IMG/VR virus record: IMGVR_UViG_3300012953_000014
Location: 1-64,000 of that record
Reading direction: 5' to 3' (one strand)
Length of the DNA stretch: 64,000 bases
DNA from: a virus
Part shown: positions 1 to 64,000 of the stretch, in pieces
Layout of the letters: the number at the start of each line of letters is the position of its first letter
Numbering within the stretch: the stretch's first letter is position 1
The notes under the pieces: generated by a model
The model's database searches: none
What the model saw: only the letters and a program-made list of their open reading frames with translations
What the model was told of the DNA's origin: nothing
Translations under genes and position numbers: made by a program

Positions 1-460
1 TGACCATTGAAATAACAATAGTGTCGGGATGTAATGTGTGGCCCGCAATCTTTCGACTATCAGTCAACTCCATCAAGGATTGGCGAACATCATTGTTTGC
101 ACGATCGACTTCGTCAAAGAATAGTATACACGGTTGTGAACATGCTTGTGCAAACCACCCCATTGGGGCAAACGTAGTGATTCTGCCATGCTCAGATTCC
201 CTTGGCTCCGGGACACCAATAACATCGCCAGTATCCGCCATCTGGCTTGCACGACGCTCAACAACAGGAAAAACATAATCTTTTCCATACTTTACAGTAA
301 AGTCATCGCCAAGAATACCCGCTAACTTATCTGCTAACTGATAAACAAGCTCTGACTTGCCAATGCCATGCTTGCCATGACCCATAATGGGCTTCCGACT
401 GCGAATGATATATGGTGCAATCTTGCTGAATTGTGCGAATGAAATACCGAGTGTAGCCAT
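1..460 (-). CDS. MoxR-like AAA+ ATPase (runs off the window edge; absent from the ORF track)
   Basis: Manual translation from ATG at 460 (AGGAG RBS upstream): MATLGISFAQ...GHGKHGIGKS (Walker A)...ILFFDEVDRA (Walker B). Confidence 0.8.
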   Translation of the reverse strand, partial: MATLGISFAQFSKIAPYIIRSRKPIMGHGKHGIGKSELVYQLADKLAGILGDDFTVKYGKDYVFPVVERRASQMADTGDVIGVPEPRESEHGRITTFAPMGWFAQACSQPCILFFDEVDRANNDVRQSLMELTDSRKIAGHTLHPDTIVISMV

Positions 461-562
461 GTTTATAATCTCCTTTGACCTATTTAGTAAACCTATTGTC
501 TCATATTATTTAGAAAATGTCAACAACAAAAGGTTAAATATTTATCTTTTTTGTTGAAACCC

Positions 563-1213
563 TTAAATTAAATTGGGTAAATGCCAGTCGGCAGAGTCAT
601 ATCCAGAATGCCATTCAAGGGGGCGGTTAGACCCCACTTTCTCAGCATCTACTTGTGCGATGATTTCAAACTGTGGGGCTGCAAACTCATCCATCAAAGA
701 GGCAAACTCAATGGGCAACAAGAACGAGCGTTTAACACCAGTTGGAAATGCAACCAACATTACCTGTTGTGCTCGTGATTCCTGACGGTGATCTAGGTGA
801 TGCCAAAGAAGCTCCGTTACCATTGCGTATTGACCATGTTTGGCTATAATATCTTTCAAGCGATTCTTTATCCAGCTTCCCGATTTAATATCATCCATGC
901 TCCTAAACTTTAACAGAGTGCCCGGAGCAAACCCAGTTTCTTGGCAAGTTTTCAAGAACTCTGCCCTCCAAGTTCGTGACTTTTCGGCCTGGTATTGCCG
1001 ATCTTTTGCTAGTGAAGGACAAGTTCTTTTTGTGTGACCTTCCTCTCGGCAATAAGAGCATCTGCGAGGTTTTTTAATTTTTGTACTTTGCTTCATTCGC
1101 TTCTCCTTCATGGCATAGTAACTATCAGGATTCTCACGAATATATTTCTTCAAATCTGGGCATGTTCGCCTGTTGTGGCCCGTCTTATAACACCAACTGC
1201 ATCTTACTGACAT
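563..1213 (-). CDS. Double CCHC zinc-knuckle protein
   Basis: Two C-x2-C-x4-H-x4-C motifs (CSWCYKTGHNRRTC, CSYCREEGHTKRTC). Confidence 0.75.
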   Translation of the reverse strand: MSVRCSWCYKTGHNRRTCPDLKKYIRENPDSYYAMKEKRMKQSTKIKKPRRCSYCREEGHTKRTCPSLAKDRQYQAEKSRTWRAEFLKTCQETGFAPGTLLKFRSMDDIKSGSWIKNRLKDIIAKHGQYAMVTELLWHHLDHRQESRAQQVMLVAFPTGVKRSFLLPIEFASLMDEFAAPQFEIIAQVDAEKVGSNRPLEWHSGYDSADWHLPNLI

Positions 1214-1225
1214 TTATTTCACCTT

Positions 1226-1447
1226 TTAGCTTCCGCTAATCTCAAAATCGTTTATACTAACCAATTCTACATCAGGTGAATCAAATATGTCAAGTGATTT
1301 ATTGTTTTTCTCCAGTGATTCTTCAGAAAGTTTTCTAATCTCAACAATATCTACAGGGTTTTTACCTATGATATCTAAATAATCCAATTCGTCGTCGGTA
1401 AGTGGGGAGTCCAGGTCAAGCCCTTCAAAGATGTTATCTAAATTCAT
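1226..1447 (-). CDS. Small acidic hypothetical protein (likely start MNLDNIFE at 1447)
   Basis: ORF track; the longer upstream start overlaps a terminator hairpin. Confidence 0.5.
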   Translation of the reverse strand: MNLDNIFEGLDLDSPLTDDELDYLDIIGKNPVDIVEIRKLSEESLEKNNKSLDIFDSPDVELVSINDFEISGS

Positions 1448-1482
1448 AAATGTATTATTCCACATAAGATTAAAAAAAGCAA

Positions 1483-1520
1483 TAAAAAAACGCATGATGC
1501 AAATCACACCATGCGTTTTT
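1483..1520 (-). terminator. Probable intrinsic terminator
   Basis: aaaacgcatg...catgcgtttt inverted repeat flanked by A/T tracts. Confidence 0.55.
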
Positions 1521-1551
1521 CGTTTATACCCTGTAGGGATTTTCCCTATTT

Positions 1552-1740
1552 TTATTCTTTGCTATCTTCTTTTGGCATTTCATCAACTGCCTTGATTAGT
1601 CTCATGAAGTTTTCATACCCTTTTTTCTCTGTAGGTGACATTGTGGCATAGTGAACATCAGCGAAACGATCCAATTCTTCGATCCACTCCTTCATTTTTT
1701 TATCTTGCTTATATTGTTTTAGGTTTACTACCTTCTTCAT
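1552..1740 (-). CDS. Hypothetical protein
   Basis: ORF translationally coupled to neighbour. Confidence 0.6.
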   Translation of the reverse strand: MKKVVNLKQYKQDKKMKEWIEELDRFADVHYATMSPTEKKGYENFMRLIKAVDEMPKEDSKE

Positions 1741-2045
1741 TAAATCTCCCTCAATAGTTTTTCAATATCTTCTATCAACTCTAGCTTGGATTGTTCACCA
1801 CAAAGAGGTTCTGAGCGATAGGATACTGTGGCTGTTGAAGTGATCAACATTTTTTTTGCCCTCTTTAATACCTCTTTAAGTTTATCATTTGTTTCCTGTG
1901 CTCGAAAGTAGTCTTCCGCCGTAGCATAACATTCTTTACTCATTTTTGCCTCCAAAACCCGATAAATCCAGGCTTCGATTTCATTTTGTGATAGTGTTTC
2001 ATAATCCTCAAGTCGCTTTAATTCTTTCGCGATAAATGGAATCAT
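1740..2045 (-). CDS. Hypothetical protein
   Basis: ORF in tightly packed operon. Confidence 0.6.
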   Translation of the reverse strand: MIPFIAKELKRLEDYETLSQNEIEAWIYRVLEAKMSKECYATAEDYFRAQETNDKLKEVLKRAKKMLITSTATVSYRSEPLCGEQSKLELIEDIEKLLREI

Positions 2046-2377
2046 TTTTTATGCTTTCGCAAAACATCATTTGTCACTTCAAACTCTTCTCCTGAAAAAT
2101 CGTAAGTTGGTTTCGCTCTTGACTTACTGATGCCGACTCCCTTCACTCGACGAATATCGGTTCTTCCAGACTCATCATGTGGGTGGAACTGGGCCATCCA
2201 ATCGTTGTGTTGTTTGTATGGGTCCTTGTTTGAGTTAATGGTGTGATTCCCACAGCCACACCAAGTGACAGTCCGTATCTCTGGCTCTGTCGTCTCCTCT
2301 TTGTCTTGTGTTTCCTCGGGTTCGCTTGGTTCCGACGGCGATGAGTCCATGTTCCCCAGTAAGTTTGTCATATTCAT
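2042..2377 (-). CDS. Hypothetical protein
   Basis: ORF in tightly packed operon. Confidence 0.6.
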   Translation of the reverse strand: MNMTNLLGNMDSSPSEPSEPEETQDKEETTEPEIRTVTWCGCGNHTINSNKDPYKQHNDWMAQFHPHDESGRTDIRRVKGVGISKSRAKPTYDFSGEEFEVTNDVLRKHKK

Positions 2378-2378
2378 T

Positions 2379-2909
2379 TTAAATCCTCGTTTTAAACTCT
2401 AGCCTTATTGATTCTATAAGCTCTTTGTAATATTTATGAAGCATTCGGTTTCTTTCTTCAACTTTTTTTCCATATCTGATTATTTTATCTTTGTTCTTCG
2501 ACCGTGGCCAACCTTGCCCACCATTATAACATCGGTAGGCCAATCGACCGCGACATTGTCTATAGTTGTCCCTAAAAGAGTTCAAGATATAAATGCCCTT
2601 TGATATGTTCAAGTTGGGCTCAAGCAAAGCAGCTTCGCAATGGCTAATGGATTTATATTTAAATTTCTTATACCACCATTTACAATTAACCTGAAACAAT
2701 CCTGTGTCTTTTGTGTGAGAGTATGCTCTGGGATTCAGAGAAGATTCGGTGATTGCTATAGCTAACAACTCATAAGGATCTTGCTTTTTTTCCTCTGCTT
2801 GTCTAATAATCTCTCTAACGTATTTATGTTTGGATTTTTTCTCCAAACTGTAAGGGTCACATGCCACGACCAAAGCAGAAACATGTAAGACAGAAACTAA
2901 CCAATCCAT
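2379..2909 (-). CDS. Lytic transglycosylase (SLT domain) with hydrophobic N-terminus
   Basis: SLT motifs AIAITESS (catalytic E), GLFQVN, YNGG. Confidence 0.85.
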   Translation of the reverse strand: MDWLVSVLHVSALVVACDPYSLEKKSKHKYVREIIRQAEEKKQDPYELLAIAITESSLNPRAYSHTKDTGLFQVNCKWWYKKFKYKSISHCEAALLEPNLNISKGIYILNSFRDNYRQCRGRLAYRCYNGGQGWPRSKNKDKIIRYGKKVEERNRMLHKYYKELIESIRLEFKTRI

Positions 2910-3262
2910 TAATCCTCCGAATCATATAAGGGTTGATCGAAAGGCCAATCGCCTTCATAATAATAGTCATCCCACATATCATCTTCGCGAGAATCATAAC
3001 TATTTTGAAACAGTTCTTCGAGTTCTATTTCTTCTTCGATAACTTCCTCATCTAATAGTTGTTCAATCATTAAAGCATTTATTTCATCATATTTTTCATC
3101 TGAGATTTTCTCTCGACACTCTTGTAAATTTGACCAAGCCTCTTTCGCTGTCATATCCCCTGAGATGAAGTCTTCAATAATCTTGTTTGCTAAAAAGTCA
3201 TTCATTTTTTGTCTCCTTTGACTTGCACACCATATTATAGATTTTTGTGTGACGTTTGTCAA
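2909..3262 (-). CDS. Acidic hypothetical protein
   Basis: ORF track; start uncertain (may be MNDFLA). Confidence 0.55.
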   Translation of the reverse strand: MTNVTQKSIIWCASQRRQKMNDFLANKIIEDFISGDMTAKEAWSNLQECREKISDEKYDEINALMIEQLLDEEVIEEEIELEELFQNSYDSREDDMWDDYYYEGDWPFDQPLYDSED

Positions 3263-3265
3263 GTA

Positions 3266-5185
3266 TTAAATACAAATGTTTTGAAAGATATTCCTCAATA
3301 AATCAGTATAACGTGTTGGATCCGGTGGATAAATGTTCACTAGTCTATCTAATTCGTTGTTCACAACATCATCCCACATATAGAAAAGGCTAGTATTAGT
3401 AATGATATACGACTCATACATGTCTCCCGGCATACATTCTCCGACTCGACAGTTTATATTTCTTGTTTGGACTTGTGGCTCTTGAATGCCGACCCAACTT
3501 TGACCAGGTTCATCAGTAACCATGACGATATAGGGGTACGCATCTGCTCGCCATCCAATACCCACAGGATCTGCGGGGTCAGTTAAATTGTACATCACAT
3601 CCCAACTTGGTTCATTACCCCCACCATTACAGGTTAAGCCAAGCAAGATGGAACGGAAGGTCCCCACATCAACTAAAGCAGGCATGGTTCGCAGCTCTTG
3701 AGTTAAATTGCTGTTATTGGGATAAACACCTGGGAAAGCGACCAGTGCGAAGCGATGCTCGGTGGTTTGGAACTGATCCACATATTGTGCGATTCCTTGG
3801 GCAAGGGCTGTGATAAAAGGACACATTGAACCAGATATATCAATAGCGAACACCATGTCCACCTTGTCATGCGGGTTTAGATCTTCGTCTATTGCACCAT
3901 CACAATCATTATCAAGCTGGTCGCATATCTCTTGTTGGGGCGAGACTGCTCCAATGCAAGGCGACCATTGACCGGCAGAACAGGAACTGGTTCCTACTCG
4001 ACACTCTCCCACTCCTGCTGTGGTGGTGTTTCCACAAACTTGTGACATTCCATCGACCACACCATCGCAATCGTCATCCCAGTTGTTACACGTTTCCGGT
4101 GATGTATTAAAGAAGTAGCATGGACCCCATACACCGTATTCATCACATATCTCTACTCCAGCACCACAATCTACAACTTGGTTGGTCGCTGGGTTTATGA
4201 CATTTTGATTACAGATTCTTGCTTGGCCTTCTAAACAGTTGCAACCCTCATCGACTTCGCCATCGCAATCATTATCAAGGCCATCACAAATTTCTGTTTC
4301 TGGCTGTGGTGCGTCACAGTTTTCCCAAGTGCCAGCGTTACACTCCTCAACACCATTGCCACAAGCTGTGGCACAACGTCGAATGATACCCTCATCTACT
4401 GCACCATCGCAGTCATTGTCGGCTCCATCACAGGTTTCAGCTTCAGGATAAATTGCATCAATACATTTTGATTCTCCGCCATCACAAATAGTGCGACCAT
4501 ATTCGCAAATGCCGACTGCTCGACCGGGGCCACATATTGTAAATCTTATATTATCTACAACACCATCACAATCGTCGTCCATTTGGTTGCATGTTTCTGC
4601 ACCTGGTAAGACCTGATTGTTGCATGGACTCCACCCACCATTTATGCAATATTGTTCGCCCTTTTTGCACGAAGTGGTTCCATCCAAAATCACGTTGCTT
4701 GGACCAGACCAACACTCTAAGGGCTTGATATCGTTATCAATACTCTCGTCGCAGTTATTATCTAATCCGTCGCAAGTCTCTGGTGCTCCCGGATGGATGA
4801 AACGTGAGCGATCGTTGCAATCACCTTCACATGTAGTGTATCCATCGTTGTCAAGATCGAAGGGTTCGTCGATCAAGCCATCACAGTTATTATCTAAGCC
4901 ATCACAAACTTCTTCAGTCGGAGGAACAAACCCCACGCACACCTCTTTACCGTCGTCGTCGCATTCAAACTTACCAAACTGGCATTGCCCCGTGGAGTAG
5001 AGCGGGCTATTTTTGAATTCTTCGGCTGAGATGCCGCTCCCATCTTGTGTGATGCCACAAGGATAGTTGATACGACAATACTGTGATAATCCACCGGATT
5101 CATCACAACTCGCACAACCTTGAATCATGGTCGCTACCGCGATTGTGATGAATAATATTTTTCGGTGGGAAAATTTATTTCCCAT
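3266..5185 (-). CDS. Putative lipoprotein with MopE-related Cys-rich repeats and C-terminal vWA domain
   Basis: Signal peptide ending IQG-C; ~7 ExCDGxDNDCDG repeats; MIDAS motif DISGS and later VMVTDE. Confidence 0.8.
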   Translation of the reverse strand: MGNKFSHRKILFITIAVATMIQGCASCDESGGLSQYCRINYPCGITQDGSGISAEEFKNSPLYSTGQCQFGKFECDDDGKEVCVGFVPPTEEVCDGLDNNCDGLIDEPFDLDNDGYTTCEGDCNDRSRFIHPGAPETCDGLDNNCDESIDNDIKPLECWSGPSNVILDGTTSCKKGEQYCINGGWSPCNNQVLPGAETCNQMDDDCDGVVDNIRFTICGPGRAVGICEYGRTICDGGESKCIDAIYPEAETCDGADNDCDGAVDEGIIRRCATACGNGVEECNAGTWENCDAPQPETEICDGLDNDCDGEVDEGCNCLEGQARICNQNVINPATNQVVDCGAGVEICDEYGVWGPCYFFNTSPETCNNWDDDCDGVVDGMSQVCGNTTTAGVGECRVGTSSCSAGQWSPCIGAVSPQQEICDQLDNDCDGAIDEDLNPHDKVDMVFAIDISGSMCPFITALAQGIAQYVDQFQTTEHRFALVAFPGVYPNNSNLTQELRTMPALVDVGTFRSILLGLTCNGGGNEPSWDVMYNLTDPADPVGIGWRADAYPYIVMVTDEPGQSWVGIQEPQVQTRNINCRVGECMPGDMYESYIITNTSLFYMWDDVVNNELDRLVNIYPPDPTRYTDLLRNIFQNICI

Positions 5186-5231
5186 ACTAGTACATATTAC
5201 CCTATTTACTAAAAGTCTTTAAATTTATTTT

Positions 5232-5828
5232 TTAAAATCCGAAAGATTTTAGTTCTTTAATAGCTTGACGTGTGTTTTTGTAAAGAATGGTGAGCCCACC
5301 GTTCCCCTTAAACTTACTTGTGTTACTCTCAAAATCATCAATGAGGACTCCAATCTTGCCATTGTATTTGGCGTATGGAGCCTTATCATATCTAATCTGA
5401 ACTCGCTCTTTCGGTAAACCGATGTGGTCCTTTACCCACTTCTTTTTTCCTATGACGGCTTGAAGGTCAGTTGGTTTGGACAAGATGATTGGGTCATATC
5501 TTTCTATGTATTCCCATAACTCTTTTCCACCTGGAAGCCACTCTAGTCCCATCCAAAATCTGCGGTTATCCATCAGAACTCTGTAAAGAAAGTTTCTTGC
5601 CTCTTTCTTAAACAGTTTGTGTGTCTTGTCCAGATGCTCGGAAGTCAATGTTTGACCTTCAAGAACCTCTCGGGCTTTTGCCTGCACTTTTCTGTAGTTA
5701 TCAGAAGCCGATTCTGGTGGTTCTGAATATAGAGCTTCGTTAACTCCACCAACGAGATCAACAAGGACTCCGTCCATGTCACAGAATATTTGATATTTGT
5801 TTGTTATTTCCATAAAATCCATCTCCAA
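5232..5828 (-). CDS. HAD-family 5'(3')-deoxyribonucleotidase-like protein
   Basis: FCDMDGVLVD motif I, ILS, K-x-x-W and LIDD motif IV. Confidence 0.8.
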   Translation of the reverse strand: MEMDFMEITNKYQIFCDMDGVLVDLVGGVNEALYSEPPESASDNYRKVQAKAREVLEGQTLTSEHLDKTHKLFKKEARNFLYRVLMDNRRFWMGLEWLPGGKELWEYIERYDPIILSKPTDLQAVIGKKKWVKDHIGLPKERVQIRYDKAPYAKYNGKIGVLIDDFESNTSKFKGNGGLTILYKNTRQAIKELKSFGF

Positions 5829-6157
5829 CGCGGTCTTATCTGCAAATAGTTTTCAGTCTCATCATGCTTATATGCTTCTTTTTCTGCCCTAATATTATAG
5901 TAAGCTATGATTCCGCTCCTGAAGCGGGTATAGTTTTTAATATAGTCATAAACATACAACACAATGAAACCAATAAAACATGTTTCTAAGAACTGTTGGA
6001 AGTGAATGGTTTCATGTTGTCGGGTCTTCTTTGACATCGTGCCTCGACTGAAGACAACGAACCCTAGAGTGATAGCTCCGATATTTATCGGAGCAACGTA
6101 AGATAATAAACGTGGAACCCAAGAGTTTTCCACAAAGATTGGTTTCCAATTTCTCAT
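5804..6157 (-). CDS. Small membrane protein with HExxH motif (zincin-like)
   Basis: HETIH plus downstream EKEAY; hydrophobic segments. Confidence 0.6.
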   Translation of the reverse strand: MRNWKPIFVENSWVPRLLSYVAPINIGAITLGFVVFSRGTMSKKTRQHETIHFQQFLETCFIGFIVLYVYDYIKNYTRFRSGIIAYYNIRAEKEAYKHDETENYLQIRPRWRWILWK

Positions 6158-6160
6158 GAG

Positions 6161-6706
6161 TTATTTTTTGATTCCGTGCTGGTCCTTGACTTTGAGGACA
6201 CAGGATTCATATTTATCCTTGTCTTTTCTGCCAACAGACTTTGTACAAATCGCCCATGGATTAGGTTTTGCGTCTTCCTCAAGTTCATCTATTACTCTAC
6301 CTGTCTCTCCATGCACTTTGATTAAGTTAATCTTTGGATAATCTTGTTCAAGTTCTCTCCAAGTTTTATCACTATCGTCAATGTGCGTTTCACTTCCAAG
6401 CTCATCTATGATCTTACCTTTATTTTGCCAACTTGTCAAGTGAATTTGTTCTACGGGCAAACTATAATCATTAATAAATGATTGTATTTCTTCTTCAGCG
6501 GATTCAAACCCTGATTCATAGACTTCACTAGGTTTTCTCCTAGAGACGATGTGGATCTTTGCGCCATTATTTGCTAACCTTTTTATCCTATTAATGATAG
6601 GACCGTTGGCAGTGTTGGTGTCCTTCATCTTCAACGTGTTGTCAAAGTCAACAGTCACAACAGATTCATTAAGAAATCTTTTCCATTTTTCTAATAAGAG
6701 TTTCAT
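6161..6706 (-). CDS. HAD-superfamily phosphatase with N-terminal MKLLxExW peptide
   Basis: VDFDNTL, IVSRR, HIDD motifs; C-terminal NPWAICT module. Confidence 0.7.
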   Translation of the reverse strand: MKLLLEKWKRFLNESVVTVDFDNTLKMKDTNTANGPIINRIKRLANNGAKIHIVSRRKPSEVYESGFESAEEEIQSFINDYSLPVEQIHLTSWQNKGKIIDELGSETHIDDSDKTWRELEQDYPKINLIKVHGETGRVIDELEEDAKPNPWAICTKSVGRKDKDKYESCVLKVKDQHGIKK

Positions 6707-7431
6707 TCCTTAAAGTCTTCCGGTGTTTCTAAGCCGGATCTCCTGGTTCTTTTATCTAGTTGTTGCAGCGTTTTGACATTTCCTAGTTGACCCTTGCTCT
6801 TGAGTGTAAAAAGGGCGCTTACAGTATCAGAATCTACTCCTTTGGGAATGGTGTATTCTTGATTAGGTTTGGTTTTTTGAACCAGATTGAGTGCCTGAAT
6901 GAATGAGGGCGATAAGCTCAACAATCCAGCCAAAGCTGCTGACGCGATCACATTCTCCTCAAGACCCTCTTTGTTCATTCTCTTTGTTTTTTCTTTTGAT
7001 GCTTCTTTTCTTTGCTCGGCATACGCAAGAGCTTTCTTTAATCTTGCTTTAACTTTAGGATCTTTAGCGTTTTTATGTGCAGCTCTAACTCTCTGATGAA
7101 TCAAATTGATGACCTGTGATTGTCTTGCATGTGATTTTGATTTAAACGATGCTTTGGATAAAGTGTCTTTGATATCTTGTACGGAAGAGAACTTGACTGA
7201 GACTGTATCTTTTGGGTTCTCATCGGTGTACAGTCTTCTGCTTGAACCCTTTGGTTTCTTGCCTGTTCCTTTTTTGGGTTCTTTTCCCTCTTCAGCCTTT
7301 ACACAATTCCTATATGTTTTTCCAAACATCTCTTTTGTTTTTTGAGTTGGATGAGTTTTGTAACCTTTTTGGCAACGCTCTTCAAGAACCTCTTCTATGA
7401 TTTCTAACAGATTTTGTTCGTTCAGTTTCAC
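6703..7431 (-). CDS. Modular basic protein, putative internal head protein
   Basis: N-terminal MKLNEQNLLEIIEEVLEE followed by short Lys-rich modules. Confidence 0.6.
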   Translation of the reverse strand: MKLNEQNLLEIIEEVLEERCQKGYKTHPTQKTKEMFGKTYRNCVKAEEGKEPKKGTGKKPKGSSRRLYTDENPKDTVSVKFSSVQDIKDTLSKASFKSKSHARQSQVINLIHQRVRAAHKNAKDPKVKARLKKALAYAEQRKEASKEKTKRMNKEGLEENVIASAALAGLLSLSPSFIQALNLVQKTKPNQEYTIPKGVDSDTVSALFTLKSKGQLGNVKTLQQLDKRTRRSGLETPEDFKE

Positions 7432-7475
7432 TTTAATTTAACCTTAAACCTCACGGGTTCTTTTTTGGCGAATGG

Positions 7476-7769
7476 TCAACTCTCTTTAATCTCATCGTCA
7501 GAACCAAAGTAGCGTTCTGGATCAACTTTGATAACTGGGAAGTTCATCAATTCATGCAGCTCTTGGGCAAACGCAAACACAGCATCATGAACTCTGTTTT
7601 CCATATCACTATTTTTATCATACCCAGGCATCAACTTGCTTAACCCATCTTGCATAGCGTCTGCCATCATTTCTGGTCCAGATGGTGAGTTTTCATCATA
7701 ATCATCCTCTGTTAAGTTTGACAGCTCTTCTTTGATGATTTGTTGTAGTTTTTCTTTAGTTATTTTCAT
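7476..7769 (-). CDS. Hypothetical protein with MKITKEKLQQIIKEEL N-terminus
   Basis: ORF with shared N-terminal amphipathic motif. Confidence 0.65.
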   Translation of the reverse strand: MKITKEKLQQIIKEELSNLTEDDYDENSPSGPEMMADAMQDGLSKLMPGYDKNSDMENRVHDAVFAFAQELHELMNFPVIKVDPERYFGSDDEIKES

Positions 7770-8091
7770 TTTTTTTGTTCCCGTTTTGTGGTAAAGACTT
7801 CTCCAGATGGAGAGAACTTAGCCTATCATTCCTTATAATTAGTTTCCTTTCTGTATCATAGATATAAAATACTGTTTTTGTAAGACCAGTGCGTATTATT
7901 CTTGCTTTCTTTACTCCATTAATATAGACGATATCATCGGCATTGTAATCATTTCCAAGAAAGAACATGATTCCCTCAACAAACCTTTGAATGATATTTT
8001 TGAAAGTTAATACTGTGACACCCGCAACAAACATCCAACCATATTGTCCCAATAAATCAGAGACTATCTTTTGTATTTGCTGTTCGGTCAT
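7756..8091 (-). CDS. Small membrane protein resembling the MscS TM/beta domain
   Basis: TM helix followed by YNADDIVYING...IIRTGLTKT, like the MscS F-x-x-GD-x-V-x-I-x-G...IGLR-x-T pattern. Confidence 0.5.
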   Translation of the reverse strand: MTEQQIQKIVSDLLGQYGWMFVAGVTVLTFKNIIQRFVEGIMFFLGNDYNADDIVYINGVKKARIIRTGLTKTVFYIYDTERKLIIRNDRLSSLHLEKSLPQNGNKKNENN

Positions 8092-8093
8092 GG

Positions 8094-9143
8094 CTATTCA
8101 TTCGGGACTAACTTCTTAGTGCGCGTTGCAACTTCTTCTGAGTTTTGGATTGCCGCTCTACCAGATTTTTTAGAGTTTCTTATGAAATACCTATTGATAT
8201 TTAATGATAGTTCTTCTAGTGCGTTGTATACTGAAGTGACATCTTCACCAAGCTGATCAGCATAGTTTGCTGCGATGTTTTTCATTTCCTCTGGCGAGCC
8301 AAAGTTTAAGGTTGCAATGGGTTCAATCTGTGCCACTGTTTTGCCCGTTAGAACTGTTGTTGGGATTGAAAATTTTGTTCCCTTTTTCCATTTCGGATTT
8401 GAATCAATATTGAAATCTCCACCCATGCCTTCGGGTACACCCTCGGTTGCTCCAACAGTGAACTCATAAAAATCTATATTTGTGACGCTCGCATCATCAC
8501 CCATTTTTTTGATAGCGACAAGGTACGGAATGGGCATACCATATTCATTAATGCTTGCCCTCAAATCCTTTAACGAACCTTTGATGGCCTTGCTTCCGCC
8601 CGACGCACCTCCTTTGAAAAACTTCAAACTCATAGGTCTTCCGCTAGCATCTTTAATATCTGCAATGTCGCCGCCTGCATCGCCAGATCTGCCTTGGGTT
8701 GCAATAACTTGTTGTGCATCTGCTCCGAGAAGGGCTGCCACAAACACCTCGAACAAGAAACCTCCGGTGGAAGCATTAAAATCATAAACAATGGAAGTGA
8801 AGATCTCAAGAGCCATCAATCTTGAAAGGATGGTAGAAGCTGCCATTTTTCGACAACTAACGATGTTGTCTCCTTTACAGTTATTTACAAATTCATTGAT
8901 CTTATTAACTTTATTTGAAAAATCACCGCCACGTGCCACTCTGGACAAGAGAGCTTCAATCTCTTTCCTATCCTCCGAACTAGGTTGTCCCCACTGCTCA
9001 GATAGTTTAGGGGTTGGTAGCGTTATTGTTTTCTTGTTTTCCTTTGTTTTTACTTGCGATTTTTGTTCTCGCAAGATACTTGAGCCTTTCTCTTTTTCTT
9101 CTACCAAAAAGTTTTTCCATTTGTGGTTCATATAATCATTCAT
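8094..9143 (-). CDS. Possible PD-(D/E)XK-fold nuclease
   Basis: GFLFE...ADI...MSLK arrangement; N-terminal KWKNFLVEE peptide. Confidence 0.45.
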   Translation of the reverse strand: MNDYMNHKWKNFLVEEKEKGSSILREQKSQVKTKENKKTITLPTPKLSEQWGQPSSEDRKEIEALLSRVARGGDFSNKVNKINEFVNNCKGDNIVSCRKMAASTILSRLMALEIFTSIVYDFNASTGGFLFEVFVAALLGADAQQVIATQGRSGDAGGDIADIKDASGRPMSLKFFKGGASGGSKAIKGSLKDLRASINEYGMPIPYLVAIKKMGDDASVTNIDFYEFTVGATEGVPEGMGGDFNIDSNPKWKKGTKFSIPTTVLTGKTVAQIEPIATLNFGSPEEMKNIAANYADQLGEDVTSVYNALEELSLNINRYFIRNSKKSGRAAIQNSEEVATRTKKLVPNE

Positions 9144-9154
9144 AATCTTTTTCC

Positions 9155-11500
9155 TTATTTACCTAAATATTTTCTCCAAGATTCAAATAGTATCTTATCA
9201 GATGTTTTGGGTTTTTTTGATTCATTTGTTTGCTTAGAGAAGGGCGCGGCACCTTTTTCAATATCTTTCAATAGATCATAATACGCATAAGCTGATTGTT
9301 GTCTGAGCCCGTTTTGGTAAGAACTTTTGTTAAACTCTTCAAGAAACTTTGATGCCCTATACAAATCATCTTCGTTAAAATACAGCAAATCAAAATCCAT
9401 AATTCCATAAACGCCATCAAGTTCAGGCGATAGTCTTTGCCCCTCTTTCTTAACAACAAAATTTTTGAGAGGAAAATCAACTTTCTTGCGGACAAACATT
9501 AGGTTTTCGCGAAGTTCAGTTCCGAACTCTCTTGTCCATAACTGTTTCATAACGTCTTGGTATTCAGCTGGGATCTTCTTGAACTCTTGTAGGTCGGATG
9601 TGATCTTATCTCTTTTCTTCCAAGTAACATTAATTACTTTTTCTTCTGGATTTATTGTCGCTTTAATGCTGTCCAGTTTTTTTAACTTTTCTGGAATATC
9701 TGCTATACGATCTCGAATAACACCTTGCTTTTCTAACCTAGCCCTAACATCATTCATAATAATATCAAATGAATCGTCGGCGTCTTCCATCACTCTTGCC
9801 CAACCCCTCAAACTTCGCAAATTGTTTCGGTAGTAATTAAAATCTGGATAAATATCTGTGCGGTACATACCATCGTTAGTAATCTTGCCATCGGATGGAT
9901 CATAACCGTCGCCAAAGTGGTTGAGCAATGCTCTTTTTGCTGCAATGTCAACTTTGGGCTCCTCGACGGCCCAAGCACCTTGACCTAAAGGGAACGGACT
10001 ATTTGGGTCAGGGTCTGGGTAGTCGCCAAGCTCCTCTGACGTATCAAACGCAAATTCGGTTCGATAGCTAACTGGATCTTCTTCGTTGCCATAATCAACA
10101 TCAGCATTAATAGTAAAGTACTTCATTGAATTGTTTGCGCCGCCAACGATCTCGTCAACCTCTCGCCCAAGTGGATCACCAACATCGCGCTCGATTGCTT
10201 TTTCGTCTTCAGGGTTTGTTCCGATGTCGCCCGCTTGGGACATCAATTCATCTTGTTCAATATTCGTCAAGGTTGAGAACATCGCTGCAAAGATTTTACC
10301 GTCTGACGTGTCTCTATAGGTTCCGCCGTATCTTGTCCATTTTTCGTCAGAAACATCGTTTGCAAGCTCGTCAATGTCACCATAGGCTTTGTCTTGTGAT
10401 TTAAGTGCCCAATCGGTAACAGATTTTAAAAATCCTGGTGGCGCTTTTTTATTACCTTGCGTGTATGATCTTGTTTCAGGAACTGCCAACATTCTTCCAT
10501 CTTCGTCGTGAACAAATTTCCGCAAGCGAACCCTAGAAAATGGGCGCATTCCTGGGACTCCCCGATCGTCATCTGCAAAAATCTCTTCACCACCCTGATC
10601 TAGATCTACATCTTCTGGTTTTGTTTCATCTAAGTCTACATCGAAATACTGCTCAAACTGGGCGCGAGGGATTGAATAGGCAATCGGACCATGACCTCTT
10701 GACTCTGCGACTGCACATTGAAAGTACCCGCCTGTTCGAGAGTGGCATGAACGAATGTCTTCCATATCTGACATTCTCACAACGTCAACTGGATGTCTCG
10801 ACAGGATTGTAACATAAGGATCTTTCTTTGCGAACGCTGCTTGAGGGTTCTCTCGATAGAACTGCGACTTCTCGTTCCAAAACTTTTTAAACTTTGGGAG
10901 ATCTTGTTCGACTCCGAATAAGTCTTCTGTGGAAGAGAACGGCAGAACTGACACGAGTTTCTTTTCCATTGATTCTCTATCGTCCATCGCTTTTTGCAAT
11001 CTCTTGTCCTCTGGATCTGTTGAATCAAATCCTGTTGCGAGAGTAGCAATTTCAGCAGCATAACCACCAGCATCGTTATATTCTTTTTTTACTTTTTCAT
11101 ATTGCTTAATCACATTTCCGATCATATCAAATGCTTTGCCGATCCGAATCTTCTGTTTTTTTGTAACCTGCTCTCCGGCTCGTGGACCTTTTGGGATTAC
11201 TGTTGTCACATCTTTTGTGACTGTCGAATCATCAAAGTTAATTTCATATCCATTAGCCTGAAAAAAACGAACAATCTTTCCAATCATACCTTCAGCTGGT
11301 GAGGGTGGAGGGGTGATCGCTACGCGCTTTTTTCCTCCAAAAAGATTGTCAAATGAATATGCTTCTTCTGGTGCTGTCCTCATCCAGTTTTTAATATACT
11401 CATATTCATTCTCCGAAATCTCGGCGAGGATGTCAAGACGTAGTCTCTCATCTTCGTTTTCGTATAAATGTTTGCGCCAAGCCTTAACAAATGATGCCAT
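9155..11500 (-). CDS. Large hypothetical protein, putative virion cargo
   Basis: 781-aa ORF with WRKHLYE at the N-terminus and LFESWRKYL at the C-terminus. Confidence 0.7.
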   Translation of the reverse strand: MASFVKAWRKHLYENEDERLRLDILAEISENEYEYIKNWMRTAPEEAYSFDNLFGGKKRVAITPPPSPAEGMIGKIVRFFQANGYEINFDDSTVTKDVTTVIPKGPRAGEQVTKKQKIRIGKAFDMIGNVIKQYEKVKKEYNDAGGYAAEIATLATGFDSTDPEDKRLQKAMDDRESMEKKLVSVLPFSSTEDLFGVEQDLPKFKKFWNEKSQFYRENPQAAFAKKDPYVTILSRHPVDVVRMSDMEDIRSCHSRTGGYFQCAVAESRGHGPIAYSIPRAQFEQYFDVDLDETKPEDVDLDQGGEEIFADDDRGVPGMRPFSRVRLRKFVHDEDGRMLAVPETRSYTQGNKKAPPGFLKSVTDWALKSQDKAYGDIDELANDVSDEKWTRYGGTYRDTSDGKIFAAMFSTLTNIEQDELMSQAGDIGTNPEDEKAIERDVGDPLGREVDEIVGGANNSMKYFTINADVDYGNEEDPVSYRTEFAFDTSEELGDYPDPDPNSPFPLGQGAWAVEEPKVDIAAKRALLNHFGDGYDPSDGKITNDGMYRTDIYPDFNYYRNNLRSLRGWARVMEDADDSFDIIMNDVRARLEKQGVIRDRIADIPEKLKKLDSIKATINPEEKVINVTWKKRDKITSDLQEFKKIPAEYQDVMKQLWTREFGTELRENLMFVRKKVDFPLKNFVVKKEGQRLSPELDGVYGIMDFDLLYFNEDDLYRASKFLEEFNKSSYQNGLRQQSAYAYYDLLKDIEKGAAPFSKQTNESKKPKTSDKILFESWRKYLGK

Positions 11501-11502
11501 GT

Positions 11503-11964
11503 TTATTCCTCAAATTTATTCTTATCTTGCCAATCGTGTGACACAGAGTCTTCATCAATGGGGCCGCCTGCGGCCCAAGTGTAGCAGGTTCTCGCTGAGT
11601 GGCATTTAAAATGGTGCATCCAACAATAACCAAGGCGGCCTTCGTCATCTGATACTGGTCCCGGCATACACTCATCCATCCTTTTTGAGATGTCAAAGGC
11701 CACGCAGTTTGAGCAGTTTGATTTTTTGGCGGCATCAACGCTGGTGTCCCAATGTTCTGCTGCCTTTTCATAGTAATCACCAGGCTCAAGAACATTCAAG
11801 GGGCCATACTTAACATGTTCCGCTTTAATGGCTGCGTTGCGGTTTTTTGTATTTAACTCTATGTCTTGGGTTGCGGGGGGACAAATGTATTTCTCAACCT
11901 TCTCCAGGCCGAGTTTTATATTTTCTTTGACGAACCTGCGCCATTGTTCCATCAGCAACTTCAT
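11503..11964 (-). CDS. Cys-rich protein with possible HiPIP-like metal cluster
   Basis: CSNCVAF...GYC...CYTW; N-terminal MKLLMEQWRRFVKE. Confidence 0.55.
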   Translation of the reverse strand: MKLLMEQWRRFVKENIKLGLEKVEKYICPPATQDIELNTKNRNAAIKAEHVKYGPLNVLEPGDYYEKAAEHWDTSVDAAKKSNCSNCVAFDISKRMDECMPGPVSDDEGRLGYCWMHHFKCHSARTCYTWAAGGPIDEDSVSHDWQDKNKFEE

Positions 11965-11971
11965 TTGTCAC

Positions 11972-13843
11972 TTACCACTTTTTGCAAGACCAATATCTTG
12001 CCTTGGTTTTAGGACCAGGGTTAGCACAGTTATGTCTTGCTCTGAAAGATTTTCTTCGGGCGGGGTTTGATTTTTTGATCCTCATGTTTGGATCTCCATA
12101 GTTGACCTTCTTCACGTTGCCCGTCTTAGGATCTTTCACATACACTTTAAATTTTTTAACATCGCCTCGCATTGGCTTGTTTAACTTAACTTTTCTTCCT
12201 CGATATTCTGCCTCTTCGATAACGTCATCCCAAAATTCTATATTCTCTGCCACAGTTCCATCATCATAGGTTGCGTCTGTTATATGAAAGTATGTCTCTG
12301 CAATCTTTCCAAACTCGTCCATAACGATTTCTTTTAGTGTATCTATTGATAAATCCATTTGACCCACTCCTTCGCTTTTTTTGCCCCATTTCTTTCCCTT
12401 ACCTTTAGTTCCACAGGCAGAGGGTGTTGGGCGACACGATGGGTATTTCGCTCTCTTTTCGCCCTCTTTTCTTCCGCAAGATTTGCATGTTTTTTTGCCT
12501 GTTTTCTTATCTTTACGACAAGTGTTGCAATCAACCCAACCTTTGGATTTGCCTTTGCCGCCTTGTCTTGAAAACCAACCGTGAAGACCGGACTCTTTCT
12601 CTTTTGAATAGTCGGTTTTTGATTTTTTCTTCTCATCGACGAGATTATCAATCTGGTCTACTTGTTTTTTGTGAAGATTTGAAGAATCCGTTGACATTTT
12701 AGCAACCTTTGCGTGCTTTTCAGCAGATTTTTTTAGTTGAATCTTTATCTTCTTTAAAGTTTTTACTTCTGAACCTGTTAGATCTAAATTTTGTTCATTT
12801 TGACGCATGGCTTTCATACCCCTTTTACGACTGGCTGCATTCCTGTCCACGACTTCTGAATCGTAGGTGTCTCTTACGTCATCTTCCTTCAGTCCTTTCC
12901 AGATTTTACCTCGTCGACACTTGACAACTGCACCTGAAGCGTAAGCAGATGGCCAAACATCATATTTTCTCTTTGCTATTCGCGTACAACGATCACCCTT
13001 CTTCTTCTTTTCGTCAACAGACATCATCGCGTCATAAGCATCCCTCTTGAGATCAGACAACTTGGTTAAGTAACCTTGGTTCCTAAGTGATTTGAACGCA
13101 AGATTCTCCACTGAATATTCACCGGCAGACTTTAGTCCAGATTTTCTTAACTTCTTAAGTTTATCTGTGATCATTTCTCCGCGTTCGAGTGCTTCTTCAT
13201 GCTTGCCTTGTTCGCTCAATTCAATCGCTATATCTATTTGATCCATCAATGAATCTGCTTTAACTGAGATCGCCTCTTCGTCTACATCTATTTCTTTATA
13301 GCTAGGCTTAGTAATCCATTCATCATTAAGCACAGAATAGACACCAGTAGATGTGTGGGGCTCGGAGTCGTCCTGAACATAAGCCTCGACTTCGTAACCC
13401 TTTATTCGTATATCGTGAACATAATTCCAAAGTGCTTTGACTGCATTGAAATATCTACGCACAAGCTCAGTGTCTTCATTGACATCTTTGAAATCAATTA
13501 GGATGTGAAGATCTATGTCAGATAAATCAGAGTAATTGTAGTTTGCCAACGAACCCGTGAAAGTGATGTCTTTGAGTTCTGCATCTGCTGCTCTTGTTGG
13601 TTCAATAAACTTTTTAGCAATCTCCAACAACTTGTCCCTAATGTCGGACTTTAACTTTTCTCCATCCCAAATGTCTTGATTGAGTTCTTGTTTTGGTCGG
13701 ATGACAGCTGGAACTTGGACATTCTCTTCTTCATTAACGTGCCTTCTCCAACCCTCAAGAATGTATTTTATATTATTTGCTCCACCCACAACTACTTCTA
13801 ACTCCTTATCAGTCAACTCGCCCTCTTCGTTTGGCATATTCAT
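11972..13843 (-). CDS. Pol-beta-like nucleotidyltransferase fused to several basic Cys-containing modules
   Basis: TGSLANYNYSDLSDIDLH (GS...DxD) and EAYVQD; C-terminal Lys/Arg-rich modules ending ARYWSCKKW. Confidence 0.75.
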   Translation of the reverse strand: MNMPNEEGELTDKELEVVVGGANNIKYILEGWRRHVNEEENVQVPAVIRPKQELNQDIWDGEKLKSDIRDKLLEIAKKFIEPTRAADAELKDITFTGSLANYNYSDLSDIDLHILIDFKDVNEDTELVRRYFNAVKALWNYVHDIRIKGYEVEAYVQDDSEPHTSTGVYSVLNDEWITKPSYKEIDVDEEAISVKADSLMDQIDIAIELSEQGKHEEALERGEMITDKLKKLRKSGLKSAGEYSVENLAFKSLRNQGYLTKLSDLKRDAYDAMMSVDEKKKKGDRCTRIAKRKYDVWPSAYASGAVVKCRRGKIWKGLKEDDVRDTYDSEVVDRNAASRKRGMKAMRQNEQNLDLTGSEVKTLKKIKIQLKKSAEKHAKVAKMSTDSSNLHKKQVDQIDNLVDEKKKSKTDYSKEKESGLHGWFSRQGGKGKSKGWVDCNTCRKDKKTGKKTCKSCGRKEGEKRAKYPSCRPTPSACGTKGKGKKWGKKSEGVGQMDLSIDTLKEIVMDEFGKIAETYFHITDATYDDGTVAENIEFWDDVIEEAEYRGRKVKLNKPMRGDVKKFKVYVKDPKTGNVKKVNYGDPNMRIKKSNPARRKSFRARHNCANPGPKTKARYWSCKKW

Positions 13844-14021
13844 TCTGTCTATTAATTAGTTCGCAAGTGTCGTTTAGGTCAATAGATTTAGGTATTTCAC
13901 AAATAGGAAGCAACCCATGAAGAAATATAATAGTCCCGCGAAAGATTAACTGCAAACCTATTGTACCAGCAAACACAAGATGACTTAAATAAGTTTCTCC
14001 ATTTTCTTTAAGGTGTTTCAT
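13809..14021 (-). CDS. Small membrane-associated protein (DUF6356-like)
   Basis: HLKENGETYLSHLVFA...LHGLLP pattern. Confidence 0.55.
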   Translation of the reverse strand: MKHLKENGETYLSHLVFAGTIGLQLIFRGTIIFLHGLLPICEIPKSIDLNDTCELINRQNEYAKRRGRVD

Positions 14022-14338
14022 TAAAATGTCTCCTGCTCTCCATCTTCATAAGTTATGATAGTTTTGTTTGCAGGGTGGGGAAGGATGTGAACCTTGATAA
14101 AATCATCCATTGAATCAAACACAGCAATACCACCGCGAGGTGGTGGATATAACCAGTGGATGATTGCTTGGCCGGTCGCCAGCTTTGCACCCTCGATTAC
14201 CACACCATCACCGGACACTCCGGATTCATCTACCTGTCTAAACACTGTAAATGAGCGAATTCCTCGTGGTGCAAGTTTGGGTAAGGGTTGGGGCTTCAGT
14301 TCTTGTAACTGTTCCAATTCTTTCTTTTTTGAAGACAT
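14021..14338 (-). CDS. Conserved phage hypothetical protein
   Basis: RQVDESGVSGDGVVIEG...W motif. Confidence 0.65.
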   Translation of the reverse strand: MSSKKKELEQLQELKPQPLPKLAPRGIRSFTVFRQVDESGVSGDGVVIEGAKLATGQAIIHWLYPPPRGGIAVFDSMDDFIKVHILPHPANKTIITYEDGEQETF

Positions 14339-14341
14339 TTT

Positions 14342-15310
14342 TCAACCCCCAGGCGCATTTGGTGGAGCACTGCCCTTGTAACCAATGGGTGCGTCTTTCC
14401 ACCCTGTTGGTTTGACCCTGTTTTTACCACCACGTGTGTAGGCTCCAACTTGTCTCTTGTAGTTTGCTCGAACCCATTTTTGCCAATCGGCCTCGTTCAG
14501 CTCTTGTCCTGATAAAAACTTAGACAACATGGGTCGCACACTCTGAACGCTGCCATCCATATCCTCTTCTCGGGCTGAGACAAGAAAGAAAGAATCTCCA
14601 AACAACTCATTGTACGGATCTTTGTTTTTTTGAACAGCATTCCAAGATTTTTCGATTGCCTTTGGCTCCAAGCCACGGCCACCGGACTGTAATCGTTTCT
14701 CTTGCCGGGCGATGGCATCCTCCAAGGGAATGTCCACAAAAATCATACCGGTTTCATAACCCATATCTTCAAGAGTTTTTTTCTGGTTCCTGATTCGGGC
14801 GAAAGCTCCACCGGTTCCATCAATAATGAAGCTTTTTCCTTCATCGGAAATTTGAGCCTGTTTTGCTTTGGCTGATTTTTGAGCTTGTGCAAATAGTTTT
14901 GCTTGTTTAACTATTTTTTCACGTTCGGGATCATATTGGGTTTTTGCTGAAGATAGCTCCTCTGAGGGCTCAAGCTCTTGGGCTTGTGCATACATTTGCA
15001 TAAGAGTATCGTGATCAATCTTTTCTTCACCCATTTCAAAGTTTAGAACATTGAAAACCACATTGCGTAATCTTTCGCGTGCTTCAGTATAATCATCCTT
15101 TATTTTTTTAATATTTTTTCCAAGGCCAGCTTTTTCAAGGGCTGGCTCATAAAAATCATCTGGGTTAATGACTTCCATGTCGTCAAGATTCATCTTATTA
15201 ATGACTGTTGATTTGCCAGCTCCTGGTGAACCTGCCATAAAGATTGCTTTAGGTGGAGTGCTTGATTCTTCATTCAAATACTTCCTCCAACTTTCCATTA
15301 GTAGTTTCAT
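14342..15310 (-). CDS. Zeta-toxin-like P-loop kinase
   Basis: MAGSPGAGKS, INPDD, FIIDGTG and lid-type R-x-x-x-R; N-terminal MKLLMESWRKYLNEE. Confidence 0.75.
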   Translation of the reverse strand: MKLLMESWRKYLNEESSTPPKAIFMAGSPGAGKSTVINKMNLDDMEVINPDDFYEPALEKAGLGKNIKKIKDDYTEARERLRNVVFNVLNFEMGEEKIDHDTLMQMYAQAQELEPSEELSSAKTQYDPEREKIVKQAKLFAQAQKSAKAKQAQISDEGKSFIIDGTGGAFARIRNQKKTLEDMGYETGMIFVDIPLEDAIARQEKRLQSGGRGLEPKAIEKSWNAVQKNKDPYNELFGDSFFLVSAREEDMDGSVQSVRPMLSKFLSGQELNEADWQKWVRANYKRQVGAYTRGGKNRVKPTGWKDAPIGYKGSAPPNAPGG

Positions 15311-15311
15311 A

Positions 15312-15527
15312 TCATTTCTCTTTCAGAAACTTAGCCAACTCTTTCTTTTGTTTTGAGTCTAAAGTCTCTTTCAAAATATCTTTCACCGTATTAAAAGACG
15401 CTTCAATCATCTGTTTTCTGTCCACGTCACAATAAGGGCAATTTGTAAAAACCCCTTGGAGGCGACCGTCCAAACATACAGAACAAGAAACCTTAACATA
15501 TAACTTAAGGCTTTCTTCGTCTTCCAT
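15312..15527 (-). CDS. Small zinc-finger protein
   Basis: CSVC...CPYC. Confidence 0.65.
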   Translation of the reverse strand: MEDEESLKLYVKVSCSVCLDGRLQGVFTNCPYCDVDRKQMIEASFNTVKDILKETLDSKQKKELAKFLKEK

Positions 15528-15534
15528 TATAACA

Positions 15535-15542
15535 TAAATAGT
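15535..15542 (-). promoter_or_regulatory. ACTATTTA putative late promoter heading the cargo cassette
   Basis: Recurring motif, 7 nt before the ATG at 15527. Confidence 0.6.
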
Positions 15543-15566
15543 TTGTAACTACAAGTAAAAGAAAAG

Positions 15567-15600
15567 AAAAAAGGTGCCTCACGCAAATGCAAGGCACCTT
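15567..15600 (-). terminator. Intrinsic terminator downstream of hsp20
   Basis: aaggtgcct...aggcacctt hairpin followed by U-tract on the minus strand. Confidence 0.65.
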
Positions 15601-15630
15601 GTTGGAAATACTTCATAAGGAGAATGAAGG

Positions 15631-16038
15631 TTATCTAATGTCAATCGTTCTTGGTTTGGCAGATTCTTGTTTCGGTAGATCTACCAACAATACGCCATTT
15701 TTATATGAAGCCGAAATATTTTCAATATCGACATCAGCTGGAATAACATATGATTTTGAATACTTAGTTGCGTATGTATGAGTTTGTTTTTTCTCGCTAG
15801 CATCGTAACTGACTGTTAGTTGGTTTCCCTCTAGTGTGATATTGAAATCTTTTTTCTCCAATCCCGGTGCAATCAAAGAAATCTGATACTTGTCTTCAAG
15901 ATTCCTGACAAATGGCTTGTGATAATCGCTGGTTTCTTTAACCAATGGTGTGGTTAAAAACTCATCAAAGCCGAAAAGCTTGTCAAGAATATCTTTGTTG
16001 TTGAATAATGTTAATGAATTCATTATTTTTCCCTCCAT
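15631..16038 (-). CDS. Small heat-shock protein (Hsp20/alpha-crystallin)
   Basis: APGLEKKDFNI...ISASYKNGVLLVDLPK. Confidence 0.92.
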   Translation of the reverse strand: MEGKIMNSLTLFNNKDILDKLFGFDEFLTTPLVKETSDYHKPFVRNLEDKYQISLIAPGLEKKDFNITLEGNQLTVSYDASEKKQTHTYATKYSKSYVIPADVDIENISASYKNGVLLVDLPKQESAKPRTIDIR

Positions 16039-16086
16039 GATTATAATGTAAACACCGATATTTGATCGTCAAGTATTTTTTTTATT

Positions 16087-17850
16087 TTAATTTACTACCA
16101 TACTAGGGTCAACATAAGATGCCATCATGAAGTTCTTGTTCAGTTTGGGATCACTCTTAATTTTTCGGGCTTTGCGGCCTCGGAAAGCAATTAGGCGCTT
16201 ACCTTTGTGTTGCATGAGGTGCGATTCCCAATAGTTATTATAATCATTTGGGTTCGGACCATCCAAGAGCACACTAAAACACTGATACACTTGTTGTGTC
16301 TGAGGGTCAGTATATTCGACATTCCGAGTGCCTCCCACTAAATTAGTGTTAATGAGATTAGTCTTACTTTCCCCAACGTCAAGAGCCAACACACACTGTT
16401 CTGTCACATCAATAGTACCACGTCGTGGGGTCGTCTTCGAGGCCAACCCAGACAAAGAGTGGTCGTACTTGTTGGGCAGCTTTTGGACACTCTCTGCCCC
16501 TGCAATCAAGTAGCTCCATCCATGATCAATTTCTGCTTTAGACTTGACTAACTGATTATCCAGTTGAGCCATGGGACCATAGTCGCCAGTCTTTAGTTTG
16601 GTATGAGCCTCAATGTAAAGTTGAGCCTCTTTTAAGGGCGCTATAATCCGAATGGGATAATTGCCTGCGCCGACGCCACAAACACGTGTCATTCGTTGGA
16701 TTGCAGTTGGATTGTTCTTCATCATCGGAGGTTCAATCCACCATCGGATATTATGTTTGGCTAATGATTGACCACAGGCAAACATCTGTTTTAAGACATA
16801 CACATTTTTTTGAGTTCCTGTCCCAAACTTGGCAAATGCCCCGCCGCTTGGCGTTGCTTCCAAGCTTGACCGAAATTCACTAGCACTATTAGGGTCATGC
16901 ATGTCCACATATCGGACACGTGAGTTTGTTGCTTTACAAAAATCTTCCACCATCTTCTCAAAAACATCTGAACTTTGATTCTTGGGAGTCATATATCGAA
17001 CAACCACATGTCCCGCACTAAGTTGCGCATAAGAGGTTTTTATGTAACTGAAAATTTTATCATACTGTGCTAGTTTATCCCCTGACAAAGGACTCTTAAA
17101 CACATCCCAATCGATAAATTTATTATCTGCAATATAATCTTCAAGCCCATAATAGCCCTCTGGCTCTGTCATATAATGGCTGCGAATTTTAGCACTATTG
17201 TCACAATGCATATATGTATACAGGGCCGCGCCAGTAGCCGTAATATAAAACACGGGTTTGTTCTTGTTAACCGCTTGCGGGCTTACGCCCACAAATTCAT
17301 GAAACTTAGCGATTGCCTTGTCTTGATGGATGTGCTGGTGAAATTCATCAAAAATGACAATAACATTACTCATATCCAGCATCTCTCTCAGTTCTCGAAC
17401 CCCAAGAGGCTCCACTCTTGTCTGTCGAGTGCCATCTTCGGCGACATATCCAATATCTTTGATTTTTTTATTCTTCCCCCGTGACAAAGAAGGAGTGAAT
17501 AATGCATCCAAATCATTCCTGTGGAGTACAAAACATGCGAAATCTTGACGTTGGGCATATAATTTTGCGACGGTTGAGTCGGGCTTCAATCGTCTTGTTA
17601 TCGTCTGTGTTTTGGTTTCAACATTAGAATCGCACAGAACATTAAAACAAACGAGTGGTTTGGTTTCATCAAACATGCTATCGGCTGCACATTTTATTAA
17701 CTGCTGAGCTAGGGCATCTTTACCAGTTTGTGGGTAAGCGTGAATTGCCGCATTACTATAATCACTTTTGGTTTTGTTTAGCTCATTCACAATCATACCT
17801 GCATTGTTTTTGGCGTTTTCGTTAATTTTAGTCCAATTATCTTGTTTCAT
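16087..17850 (-). CDS. SF2 helicase/ATPase-like protein
   Basis: PQTGKD (motif I variant), IFDEFH (II), ITAT (III), QRMTR (VI-like). Confidence 0.6.
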   Translation of the reverse strand: MKQDNWTKINENAKNNAGMIVNELNKTKSDYSNAAIHAYPQTGKDALAQQLIKCAADSMFDETKPLVCFNVLCDSNVETKTQTITRRLKPDSTVAKLYAQRQDFACFVLHRNDLDALFTPSLSRGKNKKIKDIGYVAEDGTRQTRVEPLGVRELREMLDMSNVIVIFDEFHQHIHQDKAIAKFHEFVGVSPQAVNKNKPVFYITATGAALYTYMHCDNSAKIRSHYMTEPEGYYGLEDYIADNKFIDWDVFKSPLSGDKLAQYDKIFSYIKTSYAQLSAGHVVVRYMTPKNQSSDVFEKMVEDFCKATNSRVRYVDMHDPNSASEFRSSLEATPSGGAFAKFGTGTQKNVYVLKQMFACGQSLAKHNIRWWIEPPMMKNNPTAIQRMTRVCGVGAGNYPIRIIAPLKEAQLYIEAHTKLKTGDYGPMAQLDNQLVKSKAEIDHGWSYLIAGAESVQKLPNKYDHSLSGLASKTTPRRGTIDVTEQCVLALDVGESKTNLINTNLVGGTRNVEYTDPQTQQVYQCFSVLLDGPNPNDYNNYWESHLMQHKGKRLIAFRGRKARKIKSDPKLNKNFMMASYVDPSMVVN

Positions 17851-17886
17851 ACTTTATTCCTTTCAACTTTTTTAGCTTGTAGGGGT

Positions 17887-17915
17887 ATTCTATCTCATCT
17901 TAAACCCTTTGTCAA
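17887..17915 (-). promoter_or_regulatory. Sigma70-type promoter
   Basis: TTGACA-N17-TAGAAT. Confidence 0.75.
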
Positions 17916-17923
17916 GCAAAAAA

Positions 17924-19075
17924 TTATAATTTTTCAACTCTGGCATATGTACTTGGACTGGTTGTTTCTGTGTACGTACACTGATTTAAAAATCTAACCT
18001 CGTGTACAAATTTCATGTTTCCAGGCAATGAGGCATTCCACTCTTTAAAATCATCGATCATATCTTGCCTTTTTGCGTCGAGTTCTTGTTTTGTGTTACA
18101 CCCCTCAACTGATATTACAAACGTTGAATAAGTAGCTACCTTATCAACATAAAGAGCCTGGAAAGCGTGTTGAAGAGCGGCACCTTTGGTAGCATACGTG
18201 CTAGATACGACACTAACTTTAACAAGTTGATTATTTTCTTTAAAGACTCCTCCTATTTTCTTTGACTTTGTTTCACATTTACTCCAAGTATCATCCACAC
18301 CAGTCATACCAAAAGCATTAAGTTTGGACATTTCTGTCTTGATCTCATCAGTCGTATAGCTCTTTGTCTTGAACAAGTTTTGATCAGTTTTTTTGACCTT
18401 GTTCCAAAGACTTGTAAAGGAGGGCAAAGATTTTGTTAACCACTGTTTAACATATTCTCTAGCTTTAGTTCTTTTGTCTTCATCACTAAGGTGCTTAAAC
18501 TTCTCGGTTGGGGTATCTAGTTTTCCTGAACTGATAGCTTCCATTAGCCCATCCAAGTTATCGTCCTCTGACGCATTTTTGTTGTAAGAGTGTGAGTTAT
18601 TTTCCTTGTGCTGCCACTGTTTTATGTCGGCGAAGGGCTTATCAAAGTTGTTTACCCAAACAAAACCTAGATCATATTCTTCAATCAAAAAATTATCAGG
18701 AGATTTATTGATTTTTTTGAGTCCTCTGAAGCCCGTGTTTCCCCATGTTGTCGCGCAACGTGTTTCGTTTGAACTTCTATAGACTCGAACACATAAACCA
18801 CGCTCTTGGTCTTCGAGAGCAATTTCATTTGCTATTTGTGCTACACCTTGTAGGTCGCAATCATGTTTTCTAACTTGTGACCATTTATCTTGATACACTT
18901 TGTCAAGTGGTATCTTATATTCAATAACATCTTGACCCCTTACTTTGCAGTGTTTTCTTCTTCTGTCTACAGACATGTTTTGCAATGCTTCTTCTGCTTT
19001 GGTAGGGGATAACAGATTGGACTGTTCACCATTATGTAATGGAACAACGTTGTTTATTTTTTTTGCTTTAGCCAT
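17924..19075 (-). CDS. Hypothetical protein with possible degenerate ParB/Srx-like N-domain
   Basis: QVR...IA...I...Q...WGNTGF resembles the ParB-N layout, but the GxHR motif is degenerate. Confidence 0.45.
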   Translation of the reverse strand: MAKAKKINNVVPLHNGEQSNLLSPTKAEEALQNMSVDRRRKHCKVRGQDVIEYKIPLDKVYQDKWSQVRKHDCDLQGVAQIANEIALEDQERGLCVRVYRSSNETRCATTWGNTGFRGLKKINKSPDNFLIEEYDLGFVWVNNFDKPFADIKQWQHKENNSHSYNKNASEDDNLDGLMEAISSGKLDTPTEKFKHLSDEDKRTKAREYVKQWLTKSLPSFTSLWNKVKKTDQNLFKTKSYTTDEIKTEMSKLNAFGMTGVDDTWSKCETKSKKIGGVFKENNQLVKVSVVSSTYATKGAALQHAFQALYVDKVATYSTFVISVEGCNTKQELDAKRQDMIDDFKEWNASLPGNMKFVHEVRFLNQCTYTETTSPSTYARVEKL

Positions 19076-19095
19076 TTTTATATCCTTGTAAACTA

Positions 19096-19124
19096 ATCAT
19101 ATCAAAACTAAATCTTTATGTCAA
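19096..19124 (-). promoter_or_regulatory. Sigma70-type promoter
   Basis: TTGACA-N17-TATGAT. Confidence 0.75.
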
Positions 19125-19132
19125 TAAAGAAA

Positions 19133-19387
19133 TCACCCATGAAGAATATTTTTTACTTTTTGCCCAATCATGTCTGGGCTTCCAACTGCGACAATCTCTT
19201 TTCCGTTTACAAGTGTTACTCTTGAAAACTGTTGAGCTTGGTGCAAACCTGTTGGCAGTTTGCCATTCGCATGTAAGCCAGCACAAAAATCGTCAGCAAC
19301 CATTGACACAATATGTGTCGAGTTTACGACGACCTCTCTAAGATTATAGTTTTCGTTGTTTTGAGTTACCTCAACTAACTTGATCAT
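19133..19387 (-). CDS. FlbD-like small protein (likely start MIKLVEV at 19387)
   Basis: MIKL...VVNSTHIVSM...VTLVNGKEIVA...I..KV matches the FlbD/SwrD pattern. Confidence 0.5.
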   Translation of the reverse strand: MIKLVEVTQNNENYNLREVVVNSTHIVSMVADDFCAGLHANGKLPTGLHQAQQFSRVTLVNGKEIVAVGSPDMIGQKVKNILHG

Positions 19388-19763
19388 TTGTTTCTTCGGC
19401 TTCTTCGAAATCAACATCAATCCCCTCCACTGATAATACATCTTGTGGAACAACCTCTTGCGTTCCTTGCATCGTTTGTTGTGCCTCAAATACTCCAGTA
19501 TTCATATCAGCATTTGTTTTAATATACCCATTAAGGATGATAGCATAATCCATCAGACGTTCATCTATTTTTGCCAAATTGCGTCGAGTCTTGTCAACGA
19601 CTTCAAGTGCTTTGCTTGCATTTGTTTGTGAACATTCTTCGGCAGCCTCTTCGATTAGCTTCTGAGCTTCTCTAAAGTCATCATTTACTAAGATATCTAA
19701 TAGATTAGCAATGTTGTTTGGAACTTCTTCGAGATCACACCCGAAACTTACTGTTACTTTCAT
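19371..19763 (-). CDS. Hypothetical helical protein
   Basis: ORF in operon. Confidence 0.65.
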   Translation of the reverse strand: MKVTVSFGCDLEEVPNNIANLLDILVNDDFREAQKLIEEAAEECSQTNASKALEVVDKTRRNLAKIDERLMDYAIILNGYIKTNADMNTGVFEAQQTMQGTQEVVPQDVLSVEGIDVDFEEAEETNDQVS

Positions 19764-20416
19764 TATGAATTTTTTCCTTTTTTATTTGGTTTCATCAGAA
19801 ACCTTTCATCAATCTCTATTGGTTCAGGAGAACCCATAGGTAAAACTCTGTATCGCTTACCACCTTTAACCGCGTTCTTAACGGGCAAGTCATTTGCTAA
19901 AACAATACACCTTCTTAATTTAAACTTAATCATGTTCCTTTCAGACCATGTTTTTCCGACTGTTGCCCGAATCTGAGTCATTTGATTTACCTCAAACAAG
20001 GGTTCACTTTTTGTTGCTACAAGAATTTTTTGAGCATAAGAATTACTGTACATTCTTAAAAAATCTTTCCTATTAGGGGTGAATGTATCATCATCTAAAA
20101 TCTTTTGAGATATTGAGTTGTAGTAGCCTGCTGAGGTGTAATACCTTGCTATTATCTTTGCATCTTTTTTGTACTCTTCCTCATATTGTTGGACCCATGC
20201 TTGATATTGCGCTTTCTGGGCTGGTGCCCATGCACTTTCAACCTTTTGAAACGCCTCGGATTGCCTCCTCGTAAGACCTTGATTTGTATCATAAAATCTT
20301 CTAAGGGATTCAACAAATTCTCTTGTATGTAGTGAAAGGTTTTCCCTAAGTATTTTATCGATTCGAGAACCCAAGTTAGGGTTTCTATCTATATAAACTA
20401 TATCACTACGATTCAT
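19763..20416 (-). CDS. Hypothetical protein
   Basis: ORF directly after a sigma70 promoter. Confidence 0.65.
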   Translation of the reverse strand: MNRSDIVYIDRNPNLGSRIDKILRENLSLHTREFVESLRRFYDTNQGLTRRQSEAFQKVESAWAPAQKAQYQAWVQQYEEEYKKDAKIIARYYTSAGYYNSISQKILDDDTFTPNRKDFLRMYSNSYAQKILVATKSEPLFEVNQMTQIRATVGKTWSERNMIKFKLRRCIVLANDLPVKNAVKGGKRYRVLPMGSPEPIEIDERFLMKPNKKGKNS

Positions 20417-20423
20417 ATAACAA

Positions 20424-20452
20424 ATATTAACATAGGCATGAGCCTATGTCAA
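20424..20452 (-). promoter_or_regulatory. Sigma70-type promoter with palindromic spacer, leaderless
   Basis: TTGACA-N17-TAATAT with ATG 7 nt downstream; acataggc-atga-gcctatgt inverted repeat. Confidence 0.7.
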
Positions 20453-20469
20453 GATAAAAAAACATTATT

Positions 20470-20751
20470 TTATTGTATGTGAGAAATTACTGCTGCGCCG
20501 ATTGAGCCGATACCCATTGATAATAGAAGCCACAAAAATTTTCCACGATTCTTGCTTTCTTCTTCTAAAACTCGAAGTCTTGCATAAAGACCATTGTCAG
20601 GATTATAAACTGCTTCTTTAATCTTTGCAATATCAACGCTCATTCTTTCTTGATTTTCTTTAACGGCTTCCAGCGAATCCATTATCCTATCTTCAAGAAA
20701 TTCTACCCTTGTCGCTAGTTCAGATATTTTTTGAGCTTCGGATGCGGGCAT
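20470..20751 (-). CDS. Coiled-coil protein with C-terminal TM helix (holin/XhlA-like candidate)
   Basis: Heptad region followed by FLWLLLSMGIGSIGAAVI; preceded by ACTATTTA. Confidence 0.5.
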   Translation of the reverse strand: MPASEAQKISELATRVEFLEDRIMDSLEAVKENQERMSVDIAKIKEAVYNPDNGLYARLRVLEEESKNRGKFLWLLLSMGIGSIGAAVISHIQ

Positions 20752-20758
20752 GATACCT

Positions 20759-20766
20759 TAAATAGT
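20759..20766 (-). promoter_or_regulatory. ACTATTTA putative late promoter
   Basis: Motif 7 nt upstream of ATG 20751. Confidence 0.55.
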
Positions 20767-20772
20767 TTAGCC

Positions 20773-22347
20773 TCACTCTTTTGCCTCAACAATAGCATAA
20801 TCAGTTAACAATAATGTTGATGCTGCGGAGGCAGCATTTTGCAAGGCACAACGGACAACCTTAAATGGATCAATGATGCCATAAGCGAACATATTCACCA
20901 TTTCACCGGTAGCAACGTTTAGGCCAGATTCACTATTTTTATGGTTCTCTACCTTGTCTAGGTAAATGTCTGGTGATAGGCCAGCGTTAGAAACCATTTG
21001 TCTAAACGGTTCTCTGATTGCCTCTTTTAAAATGTCAACTCCAAGTTGCTGGGTTGGGTTTTCTGCTTCGACAAACAACTTGTTTGATACCCTCAAAAGT
21101 GCTGACGAACCGCCAGCAATGATGCCTTCTTGTTGTGCGGAACTTACTGCTTCGAGTGCATCTTCAACCCGATGTTTTTTCTCAGTCATCTCTACTTCTG
21201 TTAAACCACCAACCTTAATGATTGCGACAGCTGATGCAAGACGAGTTATCCTTTCTTGAATCTTTTCACACTCTGAAATGCTTGACTCTCCGGTTATTTG
21301 AACCTTTAGGGATTCAATTCTCTTCTCCACCTCCTCATCGTCCTGGTCTCCGCCGACGATGGTTGTAGAAAACTTGCTTGATTCTATGGTTTGGGCTTTG
21401 CCAAAATGCTCAAGCTTAACAGATCTTAGTTGAATGCCGCTATCTCTTGAAACAAATGTTGCTCCCACAGAGATTGCTAAGTCAGAAAGAATATTCCTTC
21501 TCTCCTCTCCATATCTTGGAGCCTTGATAGCTGCAACTTTCATCGAACCTTTCATCGCGTTCATGATCATGGCAGCTAGGGCTTGACCAGAAACATCCTC
21601 GGCGATGATGATAAATGGCCTTCCATCTCTTGCTGCAAGTTCAAGGCATGGGAGGATATCATCAATGGTTGAGATACTCCGATCTGTAACGAGAATCAAG
21701 CAGTCGTCATGGCGCATTGCTCCTCGGCGCTCGTCAGTGATAAAGGAGTTGGCCAGTAGTCCAGAATCAAAACGGAAACCTTCTGATAACTCTAATGAAG
21801 TTTCATTGGACTTCGCTTCTTGGATCGATATGGCACCATCTTTTCCAACTTGGTCGACAGCTGTTCCAATCAACTTTCCGATCCCCTTATCTCCATTCGC
21901 AGAAATAGTTGCAATCTGCTCAATCTCCTCTTTCGTCGAGACGGGCTTTGAAAGTTCTTGTAAGTTCTGAACCAACTCTTCTGTTGCCTGATCAATACCT
22001 CTTTTAAGCTCAATGGGTGAGACGTTGTTTGCCAAATGAACTTGAGCTTTCGACAAAATGGCTCGGGCCAATACAGTAGAAGTCGTTGTTCCATCACCTG
22101 CGGTACTGTTCGTTGCCTCACTTGCTTGCTTGATTACTTGGGCTCCTAAATTCTGAAAAGGATCATCAAGTTCAACGAACTTTGCAACAGTCACACCATC
22201 TTTCGTGATGATAGGCTTTAAGTCTTTGCCTTTGATAATAACATTGCGGCCTCGTGGTCCCAATGTTGCACCGACGGCGTCCGCGAGGATGTCTGCCCCC
22301 TCCATTATTGATTCATTAAGTTTACGTTTTGAGCGAAATTGTTTCAT
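20773..22347 (-). CDS. groEL: Chaperonin GroEL
   Basis: TLGPRGRNV, ITKDGVTVAK, AGDGTTT, GIIDPFKV. Confidence 0.97.
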   Translation of the reverse strand: MKQFRSKRKLNESIMEGADILADAVGATLGPRGRNVIIKGKDLKPIITKDGVTVAKFVELDDPFQNLGAQVIKQASEATNSTAGDGTTTSTVLARAILSKAQVHLANNVSPIELKRGIDQATEELVQNLQELSKPVSTKEEIEQIATISANGDKGIGKLIGTAVDQVGKDGAISIQEAKSNETSLELSEGFRFDSGLLANSFITDERRGAMRHDDCLILVTDRSISTIDDILPCLELAARDGRPFIIIAEDVSGQALAAMIMNAMKGSMKVAAIKAPRYGEERRNILSDLAISVGATFVSRDSGIQLRSVKLEHFGKAQTIESSKFSTTIVGGDQDDEEVEKRIESLKVQITGESSISECEKIQERITRLASAVAIIKVGGLTEVEMTEKKHRVEDALEAVSSAQQEGIIAGGSSALLRVSNKLFVEAENPTQQLGVDILKEAIREPFRQMVSNAGLSPDIYLDKVENHKNSESGLNVATGEMVNMFAYGIIDPFKVVRCALQNAASAASTLLLTDYAIVEAKE

Positions 22348-22402
22348 AGAACTCCTTTTTGAAAGTTATTGTGGTAAGTGTATCACACTTCAGTAATATT
22401 TG

Positions 22403-23185
22403 TCAAATATTTTTTAAAATTTTATCGATTTCAAATCCAGCACAATCGATTTTTCTATTTGTAATGTGATAATGATTAACTACCCCGTTATATGTGCCTT
22501 TTTTAACTTCTGGATAGACCGTCTGTACGGGTTGATTGTTCTTGGCGGGAGTATCTAAGGCAATTCCATAAACATTATTTAATGCTTTAGCCAAAGCTGC
22601 AAACGCCTTTTCTTGAACTGGGTAGAATCCCAAAAATGGCTCCAATTCTCTACCATGCACTTTAACATTTTTCCATAAAGGGCGGGGGCCGAAGCCTCTC
22701 TTCCTATAAAGATCTTGATATTTTGGGTAATAAGCATTGGAGATCTCAACACCGATGCTGTTATTGTTTACTGCTCGGTTGCCAGCATGGAAAGCTACAT
22801 CATTGCAATCCATTGTTTGATAGATGGTACCATCATTGTCAATAAGAAAGTGAACCGATAGTTTCCGTTTTTTTAAGATATTAAAGCAACTTTTTGACGA
22901 TAAGCAAACATCCCAGTGTGCCACAAACATATTTGGTTTTCTTTCATTTTTTGCCTTTCTGTAACAGTTTTTGGGCAATAGAAGCCCGTGTGGTTGCTTA
23001 TGGGTTATAACATCAGGCCAATCAATAACAAAAGGCTCGCCATTGCAGATTATGGACTTCTGATCTGCGGTTGGGCGGTTGGCTATCTGAACTGCTTCTC
23101 TCTCTGTTTCGTGTCTGCGGAACTCTGCTGGATCTTGTTTTGCTTTAATGAGAAAATCAACGACACTATCAAACAATTTCATCAA
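22403..23185 (-). CDS. N-acetylmuramoyl-L-alanine amidase (Amidase_2), probable endolysin
   Basis: VAHWD, SVHFLIDNDGTIYQ, AFHAG, NNNSIGVEI, H...KIDC. Confidence 0.85.
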   Translation of the reverse strand: MMKLFDSVVDFLIKAKQDPAEFRRHETEREAVQIANRPTADQKSIICNGEPFVIDWPDVITHKQPHGLLLPKNCYRKAKNERKPNMFVAHWDVCLSSKSCFNILKKRKLSVHFLIDNDGTIYQTMDCNDVAFHAGNRAVNNNSIGVEISNAYYPKYQDLYRKRGFGPRPLWKNVKVHGRELEPFLGFYPVQEKAFAALAKALNNVYGIALDTPAKNNQPVQTVYPEVKKGTYNGVVNHYHITNRKIDCAGFEIDKILKNI

Positions 23186-23795
23186 CTATTCCCCATTCAA
23201 GAGCTTGCTCGGCGTCGAAATAGGTGTCAGTTTTGCGGTCAAAGATTTCTTTTACTTCTGATTCTTTCAGTTTAGATTCGCTCGCTAGTGATTTAATGAG
23301 TTGATTTTCGTACCAGCGAACTTCTTTTAGATCAACTTCAAGCTCTTTCAAGGAACCAAACTGACCGCCAGAAACCGGATGTAACATTAATCTACAGTTT
23401 CTTCCAACTTTACGACTACCGTTAGTGCCACAGGCTAACAACAAGATTCCAGCAGACATAACTTTTCCTATGCCGTATGTCTTGATCTCAACCTCTTTTC
23501 TCAAATCCCTGATACTGTCATAGACTGAAAACATTTCTTGCACGCTTCCTCCCTCGGTTGATACTAGAACATCAATGGGGGATATCTCTTCGTCTTCCGC
23601 AAGCTTAACATTTGTTTTTAAATAATATAGGGCGGAAATAAGATTTTTGCAGTTTTCCTCGTTTACCTCTCCATAGAGATGAACAGTTCTTGATTCTTCA
23701 CTAGAGTCTGCCATATTTGGCAGAAACAACAAATCAGTCATCCTTTCTTCGTTTTGTTGTTCGTCTTTTTTGTCCTCTTGTGACTTTATTTTCAT
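23169..23795 (-). CDS. clpP: ClpP-family serine protease
   Basis: STEGGSV, VMSAG (Ser), MLHP (His), DTYFDAEQALEWGIVD. Confidence 0.9.
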   Translation of the reverse strand: MKIKSQEDKKDEQQNEERMTDLLFLPNMADSSEESRTVHLYGEVNEENCKNLISALYYLKTNVKLAEDEEISPIDVLVSTEGGSVQEMFSVYDSIRDLRKEVEIKTYGIGKVMSAGILLLACGTNGSRKVGRNCRLMLHPVSGGQFGSLKELEVDLKEVRWYENQLIKSLASESKLKESEVKEIFDRKTDTYFDAEQALEWGIVDEIV

Positions 23796-24105
23796 TACTT
23801 TCTACCTCTATGGTTTTAAAATTGTTTTCCAACCAAACTATATCCACAGTTCCGGCGATGTATTGGGCAATAATCTTTCTGTTTTTTGACCATTGGTAAG
23901 CAGACATTTGTTTTTTCTGCATTTTTTCCAAACACCATCTTAGGACTGCACTTATAATAAATACTTTCTCAGAATATATTACGTTACTCTCGTGACGAAT
24001 GAGTTCTTTTTCTTTAAGGTATTTTAGGATATATTCTCGGATTCGATTATCCATCTCCCTTGTTTGAAACTCTTCGCCAGACACTGTTTTATACCTTCTC
24101 CTCAT
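23734..24105 (-). CDS. Hypothetical protein
   Basis: ORF in operon. Confidence 0.55.
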   Translation of the reverse strand: MRRRYKTVSGEEFQTREMDNRIREYILKYLKEKELIRHESNVIYSEKVFIISAVLRWCLEKMQKKQMSAYQWSKNRKIIAQYIAGTVDIVWLENNFKTIEVESNENKVTRGQKRRTTKRRKDD

Positions 24106-24475
24106 TATATATATCAGTTAGAAGGTCCATTGCGCCCTTCCAGTCGTCGAATTCCAACTGATACTTGAAATCTTCTGGGTAATGTTCGCGGAATTCTTCT
24201 ATAATTAATTTTTTCCAATCTTGAAAGTTTTCTTGTAGTTCATTGCGGGCAATCTTGGCGTCTTCGGTGCCCTTGTAGTTCTCTATCATCTTAAGATGTA
24301 GTTGGTCTATGTATGAAACCTTGTAAACAACGGTGCCAATTAGGATAAGGCACTCTTTCGCAACCTTATCAACAAAAGTAGCTGATTGAAGAGATGTATG
24401 GCTGCGATATGCTATTGTTTTGAAAATATAGCCGCAAACAAAAGACAGAAAGCCAATAAGTAAAGATTCGTTCAT
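24089..24475 (-). CDS. Hypothetical protein with N-terminal TM helix
   Basis: ORF; leaderless start after TTGAAT-N17-TATACT (24483-24511). Confidence 0.6.
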   Translation of the reverse strand: MNESLLIGFLSFVCGYIFKTIAYRSHTSLQSATFVDKVAKECLILIGTVVYKVSYIDQLHLKMIENYKGTEDAKIARNELQENFQDWKKLIIEEFREHYPEDFKYQLEFDDWKGAMDLLTDIYNEEKV

Positions 24476-24595
24476 GAATGTTAGTATATATTATATCTAC
24501 ACTAAATTCAAGAACAATTTTGAAGGGATAGTAAAAAAATTAAAGCTGTGATGAAAACACCCAAATGAAACCCTAAAGAAAAGGGTGCGAGATAT

Positions 24596-24979
24596 TCATT
24601 TAGTTTTTTTTTGTTGCCAGTCATTTATAGCAGCCTTGATAGCATCTTCTGCAAGAACAGAACAGTGGACTTTGACAGGAGGTAGCGAAAGCTCATTAAC
24701 AATCTCTTTGTTGGTGATTTTTGCGGCATCCTCTATCGTCCTTTGCTTGAGCCACTCAGTAACGAGTGACGAACTAGCTATTGCCGAACCGCATCCGAAA
24801 GTTTTAAACTTGGCATCGACTATCACACCACTGTTGTCAACTTCAATTTGAAGGCGCATGACATCACCACAAGCGGGTGCGCCGACGATGCCTGTTCCTA
24901 CATCTGGACTGTCTTTGTCTAAGGTTCCCACATTTCGTGGGTTTTCGAAATGATCTATTATTTTTTTTCCGTAAGACAT
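24596..24979 (-). CDS. iscU: Fe-S cluster scaffold IscU
   Basis: DHFENPRNVG, GAPACGDVM, FKTFGCGSAIASSS, LPPVKVHCS. Confidence 0.97.
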   Translation of the reverse strand: MSYGKKIIDHFENPRNVGTLDKDSPDVGTGIVGAPACGDVMRLQIEVDNSGVIVDAKFKTFGCGSAIASSSLVTEWLKQRTIEDAAKITNKEIVNELSLPPVKVHCSVLAEDAIKAAINDWQQKKTK

Positions 24980-24986
24980 GCAATTA

Positions 24987-25015
24987 AGTATACATCACAT
25001 CTTACGGAAAGTCAA
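24987..25015 (-). promoter_or_regulatory. Sigma70-type promoter, leaderless iscU
   Basis: TTGACT-N17-TATACT with ATG 7 nt downstream and no SD. Confidence 0.7.
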
Positions 25016-25020
25016 TAACT

Positions 25021-25632
25021 TTATTTATTTTCTGTTTTTGAGTCTTCAAGAAGTCTATTAACAACTCGTTTGTAGACTGCCTTTTTAACTTCTTCCAGTT
25101 GTTCAGCTGAAACTGTCGCGTTCTCGGGTTCCTCAACAATTTCAATGTTCAACCCTTTCAGAGCAGCTTCATAAAGAGAATCTTCTGACTCTCCATACAT
25201 GCCATATCCGCCACGCTTGCCAGGTTCTTCCATGTCAACCTCGACCTCTTCTTCTGCGGCTTCTTCGTCCATCTCTGGAGCATCCATCTCAGCGTCCATT
25301 TCTTCAGCTTCGTCTGAACCGAGAGCAGCTTCTAGTTTGTCAATAAGTGGTTCGGCAGCCTTAAGCGCATCCAATGCAGCGCGGGCTTCGTCATCAGAAA
25401 GAGTTACCTCGTCGCCTTCGGCAGCGGCTTCTTCAGCCTCATCCTCAGCTTTTTCTTCTGCTGGTTCATCGGCCATTTCTGGCTCAACATCAAGCGCATC
25501 AAGATCCATATGCTCTTCTTCTGCAACATATGTTTCGCCAACGAAACGGTCAGAAAGTGATTCGATCTCTGCGAGCCTCATCATTCGGCGGATTGTGCCT
25601 TCATTTAAAAGTGGTTTTTTGTTTTTTGACAT
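25021..25632 (-). CDS. Highly acidic protein, putative prohead core/scaffold-type
   Basis: Glu/Asp/Ala-rich; LLNEGTIRRMMRLA N-terminus; ACTATTTA at 25671-25678 and a strong SD. Confidence 0.55.
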   Translation of the reverse strand: MSKNKKPLLNEGTIRRMMRLAEIESLSDRFVGETYVAEEEHMDLDALDVEPEMADEPAEEKAEDEAEEAAAEGDEVTLSDDEARAALDALKAAEPLIDKLEAALGSDEAEEMDAEMDAPEMDEEAAEEEVEVDMEEPGKRGGYGMYGESEDSLYEAALKGLNIEIVEEPENATVSAEQLEEVKKAVYKRVVNRLLEDSKTENK

Positions 25633-25701
25633 TTACTAGTCTCTCCTTAAACTTTAGTAGTTCTCTGGTATAAATAGTAGGTAAAACTGGAAAAAGACTC
25701 C

Positions 25702-25944
25702 CTATAAGATATTGAAAATGCCATTTATTCTAACATTCATCTTCTTTAGGGCCTCGTTTTCAATTTGCTTAACCCTTGAAGGGGTGAGGTTGAGCCTTTC
25801 TCCAATCTCACGAAACACTAGTTTGTCTTTTTTTTGCACTGCAACCTCTGTGCAATTTAAATCTTTTGGATAATTTATCCACAATCGACAATCCTTCTTC
25901 TTACAAGGTTTGTTGCCAATCTTACATTTATCATAACATTTCAT
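25702..25944 (-). CDS. Sigma-70 region-4-like HTH protein with Cys-rich N-terminus
   Basis: FREIGERLNLTPSRVKQIENEALKKM. Confidence 0.8.
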   Translation of the reverse strand: MKCYDKCKIGNKPCKKKDCRLWINYPKDLNCTEVAVQKKDKLVFREIGERLNLTPSRVKQIENEALKKMNVRINGIFNIL

Positions 25945-26261
25945 AGATCTGGGTGCTCCTTTTCCAAGATATCAAAAATACTGTCAACTTCTTCGTCGCC
26001 TAAAGCAAATTTGCTCTCGATATCTTTGGCTTGCTTCATATTAGTCATAATTTTTTTCCTCTGTTCATTGTTCTGAACGGAGTTATGTTTTTTAAATTTA
26101 TTAATATAGATCATAAGTTCGGGATCTTTCTTAATATATCCCTCAATTATTGAACGGAAAAACTTAACTTGAGTCAAGCTATCGTATTGTAGTTGTATTT
26201 TGAAATCTGCTTTATCTCTTTCCGATAAAGTAAACATAACTCTGGTTTTCTTCTCGGACAC
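25941..26261 (-). CDS. Hypothetical protein, possible ribbon-helix-helix (GTG start at 26261)
   Basis: GGAGAGG SD before GTG; KTRVMFTLSERDK pattern. Confidence 0.55.
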   Translation of the reverse strand: MSEKKTRVMFTLSERDKADFKIQLQYDSLTQVKFFRSIIEGYIKKDPELMIYINKFKKHNSVQNNEQRKKIMTNMKQAKDIESKFALGDEEVDSIFDILEKEHPDL

Positions 26262-26262
26262 T

Positions 26263-26751
26263 CTACCTCTCCATCGATTTGATACGGATGCCGGGTGCCC
26301 AACTGTATCCGCCAAAGACAACAACTGCCGATGGGAAAGGTGCAGAGTTCATGCCAAGACCATCGTCTTTTTGAAACTTCAATCTACCCTTTATAAAATA
26401 AATCGTGGTTGCGCCCTTCATGATATAGTCATGCCAATATTTGGTATCTGTTCTTGCTGGAATCAACATAGCAACTGTTGTTCCATTATCTCTAGCCTCT
26501 TCATATGATTTTTGAACCCACTTTCCGACATCACTATATGGGGGGTTTACAAAAACTGTTTCACCTGCCCAGCTTTTAGTCAACCCATCGTCTTCAGCAG
26601 TGTAATATTTATCACACTTATGATTTGCATAGTTGGCGCAAGGATCCAGAGTAAAATTAAATAATCGATTCAACTTATCGTAAAAAGTCTGTGGAGTTCC
26701 CCATTCATTAGACTTGGAACTGAACATCAATTTTTGTGTTTGTGTATCCAT
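26263..26751 (-). CDS. Phage N6-adenine DNA methyltransferase
   Basis: EWGTP, FTLDPCA, FVNPPYS, LIPARTDT, GRLKF. Confidence 0.9.
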   Translation of the reverse strand: MDTQTQKLMFSSKSNEWGTPQTFYDKLNRLFNFTLDPCANYANHKCDKYYTAEDDGLTKSWAGETVFVNPPYSDVGKWVQKSYEEARDNGTTVAMLIPARTDTKYWHDYIMKGATTIYFIKGRLKFQKDDGLGMNSAPFPSAVVVFGGYSWAPGIRIKSMER

Positions 26752-26760
26752 AATATTCCT

Positions 26761-27258
26761 CTATTTTTTCTCTTCGGTTTTATCTGTTGAGCCCAGTGCG
26801 CCGTCGCCTCTGTCTGACAGGGTGATGGGATACCAGCCATATAAATCGCCATTGCCAGTTTCGACGGCACGAAAATGAACAACAGGGACCATTACTGCCT
26901 GAGCAATCTTTGTTCCTGGTTCAACTACTTGAGGGGTGTTGCCCACATTGTGAAGGTTAATAAAGACTTCACCATCATACCCGCTATCAACAACGCAAGC
27001 TCCAACAATCAAAGACTTTTTCGCTGCAACGCCGGAGCGGTTTTTGATCTCCAACATATAACCATGCGGCACACCGAACCTGTATCCGGTCGACAACAGT
27101 GCTGACTCACCAGGTTCGATTACCATACTGTCTAACTTTGATGATGGTAAAAATCCTTGGGGGTCTGGATTAAAATATAAATCTAGGCCCGCGTCGGACG
27201 GGTTTGCTCGTTCTGGTGGTTTCACACTTTCTCTAACTCTTGCATATTCAACAATCAT
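26761..27258 (-). CDS. dut: Trimeric dUTPase
   Basis: DAGLDL, RSGVA, VVDSGYDGE, IAQ, RGDGALGST. Confidence 0.95.
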   Translation of the reverse strand: MIVEYARVRESVKPPERANPSDAGLDLYFNPDPQGFLPSSKLDSMVIEPGESALLSTGYRFGVPHGYMLEIKNRSGVAAKKSLIVGACVVDSGYDGEVFINLHNVGNTPQVVEPGTKIAQAVMVPVVHFRAVETGNGDLYGWYPITLSDRGDGALGSTDKTEEKK

Positions 27259-27259
27259 T

Positions 27260-27379
27260 TTATCTTTCCTTTGCGACTAATCGCTTATCTCTAATGCTTA
27301 TCCATGACTGGAAAGCTTACCTTTGTTTTGGGACGAATCGCTTATCCCTAATGCTTATCCATGACCGAAGAAGCTTGCC
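27260..27379. repeat. Imperfect 57-bp tandem duplication of a gene 3' end
   Basis: aatcgcttatcYctaatgcttatccatgac occurs twice at a 57-nt period. Confidence 0.9.
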
Positions 27380-27631
27380 TCGGGCTGGACCTAGTGAATG
27401 CTTGTTCATCCATATCACTTTCCAACCAACCTCTTCATAGTCATATAAAATTGAAGCATCTTCATTCAATACTTCTGCCCAGCCGGGCTTTACATCAATC
27501 TCTAAACCCTTGGGGGTTCGAGTCGCCGCTTTATTTAGCTTTATCTCTTCATTTATTATTTTTCTTATATGTTTTTTTGTTGGTTTAAAATCATAATCAT
27601 CTATCGATAAATCAAAATCATCCATTACCAC
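27317..27631 (-). CDS. Hypothetical protein
   Basis: ORF in operon. Confidence 0.6.
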   Translation of the reverse strand: MVMDDFDLSIDDYDFKPTKKHIRKIINEEIKLNKAATRTPKGLEIDVKPGWAEVLNEDASILYDYEEVGWKVIWMNKHSLGPARGKLLRSWISIRDKRFVPKQR

Positions 27632-27849
27632 ATCCTCTCACACATACAAATCACAATCCATCCTCCAGATATCGGATCTTGTACTATATCAAAATCCTTA
27701 ACGTGTTTTTTATTTCGTCCGAGCTTATTTCCAAAAAATGTTGCTCTCTCAATAAGGTACTCTGATATTGTTCCTTGGGCTTCGTGCTCTGCTTCGTCAC
27801 GACCAATGATCAACCTGTATACCTCCAAAGTTTCTTCTTCTCGTATCAT
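27625..27849 (-). CDS. Hypothetical protein
   Basis: ORF in operon. Confidence 0.6.
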   Translation of the reverse strand: MIREEETLEVYRLIIGRDEAEHEAQGTISEYLIERATFFGNKLGRNKKHVKDFDIVQDPISGGWIVICMCERMW

Positions 27850-27853
27850 ATAT

Positions 27854-30800
27854 TCATCCTACCAACTTAAAATTCCACTTAATAGACCTAGTTGAGAATC
27901 CCCATTGGGGGTCATGCTCAAGCTTACTAACATATGGTCGATTCAAGTGGACTAACTCATCTTGTCTGACATTCCAACATTTAATATTTGTTATTTGACA
28001 AGTATCATCTATTGCATTGATTATCCAAAACGTTTTTCCGTTTCTTGTTTTCTTTGGGATTATCTCTCTCGGAATAAACCAACATAACTGCAAATCTTTA
28101 TCATATCGTGCCAATGGTGGAACCATCAAGTGGTCTAACCTTTCTTTAACCTTTGAGTCTAAAACAATCTCAAAAGGAAAAACGCCAGTCAAGCTAACTA
28201 TGTTATCAATCTTTTCTTCTTCGGTGAAATCTCCTTCGCTCAGATATTTCTTAAGATTGTCATCAAATTTCTTTTTGTTTTTTGGTCTATCATCAGCAAC
28301 AGATAACCAAAAATGCTTCGTATGTTTGAACCTGTGGTCAATCATTGAATCACAAGCCCCGGAACGCACAAGCACATCCAAAGACTTTTTATTAAGTTTA
28401 GAATAACTTATTTCTTCGTTGAACAAAAGATCTTCAACCGATTTGAATGGGCGATGGTCAAGGATTTGGTCCATTGCTTTGTCACCTAGACCCTTGATTG
28501 AGGTAAGGGGTTGAACTAACTCACCATTCGAGGACACTTCCCAGTTTCTACCAGAAAGATTAATATTGACTTTCTGAATGTTATATCCCAGATTCTTCAC
28601 AACATTGATTGCTTTTTCTTTGCGGCTTTCTGGTTCCTTGTTTAGAAAAGCACATAGCCATTCAGCGGGATGATAGTTTAACAACCAAGCACATTGGTAA
28701 GATAGTATGCTATAACCAACGGCATGGGACTTGTTAAAGCCGTAACCACTGAAATACTCAAAAGTTTTCCAAAGAGATTCTGCTTGACCTTTCTTGATTC
28801 CTTTCTCCGTACATCCTGTCATGAATTTGTTATAAATTTTAAGCTTTTCTTGTGCGCCCTTGCCTGTTCCTTTCTTGGTTAGCAACTTACGTAAAAGATT
28901 ACCCTCATCTAATGAAATGTTTTTACCCAGTCGATGAGCCAACAGAGCAATCTGTTCTTGAAAAATCAGAAACCCATAGGTTTCTTCAGTGACCTCTTGT
29001 ACGATTGGGTGTATATACTTAACATATTGAGGATTCTGCTTCGCTTCTACATAATCCCTATCAACCTTGGCGCTAAGTGGACCTGGTCGAAAGATCGATG
29101 TGATTGCTGCGATATCGATTAGTGAAGTTGGTTGTGCTCGCTTGCAAAATGCTTGAGCGCCACCTTCAGTAAACTGGAAAACTCCGGCCCACTTACCTTT
29201 GTGAAAGATATTCTCATAGATTTTTTGATTATCAAAATCTAAGTTGTCTGGGTGGAGATTTTGGTCATAGAACTTCTTAACTTCTTTAAAGTCTGGAGTC
29301 TTGCCTGTTTGCTTTTTAATGATTCTGGATATCGCATCCTCAATCATACGTAATGTGCCAAGACCTAATATATCAAACTTAATAAAACCCATTGGCTCCA
29401 AGTGTCTAACATTTTGACCCTCGGTCCACGGAGTTTGTCTGACGCCACCAGAATAGATCAGTGGCATGTACTTGTTTAAATCTTCTCCAACTACCAGTCC
29501 ACCAGCATGTCTTGAGCAAGAACGCACTTGACCCTTTAAGGTTCTAACATGTGGTTCGACTTGTGGATATTTCTTTAGAAATTGTTGAAGGCTTGTACTA
29601 TACTGCATCAACTCCTCGAAGGTCGGATCATAAACTCCAGCTTTGATTCCATGTGCGCGTTTGGCTGGGCCAATGGCTTCAAAGACCATCTTTTTAGTTA
29701 CGATATTGACTTCCTGATATGGAATGTCATAAAACTTTGATATATCTTTAATCAAAGAGCGAAGTTGAAGGGTGTTCCAGTTAGAAATAGGAACCACATT
29801 GTTCTCACCCCACTCATTAACCAAGGACTCTTTCAGTATCATGGGATCAGAAACATCATAATCAATATCTGGATAATCTTTTGCATCAGATCTCAAGAAT
29901 CGAGAAAATAACAGACCATACTTAATTGGATCTACTTGTGTAATCCCAAGAACATATGCAACCAGCGAACCACCAGCGGAACCGCGTGATGGTCCAGTTA
30001 TCTGCATAGAGGTCGCTTTGTCAGCTATTGCTTTCATGGTTAAGAAATAACGACTAAAGCCACGATCTCTGATAACTTGAAGTTCGTGCTCCAAGCGATC
30101 AATATAGACAGGATCAGTAAGGTTTCTGGCTTGTAAGTTATTGCTTGAGGCCACACTTAATGCATCATCTTCGGTCATATCATCAGGAATAACAAACGAG
30201 GGCAAGCGGACGGTATTGTCGGGGTAGAACTTCTCAATGCGATCATGGGCGATGTGGTGTGTGCGGGCGATTGATTCCTTAATCAAATCATCGTCGAACT
30301 GTACCCCAAGTTCAGACGAATACTTTTTATAGGACGCAAACATTTGATCACCATTCTTAGGATATAACTCCATGCCATATTCATCTAAGTCTTCGGCCAT
30401 CTCACCAAAGAATGCAGTGGCACCTGGTCTGAATCGCTTGTATAGTTCACGTGACTTCCAAACATCAGGATTGAAATAATGACTATCAGCGGTAGAAATA
30501 AGATCAATGTTGTATTCCTTAGCAATTTGAACTATAAACTTATTTAACTTCATTTGCGTTGGGTGCTTGAACCATTGAAGTTCTGCATACCACCGATCAC
30601 CTAAAATACTTTGCATATTTTCAGTAGTTTTGCGCATAGCATTTAGGATAGCCTCGTCTCCATTGTCCATGTTTTCCCACAGATCCCCTGCATAAACGCC
30701 ACCTAAACAAGCAGAGGAAGCGATGATGCCTTCACTATGTGTTCGGAGTAAATCATAGTCAATACGTGGGAAGCGATAAAAGTTTCCTGGCTTGTATGAT

Positions 30801-31246
30801 TGAGAGATTAGCTCAAAGATATTATTGAGACCTGTTTGGTTTTGGGCTAATAGAACTAAGTGGCGACGACGGTTGAGGATATCTTTAACCGATTTTGTTT
30901 CAGACTCGTCTTCCACAGTAAAACCGCCACTTGTTGCATCCTTTTTAGATTTTTTATCCGTTTTGCTCTGGTTATAGACTTCTTCCCATTCCTTGAGAGA
31001 GGGAATAAAATAAGCCTCACAGCCAAAGATAGGTTTAAAGTTCTTGCCAGCTTTCTCCATTGACTTTGCGTGAAGAACCTGATATGCTAAACCATTACAG
31101 TTTCCGTGATCAGTCAGTGCTAGTGCATCGCAACCATTTTCATAGGCGAAATCCATGTGCTGTTGAGGGTATCCGATAGCATCAAAGGGAGAACCCGCAG
31201 TGGAATGAGCATGAAGACCGACGAAGGGGATAGAGGACTTAATCAT
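27854..31246 (-). CDS. dnaE: DNA polymerase III alpha subunit (family C)
   Basis: PHP domain LHAHS/ALTDHG; SRGSAGGSLV, PDIDYD, RHAGG, KFDILGL, GYGFNKSHA. Confidence 0.96.
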   Translation of the reverse strand: MIKSSIPFVGLHAHSTAGSPFDAIGYPQQHMDFAYENGCDALALTDHGNCNGLAYQVLHAKSMEKAGKNFKPIFGCEAYFIPSLKEWEEVYNQSKTDKKSKKDATSGGFTVEDESETKSVKDILNRRRHLVLLAQNQTGLNNIFELISQSYKPGNFYRFPRIDYDLLRTHSEGIIASSACLGGVYAGDLWENMDNGDEAILNAMRKTTENMQSILGDRWYAELQWFKHPTQMKLNKFIVQIAKEYNIDLISTADSHYFNPDVWKSRELYKRFRPGATAFFGEMAEDLDEYGMELYPKNGDQMFASYKKYSSELGVQFDDDLIKESIARTHHIAHDRIEKFYPDNTVRLPSFVIPDDMTEDDALSVASSNNLQARNLTDPVYIDRLEHELQVIRDRGFSRYFLTMKAIADKATSMQITGPSRGSAGGSLVAYVLGITQVDPIKYGLLFSRFLRSDAKDYPDIDYDVSDPMILKESLVNEWGENNVVPISNWNTLQLRSLIKDISKFYDIPYQEVNIVTKKMVFEAIGPAKRAHGIKAGVYDPTFEELMQYSTSLQQFLKKYPQVEPHVRTLKGQVRSCSRHAGGLVVGEDLNKYMPLIYSGGVRQTPWTEGQNVRHLEPMGFIKFDILGLGTLRMIEDAISRIIKKQTGKTPDFKEVKKFYDQNLHPDNLDFDNQKIYENIFHKGKWAGVFQFTEGGAQAFCKRAQPTSLIDIAAITSIFRPGPLSAKVDRDYVEAKQNPQYVKYIHPIVQEVTEETYGFLIFQEQIALLAHRLGKNISLDEGNLLRKLLTKKGTGKGAQEKLKIYNKFMTGCTEKGIKKGQAESLWKTFEYFSGYGFNKSHAVGYSILSYQCAWLLNYHPAEWLCAFLNKEPESRKEKAINVVKNLGYNIQKVNINLSGRNWEVSSNGELVQPLTSIKGLGDKAMDQILDHRPFKSVEDLLFNEEISYSKLNKKSLDVLVRSGACDSMIDHRFKHTKHFWLSVADDRPKNKKKFDDNLKKYLSEGDFTEEEKIDNIVSLTGVFPFEIVLDSKVKERLDHLMVPPLARYDKDLQLCWFIPREIIPKKTRNGKTFWIINAIDDTCQITNIKCWNVRQDELVHLNRPYVSKLEHDPQWGFSTRSIKWNFKLVG

Positions 31247-31252
31247 GTTGTT

Positions 31253-31281
31253 ATACTACACGATTTTGTCCCCCCTGTCAA
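31253..31281 (-). promoter_or_regulatory. Sigma70-type promoter, leaderless dnaE
   Basis: TTGACA-N17-TAGTAT with ATG 6 nt downstream. Confidence 0.7.
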
Positions 31282-31297
31282 GTGTTTTATTTACTTA

Positions 31298-32113
31298 TTA
31301 ACTTGCTTCGTAATCGCCGTTATAAATACTTGTTATATCAGAGCCCGATAATGGGGCAGAGTATATTCTAAAGTCAGAAATTTCAGCATCTAAATATGAG
31401 GATCCGTAGACTGAATTTCCAGGGGAGTAACGCACAGCTCCGATAGTGGCTTTGTGTGTTCCCTCAAAATCTGGATCTTTCACACCATTTTCAGCTTCCA
31501 GATTACCAGCATCGCTTCCATTTATATAAATCTTTTGTAAATTGTTTCCAACATCCAATACACAAGCTACATGAAACCAAGTGTTTATGGCAGGTTGAGC
31601 TGCCCATGCAAGACTGGCAGAGGTATCACTAACCCCAGTGCCTTTCCATCCTCGCGAGCCGAAGATAATGTTTCTTCCACTGACTGGTAAAGCATCGGCG
31701 CTATAATCTCCACTAAAATAAATCTGAATACCGCCATCGAAACCACCGCTTCGGAGGCCAGCTCCATAAAGGTAATTAAATAGACTTGGGTTGGAGCCCA
31801 ATTTTACCCAAGCAGCGATTGTCATCGTACTGTTGATAAGGGAAGATTCATCATCTCTAGTCGCATATGCGTTGGTTCCATTAAAATCATATGTGTCGTG
31901 TGTTTGACTCCCATTCGTCCGCCCATCCGATACTAATGAAACATTGTAAGGAGTAAAATTGTATCTAGTCGACGTGGATGTTCCAACATCGGTAAAGACT
32001 GTTGGTGGGTTATTGTCCCCAGCTGATGGCATCTTATACCAATGATCTAACTCGTCATCCCGTGTGAGTGTGTATGTCGCTCCACCCTTTACTCTAAAAA
32101 CCAAACTTCCCAT
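31298..32113 (-). CDS. LamG/concanavalin-A-like domain protein
   Basis: FNGTNAY, MTIAAWVK, WFHVACV, KIYING, ISDFRIYSAPLS. Confidence 0.85.
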   Translation of the reverse strand: MGSLVFRVKGGATYTLTRDDELDHWYKMPSAGDNNPPTVFTDVGTSTSTRYNFTPYNVSLVSDGRTNGSQTHDTYDFNGTNAYATRDDESSLINSTMTIAAWVKLGSNPSLFNYLYGAGLRSGGFDGGIQIYFSGDYSADALPVSGRNIIFGSRGWKGTGVSDTSASLAWAAQPAINTWFHVACVLDVGNNLQKIYINGSDAGNLEAENGVKDPDFEGTHKATIGAVRYSPGNSVYGSSYLDAEISDFRIYSAPLSGSDITSIYNGDYEAS

Positions 32114-32259
32114 TTTTTTCTCCTTTATTTTACCTAATCTTAGTCTTGTGTTTGAATGTTATTTGTTATACTCAGTTTTCTTAATGTGTGGTTGTAATAA
32201 AATAATGTATGATAATGTAAATAGATTTTAATGACGTGAAAAGGTTAAAAAATGTTTAT

Positions 32260-32535
32260 TTATTTGGGGATTGCATTTTTGACATCATTAGATAAATCTC
32301 TGACAAGTTTTGCAACATCATCTTTGTTGTCCATAAAATACTCTACACTCTTATCTTTTAAGAACTGATAAACTCCTTCAAGAGCTTCTTTGCTGCCATG
32401 AGCTTTGCCATTTTCATAAGCATTGTTGACCAATTCATTAATCCGATCCTGACTGCTGTCTGGCGGAGGTGGGCTTGAAGTGAAATTACTTCCTCTTTCT
32501 TCTTGGTCTTTTGTGTTTTGTTTTTTTGAAGCCAT
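32260..32535 (-). CDS. Hypothetical protein
   Basis: ORF with SD. Confidence 0.6.
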   Translation of the reverse strand: MASKKQNTKDQEERGSNFTSSPPPPDSSQDRINELVNNAYENGKAHGSKEALEGVYQFLKDKSVEYFMDNKDDVAKLVRDLSNDVKNAIPK

Positions 32536-32590
32536 ATTTTTATCCTCTCATATAAATACTTTTTTCAAATAGATAATACCCCACTTTATT

Positions 32591-32598
32591 ACTATTTA
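32591..32598 (+). promoter_or_regulatory. ACTATTTA putative late promoter (plus strand)
   Basis: Motif 8 nt upstream of ATG 32607, oriented with the inverted gene. Confidence 0.6.
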
Positions 32599-32606
32599 TT
32601 GTAGCA

Positions 32607-33032
32607 ATGGGATTCGGTGGAGGCTTTAGCGGCGGCAAAAAAGGCGGCGGATTGAATGTGGTAAGCGGTTCCCACGGTCAAATATTACGATTTTGCTCTG
32701 GCTCCGGTGCAGTAATTGGCACAGAAGAGTGGACCATTGGTGACGATGGGTGTTTTGACATTACCGGATCAATGAAAATAAAAGGTGAAGTAAGGCATTC
32801 TGGCACTATCGCTTCTGAAAATGGAAGTGACAATCTCGGAACATCACAGAATAAATATGCCAACGTAAACGTCAAAGACATTCAAGCGACGAATGTATAC
32901 ACTGGTGATTTACACATGAAAAATGAAAGGGGAGATTGGACTTTACACGAGGAACCCGACTGCCTAGTAGTGAGAAATAATTTAACCGGTGAAAAATTCA
33001 AACTTGTATTAGAAAAAATTGAAAAAAAATAA
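32607..33032 (+). CDS. Short fibre-related protein sharing its C-terminal domain with the downstream fibre
   Basis: NVYTGDLHMKNERGDWT...VRNNLTG. Confidence 0.75.
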   Translation: MGFGGGFSGGKKGGGLNVVSGSHGQILRFCSGSGAVIGTEEWTIGDDGCFDITGSMKIKGEVRHSGTIASENGSDNLGTSQNKYANVNVKDIQATNVYTGDLHMKNERGDWTLHEEPDCLVVRNNLTGEKFKLVLEKIEKK

Positions 33033-33250
33033 TATGCCCTAAACAGCCGTTATTCCTTAAAATGGCTCAAATTAAGCAATACTACACGAATTTGTAACTT
33101 CCGAAAACAAATCGACTATCTATTTAGTTCGAAGTGCGATGGTTTATCAATAGGGTTAAACCGGGCACACTTTGGGGAAATAAACATAAAATAACTTTGG
33201 CATACTACTCAATGCAGTAGTGTGTTTGTTATTTTGGAGGATATAATACT

Positions 33251-35872
33251 ATGGCTAATTATCATGGTTTATTAAAGGGCGGATCCGGTAGTTTCGCCTC
33301 GGTCGTACTCGGTGGCAGCGGTGACTCTGCAACCGGTTATACCGTTATGAAGACATCTTCAGCTGGTAACTCGATTGACTTGGCAAACATTAACAAGTTG
33401 ACTGCTTCTTATGCTAAGATTACTGAACTTGATGTAGTAACACTTAACAGTATTACTCAAACTCAAGAAAATCTTAACGTTTCTGCTTCTTTGATTGTTG
33501 CATCTGATGGTGCGGGAGCATCTAATGAAGCTGATGGTTCTGGTCTCTACATTTCTGGTGCTAATGCATCATTAACATGGGACGACGGCAATAGCCGAAT
33601 GGCAATCAATAAATCGTTTTACGGTTCTGCGGCTGCTGAATTTGGTGGTAACGTTACTGCTGTCGGTTCATTCATTATCGGTTCTGCTGATTTGAATGAA
33701 GCTGATATGGAGAAGATTGATGGGATTACTGATGGAACTGTTGCTGCTAATAAGGCAGTAGTAGTTGATGCTAACAAAGATGCTGATGGTTTCCGTCACG
33801 TAACTTCAACTGGTGCTATCACTGCTGGTACTTCATTTATCATTGGCTCTGCTGATTTGAATGAAGCTGACATGGAAAAACTAGATGGGATTACTGATGG
33901 TGCTGTAGCAGCTTCGAAAGCAGTTGTTGTAGATTCTAACAAAGATGCTTCAGGTTTCCGTAACATAACTTTGGCTGGAATGTCTGGTTCAAGTACATTG
34001 GAAGCTGTTGGTGCGGCTACACTTGGTAGCACACTTGGAGTATCTGGTGCTGCTACATTTAGTGGTCTTATCAGCTCTAATGCTGGCGTAAAAGGTACCT
34101 CTTATAGTGGTTCAACCACATTAGAGGCTGTTGGTGCTGCTAGACTTGGTAGTACACTAAGTGTTACTGGTGCTGCTTCTTTTGCTAGCTACATCAGTGC
34201 TTCTAGTTATGTAAGTGCGTCTTCGTTTTCACTTGGTGAGAACTCAGCGACTATTGAATACAGCGATGCATTGGATTTGAGCCTTGGTTCAACCAAATAT
34301 GCTGCTCTTTCAACAGATTACTTTTCGGCGTCTGTCGAGCTTCAAGGCCCAACTGTTCACAGTTCTGGTTCTATTACTGCTGGCACCTCATTTATCATCG
34401 GTTCTGCTGATTTAAATGAAGCTGACATGGAAAAACTAGATGGGATTACTAATGGTTCTGTCGCTGCTAACAAAGCAGTGGTAGTTGACGGCAATGCTGA
34501 CGCTTCTGGTTTCCGCAATGTAACTGGCACAGGTGCTATCACCGCTGGTACTTCTTTCATTATTGGTTCTGCTGATTTGAACGAAGCTGACATGGAAAAA
34601 CTAGATGGAATTACTGACGGTGCTGGTGCGGCTAACAAGGCTCTTGTTCTTGATGGCAATGCTGATATCGCTTCTGGTCTACGTTCTTTAACTGGTTCAG
34701 GCGATCTTAAGTTTGTTAATGCTCATTTGTCAGGTGACTTATATGTTGCTGACGACCTTGAAGCTGATGCTGCTACCTTTAGTGGTCTTGTTAGTTCTAA
34801 TGCTGGTGTGAAAGGTACCTCTTATAGTGGTTCTTCTACACTCATTGCAATGGGAGCTGCGAATCTTGGTAGTACACTTGGAGTATCTGGCGCTGCAACA
34901 TTTGCAGGTAACGTTCAAACTGGTAAACTATTTGTAACCGACAAATTGAGTGGTTCAAGTGATGCAGAGTTTGTTGGTTCTGTTAAATCAATTGGCAACA
35001 TGGCATCTTCTGGTTCTATCACTGCTGGATCTTCGTTCATTATTGGCTCTGCTGATATTAACGAAACTGATCTTGAAAAGATTGACGGAATTACCAACGG
35101 TACTGTAGCGGCTGCGAAAGCAGTTGTTGTAGATTCTAATAAAGATGCTTCTGGATTCCGTAACGTAACTGCTGAAGGTTCATTTATTATCGGTTCTGCT
35201 GATTTAAATGAAACTGATATGGAGAAGATTGATGGGATTACCAATGGTGCTGGTGCAGCTAATAAGGCTCTTGTCTTAGATGCTAGTGCTGACGTTGCTT
35301 CCGGTCTACGCTCTGTAACAGGTTCAGGAGATCTTAAGTTTGTTAACGCTCACTTATCAGGTGACTTATATGTCGCTGATGATATCACTGCTGATGCTGC
35401 TACATTTAGTGGTCTTGTTTCTACGAATGCTGGTGCGAAGGGTACTTTCTTCAGTGGTTCAAGCACACTACAAGCTGTCGGTGCGGCTACCCTTGGTAGC
35501 ACATTGAATGTTTCTGGTGCTGCAACAATGAATGCTATCACAGCGACATCGGTTGCTGGTACTTCTTTCAGTGGCTCAAGCACACTACAAGCTGTTGGTG
35601 CAACTACCCTTGGTAGTACACTAAACGTTTCTGGTGCTGCTGTATTTGCTAGTACTGGTGAGTTTGGTGGTCATTTGACTCCAGGCTCCGATTCGACTTA
35701 TAACTTAGGTTCTACGGCGAAACGATGGGCTAACATTTACACAGGCGATCTCCACCTCAAGAATGAGCGTGGTAACTGGACTATCTTTGAGGAAGCTGAC
35801 CACTTGCGGGTCCGAAACAACCTCACTGGTAAGATGTACAAGATGGGTCTAACCCCACTTAGCGAAGATTAA
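33251..35872 (+). CDS. Tail fibre/repetitive virion fibre protein
   Basis: Gly/Ser/Ala-rich with internal repeats; C-terminal YNLGS..KRWANIYTGDLHLKNERG; GGAGG SD. Confidence 0.8.
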   Translation: MANYHGLLKGGSGSFASVVLGGSGDSATGYTVMKTSSAGNSIDLANINKLTASYAKITELDVVTLNSITQTQENLNVSASLIVASDGAGASNEADGSGLYISGANASLTWDDGNSRMAINKSFYGSAAAEFGGNVTAVGSFIIGSADLNEADMEKIDGITDGTVAANKAVVVDANKDADGFRHVTSTGAITAGTSFIIGSADLNEADMEKLDGITDGAVAASKAVVVDSNKDASGFRNITLAGMSGSSTLEAVGAATLGSTLGVSGAATFSGLISSNAGVKGTSYSGSTTLEAVGAARLGSTLSVTGAASFASYISASSYVSASSFSLGENSATIEYSDALDLSLGSTKYAALSTDYFSASVELQGPTVHSSGSITAGTSFIIGSADLNEADMEKLDGITNGSVAANKAVVVDGNADASGFRNVTGTGAITAGTSFIIGSADLNEADMEKLDGITDGAGAANKALVLDGNADIASGLRSLTGSGDLKFVNAHLSGDLYVADDLEADAATFSGLVSSNAGVKGTSYSGSSTLIAMGAANLGSTLGVSGAATFAGNVQTGKLFVTDKLSGSSDAEFVGSVKSIGNMASSGSITAGSSFIIGSADINETDLEKIDGITNGTVAAAKAVVVDSNKDASGFRNVTAEGSFIIGSADLNETDMEKIDGITNGAGAANKALVLDASADVASGLRSVTGSGDLKFVNAHLSGDLYVADDITADAATFSGLVSTNAGAKGTFFSGSSTLQAVGAATLGSTLNVSGAATMNAITATSVAGTSFSGSSTLQAVGATTLGSTLNVSGAAVFASTGEFGGHLTPGSDSTYNLGSTAKRWANIYTGDLHLKNERGNWTIFEEADHLRVRNNLTGKMYKMGLTPLSED
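33660..35300 (+). repeat. Six intragenic repeats (SFIIGSADLNExDMEKxDGIT) arranged as three tandem pairs
   Basis: Visible at both protein and DNA level. Confidence 0.9.
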
Positions 35873-35899
35873 TATCTACGTTAAACGTCAATAAGTGAC

Positions 35900-35943
35900 A
35901 AAAAAGTCCTCCGTCCGATTTGTAATCGGGCGGGGGCATTTTT
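35900..35943. terminator. Bidirectional terminator between convergent genes
   Basis: ccgtccgatt-tgt-aatcgggcgg hairpin with A-tract on the left and T-tract on the right. Confidence 0.7.
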
Positions 35944-36148
35944 ATATATTCTTTTTCAGTTTTATGATCACAACGCTTTTTGAAAATTTATTCCCGTCTT
36001 TATCTTCAAAGTTTGTTGGGCCAGCGTGCAAGAATGGTTGGTGGTCGACGACATAATACTCTTCTTTATCATCTTCTTTCAGGATGAAGACAACTTCTTC
36101 ATCGTGATATTCTTGTTTTAATCTTGATATAACTTCATCAATTCTCAT
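35942..36148 (-). CDS. Hypothetical protein (likely start MRIDEV)
   Basis: ATG overlaps the upstream stop. Confidence 0.55.
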   Translation of the reverse strand: MRIDEVISRLKQEYHDEEVVFILKEDDKEEYYVVDHQPFLHAGPTNFEDKDGNKFSKSVVIIKLKKNI

Positions 36149-36444
36149 AAGAAATATCCCAATATAAATGAGTTTGTAACCAAAGAAGCAAAAAGAGACC
36201 AAGCCAAAAACTTTAACATTCGATCCCTTGCCCTTATTGAATCCGCCAAGATTATATATGATTCTTCGTTTTTTTGTATAATATCTTTTTCTATCCTATT
36301 CACTTCATTATCCAGTCTTTGTGAAATCTCACCAATAACTTCATTTCCAATTTTTTGTCTTTCTTGCTTATCTTTTTCTTTTTGTGCAGCTGCTTTTAAC
36401 ATTGCAGCACTATGAAAATCTCGACTAAAGCCACCTTGAGGCAT
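36145..36444 (-). CDS. Coiled-coil protein with C-terminal TM helix
   Basis: ORF with hydrophobic C-terminus. Confidence 0.6.
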   Translation of the reverse strand: MPQGGFSRDFHSAAMLKAAAQKEKDKQERQKIGNEVIGEISQRLDNEVNRIEKDIIQKNEESYIILADSIRARDRMLKFLAWSLFASLVTNSFILGYFL

Positions 36445-36872
36445 TATCCTACTCCTTGTGAACCGCTCCAGTTATGAAACAGTTCTTTTGCGTCAATACT
36501 TGTTAAACCTGCAACAATGGATGCTGTGGCGTTTAAAGAGCCACCAGTTGGACTGACTCTCATATAAACTTCCTTGACTCTCCAATCGGCAGAATAAGAT
36601 TCTTGATTTGATAAAATAACCCAATTGTTATTTTCCGCTCCATTAACTCCATTTTGGGAAAACCCTACTCTCATATCCACTTCATTTGAACCATCAGGTC
36701 CAGAATTTTTTATGGTGATAAAGCGGGTTACGTTTGGTAAACTGATTTTTACAACCGTATTATCAGATGGAATATCGATTGATGATGATAAATAAGGTTG
36801 CGCACTTGCTTGGTACGATCCAACATTACCTACGCCCGCTCTATGATCAAAATATTGTTTAGCTACTGTCAA
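36444..36872 (-). CDS. Putative virion structural protein
   Basis: Beta-rich ORF preceded by ACTATTTA (36895-36902). Confidence 0.55.
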   Translation of the reverse strand: MTVAKQYFDHRAGVGNVGSYQASAQPYLSSSIDIPSDNTVVKISLPNVTRFITIKNSGPDGSNEVDMRVGFSQNGVNGAENNNWVILSNQESYSADWRVKEVYMRVSPTGGSLNATASIVAGLTSIDAKELFHNWSGSQGVG

Positions 36873-36893
36873 AATAAAAATTTCCTTCTTATA

Positions 36894-37838
36894 TTAAATA
36901 GTTTCAGGGTCATCTTCTCCCACTTTATTCCAAGTACGGTATTTTAAAAATGAAAGTTTTGGTTTCAACATCTTCTTACTTTCCTCGGAGCCCAAATATT
37001 TACACAAGTTTTCCCAACAACTAATATCATAATACCAATCCATTTCAATTTTAAATGATTTTTTTGTAATATTTAAGTGACTAAAAACATCTCTTACTTC
37101 AAAATATCTTCCTGAATATCTCTCTTCTTTGGGTAGAAGTTTCGTAATATACTTCCCATCTCTCCTCTCGCTAACTGGTTGAGATGGATCATACTTTCCT
37201 GTTTGTTTGTTCCAAAAATATTTAGTAAGCTGTCCGATTTCTTTTGAGTCAAATGCAAAACCAGCATACTCCCCGTCTAAAACAGAGTTTCCTTTATCAG
37301 TTAAGACAAAGAAAGTTCCATGATTTGATATTTCGGATCTATACCTTCTCAAGTGTTGCGAAGGATAAACAGCATATGGAAAGGCAACATAATATTTGTT
37401 TGGCGCTACCCATTGACTAAGTGCATTGCAAACTTTTTTTGCGACTTTGGCTCCATACAGGATAGCCCAAGCCATACAGTCACGCTTATCTTGATCTCTT
37501 GGGTGAGTTTCTACATAATAAATGGGTATCTCTCTTCTGGATTCCGACGGGAAGGCATCCATCTTACGACTAATCCACACAGGGTCTTGGACCATTTCTC
37601 CCAAACGATGTTTTAATAGTGGTTGCATGTTTGGTGGGCAAACAATCCAGATGGTTTCACAACCAGCTGTAGCGCACTCAAGAACAGCTCTCTCAATTGC
37701 CAAAAAGTTAGAAGATATTGGAACCAAACAATCGTGCCACGGGAACTGAAAATCCAAAGGTTGAGCAGCAACGGGAATAATCCCAGCAAGATGAAAAGAT
37801 TTAAGATTTACATGTTCGCTTGAAGATATTTGAGGCAT
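36894..37838 (-). CDS. Sugar-phosphate nucleotidyltransferase-like (GT-A fold) protein
   Basis: LAGIIPVAA...LVPI...AIERAVLECATAGCETIWIV resembles the NTP_transferase N-terminus; the GxGTR signature is degenerate. Confidence 0.6.
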   Translation of the reverse strand: MPQISSSEHVNLKSFHLAGIIPVAAQPLDFQFPWHDCLVPISSNFLAIERAVLECATAGCETIWIVCPPNMQPLLKHRLGEMVQDPVWISRKMDAFPSESRREIPIYYVETHPRDQDKRDCMAWAILYGAKVAKKVCNALSQWVAPNKYYVAFPYAVYPSQHLRRYRSEISNHGTFFVLTDKGNSVLDGEYAGFAFDSKEIGQLTKYFWNKQTGKYDPSQPVSERRDGKYITKLLPKEERYSGRYFEVRDVFSHLNITKKSFKIEMDWYYDISCWENLCKYLGSEESKKMLKPKLSFLKYRTWNKVGEDDPETI

Positions 37839-38763
37839 AAGATTCTTTTAGGGGATTTTTGTTTATTATATCATCAAATGAGTCATAATTGAAAATAATA
37901 TTATCATATGATTTGTGAACGTTTTTAGGGTATACTATTTGCCTGGTTATGTTTTCGATTTTAACATCATAGTATTTAAACTTCGTTTTATCATTCATGT
38001 CTCTGCCGTTTCTTGCACCCTTTATTCCGGCTTCTTTCATCATATATTTTGTCTTGAACCTAGCATTAATGTCGGAATACTCAAAAGTGTTTAAATCTTT
38101 TTTTAGGATGTAAGAGATAGACACCGCATCTTTAAAATCATGATCTCCGGTGACACGCTCAGATGGGTAGAAAAGTATGCACTTAACAAAATCAGTAGCG
38201 TCTTCTATCCTGTCATACTTATGTTTCATTCCGCTTCGAACACGGAACCAGTCATAAACCTCGCATAAGTCACCAGTGGGTTGCCCCACTCTCAAGCCCT
38301 GCAACTTATTATCATCAAACACAATCAAATTTTTATAATGTATCTTCGCCATTCTCGCATTTGAGGTAGGTGCTTTTAAAATATTGTCTGATATCCTTAG
38401 AGACACTGGTTTATCCATCGTGGGAAAGAGACCAGCATTAGATAAAGAAAACAGGAGTCTCTCCCATAACCACAACTTATTTAACCCAACTTTCTTTTCT
38501 GCAAAATTTGTCTTTATTGTTTTGGTAACGTTTTCTAATCCAAAAACGGATAAATCTTGATTGTGCTCGAAGTTTTCGAAATGAAATGGGGGTGTCAAAT
38601 CAGAACTGATAATCGGAATATTATTTAGGAAGGAATAGGTTAGTGCCTCAAGAGAAGAGCCAACAACTAGGTTGTCGCACTTTATATTTATATCTCTTAT
38701 TTTTGAGTGAAGTTCACTGTTTGTCTGTAAATATGATGATTTCACAAGTGACCACCCACACAA
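37801..38763 (-). CDS. Hypothetical protein with Rossmann-like N-terminus
   Basis: LVVGSSLEALTYS strand-loop-helix. Confidence 0.5.
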   Translation of the reverse strand: MCGWSLVKSSYLQTNSELHSKIRDINIKCDNLVVGSSLEALTYSFLNNIPIISSDLTPPFHFENFEHNQDLSVFGLENVTKTIKTNFAEKKVGLNKLWLWERLLFSLSNAGLFPTMDKPVSLRISDNILKAPTSNARMAKIHYKNLIVFDDNKLQGLRVGQPTGDLCEVYDWFRVRSGMKHKYDRIEDATDFVKCILFYPSERVTGDHDFKDAVSISYILKKDLNTFEYSDINARFKTKYMMKEAGIKGARNGRDMNDKTKFKYYDVKIENITRQIVYPKNVHKSYDNIIFNYDSFDDIINKNPLKESYASNIFKRTCKS

Positions 38764-38781
38764 TAAGAACTATAAATAACT

Positions 38782-39105
38782 TTACTTCTTGCACCGATGT
38801 AGAGGCTCAAGCTTTTCTCTTATTTTTTTAGCCATTTCAAAGTTTTTAGCAGTTACAGACTTCAGCTCGCCGAAGACAAACTCTCTGTTTTCAGAATAAT
38901 TTTGCTCATCTAAAAGAACCTTTATCCCTTCACTCCTGGCGCAAACATCATTAAAGTCTGGTACAATGAATGAAATCATCTCTTGTTTTATTGGGTCATC
39001 ATCGCACAACGCAGCTGCATTGCGCAACTCGACGCTAGATTCTACAAACTCTGTACACATATTTATAAATTCAAATAACTCAAGCTCTGTCATAATCGTC
39101 CTCAT
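38782..39105 (-). CDS. Hypothetical protein
   Basis: ORF in operon. Confidence 0.6.
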   Translation of the reverse strand: MRTIMTELELFEFINMCTEFVESSVELRNAAALCDDDPIKQEMISFIVPDFNDVCARSEGIKVLLDEQNYSENREFVFGELKSVTAKNFEMAKKIREKLEPLHRCKK

Positions 39106-39433
39106 ATCTTATTATGTCATCTTCTCCGAAGTAATCTCCAGTTTGAACCTCAACAAAAATCAGTTTCTTTTTACCCGTGCATTCAATGCGATGTCTCGAT
39201 TCTTTAGGGATAAAGAAAGAGCGACCAGGATAACAATCTAGCCCCTGATCTTCAAGGGTAACAATGCCTTCACCCTGAACAATAACCCAAATTTCTGATC
39301 TTCTGTGGTGTGACTGATAGCTCAGTCTTTGGCCTGGATTAACGACAATCTCTTTTAGTTTATAGTTTTTTCGATCTTGCAGAATTTCAAACGTTCCCCA
39401 AGGTCGCTCTTCAATGTTTTTTTGTTTCTTCAT
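39080..39433 (-). CDS. Mannose-6-phosphate isomerase type II C-terminal cupin
   Basis: ERPWG, VNPGQRLSYQSHHRRSEIW, EVQTGDYFGEDDIIRYEDDY. Confidence 0.9.
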   Translation of the reverse strand: MKKQKNIEERPWGTFEILQDRKNYKLKEIVVNPGQRLSYQSHHRRSEIWVIVQGEGIVTLEDQGLDCYPGRSFFIPKESRHRIECTGKKKLIFVEVQTGDYFGEDDIIRYEDDYDRA

Positions 39434-40127
39434 ATGCTTTTACCGTTGCTGGATATAACTCCTTTGCTATACTTAAAAGAGCTTCTGCAACTTTCTGTAT
39501 TTCCCATTGTGCGCCCTCATGTGAGCGCAAGTCAATAAACTTCAGCAAATTGCTGAGGTTACATGAGCCATAATATTCTGTATACATGTTTTGTGGCAAG
39601 ACACCTCGGGCTTGCTCGCGACATACGCCTGCCGCAGTCAAATCGTCAAATAACTTTAAAGATTCCTTGTTATGCTTTTTTAATGCTTGAGCACAAGTGA
39701 ACTTGCTATTCAAAATACGATCTGGATATATCGGTGGATTAATCCGTTCTTCCGCATTGCTTGCTTGGCGATTGGACTTGTGTTGTGTTCTAAACGTAGC
39801 TGGCTCATAAAACTCAATATTGTATTGTGTGTATCTTCTACTGATTTCGTTATAGCTCCAGGTCCTGTGTCTGTGGTGTTGAGATCTGACGTATAGGGGC
39901 ACCTTAAACCTAAATGTTATCTGGCAATGCTCCAAAGTAGAGGTGTGTCGATGCTTAATCAGATATTTGATTAGTTTTTTATCTCCATCATCTAGTAGTT
40001 CTTTGTGCTTACCAAAAGATACACGAGCAGAATTAACGACACATAAGTCGCTACCCATGTGCTGGACATATTCCACTTTTCCTATACCATCTTCGTAAAG
40101 ATAAATTGGCTTTTCTAAGTTCGGCAT
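39411..40127 (-). CDS. thyX: Flavin-dependent thymidylate synthase
   Basis: HTSTLEH, RHRTWSYNEISRRY, EQARGVLP, AQWEI. Confidence 0.95.
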   Translation of the reverse strand: MPNLEKPIYLYEDGIGKVEYVQHMGSDLCVVNSARVSFGKHKELLDDGDKKLIKYLIKHRHTSTLEHCQITFRFKVPLYVRSQHHRHRTWSYNEISRRYTQYNIEFYEPATFRTQHKSNRQASNAEERINPPIYPDRILNSKFTCAQALKKHNKESLKLFDDLTAAGVCREQARGVLPQNMYTEYYGSCNLSNLLKFIDLRSHEGAQWEIQKVAEALLSIAKELYPATVKAYEETKKH

Positions 40128-40135
40128 TTAATGAC

Positions 40136-40855
40136 CTACTCTGCTTCTGTCTTCTCGCTTTCATCGCTTATATTTGGTTTGGCACAACTTGGGTGAAAGC
40201 GATAGATTACGTCTTGTTTGCCATATTTTTGAACAAAATCTTTTGGAGCATAATCGGGATTGAAGTCATACCTCAAATACTCCTCAAAACCTAAATCTTC
40301 ATACAATCTTGATAAAAAACCATCAAAGTGATCCAAATAGCACCCTCCGTTGGAAATAGCGGATTTCATAAGCATTTTGCCAATCCCGCCGACTCCGGAC
40401 TCATTATTGTGAACCGCAACTACCTCTGATCTTCCAAATTCTTGATTATCTGTTACTGGATTTGTATATTGCTTTAGGGCGAAGCCAATGTTTTTTCCAG
40501 GGAGCTTAAACAACTCCATCTTGGACAACTCGCCTGTTGAATATTTAGTAAGCATTTCTGGCTTATCAGATCTCGACAGAGAGTCAAGAAACTCCTTCGG
40601 ACCAACTTCCTCATACTCGTTTTTGTTTATTAAATCAATAACTTCTTTTGTCTTCTCAGAATCTACCTCTTTCTCATCCAGTGAGAACATTTCTTTAATG
40701 AGGTATTCATTATACATTCTCTTCTCATAAGACAGATATCCAGAAGGAGACACGTGAGACTCCCACAAGTTTTGATGATATGCTCTTTTAGAATACTTTT
40801 TAATCTGTTCAGAGACTATGTTTTTTAATTCTTTTAACCCTATCTTTTTACTCAT
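40136..40855 (-). CDS. GNAT-like protein with N-terminal amphipathic motif (likely start MSKKIG)
   Basis: GIGKMLMKSAI...LDHFDGFLSRLYEDLGF. Confidence 0.55.
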   Translation of the reverse strand: MSKKIGLKELKNIVSEQIKKYSKRAYHQNLWESHVSPSGYLSYEKRMYNEYLIKEMFSLDEKEVDSEKTKEVIDLINKNEYEEVGPKEFLDSLSRSDKPEMLTKYSTGELSKMELFKLPGKNIGFALKQYTNPVTDNQEFGRSEVVAVHNNESGVGGIGKMLMKSAISNGGCYLDHFDGFLSRLYEDLGFEEYLRYDFNPDYAPKDFVQKYGKQDVIYRFHPSCAKPNISDESEKTEAE

Positions 40856-41210
40856 CAATAACCCCAACAACATAGTTCTGATGTACTATATGGTATTGCT
40901 TAGTTTGAATGGTGACTTCTTCAATCATTCTCTTGTCTACTACTAAAGATATATCATCATTATTTTTGGCAGATGTTGTAAACACATCATCCATTGTTCC
41001 GGTTTGCGTTACCCATGTTTGTCGATCCTTGTTTAGGTTAAGTAAAAAAGTTTCACAATCGGACGAGGCACAAATAAATCTAACTTGACCATATCTTTCC
41101 TTATCCACTGTTTCAACCCCTTCAGGAATCAACACACCTGATGTTTGTTTCTCTGGGTGCTTGATCTTTTCTACCAAGATATGTTTGTTAAATGGTTTAA
41201 ACTTGCACAT
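40848..41210 (-). CDS. groES: Co-chaperonin GroES-like protein
   Basis: FKPFNKHILVE...TSGVLIP...YHIVHQNYVVGVI. Confidence 0.75.
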   Translation of the reverse strand: MCKFKPFNKHILVEKIKHPEKQTSGVLIPEGVETVDKERYGQVRFICASSDCETFLLNLNKDRQTWVTQTGTMDDVFTTSAKNNDDISLVVDKRMIEEVTIQTKQYHIVHQNYVVGVIDE

Positions 41211-41219
41211 ATTTTCTCC

Positions 41220-43082
41220 TTAAATGTATTTTATCTCACATGCGCCACCGGCACAAGCAATTTCTCCACTTAGATTAGTATTATCATCAACTTCAATAAC
41301 TTTTGTTAAATCAACTTCTTGTAAAGACGACATCATTCTTTCGTATTCTAGTTTGTCGCAGTCTTCAAATGGAGCTTGCTTATATGTGCCGCCATTATAC
41401 GGAAGAACACTTAGACCATTGTAAAACTTGCGGTTTTCCCACATCCATTCACCGACGTTTTCCCATTCACCCTCTTTGATAGAGACTGTCGCAGAAATGT
41501 TGTGCGTATTATTCCCTCTCTTATGTCCGGGTTTGATCCAGTTTTTTGAAAACCACTTAACCCTTTTTAAGAGATCCATGGCCGTTTCATGACGTAAGGT
41601 GGAGCCCTCTGGAGCTTTTTGTGGAATAGAGATAACTGCCGTATCATGTGGTCTGAAGTATTCATCCTCAACTAGTTGTGGGTGATTTATCGATAAATAA
41701 TGATAAATGTCCTCATTCTTTCCAACTCGTATGCGGCGAATGTAATAGTCATTGTGCCAGGCATGAATACCACTAGAACAACCCAACACAAGCGAGGATG
41801 TTCCACTAGGCTTGATTGTGGTCACTCTTGAGGCGGGATTGATACCCAATAGGACGGCGACTCTTTCGTTTTCTTCCTTAGCAAATTTTGATGCCTCTTT
41901 CATGTCCAAGTTTTGCGCTAAGCCTGAACCAATGCCTGTCAAGCCGATGCCCAATAGAGCCTCTCTTTCAGTCGTTCGTTGCCACACAGGACGCAAGTAA
42001 TGAAAATCAGTGTAAGAAGCTTGAAGTGTCCCAACTAGGGCTGCTGCCTGAACTCTACTATTCAAATCTTCTTGAGACTCTACATTGGAAACGTTTACCT
42101 CACACAAGTTACAAAATTGGAAGGGCCTTAAGCCGATCTCACAACAAGGGTTTGTTCCCCAATCCTTATCATTGGTAAAATATATTCCTGGTTCACCAGA
42201 GTTTGAGTGTTCGATTCTCTCCCAAAGCTCCATGAAGAAGTCTTTTTCAACTCGATGACGAACTAAAGTTGCACTATTGTTTGCTCTTGCACGTTGAGGA
42301 TTTTTCTCCCACCAATTACCAGCTTTACAAGCGATCATTTCATCATCATCTGCCGAAAATAACGATATAAGTGCAGCACGCCTAATACCACCAGCGAGAA
42401 CGGCATCAGCAATATGACAAACAACATCATGGACCTCAATGGGTTCAAGTTGTGATCCTTCTTCTTTTTCATTTAAAATAGATTTGATTTGTCGAATACA
42501 AATTTTAAGGGGTTCAGGACCCGGTGCCTTGCCTCCAGAAGTAACTAGTTTTGCACCTTTAGCTCTGATGTCTGAAAAATCAAACTCAATAGTTGATGTT
42601 CCCTCAAAATATGATCGCATCAAAACCTTGACTGCGTCAGCCCAGCCTTCAATGGAGTCGCCAACAAGAAACCGGCGTTTGCGATCCAATCGAGGCTTAC
42701 GAATTTCTGGTAACTTCTCTACATGATGTTTTTGCACGGAAAAACCGATTCCAGTACCACCCAAAAGAAGAAAAAGTATTTCATTAAAAGCTCGGTAATC
42801 ATCAACAGGAATGAAGCCGCAATTGTAAACCCTATTAGGGCTAATTTCGATGGGCTTTCCTCCGAACTGAAGCGAACGCATTGAAGGTAAAATCTTTTTA
42901 TCATAAACATATTTATATGCCTCTTCAATATCCTTTCTCATAAAAGGAAATTTTTTGAGGTGCATTTCTTTGTTTCTGGTTACTAACTCCTCCCATGTTT
43001 CCCTTCTTCCCAAATCATCTCTGTATTTGGCGTATTTCATAAATACTGTAATATCTGATAAGATTTTACTCGACAGTTCCAT
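41220..43082 (-). CDS. nrdJ: Class II (B12-dependent) ribonucleotide reductase, monomeric RTPR type
   Basis: RRETW, VYNC, GGIRRAA, TNPCCEI, TIKPSGT and C-terminal CAGGAC; no beta subunit nearby. Confidence 0.9.
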   Translation of the reverse strand: MELSSKILSDITVFMKYAKYRDDLGRRETWEELVTRNKEMHLKKFPFMRKDIEEAYKYVYDKKILPSMRSLQFGGKPIEISPNRVYNCGFIPVDDYRAFNEILFLLLGGTGIGFSVQKHHVEKLPEIRKPRLDRKRRFLVGDSIEGWADAVKVLMRSYFEGTSTIEFDFSDIRAKGAKLVTSGGKAPGPEPLKICIRQIKSILNEKEEGSQLEPIEVHDVVCHIADAVLAGGIRRAALISLFSADDDEMIACKAGNWWEKNPQRARANNSATLVRHRVEKDFFMELWERIEHSNSGEPGIYFTNDKDWGTNPCCEIGLRPFQFCNLCEVNVSNVESQEDLNSRVQAAALVGTLQASYTDFHYLRPVWQRTTEREALLGIGLTGIGSGLAQNLDMKEASKFAKEENERVAVLLGINPASRVTTIKPSGTSSLVLGCSSGIHAWHNDYYIRRIRVGKNEDIYHYLSINHPQLVEDEYFRPHDTAVISIPQKAPEGSTLRHETAMDLLKRVKWFSKNWIKPGHKRGNNTHNISATVSIKEGEWENVGEWMWENRKFYNGLSVLPYNGGTYKQAPFEDCDKLEYERMMSSLQEVDLTKVIEVDDNTNLSGEIACAGGACEIKYI

Positions 43083-43108
43083 ACATATCTTCTCCTTGGT
43101 TCATTATA

Positions 43109-44491
43109 TTAGGCGTTAGCCCCTTTCATCAATTTTTTATATTTATCCAGCATAAATTTTTGCTGTTCTTCTTGTGACAAAGTTGGTCTCGGGGTTTCAT
43201 CTGGCTCATAACGACTTAGTACCTTGATATCGATATTTGATGTATCCATAAAAATCGAAAATACTAAACCATCTTGCCCATTACGGTTTTTTGCAATATA
43301 CATCCTTCCACCATTTTTCTGTTTGTCTTCAGTTGTTCTGGACACCGAGAAAATAAGATCGGCGACAAAACATTTATTAAACGCTTCAGATATAGATTGC
43401 ATAGTAATGATTTCTGCTTGGAGGCCCGTTCTATTTGTTTGAGAAGCGGTCCAGCCAGCTACCTTATTCTCCATCATTATAGCACGAAGTTCTTCATAAA
43501 TTGATTCTAATTCTTCACGTTTTTCGCGGCGAGTGGACAATGTTCGAAGCAAATCTGCATAATCAACAATGATCATGTCTGGGACGATGCCTTGCTGCTT
43601 TAGTTTTTCCAAGTGAGCCCTGATTGTGTTGGTTGTTGCAGTCTTCGTTGGATACTCTTTAACAATCAATGTACCATCAATATCCTTTAGGAAATCTCGA
43701 ATCTCGTCTTTACGATCCATCAAATCATTCAATGGGATTCCGGTGATGCATGAATCATATCTGTTAGCAATGACAGTATCTTTTAGTTCAAGCGTATAGT
43801 GTACAACTGTCATGCCTGCCTTTAGAGCAGTGGCACCAAGATGTACCAGGACCATAGATTTACCAACACCAGTGGGAGCAATGACAACACCGAGTTCTCC
43901 GCGACCGCAACCGCCACCAGTGATCTCATCCATCTTCTGCCAACCAGTCGTTATTGTATCTCTGCCAGAAAATTCAAATCTTTGCTCAAAATCTTTGATA
44001 TAATCGTAACCAAAGTCTGCGTCTGCACCTGCTTTAAGGGCATCGTTAATCAACACAGAAATCTCGTCAAAAGAGCATTTTTGCAACAGAGTAGACGACT
44101 TCAACATCGCCTCTCTCAACTTTTGTTTTCTGCAAAAATCAAGTGCTGTCTCTTTGATATATTCAGCTGATTCCAGGACATTTATGTTTGATAAAACCCT
44201 AACATAATAATCACGGATCTGTTTTTGCAATGCCTCATTTAAATCTTCAATACCAGATTTGATAATCGTTTTCATAGTCTCATGTGAGGGTTGAGAACCA
44301 TATTTTCTTTTATATTGGAATATCTTTTCTACAAATGATTGCAGATACTTATATTCTAAAAATTCTACATTCAACACCTCAACCATCCTATCTGCAAAGA
44401 CACGATCGTCGAGAATAATGAAAGCTAGTTTTTCCTGGAAGGTTTTTCCATATTTTGAGAAAGATACTTTATCATTACCAGTTTTAGACAT
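43109..44491 (-). CDS. DnaB-like replicative helicase
   Basis: APTGVGKS, YTLEL, IVDYAD, TASQTNR, AKNRNG. Confidence 0.92.
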   Translation of the reverse strand: MSKTGNDKVSFSKYGKTFQEKLAFIILDDRVFADRMVEVLNVEFLEYKYLQSFVEKIFQYKRKYGSQPSHETMKTIIKSGIEDLNEALQKQIRDYYVRVLSNINVLESAEYIKETALDFCRKQKLREAMLKSSTLLQKCSFDEISVLINDALKAGADADFGYDYIKDFEQRFEFSGRDTITTGWQKMDEITGGGCGRGELGVVIAPTGVGKSMVLVHLGATALKAGMTVVHYTLELKDTVIANRYDSCITGIPLNDLMDRKDEIRDFLKDIDGTLIVKEYPTKTATTNTIRAHLEKLKQQGIVPDMIIVDYADLLRTLSTRREKREELESIYEELRAIMMENKVAGWTASQTNRTGLQAEIITMQSISEAFNKCFVADLIFSVSRTTEDKQKNGGRMYIAKNRNGQDGLVFSIFMDTSNIDIKVLSRYEPDETPRPTLSQEEQQKFMLDKYKKLMKGANA

Positions 44492-44519
44492 TATAACCTC
44501 TTAGTTTTGATTTGATTTG

Positions 44520-44548
44520 ATCATATATTAGTTGCGAAAAAAAGTCAA
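44520..44548 (-). promoter_or_regulatory. Sigma70-type promoter
   Basis: TTGACT-N17-TATGAT. Confidence 0.7.
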
Positions 44549-44572
44549 GACATTTATGGGCGGCTTGAATAA

Positions 44573-45538
44573 CTAGTCCGCGAATGAGTCAATCATCAAT
44601 CTAAATTTTTGAAAAAGTGAGTTCCAATTGTTTTCACTTATTCCATCAACCGTCATCATTTTTAGAACTTCTGTCCTATTAAAAGTTGGTTTAAAATTTT
44701 TAATAGTATCTATAATATGTTGCGAGCTTTTTACAGAAATGTTGGGCGAATAAAGTTGCATCAATTTGTAGTTCAACTCAACTTTGTTTTTTTCAGATAA
44801 AATATTTTTATACAACTTTAACTTAGAATCGGAGGTTCTGCAAAACTTGAATAAATCATCTAACCCATAAGATTTTTCTTCGGCAAGGAAACCAAGGTTT
44901 TTGGATATAGTTTTTAAACCTGCACCCTTGATCCCTTCAAGATTATCTGACTTGTCGCCATCAATAGCTCTAGCGATGGCAAAGTTGTTTGGGTGAATGC
45001 CATATTTGTCAATGATTCTTTTTCTATTCAAAAATTCTTTTTGAACTGGACTGTAGATCATCGTCTCATCATCACACAATTGAATAAAGTCTTTATCCAT
45101 TGAAACAATAATCTTTATATTACCCTTCATAGCTGGCATTCTGCAAATATAAGCAATAACGTCATCTGCCTCGATGTCTTCAATCATGAGTTGGATAACC
45201 GGCATATCATTCAAGTATTCAATCGTCTTTTTCATCTGGTCGTAGCGGTTTTGTGATTCTTCTACGGAAGACATTCCATCATAAGCCCTATTGAGCTTCA
45301 ATGGCTTACGACCATCTTTATATTGTTTTGCAAGTGCTCGACGTTTGGCAGATCCGCCGCCGCCATCCCACACAACAATAACCTTAGTTGGGTTAATCTC
45401 ACGAATAAGCTTTTGAACCGTCATCAAAAAGCCTTTAGTTCCACCAATAGGAGAACCATCAGCGGCGAGGCTCGGGTTCATCACATAATTCCTGATGAAA
45501 GTGTTCATCGCGTCAAATATTAATACTTTTTCAGACAT
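44573..45538 (-). CDS. 5'-3' exonuclease/flap endonuclease (PolI N-terminal or T4 RNase H-like)
   Basis: IFDAMN, VVWDG, YKDGR, EADDVIA, SMDKDFIQL, GDKSDNLEG. Confidence 0.92.
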   Translation of the reverse strand: MSEKVLIFDAMNTFIRNYVMNPSLAADGSPIGGTKGFLMTVQKLIREINPTKVIVVWDGGGGSAKRRALAKQYKDGRKPLKLNRAYDGMSSVEESQNRYDQMKKTIEYLNDMPVIQLMIEDIEADDVIAYICRMPAMKGNIKIIVSMDKDFIQLCDDETMIYSPVQKEFLNRKRIIDKYGIHPNNFAIARAIDGDKSDNLEGIKGAGLKTISKNLGFLAEEKSYGLDDLFKFCRTSDSKLKLYKNILSEKNKVELNYKLMQLYSPNISVKSSQHIIDTIKNFKPTFNRTEVLKMMTVDGISENNWNSLFQKFRLMIDSFAD

Positions 45539-46345
45539 TTATTCCTCACTGGATAGTTTATCGATGATACTCTCTATGATTTCGATTGTTTCATCAGTTG
45601 TTTTAACTTCAAATGCTCTTTCTGGGTTTGTTTCTTTGATTTTGTCATAAAGTGGTTTATCATTACCATCTTTGGCAGTACACCGATCTCCAATGAACCA
45701 AGGAGTGAGATTCCCACAATGATTTAGGGCGTATGTTTTGTCCCAACCTTTTGGATATATATCAATAGATGTGTTACCACCCATAGAGAAAGATAAAATA
45801 TTCGAAAGGTTGGTTGCTCGAAGAAGTTCTAAATTGTGTTGCCTTATTCCGTGGCGACGATCATATTCTATAAACTTTTTACGATCCTCATCATTTGCCA
45901 ATCGACCAACGGGGCACCAGTTTAATAGCGAACCTCGATAAGATATAAAGTGTCCCGTAGCAGGAAACTTCTTGTACTCTTTCATTAGTGTATAGTAAAG
46001 CCGCTCGGACAACATATACATCAAAAATCGAAATTTGTCTTCTCCAATATGCTCTCTCATATCCAATGAAGACTCTTTTCTCCATTTATCTCTTTCCCAC
46101 TCCGACTTGTCCCAAACATATTTCTGGGTTCCATTGCAGGGCATGATAGTAAAATCTGACAAATCCCTATTTGACTTCAAAAACGCGCCGCATTGCTGCA
46201 TAACATAATCATATCCACTGCCAGTGACAATACCAACTTTGGCAACCTTTGACAGCTCCAATAATGCATCTTGCATTTGTGGCTCCATAGGTTTTCGGGC
46301 TGGTGTTAGAGTTCCATCCATGTCAAATAAGATAATGTTATCCAT
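45539..46345 (-). CDS. Eukaryote-type (HAD) phosphomannomutase
   Basis: LFDMDGTLTPARK, VTGSG, RGSLLNWCPVGR, GGNTSIDIYPKGWDKTYAL, FIGDR...GND. Confidence 0.85.
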   Translation of the reverse strand: MDNIILFDMDGTLTPARKPMEPQMQDALLELSKVAKVGIVTGSGYDYVMQQCGAFLKSNRDLSDFTIMPCNGTQKYVWDKSEWERDKWRKESSLDMREHIGEDKFRFLMYMLSERLYYTLMKEYKKFPATGHFISYRGSLLNWCPVGRLANDEDRKKFIEYDRRHGIRQHNLELLRATNLSNILSFSMGGNTSIDIYPKGWDKTYALNHCGNLTPWFIGDRCTAKDGNDKPLYDKIKETNPERAFEVKTTDETIEIIESIIDKLSSEE

Positions 46346-46348
46346 CGT

Positions 46349-47467
46349 TTACTCCTTTTCGGGAACAGCATCTAAACCATAAAAGTCTTCAGCTTTGCCG
46401 GTTTTATTTTCAAACTTTTGAATCACTTCTTCGTCCATGATATCATAAACGATCTTTGAAAACTTTGGATCACTTTGCATTAACTTAGGAAAAGTTGCTG
46501 CCTGGAACTTCTTTTCATATCCTTCCAAAGTAAACCATGCCCCACTGTTTTTAAGTTTATCAGATGGTTTGATTGCTGTCAAGAGAGATTCATCATTCAT
46601 GATGCCGACTTTCTCTCCACCCCACAAAATTTTAAAGTTACAAATACGACCTTGAGTTCCGAACTTGGATTTTTCGAGCTTGGCCTTGACCTCGCTTCCG
46701 ATTCTGTAGCCGTTATCGTCCTCAATAAACGTTTTCCTACCTTTCAAACCAGTCAACCAAATGCGCAATGAATAAGCATAGATCATGGCTTTGCCGCCTG
46801 GTGTGAACCATGGTTGTGAAAGCATCATCATTGGATTACTAACGTTAATATTTGTCTTTAATTGATTAAGGACAAGAAATGTTGATTGAGTTTTTGACAA
46901 AGAAACCACAAGTTTTTTCATGCCAATCGATAAAACTCGGGGCATTTGGGCCATAGATGACTGTGGGTTGAAGTCTTTCTCAAGATCTGCTCGGCAAGGA
47001 GTCATAGCAAGAGAATCCAGAACAAACAAATAACGATTGTCAGGATCATTTGACATGCACATCTCCATTGTTTCTAAAACTTGCTCAATATCTTCTGGTT
47101 GCAAGATAATGATTTGGTTCTCACCCTCCATGTCACAGCCGAGTTTTTCCAGAAACTCACTTGTCATCGTTGCTTCTGAGTCAAAATATAAAACTTTGAT
47201 TCCCATATCTTGGGCTTCTCTTGCGACTTGGCCAGCCATATAAGATTTACCAGAACTTTCTAAGCCTGCAATCTCCGTAATGCGGCCAACGGGAATACCA
47301 GCCACTTGACCCCTACACGCGATCGAATCAAGCCATCGTGAACCCGTTGGGATCCAGGCTTTGATGTCTGCTGGATTTTCTTGATCTCCTGTGAAAGCAA
47401 TCGTGCGACCTGCTTTTTTGTTGATCATTTTTAATATGTCTTTTGATGATAATTTTCCGTTGGTCAT
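46349..47467 (-). CDS. recA: RecA/UvsX recombinase
   Basis: IPTGS..LD, GIPVGRITEIAGLESSGKS, LDSLA, NQLK, TPGGKA. Confidence 0.92.
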   Translation of the reverse strand: MTNGKLSSKDILKMINKKAGRTIAFTGDQENPADIKAWIPTGSRWLDSIACRGQVAGIPVGRITEIAGLESSGKSYMAGQVAREAQDMGIKVLYFDSEATMTSEFLEKLGCDMEGENQIIILQPEDIEQVLETMEMCMSNDPDNRYLFVLDSLAMTPCRADLEKDFNPQSSMAQMPRVLSIGMKKLVVSLSKTQSTFLVLNQLKTNINVSNPMMMLSQPWFTPGGKAMIYAYSLRIWLTGLKGRKTFIEDDNGYRIGSEVKAKLEKSKFGTQGRICNFKILWGGEKVGIMNDESLLTAIKPSDKLKNSGAWFTLEGYEKKFQAATFPKLMQSDPKFSKIVYDIMDEEVIQKFENKTGKAEDFYGLDAVPEKE

Positions 47468-47484
47468 AATATTTTCCTAAAATA

Positions 47485-47530
47485 AAAAGGAACCCCACGA
47501 CATTGAATAACACCGCAGGGTTCCCAAAAA
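47485..47530 (-). terminator. Possible terminator/hairpin between ssb and recA
   Basis: ggaaccc...gggttcc inverted repeat with flanking A-tracts. Confidence 0.45.
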
Positions 47531-47555
47531 CTTAACTTTTAGTTTAGTTTTGTGT

Positions 47556-48287
47556 TTATGCGGACAATTCTCTAATAGCTTCATCGACGCTGCTTACGCC
47601 GGTATCTTCAGGGATCGGACCATCTTCGGGACTAAGGAATGATTCCAAAATCGCCTTTACATCAGATGGTGACTTTCTCTGAAATAGAGATTCAATATCC
47701 GGGACTCCTTCCAAAACTTCCTTGATCGCAGCCTTAGACGTTGCAAGAGCAGAGGACTTCCGCTTTGGAGTCAAGTTAGTTTGTGGAAATGCGCCCTTGG
47801 TTTTAGGGAGAGCGTAGTTCAGAGTAAAATCTACCCCATTATCAACATCAGTAATATCACCATAATCAGGATTAAGAACTAGACCAAGAAGTGTTTCATA
47901 AATGGTCTTTCCATAACCCCAAATGCGAGGGCCGTTTTCTTCTTCGCCACGCACAATCACTGGTGAGAAAAATCGCTGACGAACGAACAAAGACTTAGCA
48001 AGCTTCTTGCTATCATCAGTTCCTTCTTGCCACAATTTAGATGCAAAATCACAAATCGGACATTGCTCACCGAATTGACGTTTAGGACAAAGAACACCGC
48101 CCCGTGCGCCTTCTCCTAGGTTGTAATGAAAATGATAAACCTTAAATGGATCACCATCCTCTGTTGGTACAATGCGAATATCTTGATCACCTTCTTGTGG
48201 ACGCCACCAAACATTGTCTGATTTTTTGCCGCCACCGGATTCAAGTTCTTGAAGTTTGGCCTTCATTTTTGCCATATCTAATGCCAC
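47556..48287 (-). CDS. gp32-like single-stranded DNA-binding protein
   Basis: IRIVP, H...LCP...CPIC zinc site, DITD...G.DF, acidic tail. Confidence 0.85.
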   Translation of the reverse strand: MALDMAKMKAKLQELESGGGKKSDNVWWRPQEGDQDIRIVPTEDGDPFKVYHFHYNLGEGARGGVLCPKRQFGEQCPICDFASKLWQEGTDDSKKLAKSLFVRQRFFSPVIVRGEEENGPRIWGYGKTIYETLLGLVLNPDYGDITDVDNGVDFTLNYALPKTKGAFPQTNLTPKRKSSALATSKAAIKEVLEGVPDIESLFQRKSPSDVKAILESFLSPEDGPIPEDTGVSSVDEAIRELSA

Positions 48288-48341
48288 GTTATTTCTCCTT
48301 AAGGTAAGATTGGCAAATATCCCAATCTTCCAGTTTTTATT

Positions 48342-49172
48342 TTATTTTTGAATCATTGATGTATGATTCACACAATAAACGTAATCCTGGTCATAGTCTG
48401 TTTCAAAGATCCCATATGTAACTCTTACTCCGTTTTCTTTTTGCTCAATAACAGTTTTTTTAATATCTCTCATTAAGCCAGAATCTGATTCCAGTTTCTC
48501 TTTATTGTATGCATAATAATACACCACATCGGTGACATTGTCAAGAGAAAAAAACATCATATTCTCTTTTTTTGCCGGATCTGCTATGCCGATGGTGGAA
48601 ATCCTCGTTCCAAGTGGTGTATCACAGTAAGTATCCGTAATTGATTGGTTATTTTTGAACACATTAATCATGTGAAAAGTCGATACAATGATTTCGTTAA
48701 TCTTTTCATGATATTTCTTGACAGAAACACCGCCTATCACACCTTCAATTACTTCATTGGAAACAATAAACATTCGGTTAAACAATCCAGATCTCGTATA
48801 TTCTTGAAATACATTATAGGTCAACCTTTCTAGCGTTGCTTGCCTCTCATTCAGTAGTGAAACTTCGGGCCTAATATAAAGAATATTTATCCTTTGCTTT
48901 TTCAAATGTTTTAGTATAGAAAGCGAAGCAGATGATACTTCACCGGCTCCTCCAACGACGAAAAGCAAGTCGCCCTTGACATCCTTAAAAAATTGCTTCA
49001 ATGATGGCAGTTTTTCTTCATATTCTTCGATCTTTTCATACTTTTTTATTGGATAGGTGGTCTTGGTCCGTTTAAGTCCAACATCCAATTTATATACAGA
49101 ATATTGAGGATATTTGGCAAACTCGTCGGCGATGTTACATCCCGCGTTTCCTAAGCCAATAATAGTGTCCAT
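48342..49172 (-). CDS. Divergent tubulin/FtsZ-family protein
   Basis: IIGLGNAGCNIAD, VVGGAG, IRPE, IVSN, INE. Confidence 0.7.
   Translation of the reverse strand: MDTIIGLGNAGCNIADEFAKYPQYSVYKLDVGLKRTKTTYPIKKYEKIEEYEEKLPSLKQFFKDVKGDLLFVVGGAGEVSSASLSILKHLKKQRINILYIRPEVSLLNERQATLERLTYNVFQEYTRSGLFNRMFIVSNEVIEGVIGGVSVKKYHEKINEIIVSTFHMINVFKNNQSITDTYCDTPLGTRISTIGIADPAKKENMMFFSLDNVTDVVYYYAYNKEKLESDSGLMRDIKKTVIEQKENGVRVTYGIFETDYDQDYVYCVNHTSMIQK
48516..48544 (-). promoter_or_regulatory. Internal sigma70-type promoter upstream of ssb
   Basis: TTGACA-N17-TATTAT inside the tubulin-like gene. Confidence 0.55.
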
Positions 49173-49175
49173 TGG

Positions 49176-49352
49176 TTATGCCTCTGATATTGCTTCGTAT
49201 GAAACTAGTTCGAACTTGGCACTGTTTCGATATTTACTTACATGAGCAGGGATCTTGTCGTTTAAGATAAGCAGTAAAACTTGTGGATCGTTACTGACTA
49301 CTGTCTTCATCTTGTCATTTTCTTTGTAAACAAGTTTATACTCTGTTTTCAC
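49176..49352 (-). CDS. Small hypothetical protein (58 aa, GTG start; not in ORF track)
   Basis: Manual translation MKTEYKLVYK...EAISEA; overlaps the upstream stop and fills the gap. Confidence 0.55.
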   Translation of the reverse strand: MKTEYKLVYKENDKMKTVVSNDPQVLLLILNDKIPAHVSKYRNSAKFELVSYEAISEA

Positions 49353-49660
49353 TCTGAGATCTCCTCTAAAACAATCTTTTTGCTGAAAGAACCTCTGACT
49401 ATTTTTTTATATTTTTTATGGGCTTTGACACCGGTCAAGCTATATTCTTTCCGCAAAGCATCCATGACCTCTTGAATATCAGCAAACTCTTCAACACAAG
49501 GATTTTCAAAAAACTCTTGTGATTCTTCTAAAAGTTTTTCTTTTAGCTTTTGTCGATACTCTTCTGGATCTGCAATTCGATACTTACAAACCTTTCCCTC
49601 TTCTTTAATGATTTTTGGGATTTTGTCTCTTACAAGTTTATTAAACTTTTTAACTGTCAT
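49349..49660 (-). CDS. MazG/PRA-PH-like nucleotide pyrophosphohydrolase
   Basis: NKLVRDKIP, KLLEESQEF, EEFADIQEV. Confidence 0.85.
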   Translation of the reverse strand: MTVKKFNKLVRDKIPKIIKEEGKVCKYRIADPEEYRQKLKEKLLEESQEFFENPCVEEFADIQEVMDALRKEYSLTGVKAHKKYKKIVRGSFSKKIVLEEISE

Positions 49661-50859
49661 CTAAACCTCCGCATGTTACCGAAATCTGTTCCTAAGCTGG
49701 TATTTACTTTAAAAATGCCCAAATCTGTATTTCCAAATTCCTTTACTAGATTTTCAAGTAGATCTTTGTCATCACGATCAAAGTCAATCACCATACTATC
49801 ATGAATCAGCCCCATTGTAAAGGATTTTCTTCCTTCCAAAATCTTATTGACAGCGACTGCGCGGCGAAGGAACGTGTCTGATGTTGTGCTTTGGATTATA
49901 GCATTCAATGCATGGAACTGATCTGCTTTGATTCGCCTTCCGAAGTGATTTACGACTTCTTCGCCGTTCCAGTACTTTTCGACTGCACTTTGTTTATTGT
50001 AGTATCTCTCAATTTCGGGGATACCAAGAGAAACATTCGGTGGCCCATATAGCCAACTAAATATCTTACGCTTGATGTCATCTCTGTTCATTTCATGATC
50101 TGATAGTTTATTTATTATCTTTCCGTGCCACTCATGTATGTCTTCTCGTGGCTGTTTCGCACCGTTGAGTGCTAGCAAACAACGCAACTCAGCAGCATTG
50201 AAGTCCAACTCAATAAACCAATCATTTTGGGGTTTTATTATTTTTCTATAGTTCCTGTCCAGTGTTAATATCGGGAAAGAGTCTTTTTTTGTTGTCAATC
50301 GACCAGTTATGGTCCCAAAAATATTATAAGATACACGAGGGTCTGTCCTGGCTATCTTGTCTCTCATTTTTCGTGTTCGATACTGGTGAAGATCTGGATC
50401 CATCTTTGACAAATCTATATTTAACTTTTTAGACTGGATATCTGCTAATAACGAACTAAGATTTATTAGGAAATCATAATCACCTGGCCTATCATAGTTT
50501 TTTATAACATGATCCGTTATTTTTGTTCTGATGTCGAAATATTCCAAAAGAAAAGAATGTGGAACCAAGTCATAGAAGCAATAATCTGTCGCCTTGACTT
50601 TTGCTATATCAAAAGATTTAACAAAACACATATATTTTTTCTTAATATTTGACCAGGATTCCTTAAGATATTCAGGACAACATTCATCAAGCGGCTTACC
50701 ACCTGAATATAAGTGTCCATACTCGATATCATAACCCTTGAGAGCAGGATTGTAAGCCCAAGTCATAGAAAGTTCATCATAGTCTGGATCAGAATAAATC
50801 TGATTGTTACTATAAATGTTCTTACAATTTTGTTTTTGATCAATTATTTCAAATAACAT
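49657..50859 (-). CDS. Family A DNA polymerase domain, short, without 3'-5' exonuclease
   Basis: TITGRLT; motif A LDFNAAELR; motif B R...K...F..LYG; ALNAIIQST; motif C IHDS. Confidence 0.8.
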   Translation of the reverse strand: MLFEIIDQKQNCKNIYSNNQIYSDPDYDELSMTWAYNPALKGYDIEYGHLYSGGKPLDECCPEYLKESWSNIKKKYMCFVKSFDIAKVKATDYCFYDLVPHSFLLEYFDIRTKITDHVIKNYDRPGDYDFLINLSSLLADIQSKKLNIDLSKMDPDLHQYRTRKMRDKIARTDPRVSYNIFGTITGRLTTKKDSFPILTLDRNYRKIIKPQNDWFIELDFNAAELRCLLALNGAKQPREDIHEWHGKIINKLSDHEMNRDDIKRKIFSWLYGPPNVSLGIPEIERYYNKQSAVEKYWNGEEVVNHFGRRIKADQFHALNAIIQSTTSDTFLRRAVAVNKILEGRKSFTMGLIHDSMVIDFDRDDKDLLENLVKEFGNTDLGIFKVNTSLGTDFGNMRRFR

Positions 50860-50872
50860 AATGTTGTATAAG

Positions 50873-52468
50873 TCAATATGAACTGTTTGTCATATTTGAG
50901 TTATTCAAATTAATATCATCTTTTGGTTTCTTTGTCAAGCCTATTTTTGGCTTGAACACACCATTTAGTTTTAAGTTAATGAATTCAAGTGTCTGGGCAG
51001 AGCCCTTAAATTTATGCAAGTCCTTGATTCTGGTCATAAACTCGTTATATGTTTGCATGGAGGGCTCCCACTCAATTTCTGCGGCTCTGATTTCGGCATA
51101 AAATTTTAACCAATAATCTGGCGGGTATTTCATCGAAACTTTTTCTAAGTCTGTTGGCGATCTTCTGATTACTGTTGTTATGGACCTCTCCTTCTTAGTA
51201 CAATATTCTTTTATAGTGACAGTTGGGTTTGTATTTACATAAGCATTGTAAAATCTTATAACGTTGTCTCTCAAACTGTCAACATCACTTGAATATGCCC
51301 TATTATAATACCTTTTAAACAGATTGTCAACAGAAAGTGGTGGAATTGATGAATAAAGTTCTACTTCTTTTTTGTAATCATTTATAACATTAGCATAATC
51401 TTTTCTGTCTTGTCCGTCGATGACCAATTCCAATACTTCTAGCTCTGGTCCAGCAACGCCTGACCGTTGATATTTTTCATATAAAACACCAGTTGTGGAA
51501 GGGTGGTTTTCATAACCTGGAATGGGTGACAGAAACACACGTTTAGCCACAGGATCATACTCTCTGACTCTCATTTTAACTGGTCTTGAGCGATCTGCAT
51601 TCTTGTCAATAATAGTGGGATCAGATAACAGCAATGGAACTTCAACAATGTCTCCGCTGAAATAATCTTGTTTTCTTAATAATGGGGGCTCCGGTGGTCT
51701 TGGGTAGTTTTCCATAAATTTTTGCATGATTGGTGAGCCCAAGTCTGCGACAAGACGCCACGGAGCGTTCTTGTCAACTTTGAAACCATAACGTTGTGCA
51801 GAGTACAGATAAAAATTTATATTTGGATCGTTAATAAAAGAATCATATTTTTCTTGATCATCTCCGCAATCTACATTTTCTAAAATCTCTAACATTAATC
51901 CAGAAGTGAGGGGATCGTTTCTTTTGGATGATATATAACCAACTTTTGTAAACGGGAACCCTGGTACTGATTTTGATAAAAACTTTTTAAACATAATCAT
52001 GAAATCATCAAAGTTGGAAACCTTGTCATCACGTCCTTTTGCCATAAAAGAAGAGTTGAAAGTTTTGTAAAGAACATCAGACATATAAGATTCATATTGC
52101 TTGTCATGAGAAAACCAACCCTCTTTAGCTTCAAGAGTTACCAAGCTGCTGTTTTTTGTTTTTACTTTACCAACATTAATACCGATATTATAAAAATCAA
52201 CCATATTTTGGAATGCATCAACAACAAAGTTCAAAGCAAAAACATTTTTAGATTGATTATTGAACTGTTTTATATATTGATTTTTTACTGACACTGCATT
52301 TGCGTAGGAATCCATTCTGCCATAAAATGGCTTGTCGTACCACAAATCAATTGGAGTTGGTCGCTTAGTTGGATATTCCCAAGCAGAATCACTATACTCT
52401 TTTCTGTTTACAAAAAGCCTATAAGCACCTTGTTCATTATTTGCTGCTGCCATAACTGTTAACCTCAC
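50873..52468 (-). CDS. Hypothetical protein in tail/baseplate operon
   Basis: 531-aa ORF coupled to baseplate genes. Confidence 0.6.
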   Translation of the reverse strand: MRLTVMAAANNEQGAYRLFVNRKEYSDSAWEYPTKRPTPIDLWYDKPFYGRMDSYANAVSVKNQYIKQFNNQSKNVFALNFVVDAFQNMVDFYNIGINVGKVKTKNSSLVTLEAKEGWFSHDKQYESYMSDVLYKTFNSSFMAKGRDDKVSNFDDFMIMFKKFLSKSVPGFPFTKVGYISSKRNDPLTSGLMLEILENVDCGDDQEKYDSFINDPNINFYLYSAQRYGFKVDKNAPWRLVADLGSPIMQKFMENYPRPPEPPLLRKQDYFSGDIVEVPLLLSDPTIIDKNADRSRPVKMRVREYDPVAKRVFLSPIPGYENHPSTTGVLYEKYQRSGVAGPELEVLELVIDGQDRKDYANVINDYKKEVELYSSIPPLSVDNLFKRYYNRAYSSDVDSLRDNVIRFYNAYVNTNPTVTIKEYCTKKERSITTVIRRSPTDLEKVSMKYPPDYWLKFYAEIRAAEIEWEPSMQTYNEFMTRIKDLHKFKGSAQTLEFINLKLNGVFKPKIGLTKKPKDDINLNNSNMTNSSY

Positions 52469-55200
52469 TTTCCGCCTTCATCAAGCGGTTGTTTTGCTAT
52501 TATTGCGGTTTCGAGAGCGGTCTTATTTTCATATGGTTTTACCAAAGGTTTTATTACATTTTCAACAGGTGATTCAACCATAGATTTAAATTTTGATATA
52601 ATAGCATTTGTTGCTCGTGTTTCTCTTCCCACGCTTGGATCTGACATTTCTCTGAGATTTTCTGACTTTTGATATGAAATTTTATATGAAGTCGGATTTA
52701 TAGGAGGGGATGGTGATTCATAATGCATCTCCAAGGATGTCTCATAAGAGCCGTTTGAAATGTTATTGCTAACTTTTGTTATGGTGTAGTATCCGCCGAA
52801 GCCAAGCTGAGCATACTTTGATTTTTTACCTATTCCAAATCCTCGTGGATTAATGTTTGTTAACATACCAGGCTTAAATACCGGACACCCTAATGTATTG
52901 ACCTGGGCTGAATACTTGTTGCTGTATAATAAATTTCTTTTTGACGCTTTTTCGTTTTTTTCAATATTTGCTTCTCGAAAACCTGGGATGTCTACTTTTG
53001 AAAAGTTAATATTCTTGACTATTCCTCTATCTTGAGCTATTTCAAAATGAGGAATCCCCATCTTTGAGTCTGTGACAAAATCTCCAGTTAACTGATTGGA
53101 TATTGGACCTGCAAAATACATCATGAAATAATCTCTGGTTTTTGCTGCACTCCTAAAGACATTATAGAAGTCTGGATATGTCATCTTATCTATATCAATT
53201 CGGTTTCTGTCTTTAGCTCCGGAGCGAAACGGATTTTTTTTTGAAGTTGGTAGAGAGAATGTATTAAAACTCATTTTAGTTTTTTGTTTTGCGCCAATCG
53301 GACCATAGATTGGTGGTGCCAACATACCTTGAACTAACTCTGCTGCGACCATCCTGAGAAACTGCTTTAGTGTCAATGTTTCTCTCATTGGTTTAATAAT
53401 GTTCTTTGCAAACCACATGCCAAATAACTTTGTTGATATCGGTATGTCACACAATGGAACGGATGTAACCTCAACTCTGTCGCCTTCAAAATATTCAAAC
53501 ATTTCTATTGGACCCAAAAGAAAGTCAAAATCACTTTTATCAATTTTTCTTTTGTTTCCGTCTCCCAAAAGATTATACCTTCCCTGCTTACCTTCTAACA
53601 CGACATTTATTGCAGCCTCTAAAAGGTCCCCAAAAAAGAAAAAACTAACATATGTTTCTCCGTCTTCTGGTATATCGTCTGCTTTTCTAGCTTCAAAATA
53701 TTTATTTAAGGCAGCTTGACGTTTTATTGTTCCGTCTTCACCATCAAGGGCGGCGGCTTCTATAAATTCTCTATTCAACTCTAAGTTGTCAAACTTGCCC
53801 TTTCTTTCGTTAATATTTTGACCTTCCAAACTTTTGTTCACAACATTTTTGGAGTTTGTTCTTTTTTTGAGTATTTCTTCATTTCGTTCTTCAACAGTTT
53901 TTTTGTCTGTAGCTCTGTCCATTGAAGCAACCCAAGCCTCCACCATTTTTGGGGTAACTGCAATTTGATATATTCTTGCACTTTCCTCAATCTGCTTCAT
54001 TATTCTTCTGTATGATTGTGCTTTTTGTTCATATCTTGCTTCTCTTAAAAGTTTTTCTTGGACTTTTTTTCTAACACTTAAACTTTCTAGTTCTTTGGCT
54101 TCTTTTTGATTGACTTTTGTTAACTCTCTTTGCCCTTCGCCGCTAGACAAAGTTCCCCCGCCAACAAGAACGCCAGTATATTCGTCTGCCATTTGTTGGT
54201 TTGCCGCTTTTCTTTTTTTTGTGGCTTCTGCACCGATTTTTCTTTCGTCTTTTTTTATTTGCTCCACTGTTCTTTTAATAACATCAACAACCTTAACAAG
54301 TGGAGAACCATCTTCAATATATAATAAATCTGCGTTTGCACTATTGAGCATTCGCCCTTCAATTCTGGCAAGATAAGTCAGGTCTAACTCAACAGTTCCG
54401 TCAGCATTTAAGTTTATTGAGTGATCGTTTAGTGATAATATATAAGAGATTCTCTGCCTCTTGATAGCTTCTAAAATGCGCTTATCTTTTGGAGAAAAAA
54501 CAGCATTGCCTGGGTCTTGTGGTACAGACCAGCCAACAGCAAGTTTAATAAGAAAATCTTTATCATGATAAGGAATTTTGCCTGTATCTGCATCCATTCC
54601 AATGTCCGCCTTCTGCGGGTTTTTAAGTTCGCCAGAGGGGGTTACTAAGTCTGCCCATGCGGTCTTGACGGTTTCTCTTTTGCCGTTCAACAATCCTGTT
54701 GTGGACCATTCCCTAAACAGAGCATCCATGCTTTGGAAGAACAAAGACAGATTAACCTTAAATGAGAAGCCTGAGTCTGCTGGTGTTGTTCCTAGATCTT
54801 CCCAGCTCACGTTTTTTAAACCAACTGCCGATCCTCTTGCAAGACGGGATGCTAGTATATCTCCTGTTTTGAACTCACCAGCTTGACTATTTAGGCTGAA
54901 CGGAAGATTGATCTCCATGGAAGTGTCTCCATAAAGTTTCTTCCCAGATTCTTTGTTTTTCTCAGGATATACAACTTTAAAAAGCTCAATATGTGGAATC
55001 AACATTGATGCTTGAGCTGTTGTTATTTTTGAAAAATCGTTTAGTGAACCTTCTGAATATATTTTATTTACCAATGCAGATGGATCACCGGTTATTTGAA
55101 CAAAGTTATTATATTTCTTATCACGGTTTAAATGCAACCATTGTTTATAAAAATCTAATAAGAATGCTTGTTCATTCCATTTTGCATCTGTATTCGCCAT
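52465..55200 (-). CDS. Putative baseplate hub/tail protein
   Basis: C-terminal LGCPVFKPG...GGYYTITKVSN...YETSL (gp27/late control D-like) and position. Confidence 0.65.
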   Translation of the reverse strand: MANTDAKWNEQAFLLDFYKQWLHLNRDKKYNNFVQITGDPSALVNKIYSEGSLNDFSKITTAQASMLIPHIELFKVVYPEKNKESGKKLYGDTSMEINLPFSLNSQAGEFKTGDILASRLARGSAVGLKNVSWEDLGTTPADSGFSFKVNLSLFFQSMDALFREWSTTGLLNGKRETVKTAWADLVTPSGELKNPQKADIGMDADTGKIPYHDKDFLIKLAVGWSVPQDPGNAVFSPKDKRILEAIKRQRISYILSLNDHSINLNADGTVELDLTYLARIEGRMLNSANADLLYIEDGSPLVKVVDVIKRTVEQIKKDERKIGAEATKKRKAANQQMADEYTGVLVGGGTLSSGEGQRELTKVNQKEAKELESLSVRKKVQEKLLREARYEQKAQSYRRIMKQIEESARIYQIAVTPKMVEAWVASMDRATDKKTVEERNEEILKKRTNSKNVVNKSLEGQNINERKGKFDNLELNREFIEAAALDGEDGTIKRQAALNKYFEARKADDIPEDGETYVSFFFFGDLLEAAINVVLEGKQGRYNLLGDGNKRKIDKSDFDFLLGPIEMFEYFEGDRVEVTSVPLCDIPISTKLFGMWFAKNIIKPMRETLTLKQFLRMVAAELVQGMLAPPIYGPIGAKQKTKMSFNTFSLPTSKKNPFRSGAKDRNRIDIDKMTYPDFYNVFRSAAKTRDYFMMYFAGPISNQLTGDFVTDSKMGIPHFEIAQDRGIVKNINFSKVDIPGFREANIEKNEKASKRNLLYSNKYSAQVNTLGCPVFKPGMLTNINPRGFGIGKKSKYAQLGFGGYYTITKVSNNISNGSYETSLEMHYESPSPPINPTSYKISYQKSENLREMSDPSVGRETRATNAIISKFKSMVESPVENVIKPLVKPYENKTALETAIIAKQPLDEGGK

Positions 55201-55201
55201 A

Positions 55202-55540
55202 TCAAACGTCGTAAAAATCTAAAATTCTGTCCAAAGGAAGTGGTACACTGATTGTATCGCCAAGTTGGAAATGAGATTCAGTTGGAGCTTGATTGTACCA
55301 AGCAATAACCCACCATAACTCTGGATCACCATAATAAGTATTTGCAAGTTTATAAAACCTGTCTCCTTGTGACCATATAAGATCTACTGTTTGTAACTCC
55401 TCAAGTTCGCCTTCGGTTGGATATTTTAACTTTGGAGTGAAATACTGAACAATAGATTTTGTGTTTCTATTCTTCAATAGTCTTTTATATATTGAGGCTC
55501 TGTTGCGTCCCTTTTCTCTGCTATCGTATCTTGAAGTCAT
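55202..55540 (-). CDS. LysM/gp53-like baseplate wedge protein
   Basis: GDRFYKLANTYYGDPELWWVIAWYN. Confidence 0.85.
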   Translation of the reverse strand: MTSRYDSREKGRNRASIYKRLLKNRNTKSIVQYFTPKLKYPTEGELEELQTVDLIWSQGDRFYKLANTYYGDPELWWVIAWYNQAPTESHFQLGDTISVPLPLDRILDFYDV

Positions 55541-55574
55541 TAGTCAAAGTATCCTTTCGCTTTGGGTCAACCAT

Positions 55575-56615
55575 TTACAGTCCAATTTTTTCCTTTTCTT
55601 TGTATCCAGGCTCACCAGCTTTGCGGGTGTCTTGCCCTTTCTTGGTAGGTGACTTGGGATAAATGTCCAATATCTCGCTTGAAGTCAGTGTGTCTGCCTT
55701 TATGGTTTCCATTGCATCGCCCTGAACGCCACGAAGGACATTTTTCTTTCGGGCGCTGCCTTTCGCATTTACAGGTTTCTTTTTCTTGTTCTTCCCGGCA
55801 GCTTTCTTGGGCTTAGTCGCGGAGGCAGTTCCTTCGCCGGTTCTTTTAGGTTTTGGGTTTCCTGATAAATCATGCCCTGTCTCGGCTTGAAGTGCTCCCT
55901 GTTCTTCTAATAAATTTATTTCATCGGGTGTGAGCCCTGCTGCCTTTAAATCTTGCTTTATCGCTGCCAACGGTTTGTCATCATAAAACTGTTTTCCGCC
56001 ATATGGAAATTTGTCGTTTCTTGCTTTATTCTTATTCCATCCAAGACGATTTTCGTGCAACACAGTAAACTGACAACTTAGGTTCGCGACTTTTGCAAAA
56101 TGACCATATCCCCTTACAGGCTCTTCGCCCGTGTATAAGACATAAGAACCAACATCAACGTTTGGTGAATAATCGATTCCGCCGAGAAAACCCAACAATC
56201 CACGACCATCGACTGTGTTCTGAATGAGATTTCCAAACTTAATCTCCATCATTGGACTATTTTTCATGGTATTTCCAGAATAAACTGGGTAAAGCATTTG
56301 AATAAGAGCTTGGATTCTTGTTAAGTTTTCTTCAGCCTCAAATTGATTACCTGCTACAACGTCAAAAGAAAAGTTTATAACTCGTCCTGTTTTTTGAAAT
56401 GTTGCAATCGGATCCATTCTGCCATAAACATCTTCAGCATTCCAGTTTGACGTATATTGATCACTAAAATCTGTTATCATTGCCTTGAACTTTGTAGAAT
56501 ATCCAGTTGGCACGTGATAAAAGTCAATAAACTGTAGTCCGTCATTTGCGATGTTGTTTGTCTGGTCTGAGCCGAACGACCTAAACATGTTATTTAACTT
56601 GGGTGTATATGCCAT
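55575..56615 (-). CDS. Tail tube initiator/baseplate protein
   Basis: FSDQYTSNW...YGRMDPIATFQKTGRVINFSF; located after the tape measure gene. Confidence 0.65.
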   Translation of the reverse strand: MAYTPKLNNMFRSFGSDQTNNIANDGLQFIDFYHVPTGYSTKFKAMITDFSDQYTSNWNAEDVYGRMDPIATFQKTGRVINFSFDVVAGNQFEAEENLTRIQALIQMLYPVYSGNTMKNSPMMEIKFGNLIQNTVDGRGLLGFLGGIDYSPNVDVGSYVLYTGEEPVRGYGHFAKVANLSCQFTVLHENRLGWNKNKARNDKFPYGGKQFYDDKPLAAIKQDLKAAGLTPDEINLLEEQGALQAETGHDLSGNPKPKRTGEGTASATKPKKAAGKNKKKKPVNAKGSARKKNVLRGVQGDAMETIKADTLTSSEILDIYPKSPTKKGQDTRKAGEPGYKEKEKIGL

Positions 56616-56631
56616 TGTCTCAAATCTACCT

Positions 56632-58890
56632 TTAAACGACGTTTAAGTCCATTTCCCTCTCTAAACTATTTAGTACCGCTCTTCCAAATTCTCTGTTATT
56701 TATCTTTAAAACGACTGTTGTGTTGCCACTGTTTCCTCCGCCGCCACTACTTGATTGGACACCAGATGGGGCAGCACTGGAAAATGCTGCTGCTGAGGCT
56801 GCTGCGTTTTGCGCGGACATCGCTTTGACCAATGCCGTCGCTCGGTTGATTGTGTCGTCGCCTGCTGCGTTTGCTGCAACAAATGCCTCTTTCAAACTGA
56901 CCATTGCTTGTGTTACGCCAGAAACATTTCCTGTCGCAAGTTTTCCAAGCCCACTTGAAAATAGACCTAATGCTATCAAGTCAGAGCTGCTTATTAATCG
57001 AAGGGCGATTCCGATTGCGCCAATACCTGCTGCGAGCGCAAAAAAGCCCGGACCAACAAGCATCGCTATTCCGGCAGCAGCCAATAATAAACCGGTTATT
57101 GCAGTTAAACCAACAATGACCTCTGTTAAGATTCCACCTGCTGCGGCTTCAGATAAGACACTAAACATGTCGACAAAGCCTTTTACTGCTAAATATATTC
57201 CTGCACCCACCAAAGCAACGCCTGCGCCCACAGCTAACATTGATAGTCCAAGGGTGGCTAATCCAGGTGCTGCTGCTGTAGAAGCTGCGCCTAAAGCTGT
57301 AACACCTCCGCTGGCGGTTTTTGCGCCGAAGCCAAAGGCCGGAAGTAATTTGCCTGCGATGGTTAAAGCGGGACCAAGAGCAAAAACTATAACTTTAAAA
57401 GCCAATGATGCAGCCACAAGAAGCCCTATTGCTGTTGCAGCATTTCTGTTTTCTTCTGCAAACTTAGTCATGGAAGTTATAAAACCTGAAATCTTGTCAA
57501 TCGCTGGCCCCATCGTTATTGCAAAAGATTGCATTAAGAAGTTCAACTTATCCATTACAGAATTAACTGCTGCAATCCTCTCTTCCTTTTGTCTCTCTTT
57601 TGCTATCTGCTCAGCAGACTGGATCGTAAAAAGTTTTGAAGCTTTGGTTAGATCCCCTTGTGTTGCAATGTTTGCAAACATTTGTTTTTCATGTTGGTTC
57701 ATCGCTGAAAAGTTGCGACCAGTTTGCAAGAAACTTTCACGAAGCATCTCAATTCTTTCTGCATCTGTTGCGGTCAAAAGTTCAACACTGTTTAGCAAGT
57801 TTCCACCAAGAACTGCGTTTAGTTGACCTGCCATCATTGCGGCTGATTCAAACGTATTTAGACCTTGTGTGATTGATATCAAATCTCTCATCGCTATGCC
57901 TAAGTTCTTCGACTGAAGGGATAGTTCGGTGAATACTTGTTTTCCAACCACATCACCAAATCTTATAAATATATCTGTCGCTTCAGATATGTTTTGAGCA
58001 ATTTGTTGTGTTGAAACACCAATATCAAGATTTGTGATATCGTCTAATAGTGATGCGGCGGCCTGTGAAGACATTCCAAGACCTTTTGTAAAGGTGTTGA
58101 GTATATCTGCTGAAGTTCCTGCATCAACTCCGAGTTTGTCCAACTTTGACACGAGACCTGTAAGTTGTTTTTGTGTTTCGGCGGATTCGTTTGTAAATGC
58201 CGCCATATTTGTATAAAGTGCGCCCATTGAGGCTGCATTTTCTCTAACACCAATGCCAAACTGTAAATTTCCAGTTGACATTTCATTAATCATTTGATTA
58301 TATCGTCCACCCTCACCAGTTAGTTCGTTAAAACTGGCTGCGGCGGAATCATACATTCCCGCTACGAGAATTGTTGAATCAAGAATGTGATCAAACACAC
58401 CCGCTACTAAATTCGACACGGAAAATGTTTTTTTCAGTTGTTCTGTAAAACTTTTTTGATATTCTTCGTTTTTGCCCAGTAAGTGAAGCCTGTTTGTTAG
58501 TTTGCCGACTATTGTTTCTTCATAACTTGCTTGAAGGCCAAGCATTTCTCCAAAACCTTTGGCAAGCTGCTGAGCATCACCTCTGAGTTCGTTTTGTTTT
58601 TCAATATCTTTATTAGAATCTTGAATAGCACTGCTATTTTCGGCTAATAAATCTTGTATTTCACTATATCTCTTGCTAGCCTTATCTAAACCGATGAGTT
58701 CGATTCTTAATTCTGCATTGGCTTGTTCTCTGGCAGCAACATTTTGTTTAATTAAATTTGAAGTTGTTTGTTCTTGTTCATATCGTTCTTTGGCAAGCTC
58801 AAACGCTTCCTTTTGCAGTTGGAGCGCTTCTTGAAGCCTTGCGAGTTGTTCGGGGCTTGGGGTGTTCCCGTTATCGTTGCCATTAGCCAT
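56632..58890 (-). CDS. Tape measure protein
   Basis: Long helical Ala/Gly-rich ORF with hydrophobic segments; position in the tail module. Confidence 0.8.
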   Translation of the reverse strand: MANGNDNGNTPSPEQLARLQEALQLQKEAFELAKERYEQEQTTSNLIKQNVAAREQANAELRIELIGLDKASKRYSEIQDLLAENSSAIQDSNKDIEKQNELRGDAQQLAKGFGEMLGLQASYEETIVGKLTNRLHLLGKNEEYQKSFTEQLKKTFSVSNLVAGVFDHILDSTILVAGMYDSAAASFNELTGEGGRYNQMINEMSTGNLQFGIGVRENAASMGALYTNMAAFTNESAETQKQLTGLVSKLDKLGVDAGTSADILNTFTKGLGMSSQAAASLLDDITNLDIGVSTQQIAQNISEATDIFIRFGDVVGKQVFTELSLQSKNLGIAMRDLISITQGLNTFESAAMMAGQLNAVLGGNLLNSVELLTATDAERIEMLRESFLQTGRNFSAMNQHEKQMFANIATQGDLTKASKLFTIQSAEQIAKERQKEERIAAVNSVMDKLNFLMQSFAITMGPAIDKISGFITSMTKFAEENRNAATAIGLLVAASLAFKVIVFALGPALTIAGKLLPAFGFGAKTASGGVTALGAASTAAAPGLATLGLSMLAVGAGVALVGAGIYLAVKGFVDMFSVLSEAAAGGILTEVIVGLTAITGLLLAAAGIAMLVGPGFFALAAGIGAIGIALRLISSSDLIALGLFSSGLGKLATGNVSGVTQAMVSLKEAFVAANAAGDDTINRATALVKAMSAQNAAASAAAFSSAAPSGVQSSSGGGGNSGNTTVVLKINNREFGRAVLNSLEREMDLNVV

Positions 58891-58903
58891 GTTTATTTAC
58901 CGT

Positions 58904-59224
58904 TTATTTTATTGGCCATTTAAGACCGGTTTTCCTCTCAAATGATCTTACAGCAGAATCTAACACAGACTTGTTTTTATATGTTCTTGGGTTATCTAAT
59001 CCGTATTTCATATACGAATCCATGTATCTTTTCTCTTTTGATATTGTGCTTGCAAAAGAAGCAACATCGGACTTTGATCCACGAACGGTAACAGGCACTG
59101 ATGAATCACCAAACATTCTTTTCAAAAGCACTTTAGTCCAAAAGCCGAACATTCTAAGCCAACCTTCATCAAGTTGGTTCTTGTTTGTTAAATCTATTAC
59201 AATTGGTGTGAGTTCTTTGTCCAT
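58904..59224 (-). CDS. Hypothetical late protein
   Basis: AGGAG SD and ACTAATTA at 59244-59251. Confidence 0.65.
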   Translation of the reverse strand: MDKELTPIVIDLTNKNQLDEGWLRMFGFWTKVLLKRMFGDSSVPVTVRGSKSDVASFASTISKEKRYMDSYMKYGLDNPRTYKNKSVLDSAVRSFERKTGLKWPIK

Positions 59225-59261
59225 AATACTTCTCCTAATATATTAATTAGTAACTCAATAA

Positions 59262-59288
59262 AATAAAAAGCCCTCGCAAGGAGGGCTT
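59262..59288 (-). terminator. Intrinsic terminator
   Basis: agccctc-cttgc-gagggct followed by U-tract. Confidence 0.75.
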
Positions 59289-59292
59289 GAAA

Positions 59293-59493
59293 TTAGCGGC
59301 TACGAGACTTCCTCATAGCACTATCATATTCTTCTTTTTCGTCTTCAAAGTGTTTTACCAATCTTTTGACGAACCACTCTCTGAGTCCGATGGGCAAGTT
59401 ATAAGCCTCTGTAAAACTCCAACCTCCATGAAACTTTAATATAAAGAATTCTTCATAGAGGTTTTTAGTATACTCATCGGTCAGGCCAAAAAA
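59293..59493 (-). CDS. gp51-like / frameshift extension of tail assembly chaperone (no canonical start)
   Basis: Manual translation FFGLTDEYTKNLYEEFFILKFHGGWSFTEAYNLPIGLREWFVKRL...RSR* in the +1 frame from the T7 tract. Confidence 0.7.
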   Translation of the reverse strand, partial: FFGLTDEYTKNLYEEFFILKFHGGWSFTEAYNLPIGLREWFVKRLVKHFEDEKEEYDSAMRKSRSR

Positions 59494-60310
59494 AGTTGGC
59501 TGAAAACGGAATATTTACTTGTGATACTTGTTCGCATTCTGGACAAGCAAACTCGTGTTTCATATCCACATTTGGAGCGACTTTATCATACATTTTAATC
59601 AAATATGAGGCATCAAATGCGGGCATGACATCAATAAACTTTTCAACCAACCCCCTTTCTGTTTCTCCATTTAGGGAAACAATGAGCATTTTATATTGTT
59701 CTGTCAAAGTTGTGTCTGGTAGTTTCAACTTCTTCCGTTTTTCTGCAACTTGGAAAAGTTTCTTTTCGTCATTTCCATCAAACAGGCGACACTCAACCTC
59801 AACTTGAGATCTTGGTAATGTTACAGTAAATGTTCCATTCTCTGACACTTCAATATCATCTGAAGCTTCTTTAATATTGATTTCCTGCAAATCAAATGAA
59901 TGATCTGTAGTAGCTGTACAGTTTGGGCATGTGACCTTAACATCATAGTTGGGTCCAAATCCGTTAATCCTGCAAGCAACAATGATTGCGTTTCTGTCGC
60001 CAGAATATAAATCATTTACTTTAATGTCTGAATCTACAATTACGTTTTGTAGCATTCGCTCCACTGCAACACCTTTCTTTAATAATGACTTTGATGTTAA
60101 GATATCTGTATCTTTCGCTGTCATGTGTCGAATTTCGATTGAATCCACATTATGAAGTGGATGTCCTTCGGCATAAAACTTACCCCTTGATGGTAAGTCT
60201 ACAAATTCTGTTGGTGTTACAAAGTTGAAAATAGATTCTTTATTATCTACAACTGGTGGTGGCGAATTCTTTGCTTTTTTCGCTTCGAGGCGACCCTCGT
60301 TTCTTGGCAT
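59474..60310 (-). CDS. T4 gp26-like baseplate hub/tail assembly chaperone
   Basis: VDLPSRGKFY, MTAKDTDILT, CPNC, CPEC, NFFWP. Confidence 0.8.
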   Translation of the reverse strand: MPRNEGRLEAKKAKNSPPPVVDNKESIFNFVTPTEFVDLPSRGKFYAEGHPLHNVDSIEIRHMTAKDTDILTSKSLLKKGVAVERMLQNVIVDSDIKVNDLYSGDRNAIIVACRINGFGPNYDVKVTCPNCTATTDHSFDLQEINIKEASDDIEVSENGTFTVTLPRSQVEVECRLFDGNDEKKLFQVAEKRKKLKLPDTTLTEQYKMLIVSLNGETERGLVEKFIDVMPAFDASYLIKMYDKVAPNVDMKHEFACPECEQVSQVNIPFSANFFWPDR

Positions 60311-60331
60311 ATAAACCTCTTCTTTATATTA

Positions 60332-60892
60332 TTATAATAAGTCAGCAGATACCGCATTAGAAGGTAGCTTGCCGCGACCTTTAAACTGACTAATGGCGTT
60401 ATCATACCGCAAGGTGATTTCAACGTTCAAAAGATCTTCTGAATCATAATCTAAATCACCAAAATTGACATCTTTAATCCATGGATTGTGAAGCTTCCAT
60501 GCTTCGACATTCTTACCTTCAGAATCAATCTGGCGAATGATGACTGAACTCATTGCACCAACAGACAACTCTTTCGAGATTGTGGAGGTAACTCCCTCAC
60601 TCACTGGTGTTCTGTAGCCGGAGGCTTCAAGGATTTCCATCACTGCTGCCGATGCATTATCAACTGGGTCGACAACATCAACAATAGTGAAGTTAACTTC
60701 ATTCCACGTTAGTTTACCAGGATAGTAAAAAGTATGATTCAGGAACTTGTGCTCGCTTTCACTAATCGAGAAAGATGGTTTTGTTACCTTCTTGATTAAA
60801 AAGTTTTTTACTGCTGTATTAGCACCCACAACACTCATCAAAAATCGATAAGATCTCTTTGGTTGTATTTTTGCGTCATTCCAAAATGTCAT
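60332..60892 (-). CDS. Tail tube protein (gp19-like)
   Basis: PKRSYRF, YYPGKLTW, WKLHNPWIKDVNFGDLDY...ITLRYD. Confidence 0.85.
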   Translation of the reverse strand: MTFWNDAKIQPKRSYRFLMSVVGANTAVKNFLIKKVTKPSFSISESEHKFLNHTFYYPGKLTWNEVNFTIVDVVDPVDNASAAVMEILEASGYRTPVSEGVTSTISKELSVGAMSSVIIRQIDSEGKNVEAWKLHNPWIKDVNFGDLDYDSEDLLNVEITLRYDNAISQFKGRGKLPSNAVSADLL

Positions 60893-60915
60893 ATATTTGT
60901 TCTCCTAGTTATTCT

Positions 60916-60923
60916 TAAATAGT
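60916..60923 (-). promoter_or_regulatory. ACTATTTA putative late promoter of the tail tube gene
   Basis: Intergenic motif upstream of an AGGAG SD. Confidence 0.6.
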
Positions 60924-60936
60924 ATCCTTTATACTT

Positions 60937-63900
60937 TTAGTCCTCAAATGAGGCTCCGGTTCTTGTAATAATGAAGTCAATCGCAATAAACTCAATAGCT
61001 CTTGCAGGTTTGAGATAAATCTTCGCATACAAAATGTTTCTATCAACCAAATCTGGTGTGGTTGTTGTCTCATCAAGGATTATTCGGTAATCCATCAAGC
61101 CTTGTCCAGCAACAATGCTGTCTAGGAATGGGCCAACCTGTCCAGTAAAACGATCCCATGTCGATTGAACATTTTGTTCGAACAACAATCTGGATGCAAT
61201 GAATGAAACTTGACGCTTAACCAGAATCAATAGTCTTCTGACGTTGATTCTGTCCAGTGCAGATGGGGTCACTTGCAAGGTCTTCTGTCCGAAGATTACA
61301 ATGCCTTCCGCTGGGAATTGTGCGATTGGGTTAATGTTTGCTCCGTATAAATCATCTCGATCTTTTGAGCGCAATCGTTGTTTAACACCAGTCACTGGAA
61401 TGCCAGCAGCACCTTCGCTTAGTCCGCCGCGAGTAAACCCGGCTGGCGCAAACCAAACATCAGATTTTGCTTGAGCACTAGAAAGAGTTCCGAGTGCAAC
61501 AACCGATGGAGGAACAAAAATGTTTCTTCCACTATCGCGGTCGCGAACTTGAACGAACGGGTAATATGCGGCTGCATAACTCGTGTTCAACGCTCGGGAT
61601 TCAAGGTTACTGATTGTTGTATCAACATCACCTTTTCGGTCAGCTTCTGTTTGATTGCTCAAACCTTCGGCTGGTGGCGTATAATCGCCAGCCAAATCGA
61701 TGATTGCCAAAGCATCTGCTCTGTTTTCACATGTAGAAATCATATGGTCTTGAGCAGGGGTTGATGTGATACCTGGCATTGCAATCATGTTCATTTGAAC
61801 ATCTTCTGGGTCTGCCACTACATCAACTGCCATCTTGACCGAGTTCATTGCATAGCTTGTTAATTCTGTCTTACCGGAAGCAAGAGCGCGAGTATTATTA
61901 AATGGTTCGGCTTCTTGGATATTAAGTCCGTCGAAACCGCCGATAAGTGGCATTGTGAACTTATCAAATCCATTATCAAGAACAGTCTTATAACCGCTAC
62001 TGCCTGTTGAAGTCATAGAAGAACCACTCCAGAACGCAGCAGTAGTAGCACCGCCTTTTCCTTGATGAGAACCTGAAAGCCATACTGCAATCGTTCCACT
62101 ACCATGACCTGATGTTCCTGTTAGGCAAAGATCATCAAGTGTGAACAAGTATGAGTATTCGAGACCTCCATCATTTGTTGTAGCTCCATTATTTGTTGGT
62201 ATTGAAACCGCACTTGAATATCCATCTTGTGCTGAAATACCGCTTGGGAATGCTCTTACTAGATCCTGATAGGACTCGTCATATCGGGAAAAGTCATTTG
62301 GTCTACTTGTGGAAGATCCAAAGTAAGCATCTTGATTGCTATTTAAACTACCTTGACTTGAACTGTCTCTTATCGTAATAGATGGGAAGAATACTGATGC
62401 AGAAATTTTGCTAGCATCTGTCCAAGCAAATGAAGAAGTTGATTGAGGAAAATGTCTAAATGATTTTTCAGATCCAGTTGAAGGAACAAAACCAGACCAG
62501 TTCTCTGTACCTTGACGGCCTTCGAGGTCATCGGCACCACCGGCAAGACGTGATTTGATATAAGAGCCACTGAAGAAGGAATAACCTTTCCACCGAACAG
62601 GTCCATAGAAACCAAATGGTAAGAACGCTGCATTGGTTTTTGCGGTCTCAACGGCAGAGTTCATCTCAACTCTAATATATTTTGAGTTTGCCGCATAACC
62701 TCCATAGGTACGATATTCTCTCTTTGTATCATCAAACTCGACATATTGATCGCCAATCTTTCTTGCAATAAAGTTTGGAGAATTTGGATCCAAGTTGCAC
62801 ATCGTAAACTGTTCTACGATTTGTGGAGCTTCATCGACATCTCGTGCAAGTCTTACTTGGACTGTAAATGTTCCGTACTCATCAAACTGATTTGTTGGTC
62901 CTCTAATGTCTGCAATAGAAATCTTGAGATTTTGAGCTTCCCAAGCACCGGCATTGTGAGTTACAAACCTAAATAGTTTTTGTTGATTTTGCGGCTGAAA
63001 ACTACCTGTCGCACCAAAATTCTGGGCAAAGGTCCAGCCAGTTCTTGCATTAGCAGTACTTCTCAGGTGTTCGTTTTGTGTAGCCGAGGCTGAAATTAAT
63101 GGCGCTGTATAAGCGTAAAAAGTGTCTGTATTGATGTACTTATCAACCATGCTTTCAAAAGATTCGCCCAAGAAATAGGTTTTTGCTGTGCCACCAACAC
63201 TTGTTTCATCGTTTGTTAATGTTGGGTTTGTGTTGAATGCTCTTCGGATAAAGTTCTTGCTAGTTCGGCTAAAGTTAAATAAAATACTTCGGTCACCATC
63301 ACTACCGGTTAAGCCCTGTTCGGCGCTTGTTTCTTTTCCAGCGCCTGCGCCGATGATGTTTGCTCTTATGTTGCCATTCGAGTCGGATTGAACCACGACA
63401 TTAGCGCCTGAAACAGCATTGCCGCCGTTTTCTGCAATACTCTTACCAGCAACCTCAACGGTTCCAGTCACACAATAAAAAACTGCGGCCAAGGTTCCTG
63501 TGAGTTGAGTGGTTCCGCTTCCTGAAGGAAGTAGGAATAGCCCGATGCCTCCGCCTGGTCCTTGAGTAGTCGGAGCAGAACCAATCTTCCAACCAGCAGC
63601 ACCTTCTGCTTGTGTTGTGCCAGCATTTGTGTGTGCTTTGCCAAGAAGTCTAACGTAAGTGATTGGTGTACTGTTCCGCAAATAGGCTTCTGCTGCGTAT
63701 GTTCCGTATGCGGGAGATAGAACATCAGGACCATCTCTCCATGGATCCCGGCCAGAGTTACCTGGTACTGGGTTTCCAAAAATTTCTACAAAATCAGACA
63801 TCGAGTCTACTTGAACAGCTCGAAGTCCTGGTCCTCTATTTGCGCGACCGATGATGACTGGTCCTACATCTGCGGGGGTATCTGGTAGTTGAGAGTTGTC

Positions 63901-63954
63901 GATTTCTGCAACTTTAACTCCAGGGGATACAAATCTAAACTTATTGATTGGCAT
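60937..63954 (-). CDS. Tail sheath protein
   Basis: FVSPGVKVAEID, WFAPAGFTRG, INPI, GQKTLQ...SALDRINVRRL, KPARAIEFI. Confidence 0.95.
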   Translation of the reverse strand: MPINKFRFVSPGVKVAEIDNSQLPDTPADVGPVIIGRANRGPGLRAVQVDSMSDFVEIFGNPVPGNSGRDPWRDGPDVLSPAYGTYAAEAYLRNSTPITYVRLLGKAHTNAGTTQAEGAAGWKIGSAPTTQGPGGGIGLFLLPSGSGTTQLTGTLAAVFYCVTGTVEVAGKSIAENGGNAVSGANVVVQSDSNGNIRANIIGAGAGKETSAEQGLTGSDGDRSILFNFSRTSKNFIRRAFNTNPTLTNDETSVGGTAKTYFLGESFESMVDKYINTDTFYAYTAPLISASATQNEHLRSTANARTGWTFAQNFGATGSFQPQNQQKLFRFVTHNAGAWEAQNLKISIADIRGPTNQFDEYGTFTVQVRLARDVDEAPQIVEQFTMCNLDPNSPNFIARKIGDQYVEFDDTKREYRTYGGYAANSKYIRVEMNSAVETAKTNAAFLPFGFYGPVRWKGYSFFSGSYIKSRLAGGADDLEGRQGTENWSGFVPSTGSEKSFRHFPQSTSSFAWTDASKISASVFFPSITIRDSSSQGSLNSNQDAYFGSSTSRPNDFSRYDESYQDLVRAFPSGISAQDGYSSAVSIPTNNGATTNDGGLEYSYLFTLDDLCLTGTSGHGSGTIAVWLSGSHQGKGGATTAAFWSGSSMTSTGSSGYKTVLDNGFDKFTMPLIGGFDGLNIQEAEPFNNTRALASGKTELTSYAMNSVKMAVDVVADPEDVQMNMIAMPGITSTPAQDHMISTCENRADALAIIDLAGDYTPPAEGLSNQTEADRKGDVDTTISNLESRALNTSYAAAYYPFVQVRDRDSGRNIFVPPSVVALGTLSSAQAKSDVWFAPAGFTRGGLSEGAAGIPVTGVKQRLRSKDRDDLYGANINPIAQFPAEGIVIFGQKTLQVTPSALDRINVRRLLILVKRQVSFIASRLLFEQNVQSTWDRFTGQVGPFLDSIVAGQGLMDYRIILDETTTTPDLVDRNILYAKIYLKPARAIEFIAIDFIITRTGASFED

Positions 63955-64000
63955 TTATAACGTTCTCCTTAAATAACAACTGACACTTTTAAAGTCTTTA

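Follow-up and report, generated by a model that had tools for sequence, protein, structure and literature searches.

Short N-terminal leader peptides on unrelated proteins of an uncultured marine T4-like phage: a candidate capsid-targeting propeptide system

The window, i.e., the whole stretch of 64,000 nucleotides analyzed here, is part of the 156.6 kb genome of an uncultured marine T4-like phage and features a cassette of minus-strand genes at positions 6161-15542, several of which begin with one of two short leader peptides. These are the W-type leader (consensus M-K-L-L-x-E-x-W-[RK]-[RK]-[FY]-[LV]-x-E) and the L-type leader (M-K-[LI]-T-K-x-x-L-x-x-I-I-K-E-E). Along the minus strand, a terminator-like hairpin is followed by a promoter-like motif and then by the cassette and a leaderless gene pair:

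15571..15600, minus strand: hairpin resembling an intrinsic terminator, after the Hsp20 gene (12-bp stem, 6 G-C pairs, T-run)
15535..15542, minus strand: promoter-like motif ACTATTTA, 15 nt ahead of the first ORF of the cassette
15312..15527, minus strand: 71-aa Cys-rich (zinc-ribbon-like) ORF without leader, first gene of the unit
14342..15310, minus strand: 322-aa P-loop kinase (Zeta_toxin/AAA_33), W leader MKLLMESWRKYLNE (nt 15269-15310)
14021..14338, minus strand: 105-aa protein (phrog_7499) without leader
13809..14021, minus strand: 70-aa hydrophobic protein without leader
11972..13843, minus strand: 623-aa fusion protein of five parts
11503..11964, minus strand: 153-aa Cys-rich protein, W leader MKLLMEQWRRFVKE (nt 11923-11964)
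9155..11500, minus strand: 781-aa protein, degenerate W leader MASFVKAWRKHLYE (nt 11459-11500), C-terminal leader remnant ILFESWRKYLGK
8094..9143, minus strand: 349-aa protein, short W leader MNDYMNHKWKNFLVEE (nt 9096-9143), then a disordered linker
7756..8091, minus strand: 111-aa protein with a hydrophobic segment, without leader
7476..7769, minus strand: 97-aa acidic protein, L leader MKITKEKLQQIIKEEL (nt 7722-7769, 46.6 bits)
6703..7431, minus strand: 242-aa basic protein (pI 10), GTG start, L-type leader MKLNEQNLLEIIEEVLEE (nt 7378-7431)
6161..6706, minus strand: 181-aa HAD-like phosphatase, W leader MKLLLEKWKRFLNE (nt 6665-6706)
5232..6157, minus strand: leaderless neighbor pair, made up of
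5804-6157, minus strand: 117-aa membrane protein with an HExxH motif, without leader
5232-5828, minus strand: 198-aa 5'(3')-deoxyribonucleotidase-like protein, without leader

The hairpin, as a putative strong terminator, would shield the cassette from upstream transcription. According to the initial annotation, the motif ACTATTTA precedes the cassette in the same way as it precedes tail genes, and it was indeed located at 15542 and before the tube and sheath genes, as well as ahead of scaffold-like and head-core genes. Its occurrence is biased to one strand (22:3 in this phage and 22:0, 28:2, and 18:3 in three relatives), and 10 of the 14 sites located within 60 nt of a start codon fall into the structural region between 60 and 93 kb. 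Leader genes are not preceded by the motif more often than the other ORFs of the same loci (12.7% vs. 11.3%). The cassette probably represents a late-type or structural-type unit, its timing being deduced solely from the genes that the motif precedes.

The 322-aa protein belongs to the Zeta-toxin/AAA_33 P-loop kinases, featuring a Walker A P-loop (GSPGAGKS, residues 27-34) and a kinase fold, Pfam matches to PF06414 (E 1.6e-11) and PF13671 (E 1.4e-7), and a weak PDB match to the polynucleotide kinase Pnkp1. In its AlphaFold model, the confident core (pLDDT >90) starts at residue 21, and residues 2-13 form a helix that is unpacked from the domain (pLDDT <50). In the 623-aa protein, an extension resembling a double-glycine leader (nt 13781-13819) comes first, and the W motif occupies residues 25-39 (nt 13727-13771). 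The nucleotidyltransferase module (phrog_36119) and a linker that is basic and Cys-rich follow, and the last part is a phrog_7595 domain preceded by the relic L-like peptide MDLSIDTLKEIVMDE (nt 12314-12358). In other phages, these modules occur as individual genes with leaders. Double-glycine leaders are N-terminal, end in Gly-Gly, and are cleaved by a C39 peptidase-ABC exporter. A likeness to them was seen only in the extension of the fusion protein (ELTDKELEVVVGG) and in two kinase homologues, and this category (class II bacteriocin/NHLP-type) is inapplicable to the W and L leaders themselves.

The domain of the 349-aa protein is probably PD-(D/E)xK nuclease-like. Its best structural matches were PvuII, Eco15I-N, NhoI, DpnI, Hjc, and RecU (Z 5.3-7.2; Foldseek E 0.012 or worse), PvuII aligning over 134 residues with an rmsd of 4.3 and a Z of 7.2, where a Z of 8 marks the convincing level. 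Asp162 and Lys174 are invariant. PD-(D/E)xK nucleases have a catalytic D...(D/E)xK in an alpha/beta core like that of restriction endonucleases, and the motif here reads SLK rather than ExK. For the 781-aa protein, the C-terminal peptide pointed out in the initial annotation lies at nt 9158-9193, and L006 starts with MKLLFESWRKYLGE. The W leader is present in all seven members of the 153-aa protein family, homologues of the 242-aa protein bear canonical L leaders, and the family of the leaderless deoxyribonucleotidase-like protein carries W leaders in other phages.

All peptides quoted previously were recovered in place on minus-strand ORFs, the strand being a detail to be corrected in the initial annotation. 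The proteome-wide motif search proposed at that time, performed here with a regular expression and scoring matrices, found that W and L leaders head seven genes each; the 14 tagged genes represent approximately one-twelfth of the genes in the genome, with nine of them residing in the cassette. This confirmed that the leader observation is real and larger than first reported. With a strict regular expression for the W motif, 7 of 167 likely genes gave a match, as against none of approximately 700 rejected ORFs. Its Trp is residue 8 or 9 in six of the seven genes and residue 32 in 11972-13843; six W genes lie within 6161-15310, the seventh being located at genome positions 88813-89163. L leaders were detected inside the window on 6703-7431 and 7476-7769 and beyond it on 71897-72952, 73555-74271, 81709-82014, 82029-82385, and 86065-86445 (genome positions).

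With matrices derived from independent viral contigs and a shuffled proteome serving as the null, four W leaders scored 24-46 bits (shuffled maximum 5) and all seven L leaders 10-47 bits (shuffled maximum 7.5). Judged by the matrix alone, the degenerate W copies in 8094-9143, 9155-11500, and 88813-89163 were no better than the null; homologues of these three proteins bear canonical leaders. An L-like peptide formerly proposed for 40136-40873 had to be dropped (score -3.9, within the null), and the internal peptide LSIDTLKEIVMDE, taken to be L-type, stayed under the matrix threshold, its context favoring a relic leader. None of the replication proteins identified in the genome, a group in which the initial annotation had suggested looking for the motif, carries a leader.

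Beyond this phage, the W leader was found on at least 120 viral contigs, the 138 W proteins falling into 83 unrelated protein clusters. It was encountered on just six short MAG contigs among 185,579 cellular genomes (596 Gb) and is thus virus-specific and nearly absent from cellular genomes. Of the W-bearing contigs of intermediate size (30-86 kb), 39 were checked; all proved to be pieces of large genomes (12-49% complete), with no small complete genome among them. Recognizable tagged proteins are mostly nucleotide or RNA-end enzymes. The tagged proteins as a whole lack the uniformly small size and basic character of the internal proteins of T4; some W motifs sit downstream of an N-terminal extension. 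Since the leader copies diverge at synonymous positions, it is the peptide and not its DNA that is kept. This bears on the idea that the gene starts are shared mainly to serve recombination, as a module for cassette exchange between phages, the peptide being a passenger. The leader remnant joined to the C-terminal end of the 781-aa protein, the make-up of the 623-aa protein as a fusion of once-separate leader-bearing genes, and the hypervariability of the cassettes among relatives would fit this idea. However, the many synonymous differences between copies in one genome leave little DNA identity, selection is visible on the amino acids, and recombination could account for the spread of the leader, but not for retention of the peptide, making this explanation highly improbable.

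The leaders comprise approximately 14-16 residues, with hydrophobic residues at positions 1, 3/4, 8, 11, and 12 and Glu at position 14; 98% or more of the leaders have L, I, or V at position 12 and Glu at position 14. Both types finish in hydrophobic-x-Glu, which is the cleavage motif of gp21, and conservation of the W leader drops from 4.2 to approximately 1 bit directly after Glu14. In AlphaFold models, the leader is a helix placed with low confidence, and a linker comes after it. By hydrophobic moment, the W leader is strongly amphipathic (0.55-0.60, within the top 2-3% of shuffles), and the L leader is not significantly so. W and L leaders have a common register, the family of the 349-aa protein carries a W, short-W, or L leader depending on the phage, and four clusters mix both types. 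The best explanation appears to be that the W-type and L-type peptides represent a single N-terminal propeptide in two interchangeable versions.

The leader could also act on its own protein without a common receptor, namely as a self-association or solubility helix, as an inhibitory propeptide silencing harmful enzymes, or as an efficient translation start. Genes with high expression indeed often have a Lys codon at position 2 and an A-rich start, self-bundling of the helix is conceivable, and the nuclease-like and zeta-like kinase proteins could harm the producing cell. Yet Trp8, Glu6, and Glu14 are near-invariant across the 83 unrelated clusters behind the W leader, which argues for one shared reader; translation effects need no fixed 14-residue peptide, and the helix makes no contact to the domain in the models. 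Self-action, which also leaves the linkage to the protease locus described below unaccounted for, is therefore regarded as quite improbable.

A gene for a gp21-family prohead protease was identified at genome positions 72957-73562 (phrog_207, E 2e-57), and its neighbors on both sides begin with L leaders. A T4 gp21-type prohead protease is encoded in all nine complete W-bearing viral genomes checked. Of the 39 L-type genes in 61 related loci, 34 start less than 1.7 kb from the protease gene, and ten start exactly at its stop codon; the density of leader genes was 6.2 per 100 kb at protease loci vs. 1.4 at helicase control loci. The genes flanking the protease are non-homologous insertions within a conserved backbone. 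As the 80 closest protease loci contained L-type leaders only and none of the W-type, the link of the W leader to the head depends on the W/L swaps, on two relatives (G005 and G015) with W-type genes flanking the protease, and on head genes being about twice as frequent in W loci as expected (24 of 120 vs. approximately 13). The protease itself begins ..KYLLRE, and the LLRE/A of the major capsid protein aligns with the T4 gp23 cleavage site FLTE/A (slash, cleavage position in T4), its Glu matching T4 Glu65. This capsid protein is closest to those of immuto, Mel-JY01, and RM378. In T4, the gene order is 20-67-68-21-22-23, with the core-protein genes 67, 68, and 22 beside gene 21, and the leader-bearing genes of the phage adjoin the protease in the position of these core-protein genes.

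Docking elsewhere than in the capsid also has to be weighed: the leader would then be a docking helix for a hub gathering nucleotide or RNA-end enzymes in the infected cell, e.g., a replication or nucleotide-synthesis factory or the phage GroEL/GroES/Hsp20 chaperones. Among the identifiable proteins, kinases, NUDIX, HD phosphohydrolases, deoxyribonucleotidases, and HAD phosphatases are overrepresented, the cassette adjoins Hsp20 and is close to GroEL and replication genes, and the leader is a free amphipathic helix. Furthermore, the related Pelagibacter phage HTVC008M possesses a syntenic enzyme cassette with no leader on any enzyme, so that the basic function of the enzymes is independent of the tag. 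However, GroEL and Hsp20 were each found near W genes in just 2 of 120 loci, and many tagged proteins are small unknowns, nuclease-like, or protein kinases. Since such a hub also fails to account for the clustering of L-type genes at the ends of the prohead protease gene, the stop of conservation at a protease-type hydrophobic-x-Glu, and the W/L swaps on one protein family, it is considered unlikely.

We favor, with a probability of roughly 0.55, the reading that the leaders are a capsid-targeting propeptide system, a Far-T4 counterpart of the T4 capsid-targeting sequence (CTS), with packaging and cleavage as predicted steps. For the L type, this reading is probable, and for the W type, it comes close to an even chance. 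The leader helix would dock its protein onto the assembling prohead core of a Far-T4-type myovirus, perhaps by bundling with leader-bearing core proteins. The gp21-type prohead protease would cut the leader off after the terminal hydrophobic-x-Glu, and the protein left inside the head would enter the next host along with the DNA. The cassette would thereby supply a PNK/zeta-like kinase, a nucleotidyltransferase fusion, a probable PD-(D/E)xK nuclease, a HAD phosphatase, and unknowns. With respect to the modular, T4-CTS-like address tags envisaged by the initial annotation, the modularity and the placement on unrelated, swappable proteins hold, and the capsid role is partly supported by the protease linkage, the hydrophobic-x-Glu ending, the W/L swaps, the more than 80 families, the restriction to viruses, the transcription unit, and the absence from replication proteins.

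More tentatively, and with the odds somewhat against it, the marine Far-T4 lineage may use a two-dialect portable code of 14-16 residues to pack a large, fast-exchanged enzyme set that is delivered with the DNA, the tagged proteins co-assembling with core proteins having the same leader. The injected proteome would then be far larger than that of T4 and readable straight from sequence. In this abundant lineage, the set would amount to approximately 8% of the genes of each genome and comprise acetyltransferases, nuclease-like proteins, kinases of the PNK/zeta type, protein kinases, NUDIX and HD hydrolases, and dozens of unknowns.

In most phages, carried-in proteins are invisible without virion proteomics, and a search for the virion proteome of a leader-bearing phage found none. 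If the capsid-targeting reading is true, the proteins that uncultured ocean phages carry into their hosts could be listed from sequence alone, naming dozens of candidate enzymes for first-minute host takeover or anti-defense. The T4 CTS principle would be old and widespread, with much heavier use beyond the T-even phages, and the leaders would provide a natural, compact tag for loading proteins into phage capsids. Should this reading prove wrong, more than 80 unrelated families would still share a near-invariant N-terminal tag specific to viruses, which points to a common reader.

Far-T4 phages were described by Roux et al. 2015 (PMC4360716), the cultured ones being Rhodothermus phage RM378 and Flavobacterium phage immuto. 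In a term search of this genome paper, internal proteins, proheads, and sequence motifs were not mentioned, and the sole N-terminal feature named concerned a Gp23 domain. In immuto, genes adjoining the protease bear L-like and W-like leaders that have diverged; gp071, next to the protease, has KEHFIAEAR.

[quoted passage not shown] The first ten residues of IPIII are enough for targeting, residues 4 and 7 directing targeting and residues 8 and 10 directing processing (PMC9026906). As in T4, a short N-terminal peptide is found on otherwise unrelated, fast-evolving proteins, the phage has a protease of the gp21 family, the tagged genes lie in hypervariable loci, core-protein precursors are encoded next to gene 21, and the Glu stands two positions after the hydrophobic residue (8/10 in T4, 12/14 here). 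No significant sequence similarity was found between the leaders and the T4 CTS (MKTYQEFIAE), only the Met-Lys start, Glu6, and the x-Glu ending being common, with no alignment beyond. Since homology to the CTS is thus missing, the leaders resemble it in their presumed way of working and are not members by sequence. They also differ in length (14-16 residues vs. 10), in having two interchangeable classes, in the far larger number of tagged proteins (approximately 14 in each genome and, lineage-wide, at least 83 protein clusters), in that many of these are enzymes of 150-800 residues vs. small basic proteins, and in that some leaders stand behind an extra N-terminal extension.

In the giant phages phiKZ, 201phi2-1, and SPN3US, many head-internal proteins are cut after Glu by a gp21-related protease (PMC5694885, PMC10052503). 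Paralogues in such phages have identical N-terminal 15-mers, gp53 and gp54 of SPN3US beginning with MANFVKSKLARESVE, which is close to the MASFVKAWRKHLYE of the 781-aa protein, possibly by chance. In contrast to the leaders, the cleavage motif is A/S/G-x-E, propeptides often exceed 100 residues, and no single portable tag is defined. The cargo-loading peptides of encapsulins, in turn, are usually C-terminal, bind the shell protein directly, remain uncleaved, involve neither scaffold nor protease, and have no sequence relation to the leaders; the likeness lies in the principle that a short terminal peptide sends unrelated enzymes inside an HK97-fold shell.

Two kinds of N-terminal leader were distinguished in the 156,635-bp genome of this phage (G000), namely, a W leader (M-K-L-L-x-E-x-W-[RK]-[RK]-[FY]-[LV]-x-E) and an L leader (M-K-[LI]-T-K-x-x-L-x-x-I-I-K-E-E), and every peptide quoted in the initial annotation was recovered from the window. 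The strict W pattern was identified in 7 of the 167 likely genes and in none of approximately 700 rejected open reading frames, its tryptophan being residue 8 or 9 in six genes and residue 32 in one. The L-type pattern occurred in seven genes, each of them featuring leucine at residue 8; their products include proteins of 238 and 351 aa. The register is common to both leaders, with Met1-Lys2, Glu14, and hydrophobic residues at positions 3/4, 8, 11, and 12. With scoring matrices derived from other viral contigs, the scores of four W and seven L leaders greatly exceeded those of shuffled proteomes, three W copies were degenerate, and the L-type peptide previously claimed in 40136-40873 was not significant. 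Chance, paralogy, and a DNA-level repeat were ruled out as the origin of the leaders, because the protein bodies are unrelated and the leader copies differ in DNA at synonymous sites; the latter variation also identifies the peptide as the conserved entity. Nine leader-bearing genes lie in a cassette, of which the following members are discussed here:

6161-15542, minus strand: whole cassette
6161-6706, minus strand: HAD-like protein
8094-9143, minus strand: 349-aa protein
9155-11500, minus strand: 781-aa protein
11972-13843, minus strand: 623-aa fusion protein
14342-15310, minus strand: kinase

For the 781-aa and the HAD-like proteins, no function was obtained from sequence searches of the atlas and the PDB. 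A 117-aa protein encoded at the cassette's downstream end (window 5804-6157) combines an HExxH motif (HETIH, nt 6002-6016) with two hydrophobic segments, and may represent a small membrane metalloprotease. A 639-aa protein (window 3266-5185) is rich in CDGxDNDCDG repeats and starts like a lipoprotein.

The genome is represented by one viral contig, the first 64 kb of which constitute the window, and nearly all of its genes are located on the minus strand. It encodes T4-type sheath, tube, portal, terminase, and major capsid proteins, a gp21-type prohead protease (genome 72957-73562), a DnaE-type polymerase, a DnaB helicase, and GroEL. The phage belongs to the ‘Far-T4’ lineage (PMC4360716); its nearest capsid proteins come from Flavobacterium phage immuto, Microcystis phage Mel-JY01, and Rhodothermus phage RM378. 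A term search of the paper describing this lineage returned no mention of such leaders, and no relevant paper was found in the full-text literature for the motif strings or for capsid-targeting sequences in marine phages. The phage also encodes its own chaperones, namely, Hsp20, GroEL, and a GroES-like protein (window 15631-16038, 20773-22347, and 40848-41210, respectively).

In functional terms, the W and L leaders appear to form a single class. In different phages, a W, a short-W, or an L leader heads homologues of the 349-aa protein, and four protein clusters mix both types. Moreover, the 623-aa protein is a fusion whose modules are encoded elsewhere by separate W- or L-tagged genes; its internal L-like peptide is located at the module junction, and a leader remnant forms the C-terminus of the 781-aa protein. 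Several extended leaders were also observed. In the 623-aa protein, the W motif is preceded by the double-glycine-leader-like extension ELTDKELEVVVGG (window 13781-13819, minus strand), and in two kinase homologues (P0058 and P0065), ELSDEELEQVVGG precedes a complete MKILLESWR leader. Inside the 781-aa protein, EIVGGANN (nt 10130-10153) matches VVGGANN, and the N-terminus of this protein, MASFVKAWRKHLYE (window 11459-11500), resembles, possibly by chance, MANFVKSKLARESVE, the shared, processed propeptide of the ejection proteins gp53 and gp54 of Salmonella giant phage SPN3US (PMC5694885).

When IMG/VR was searched for the W leader by means of a degenerate DNA pattern, at least 120 loci resulted; in bacterial and archaeal genomes totalling 596 Gb, matches to this pattern were confined to six short MAG contigs. 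The matches listed comprised 138 distinct W proteins in 83 clusters with unrelated bodies; recognisable domains included P-loop/zeta-like kinases, NUDIX, protein kinase, GNAT, GDSL, HD, deoxyribonucleotidase, and ParB-like. L-type genes were present in 27 of the 120 W loci among these matches (66 genes in all; consensus MKITKSQLKQIIKEEL), and three complete relatives possess between 14 and 18 leader genes each, with W and L types mixed in cassettes. A tblastn search of 50,697 cultured-phage records with the short, 21-residue W leader returned nothing useful.

The leaders were found to be associated with the prohead protease. All nine complete W-bearing genomes checked encode a gp21-type protease, and the mid-size W contigs that were inspected (39 contigs of 30-86 kb) derive, as fragments, from genomes of similarly large size. 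Among the matches listed, W loci held portal, protease, or capsid genes at roughly double the expected frequency. In G000, the genes on either side of the protease both carry L leaders, and in two relatives the protease is flanked by W-type genes, these flanking leader genes being non-homologous insertions in a conserved backbone. Within 61 related loci (approximately 5 kb on each side), 34 out of 39 L-type genes start no more than 1.7 kb from the protease gene, ten of them exactly at its stop codon, and leader-gene density in helicase control loci was a quarter of that in the protease loci. A conserved 140-aa gene following the protease, for which the cultured-phage search gave no match, begins with an L-like peptide. 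In the cultured Flavobacterium phage vB_FspM_immuto, diverged L-like and W-like leaders were detected on genes adjoining the protease, their carriers being gp069, gp072, gp076, gp077, and gp080. [quoted passage not shown] Three paralogues sharing a GNVGSYQ motif are located in the replication region (window 36444-36872) and the head module (genome 69975-70385 and 70385-70903), two copies lying behind the motif ACTATTTA; in relatives, the family occupies a conserved position just after the protease.

Both leader types end in hydrophobic-x-Glu, and among the matches listed, conservation of the W leader amounts to 4.2 bits at Glu14, whereas residue 15 retains about 1 bit. T4 gp23 is cut after Glu65 (PMC9026906), and alignment to this site placed LLRE|A in the G000 capsid protein and IVSE|A in that of immuto; the G000 protease itself starts with ..KYLLRE. 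AlphaFold models computed with alignments predicted the kinase leader as a detached helix (residues 2-13, pLDDT <50) ahead of a confident core from residue 21, and that of the 349-aa protein as a helix with about 30 disordered residues behind it. Amphipathicity was strong in the W leader and not significant in the L leader. By eye, the W leader resembles the conserved LLNKW helix with which the capsid-protein propeptide begins, but the leader matrix did not detect the capsid protein; that the leader copies this helix is speculation.

Regarding transcription, the Hsp20 gene is followed by a terminator hairpin of 12 bp, beyond which ACTATTTA is located 15 nt ahead of the first cassette ORF. The same motif is found ahead of the tube, sheath, scaffold-like, and core genes, and its strand bias is extreme (22:3 in G000; 22:0, 28:2, and 18:3 in the relatives G002, G005, and G007). 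As a candidate promoter of late or structural type, it differs from the T4 motif TATAAATA. Within the same loci, ACTATTTA was no more frequent ahead of leader genes than ahead of other ORFs.

The main competing explanation is that the leaders serve a docking hub in the cytoplasm. Two observations favour such a hub: the recognisable tagged proteins are biased towards nucleotide metabolism, and the Pelagibacter phage HTVC008M harbours a cassette syntenic with that of G000 (gp126-gp134, L129 3767-11718), in which leaders were looked for and none were found; HTVC008M is therefore unsuited as a cultured model. This cassette, encoding a ligase-like KxDG protein, a P-loop kinase, a nucleotidyltransferase, a phrog_7595-like small protein, and a deoxyribonucleotidase, resembles a module for the repair of RNA or nucleotides. 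However, a docking hub leaves both the linkage to the protease and the cleavage-type boundary unexplained.

The most economical reading is that the leaders do in Far-T4 phages what the capsid-targeting sequence does in T4, and its interest lies in being directly testable on a cultured relative. The peptide observation of the initial annotation was borne out and extended, and its proposal of effector cargo loaded into the capsid was supported in part only; the nuclease-like protein and the tagged kinases are plausible candidate effectors. T4 internal proteins are uniformly basic, whereas the tagged proteins described here are not. In T4, ten N-terminal residues are enough to direct a protein to the capsid, with targeting dependent on residues 4 and 7 and processing on residues 8 and 10 (PMC9026906), and the spacing of the latter two equals that of leader positions 12 and 14. 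Furthermore, the positions of the L-leader genes flanking the G000 protease are occupied in T4 by the core-protein genes 67, 68, and 22.
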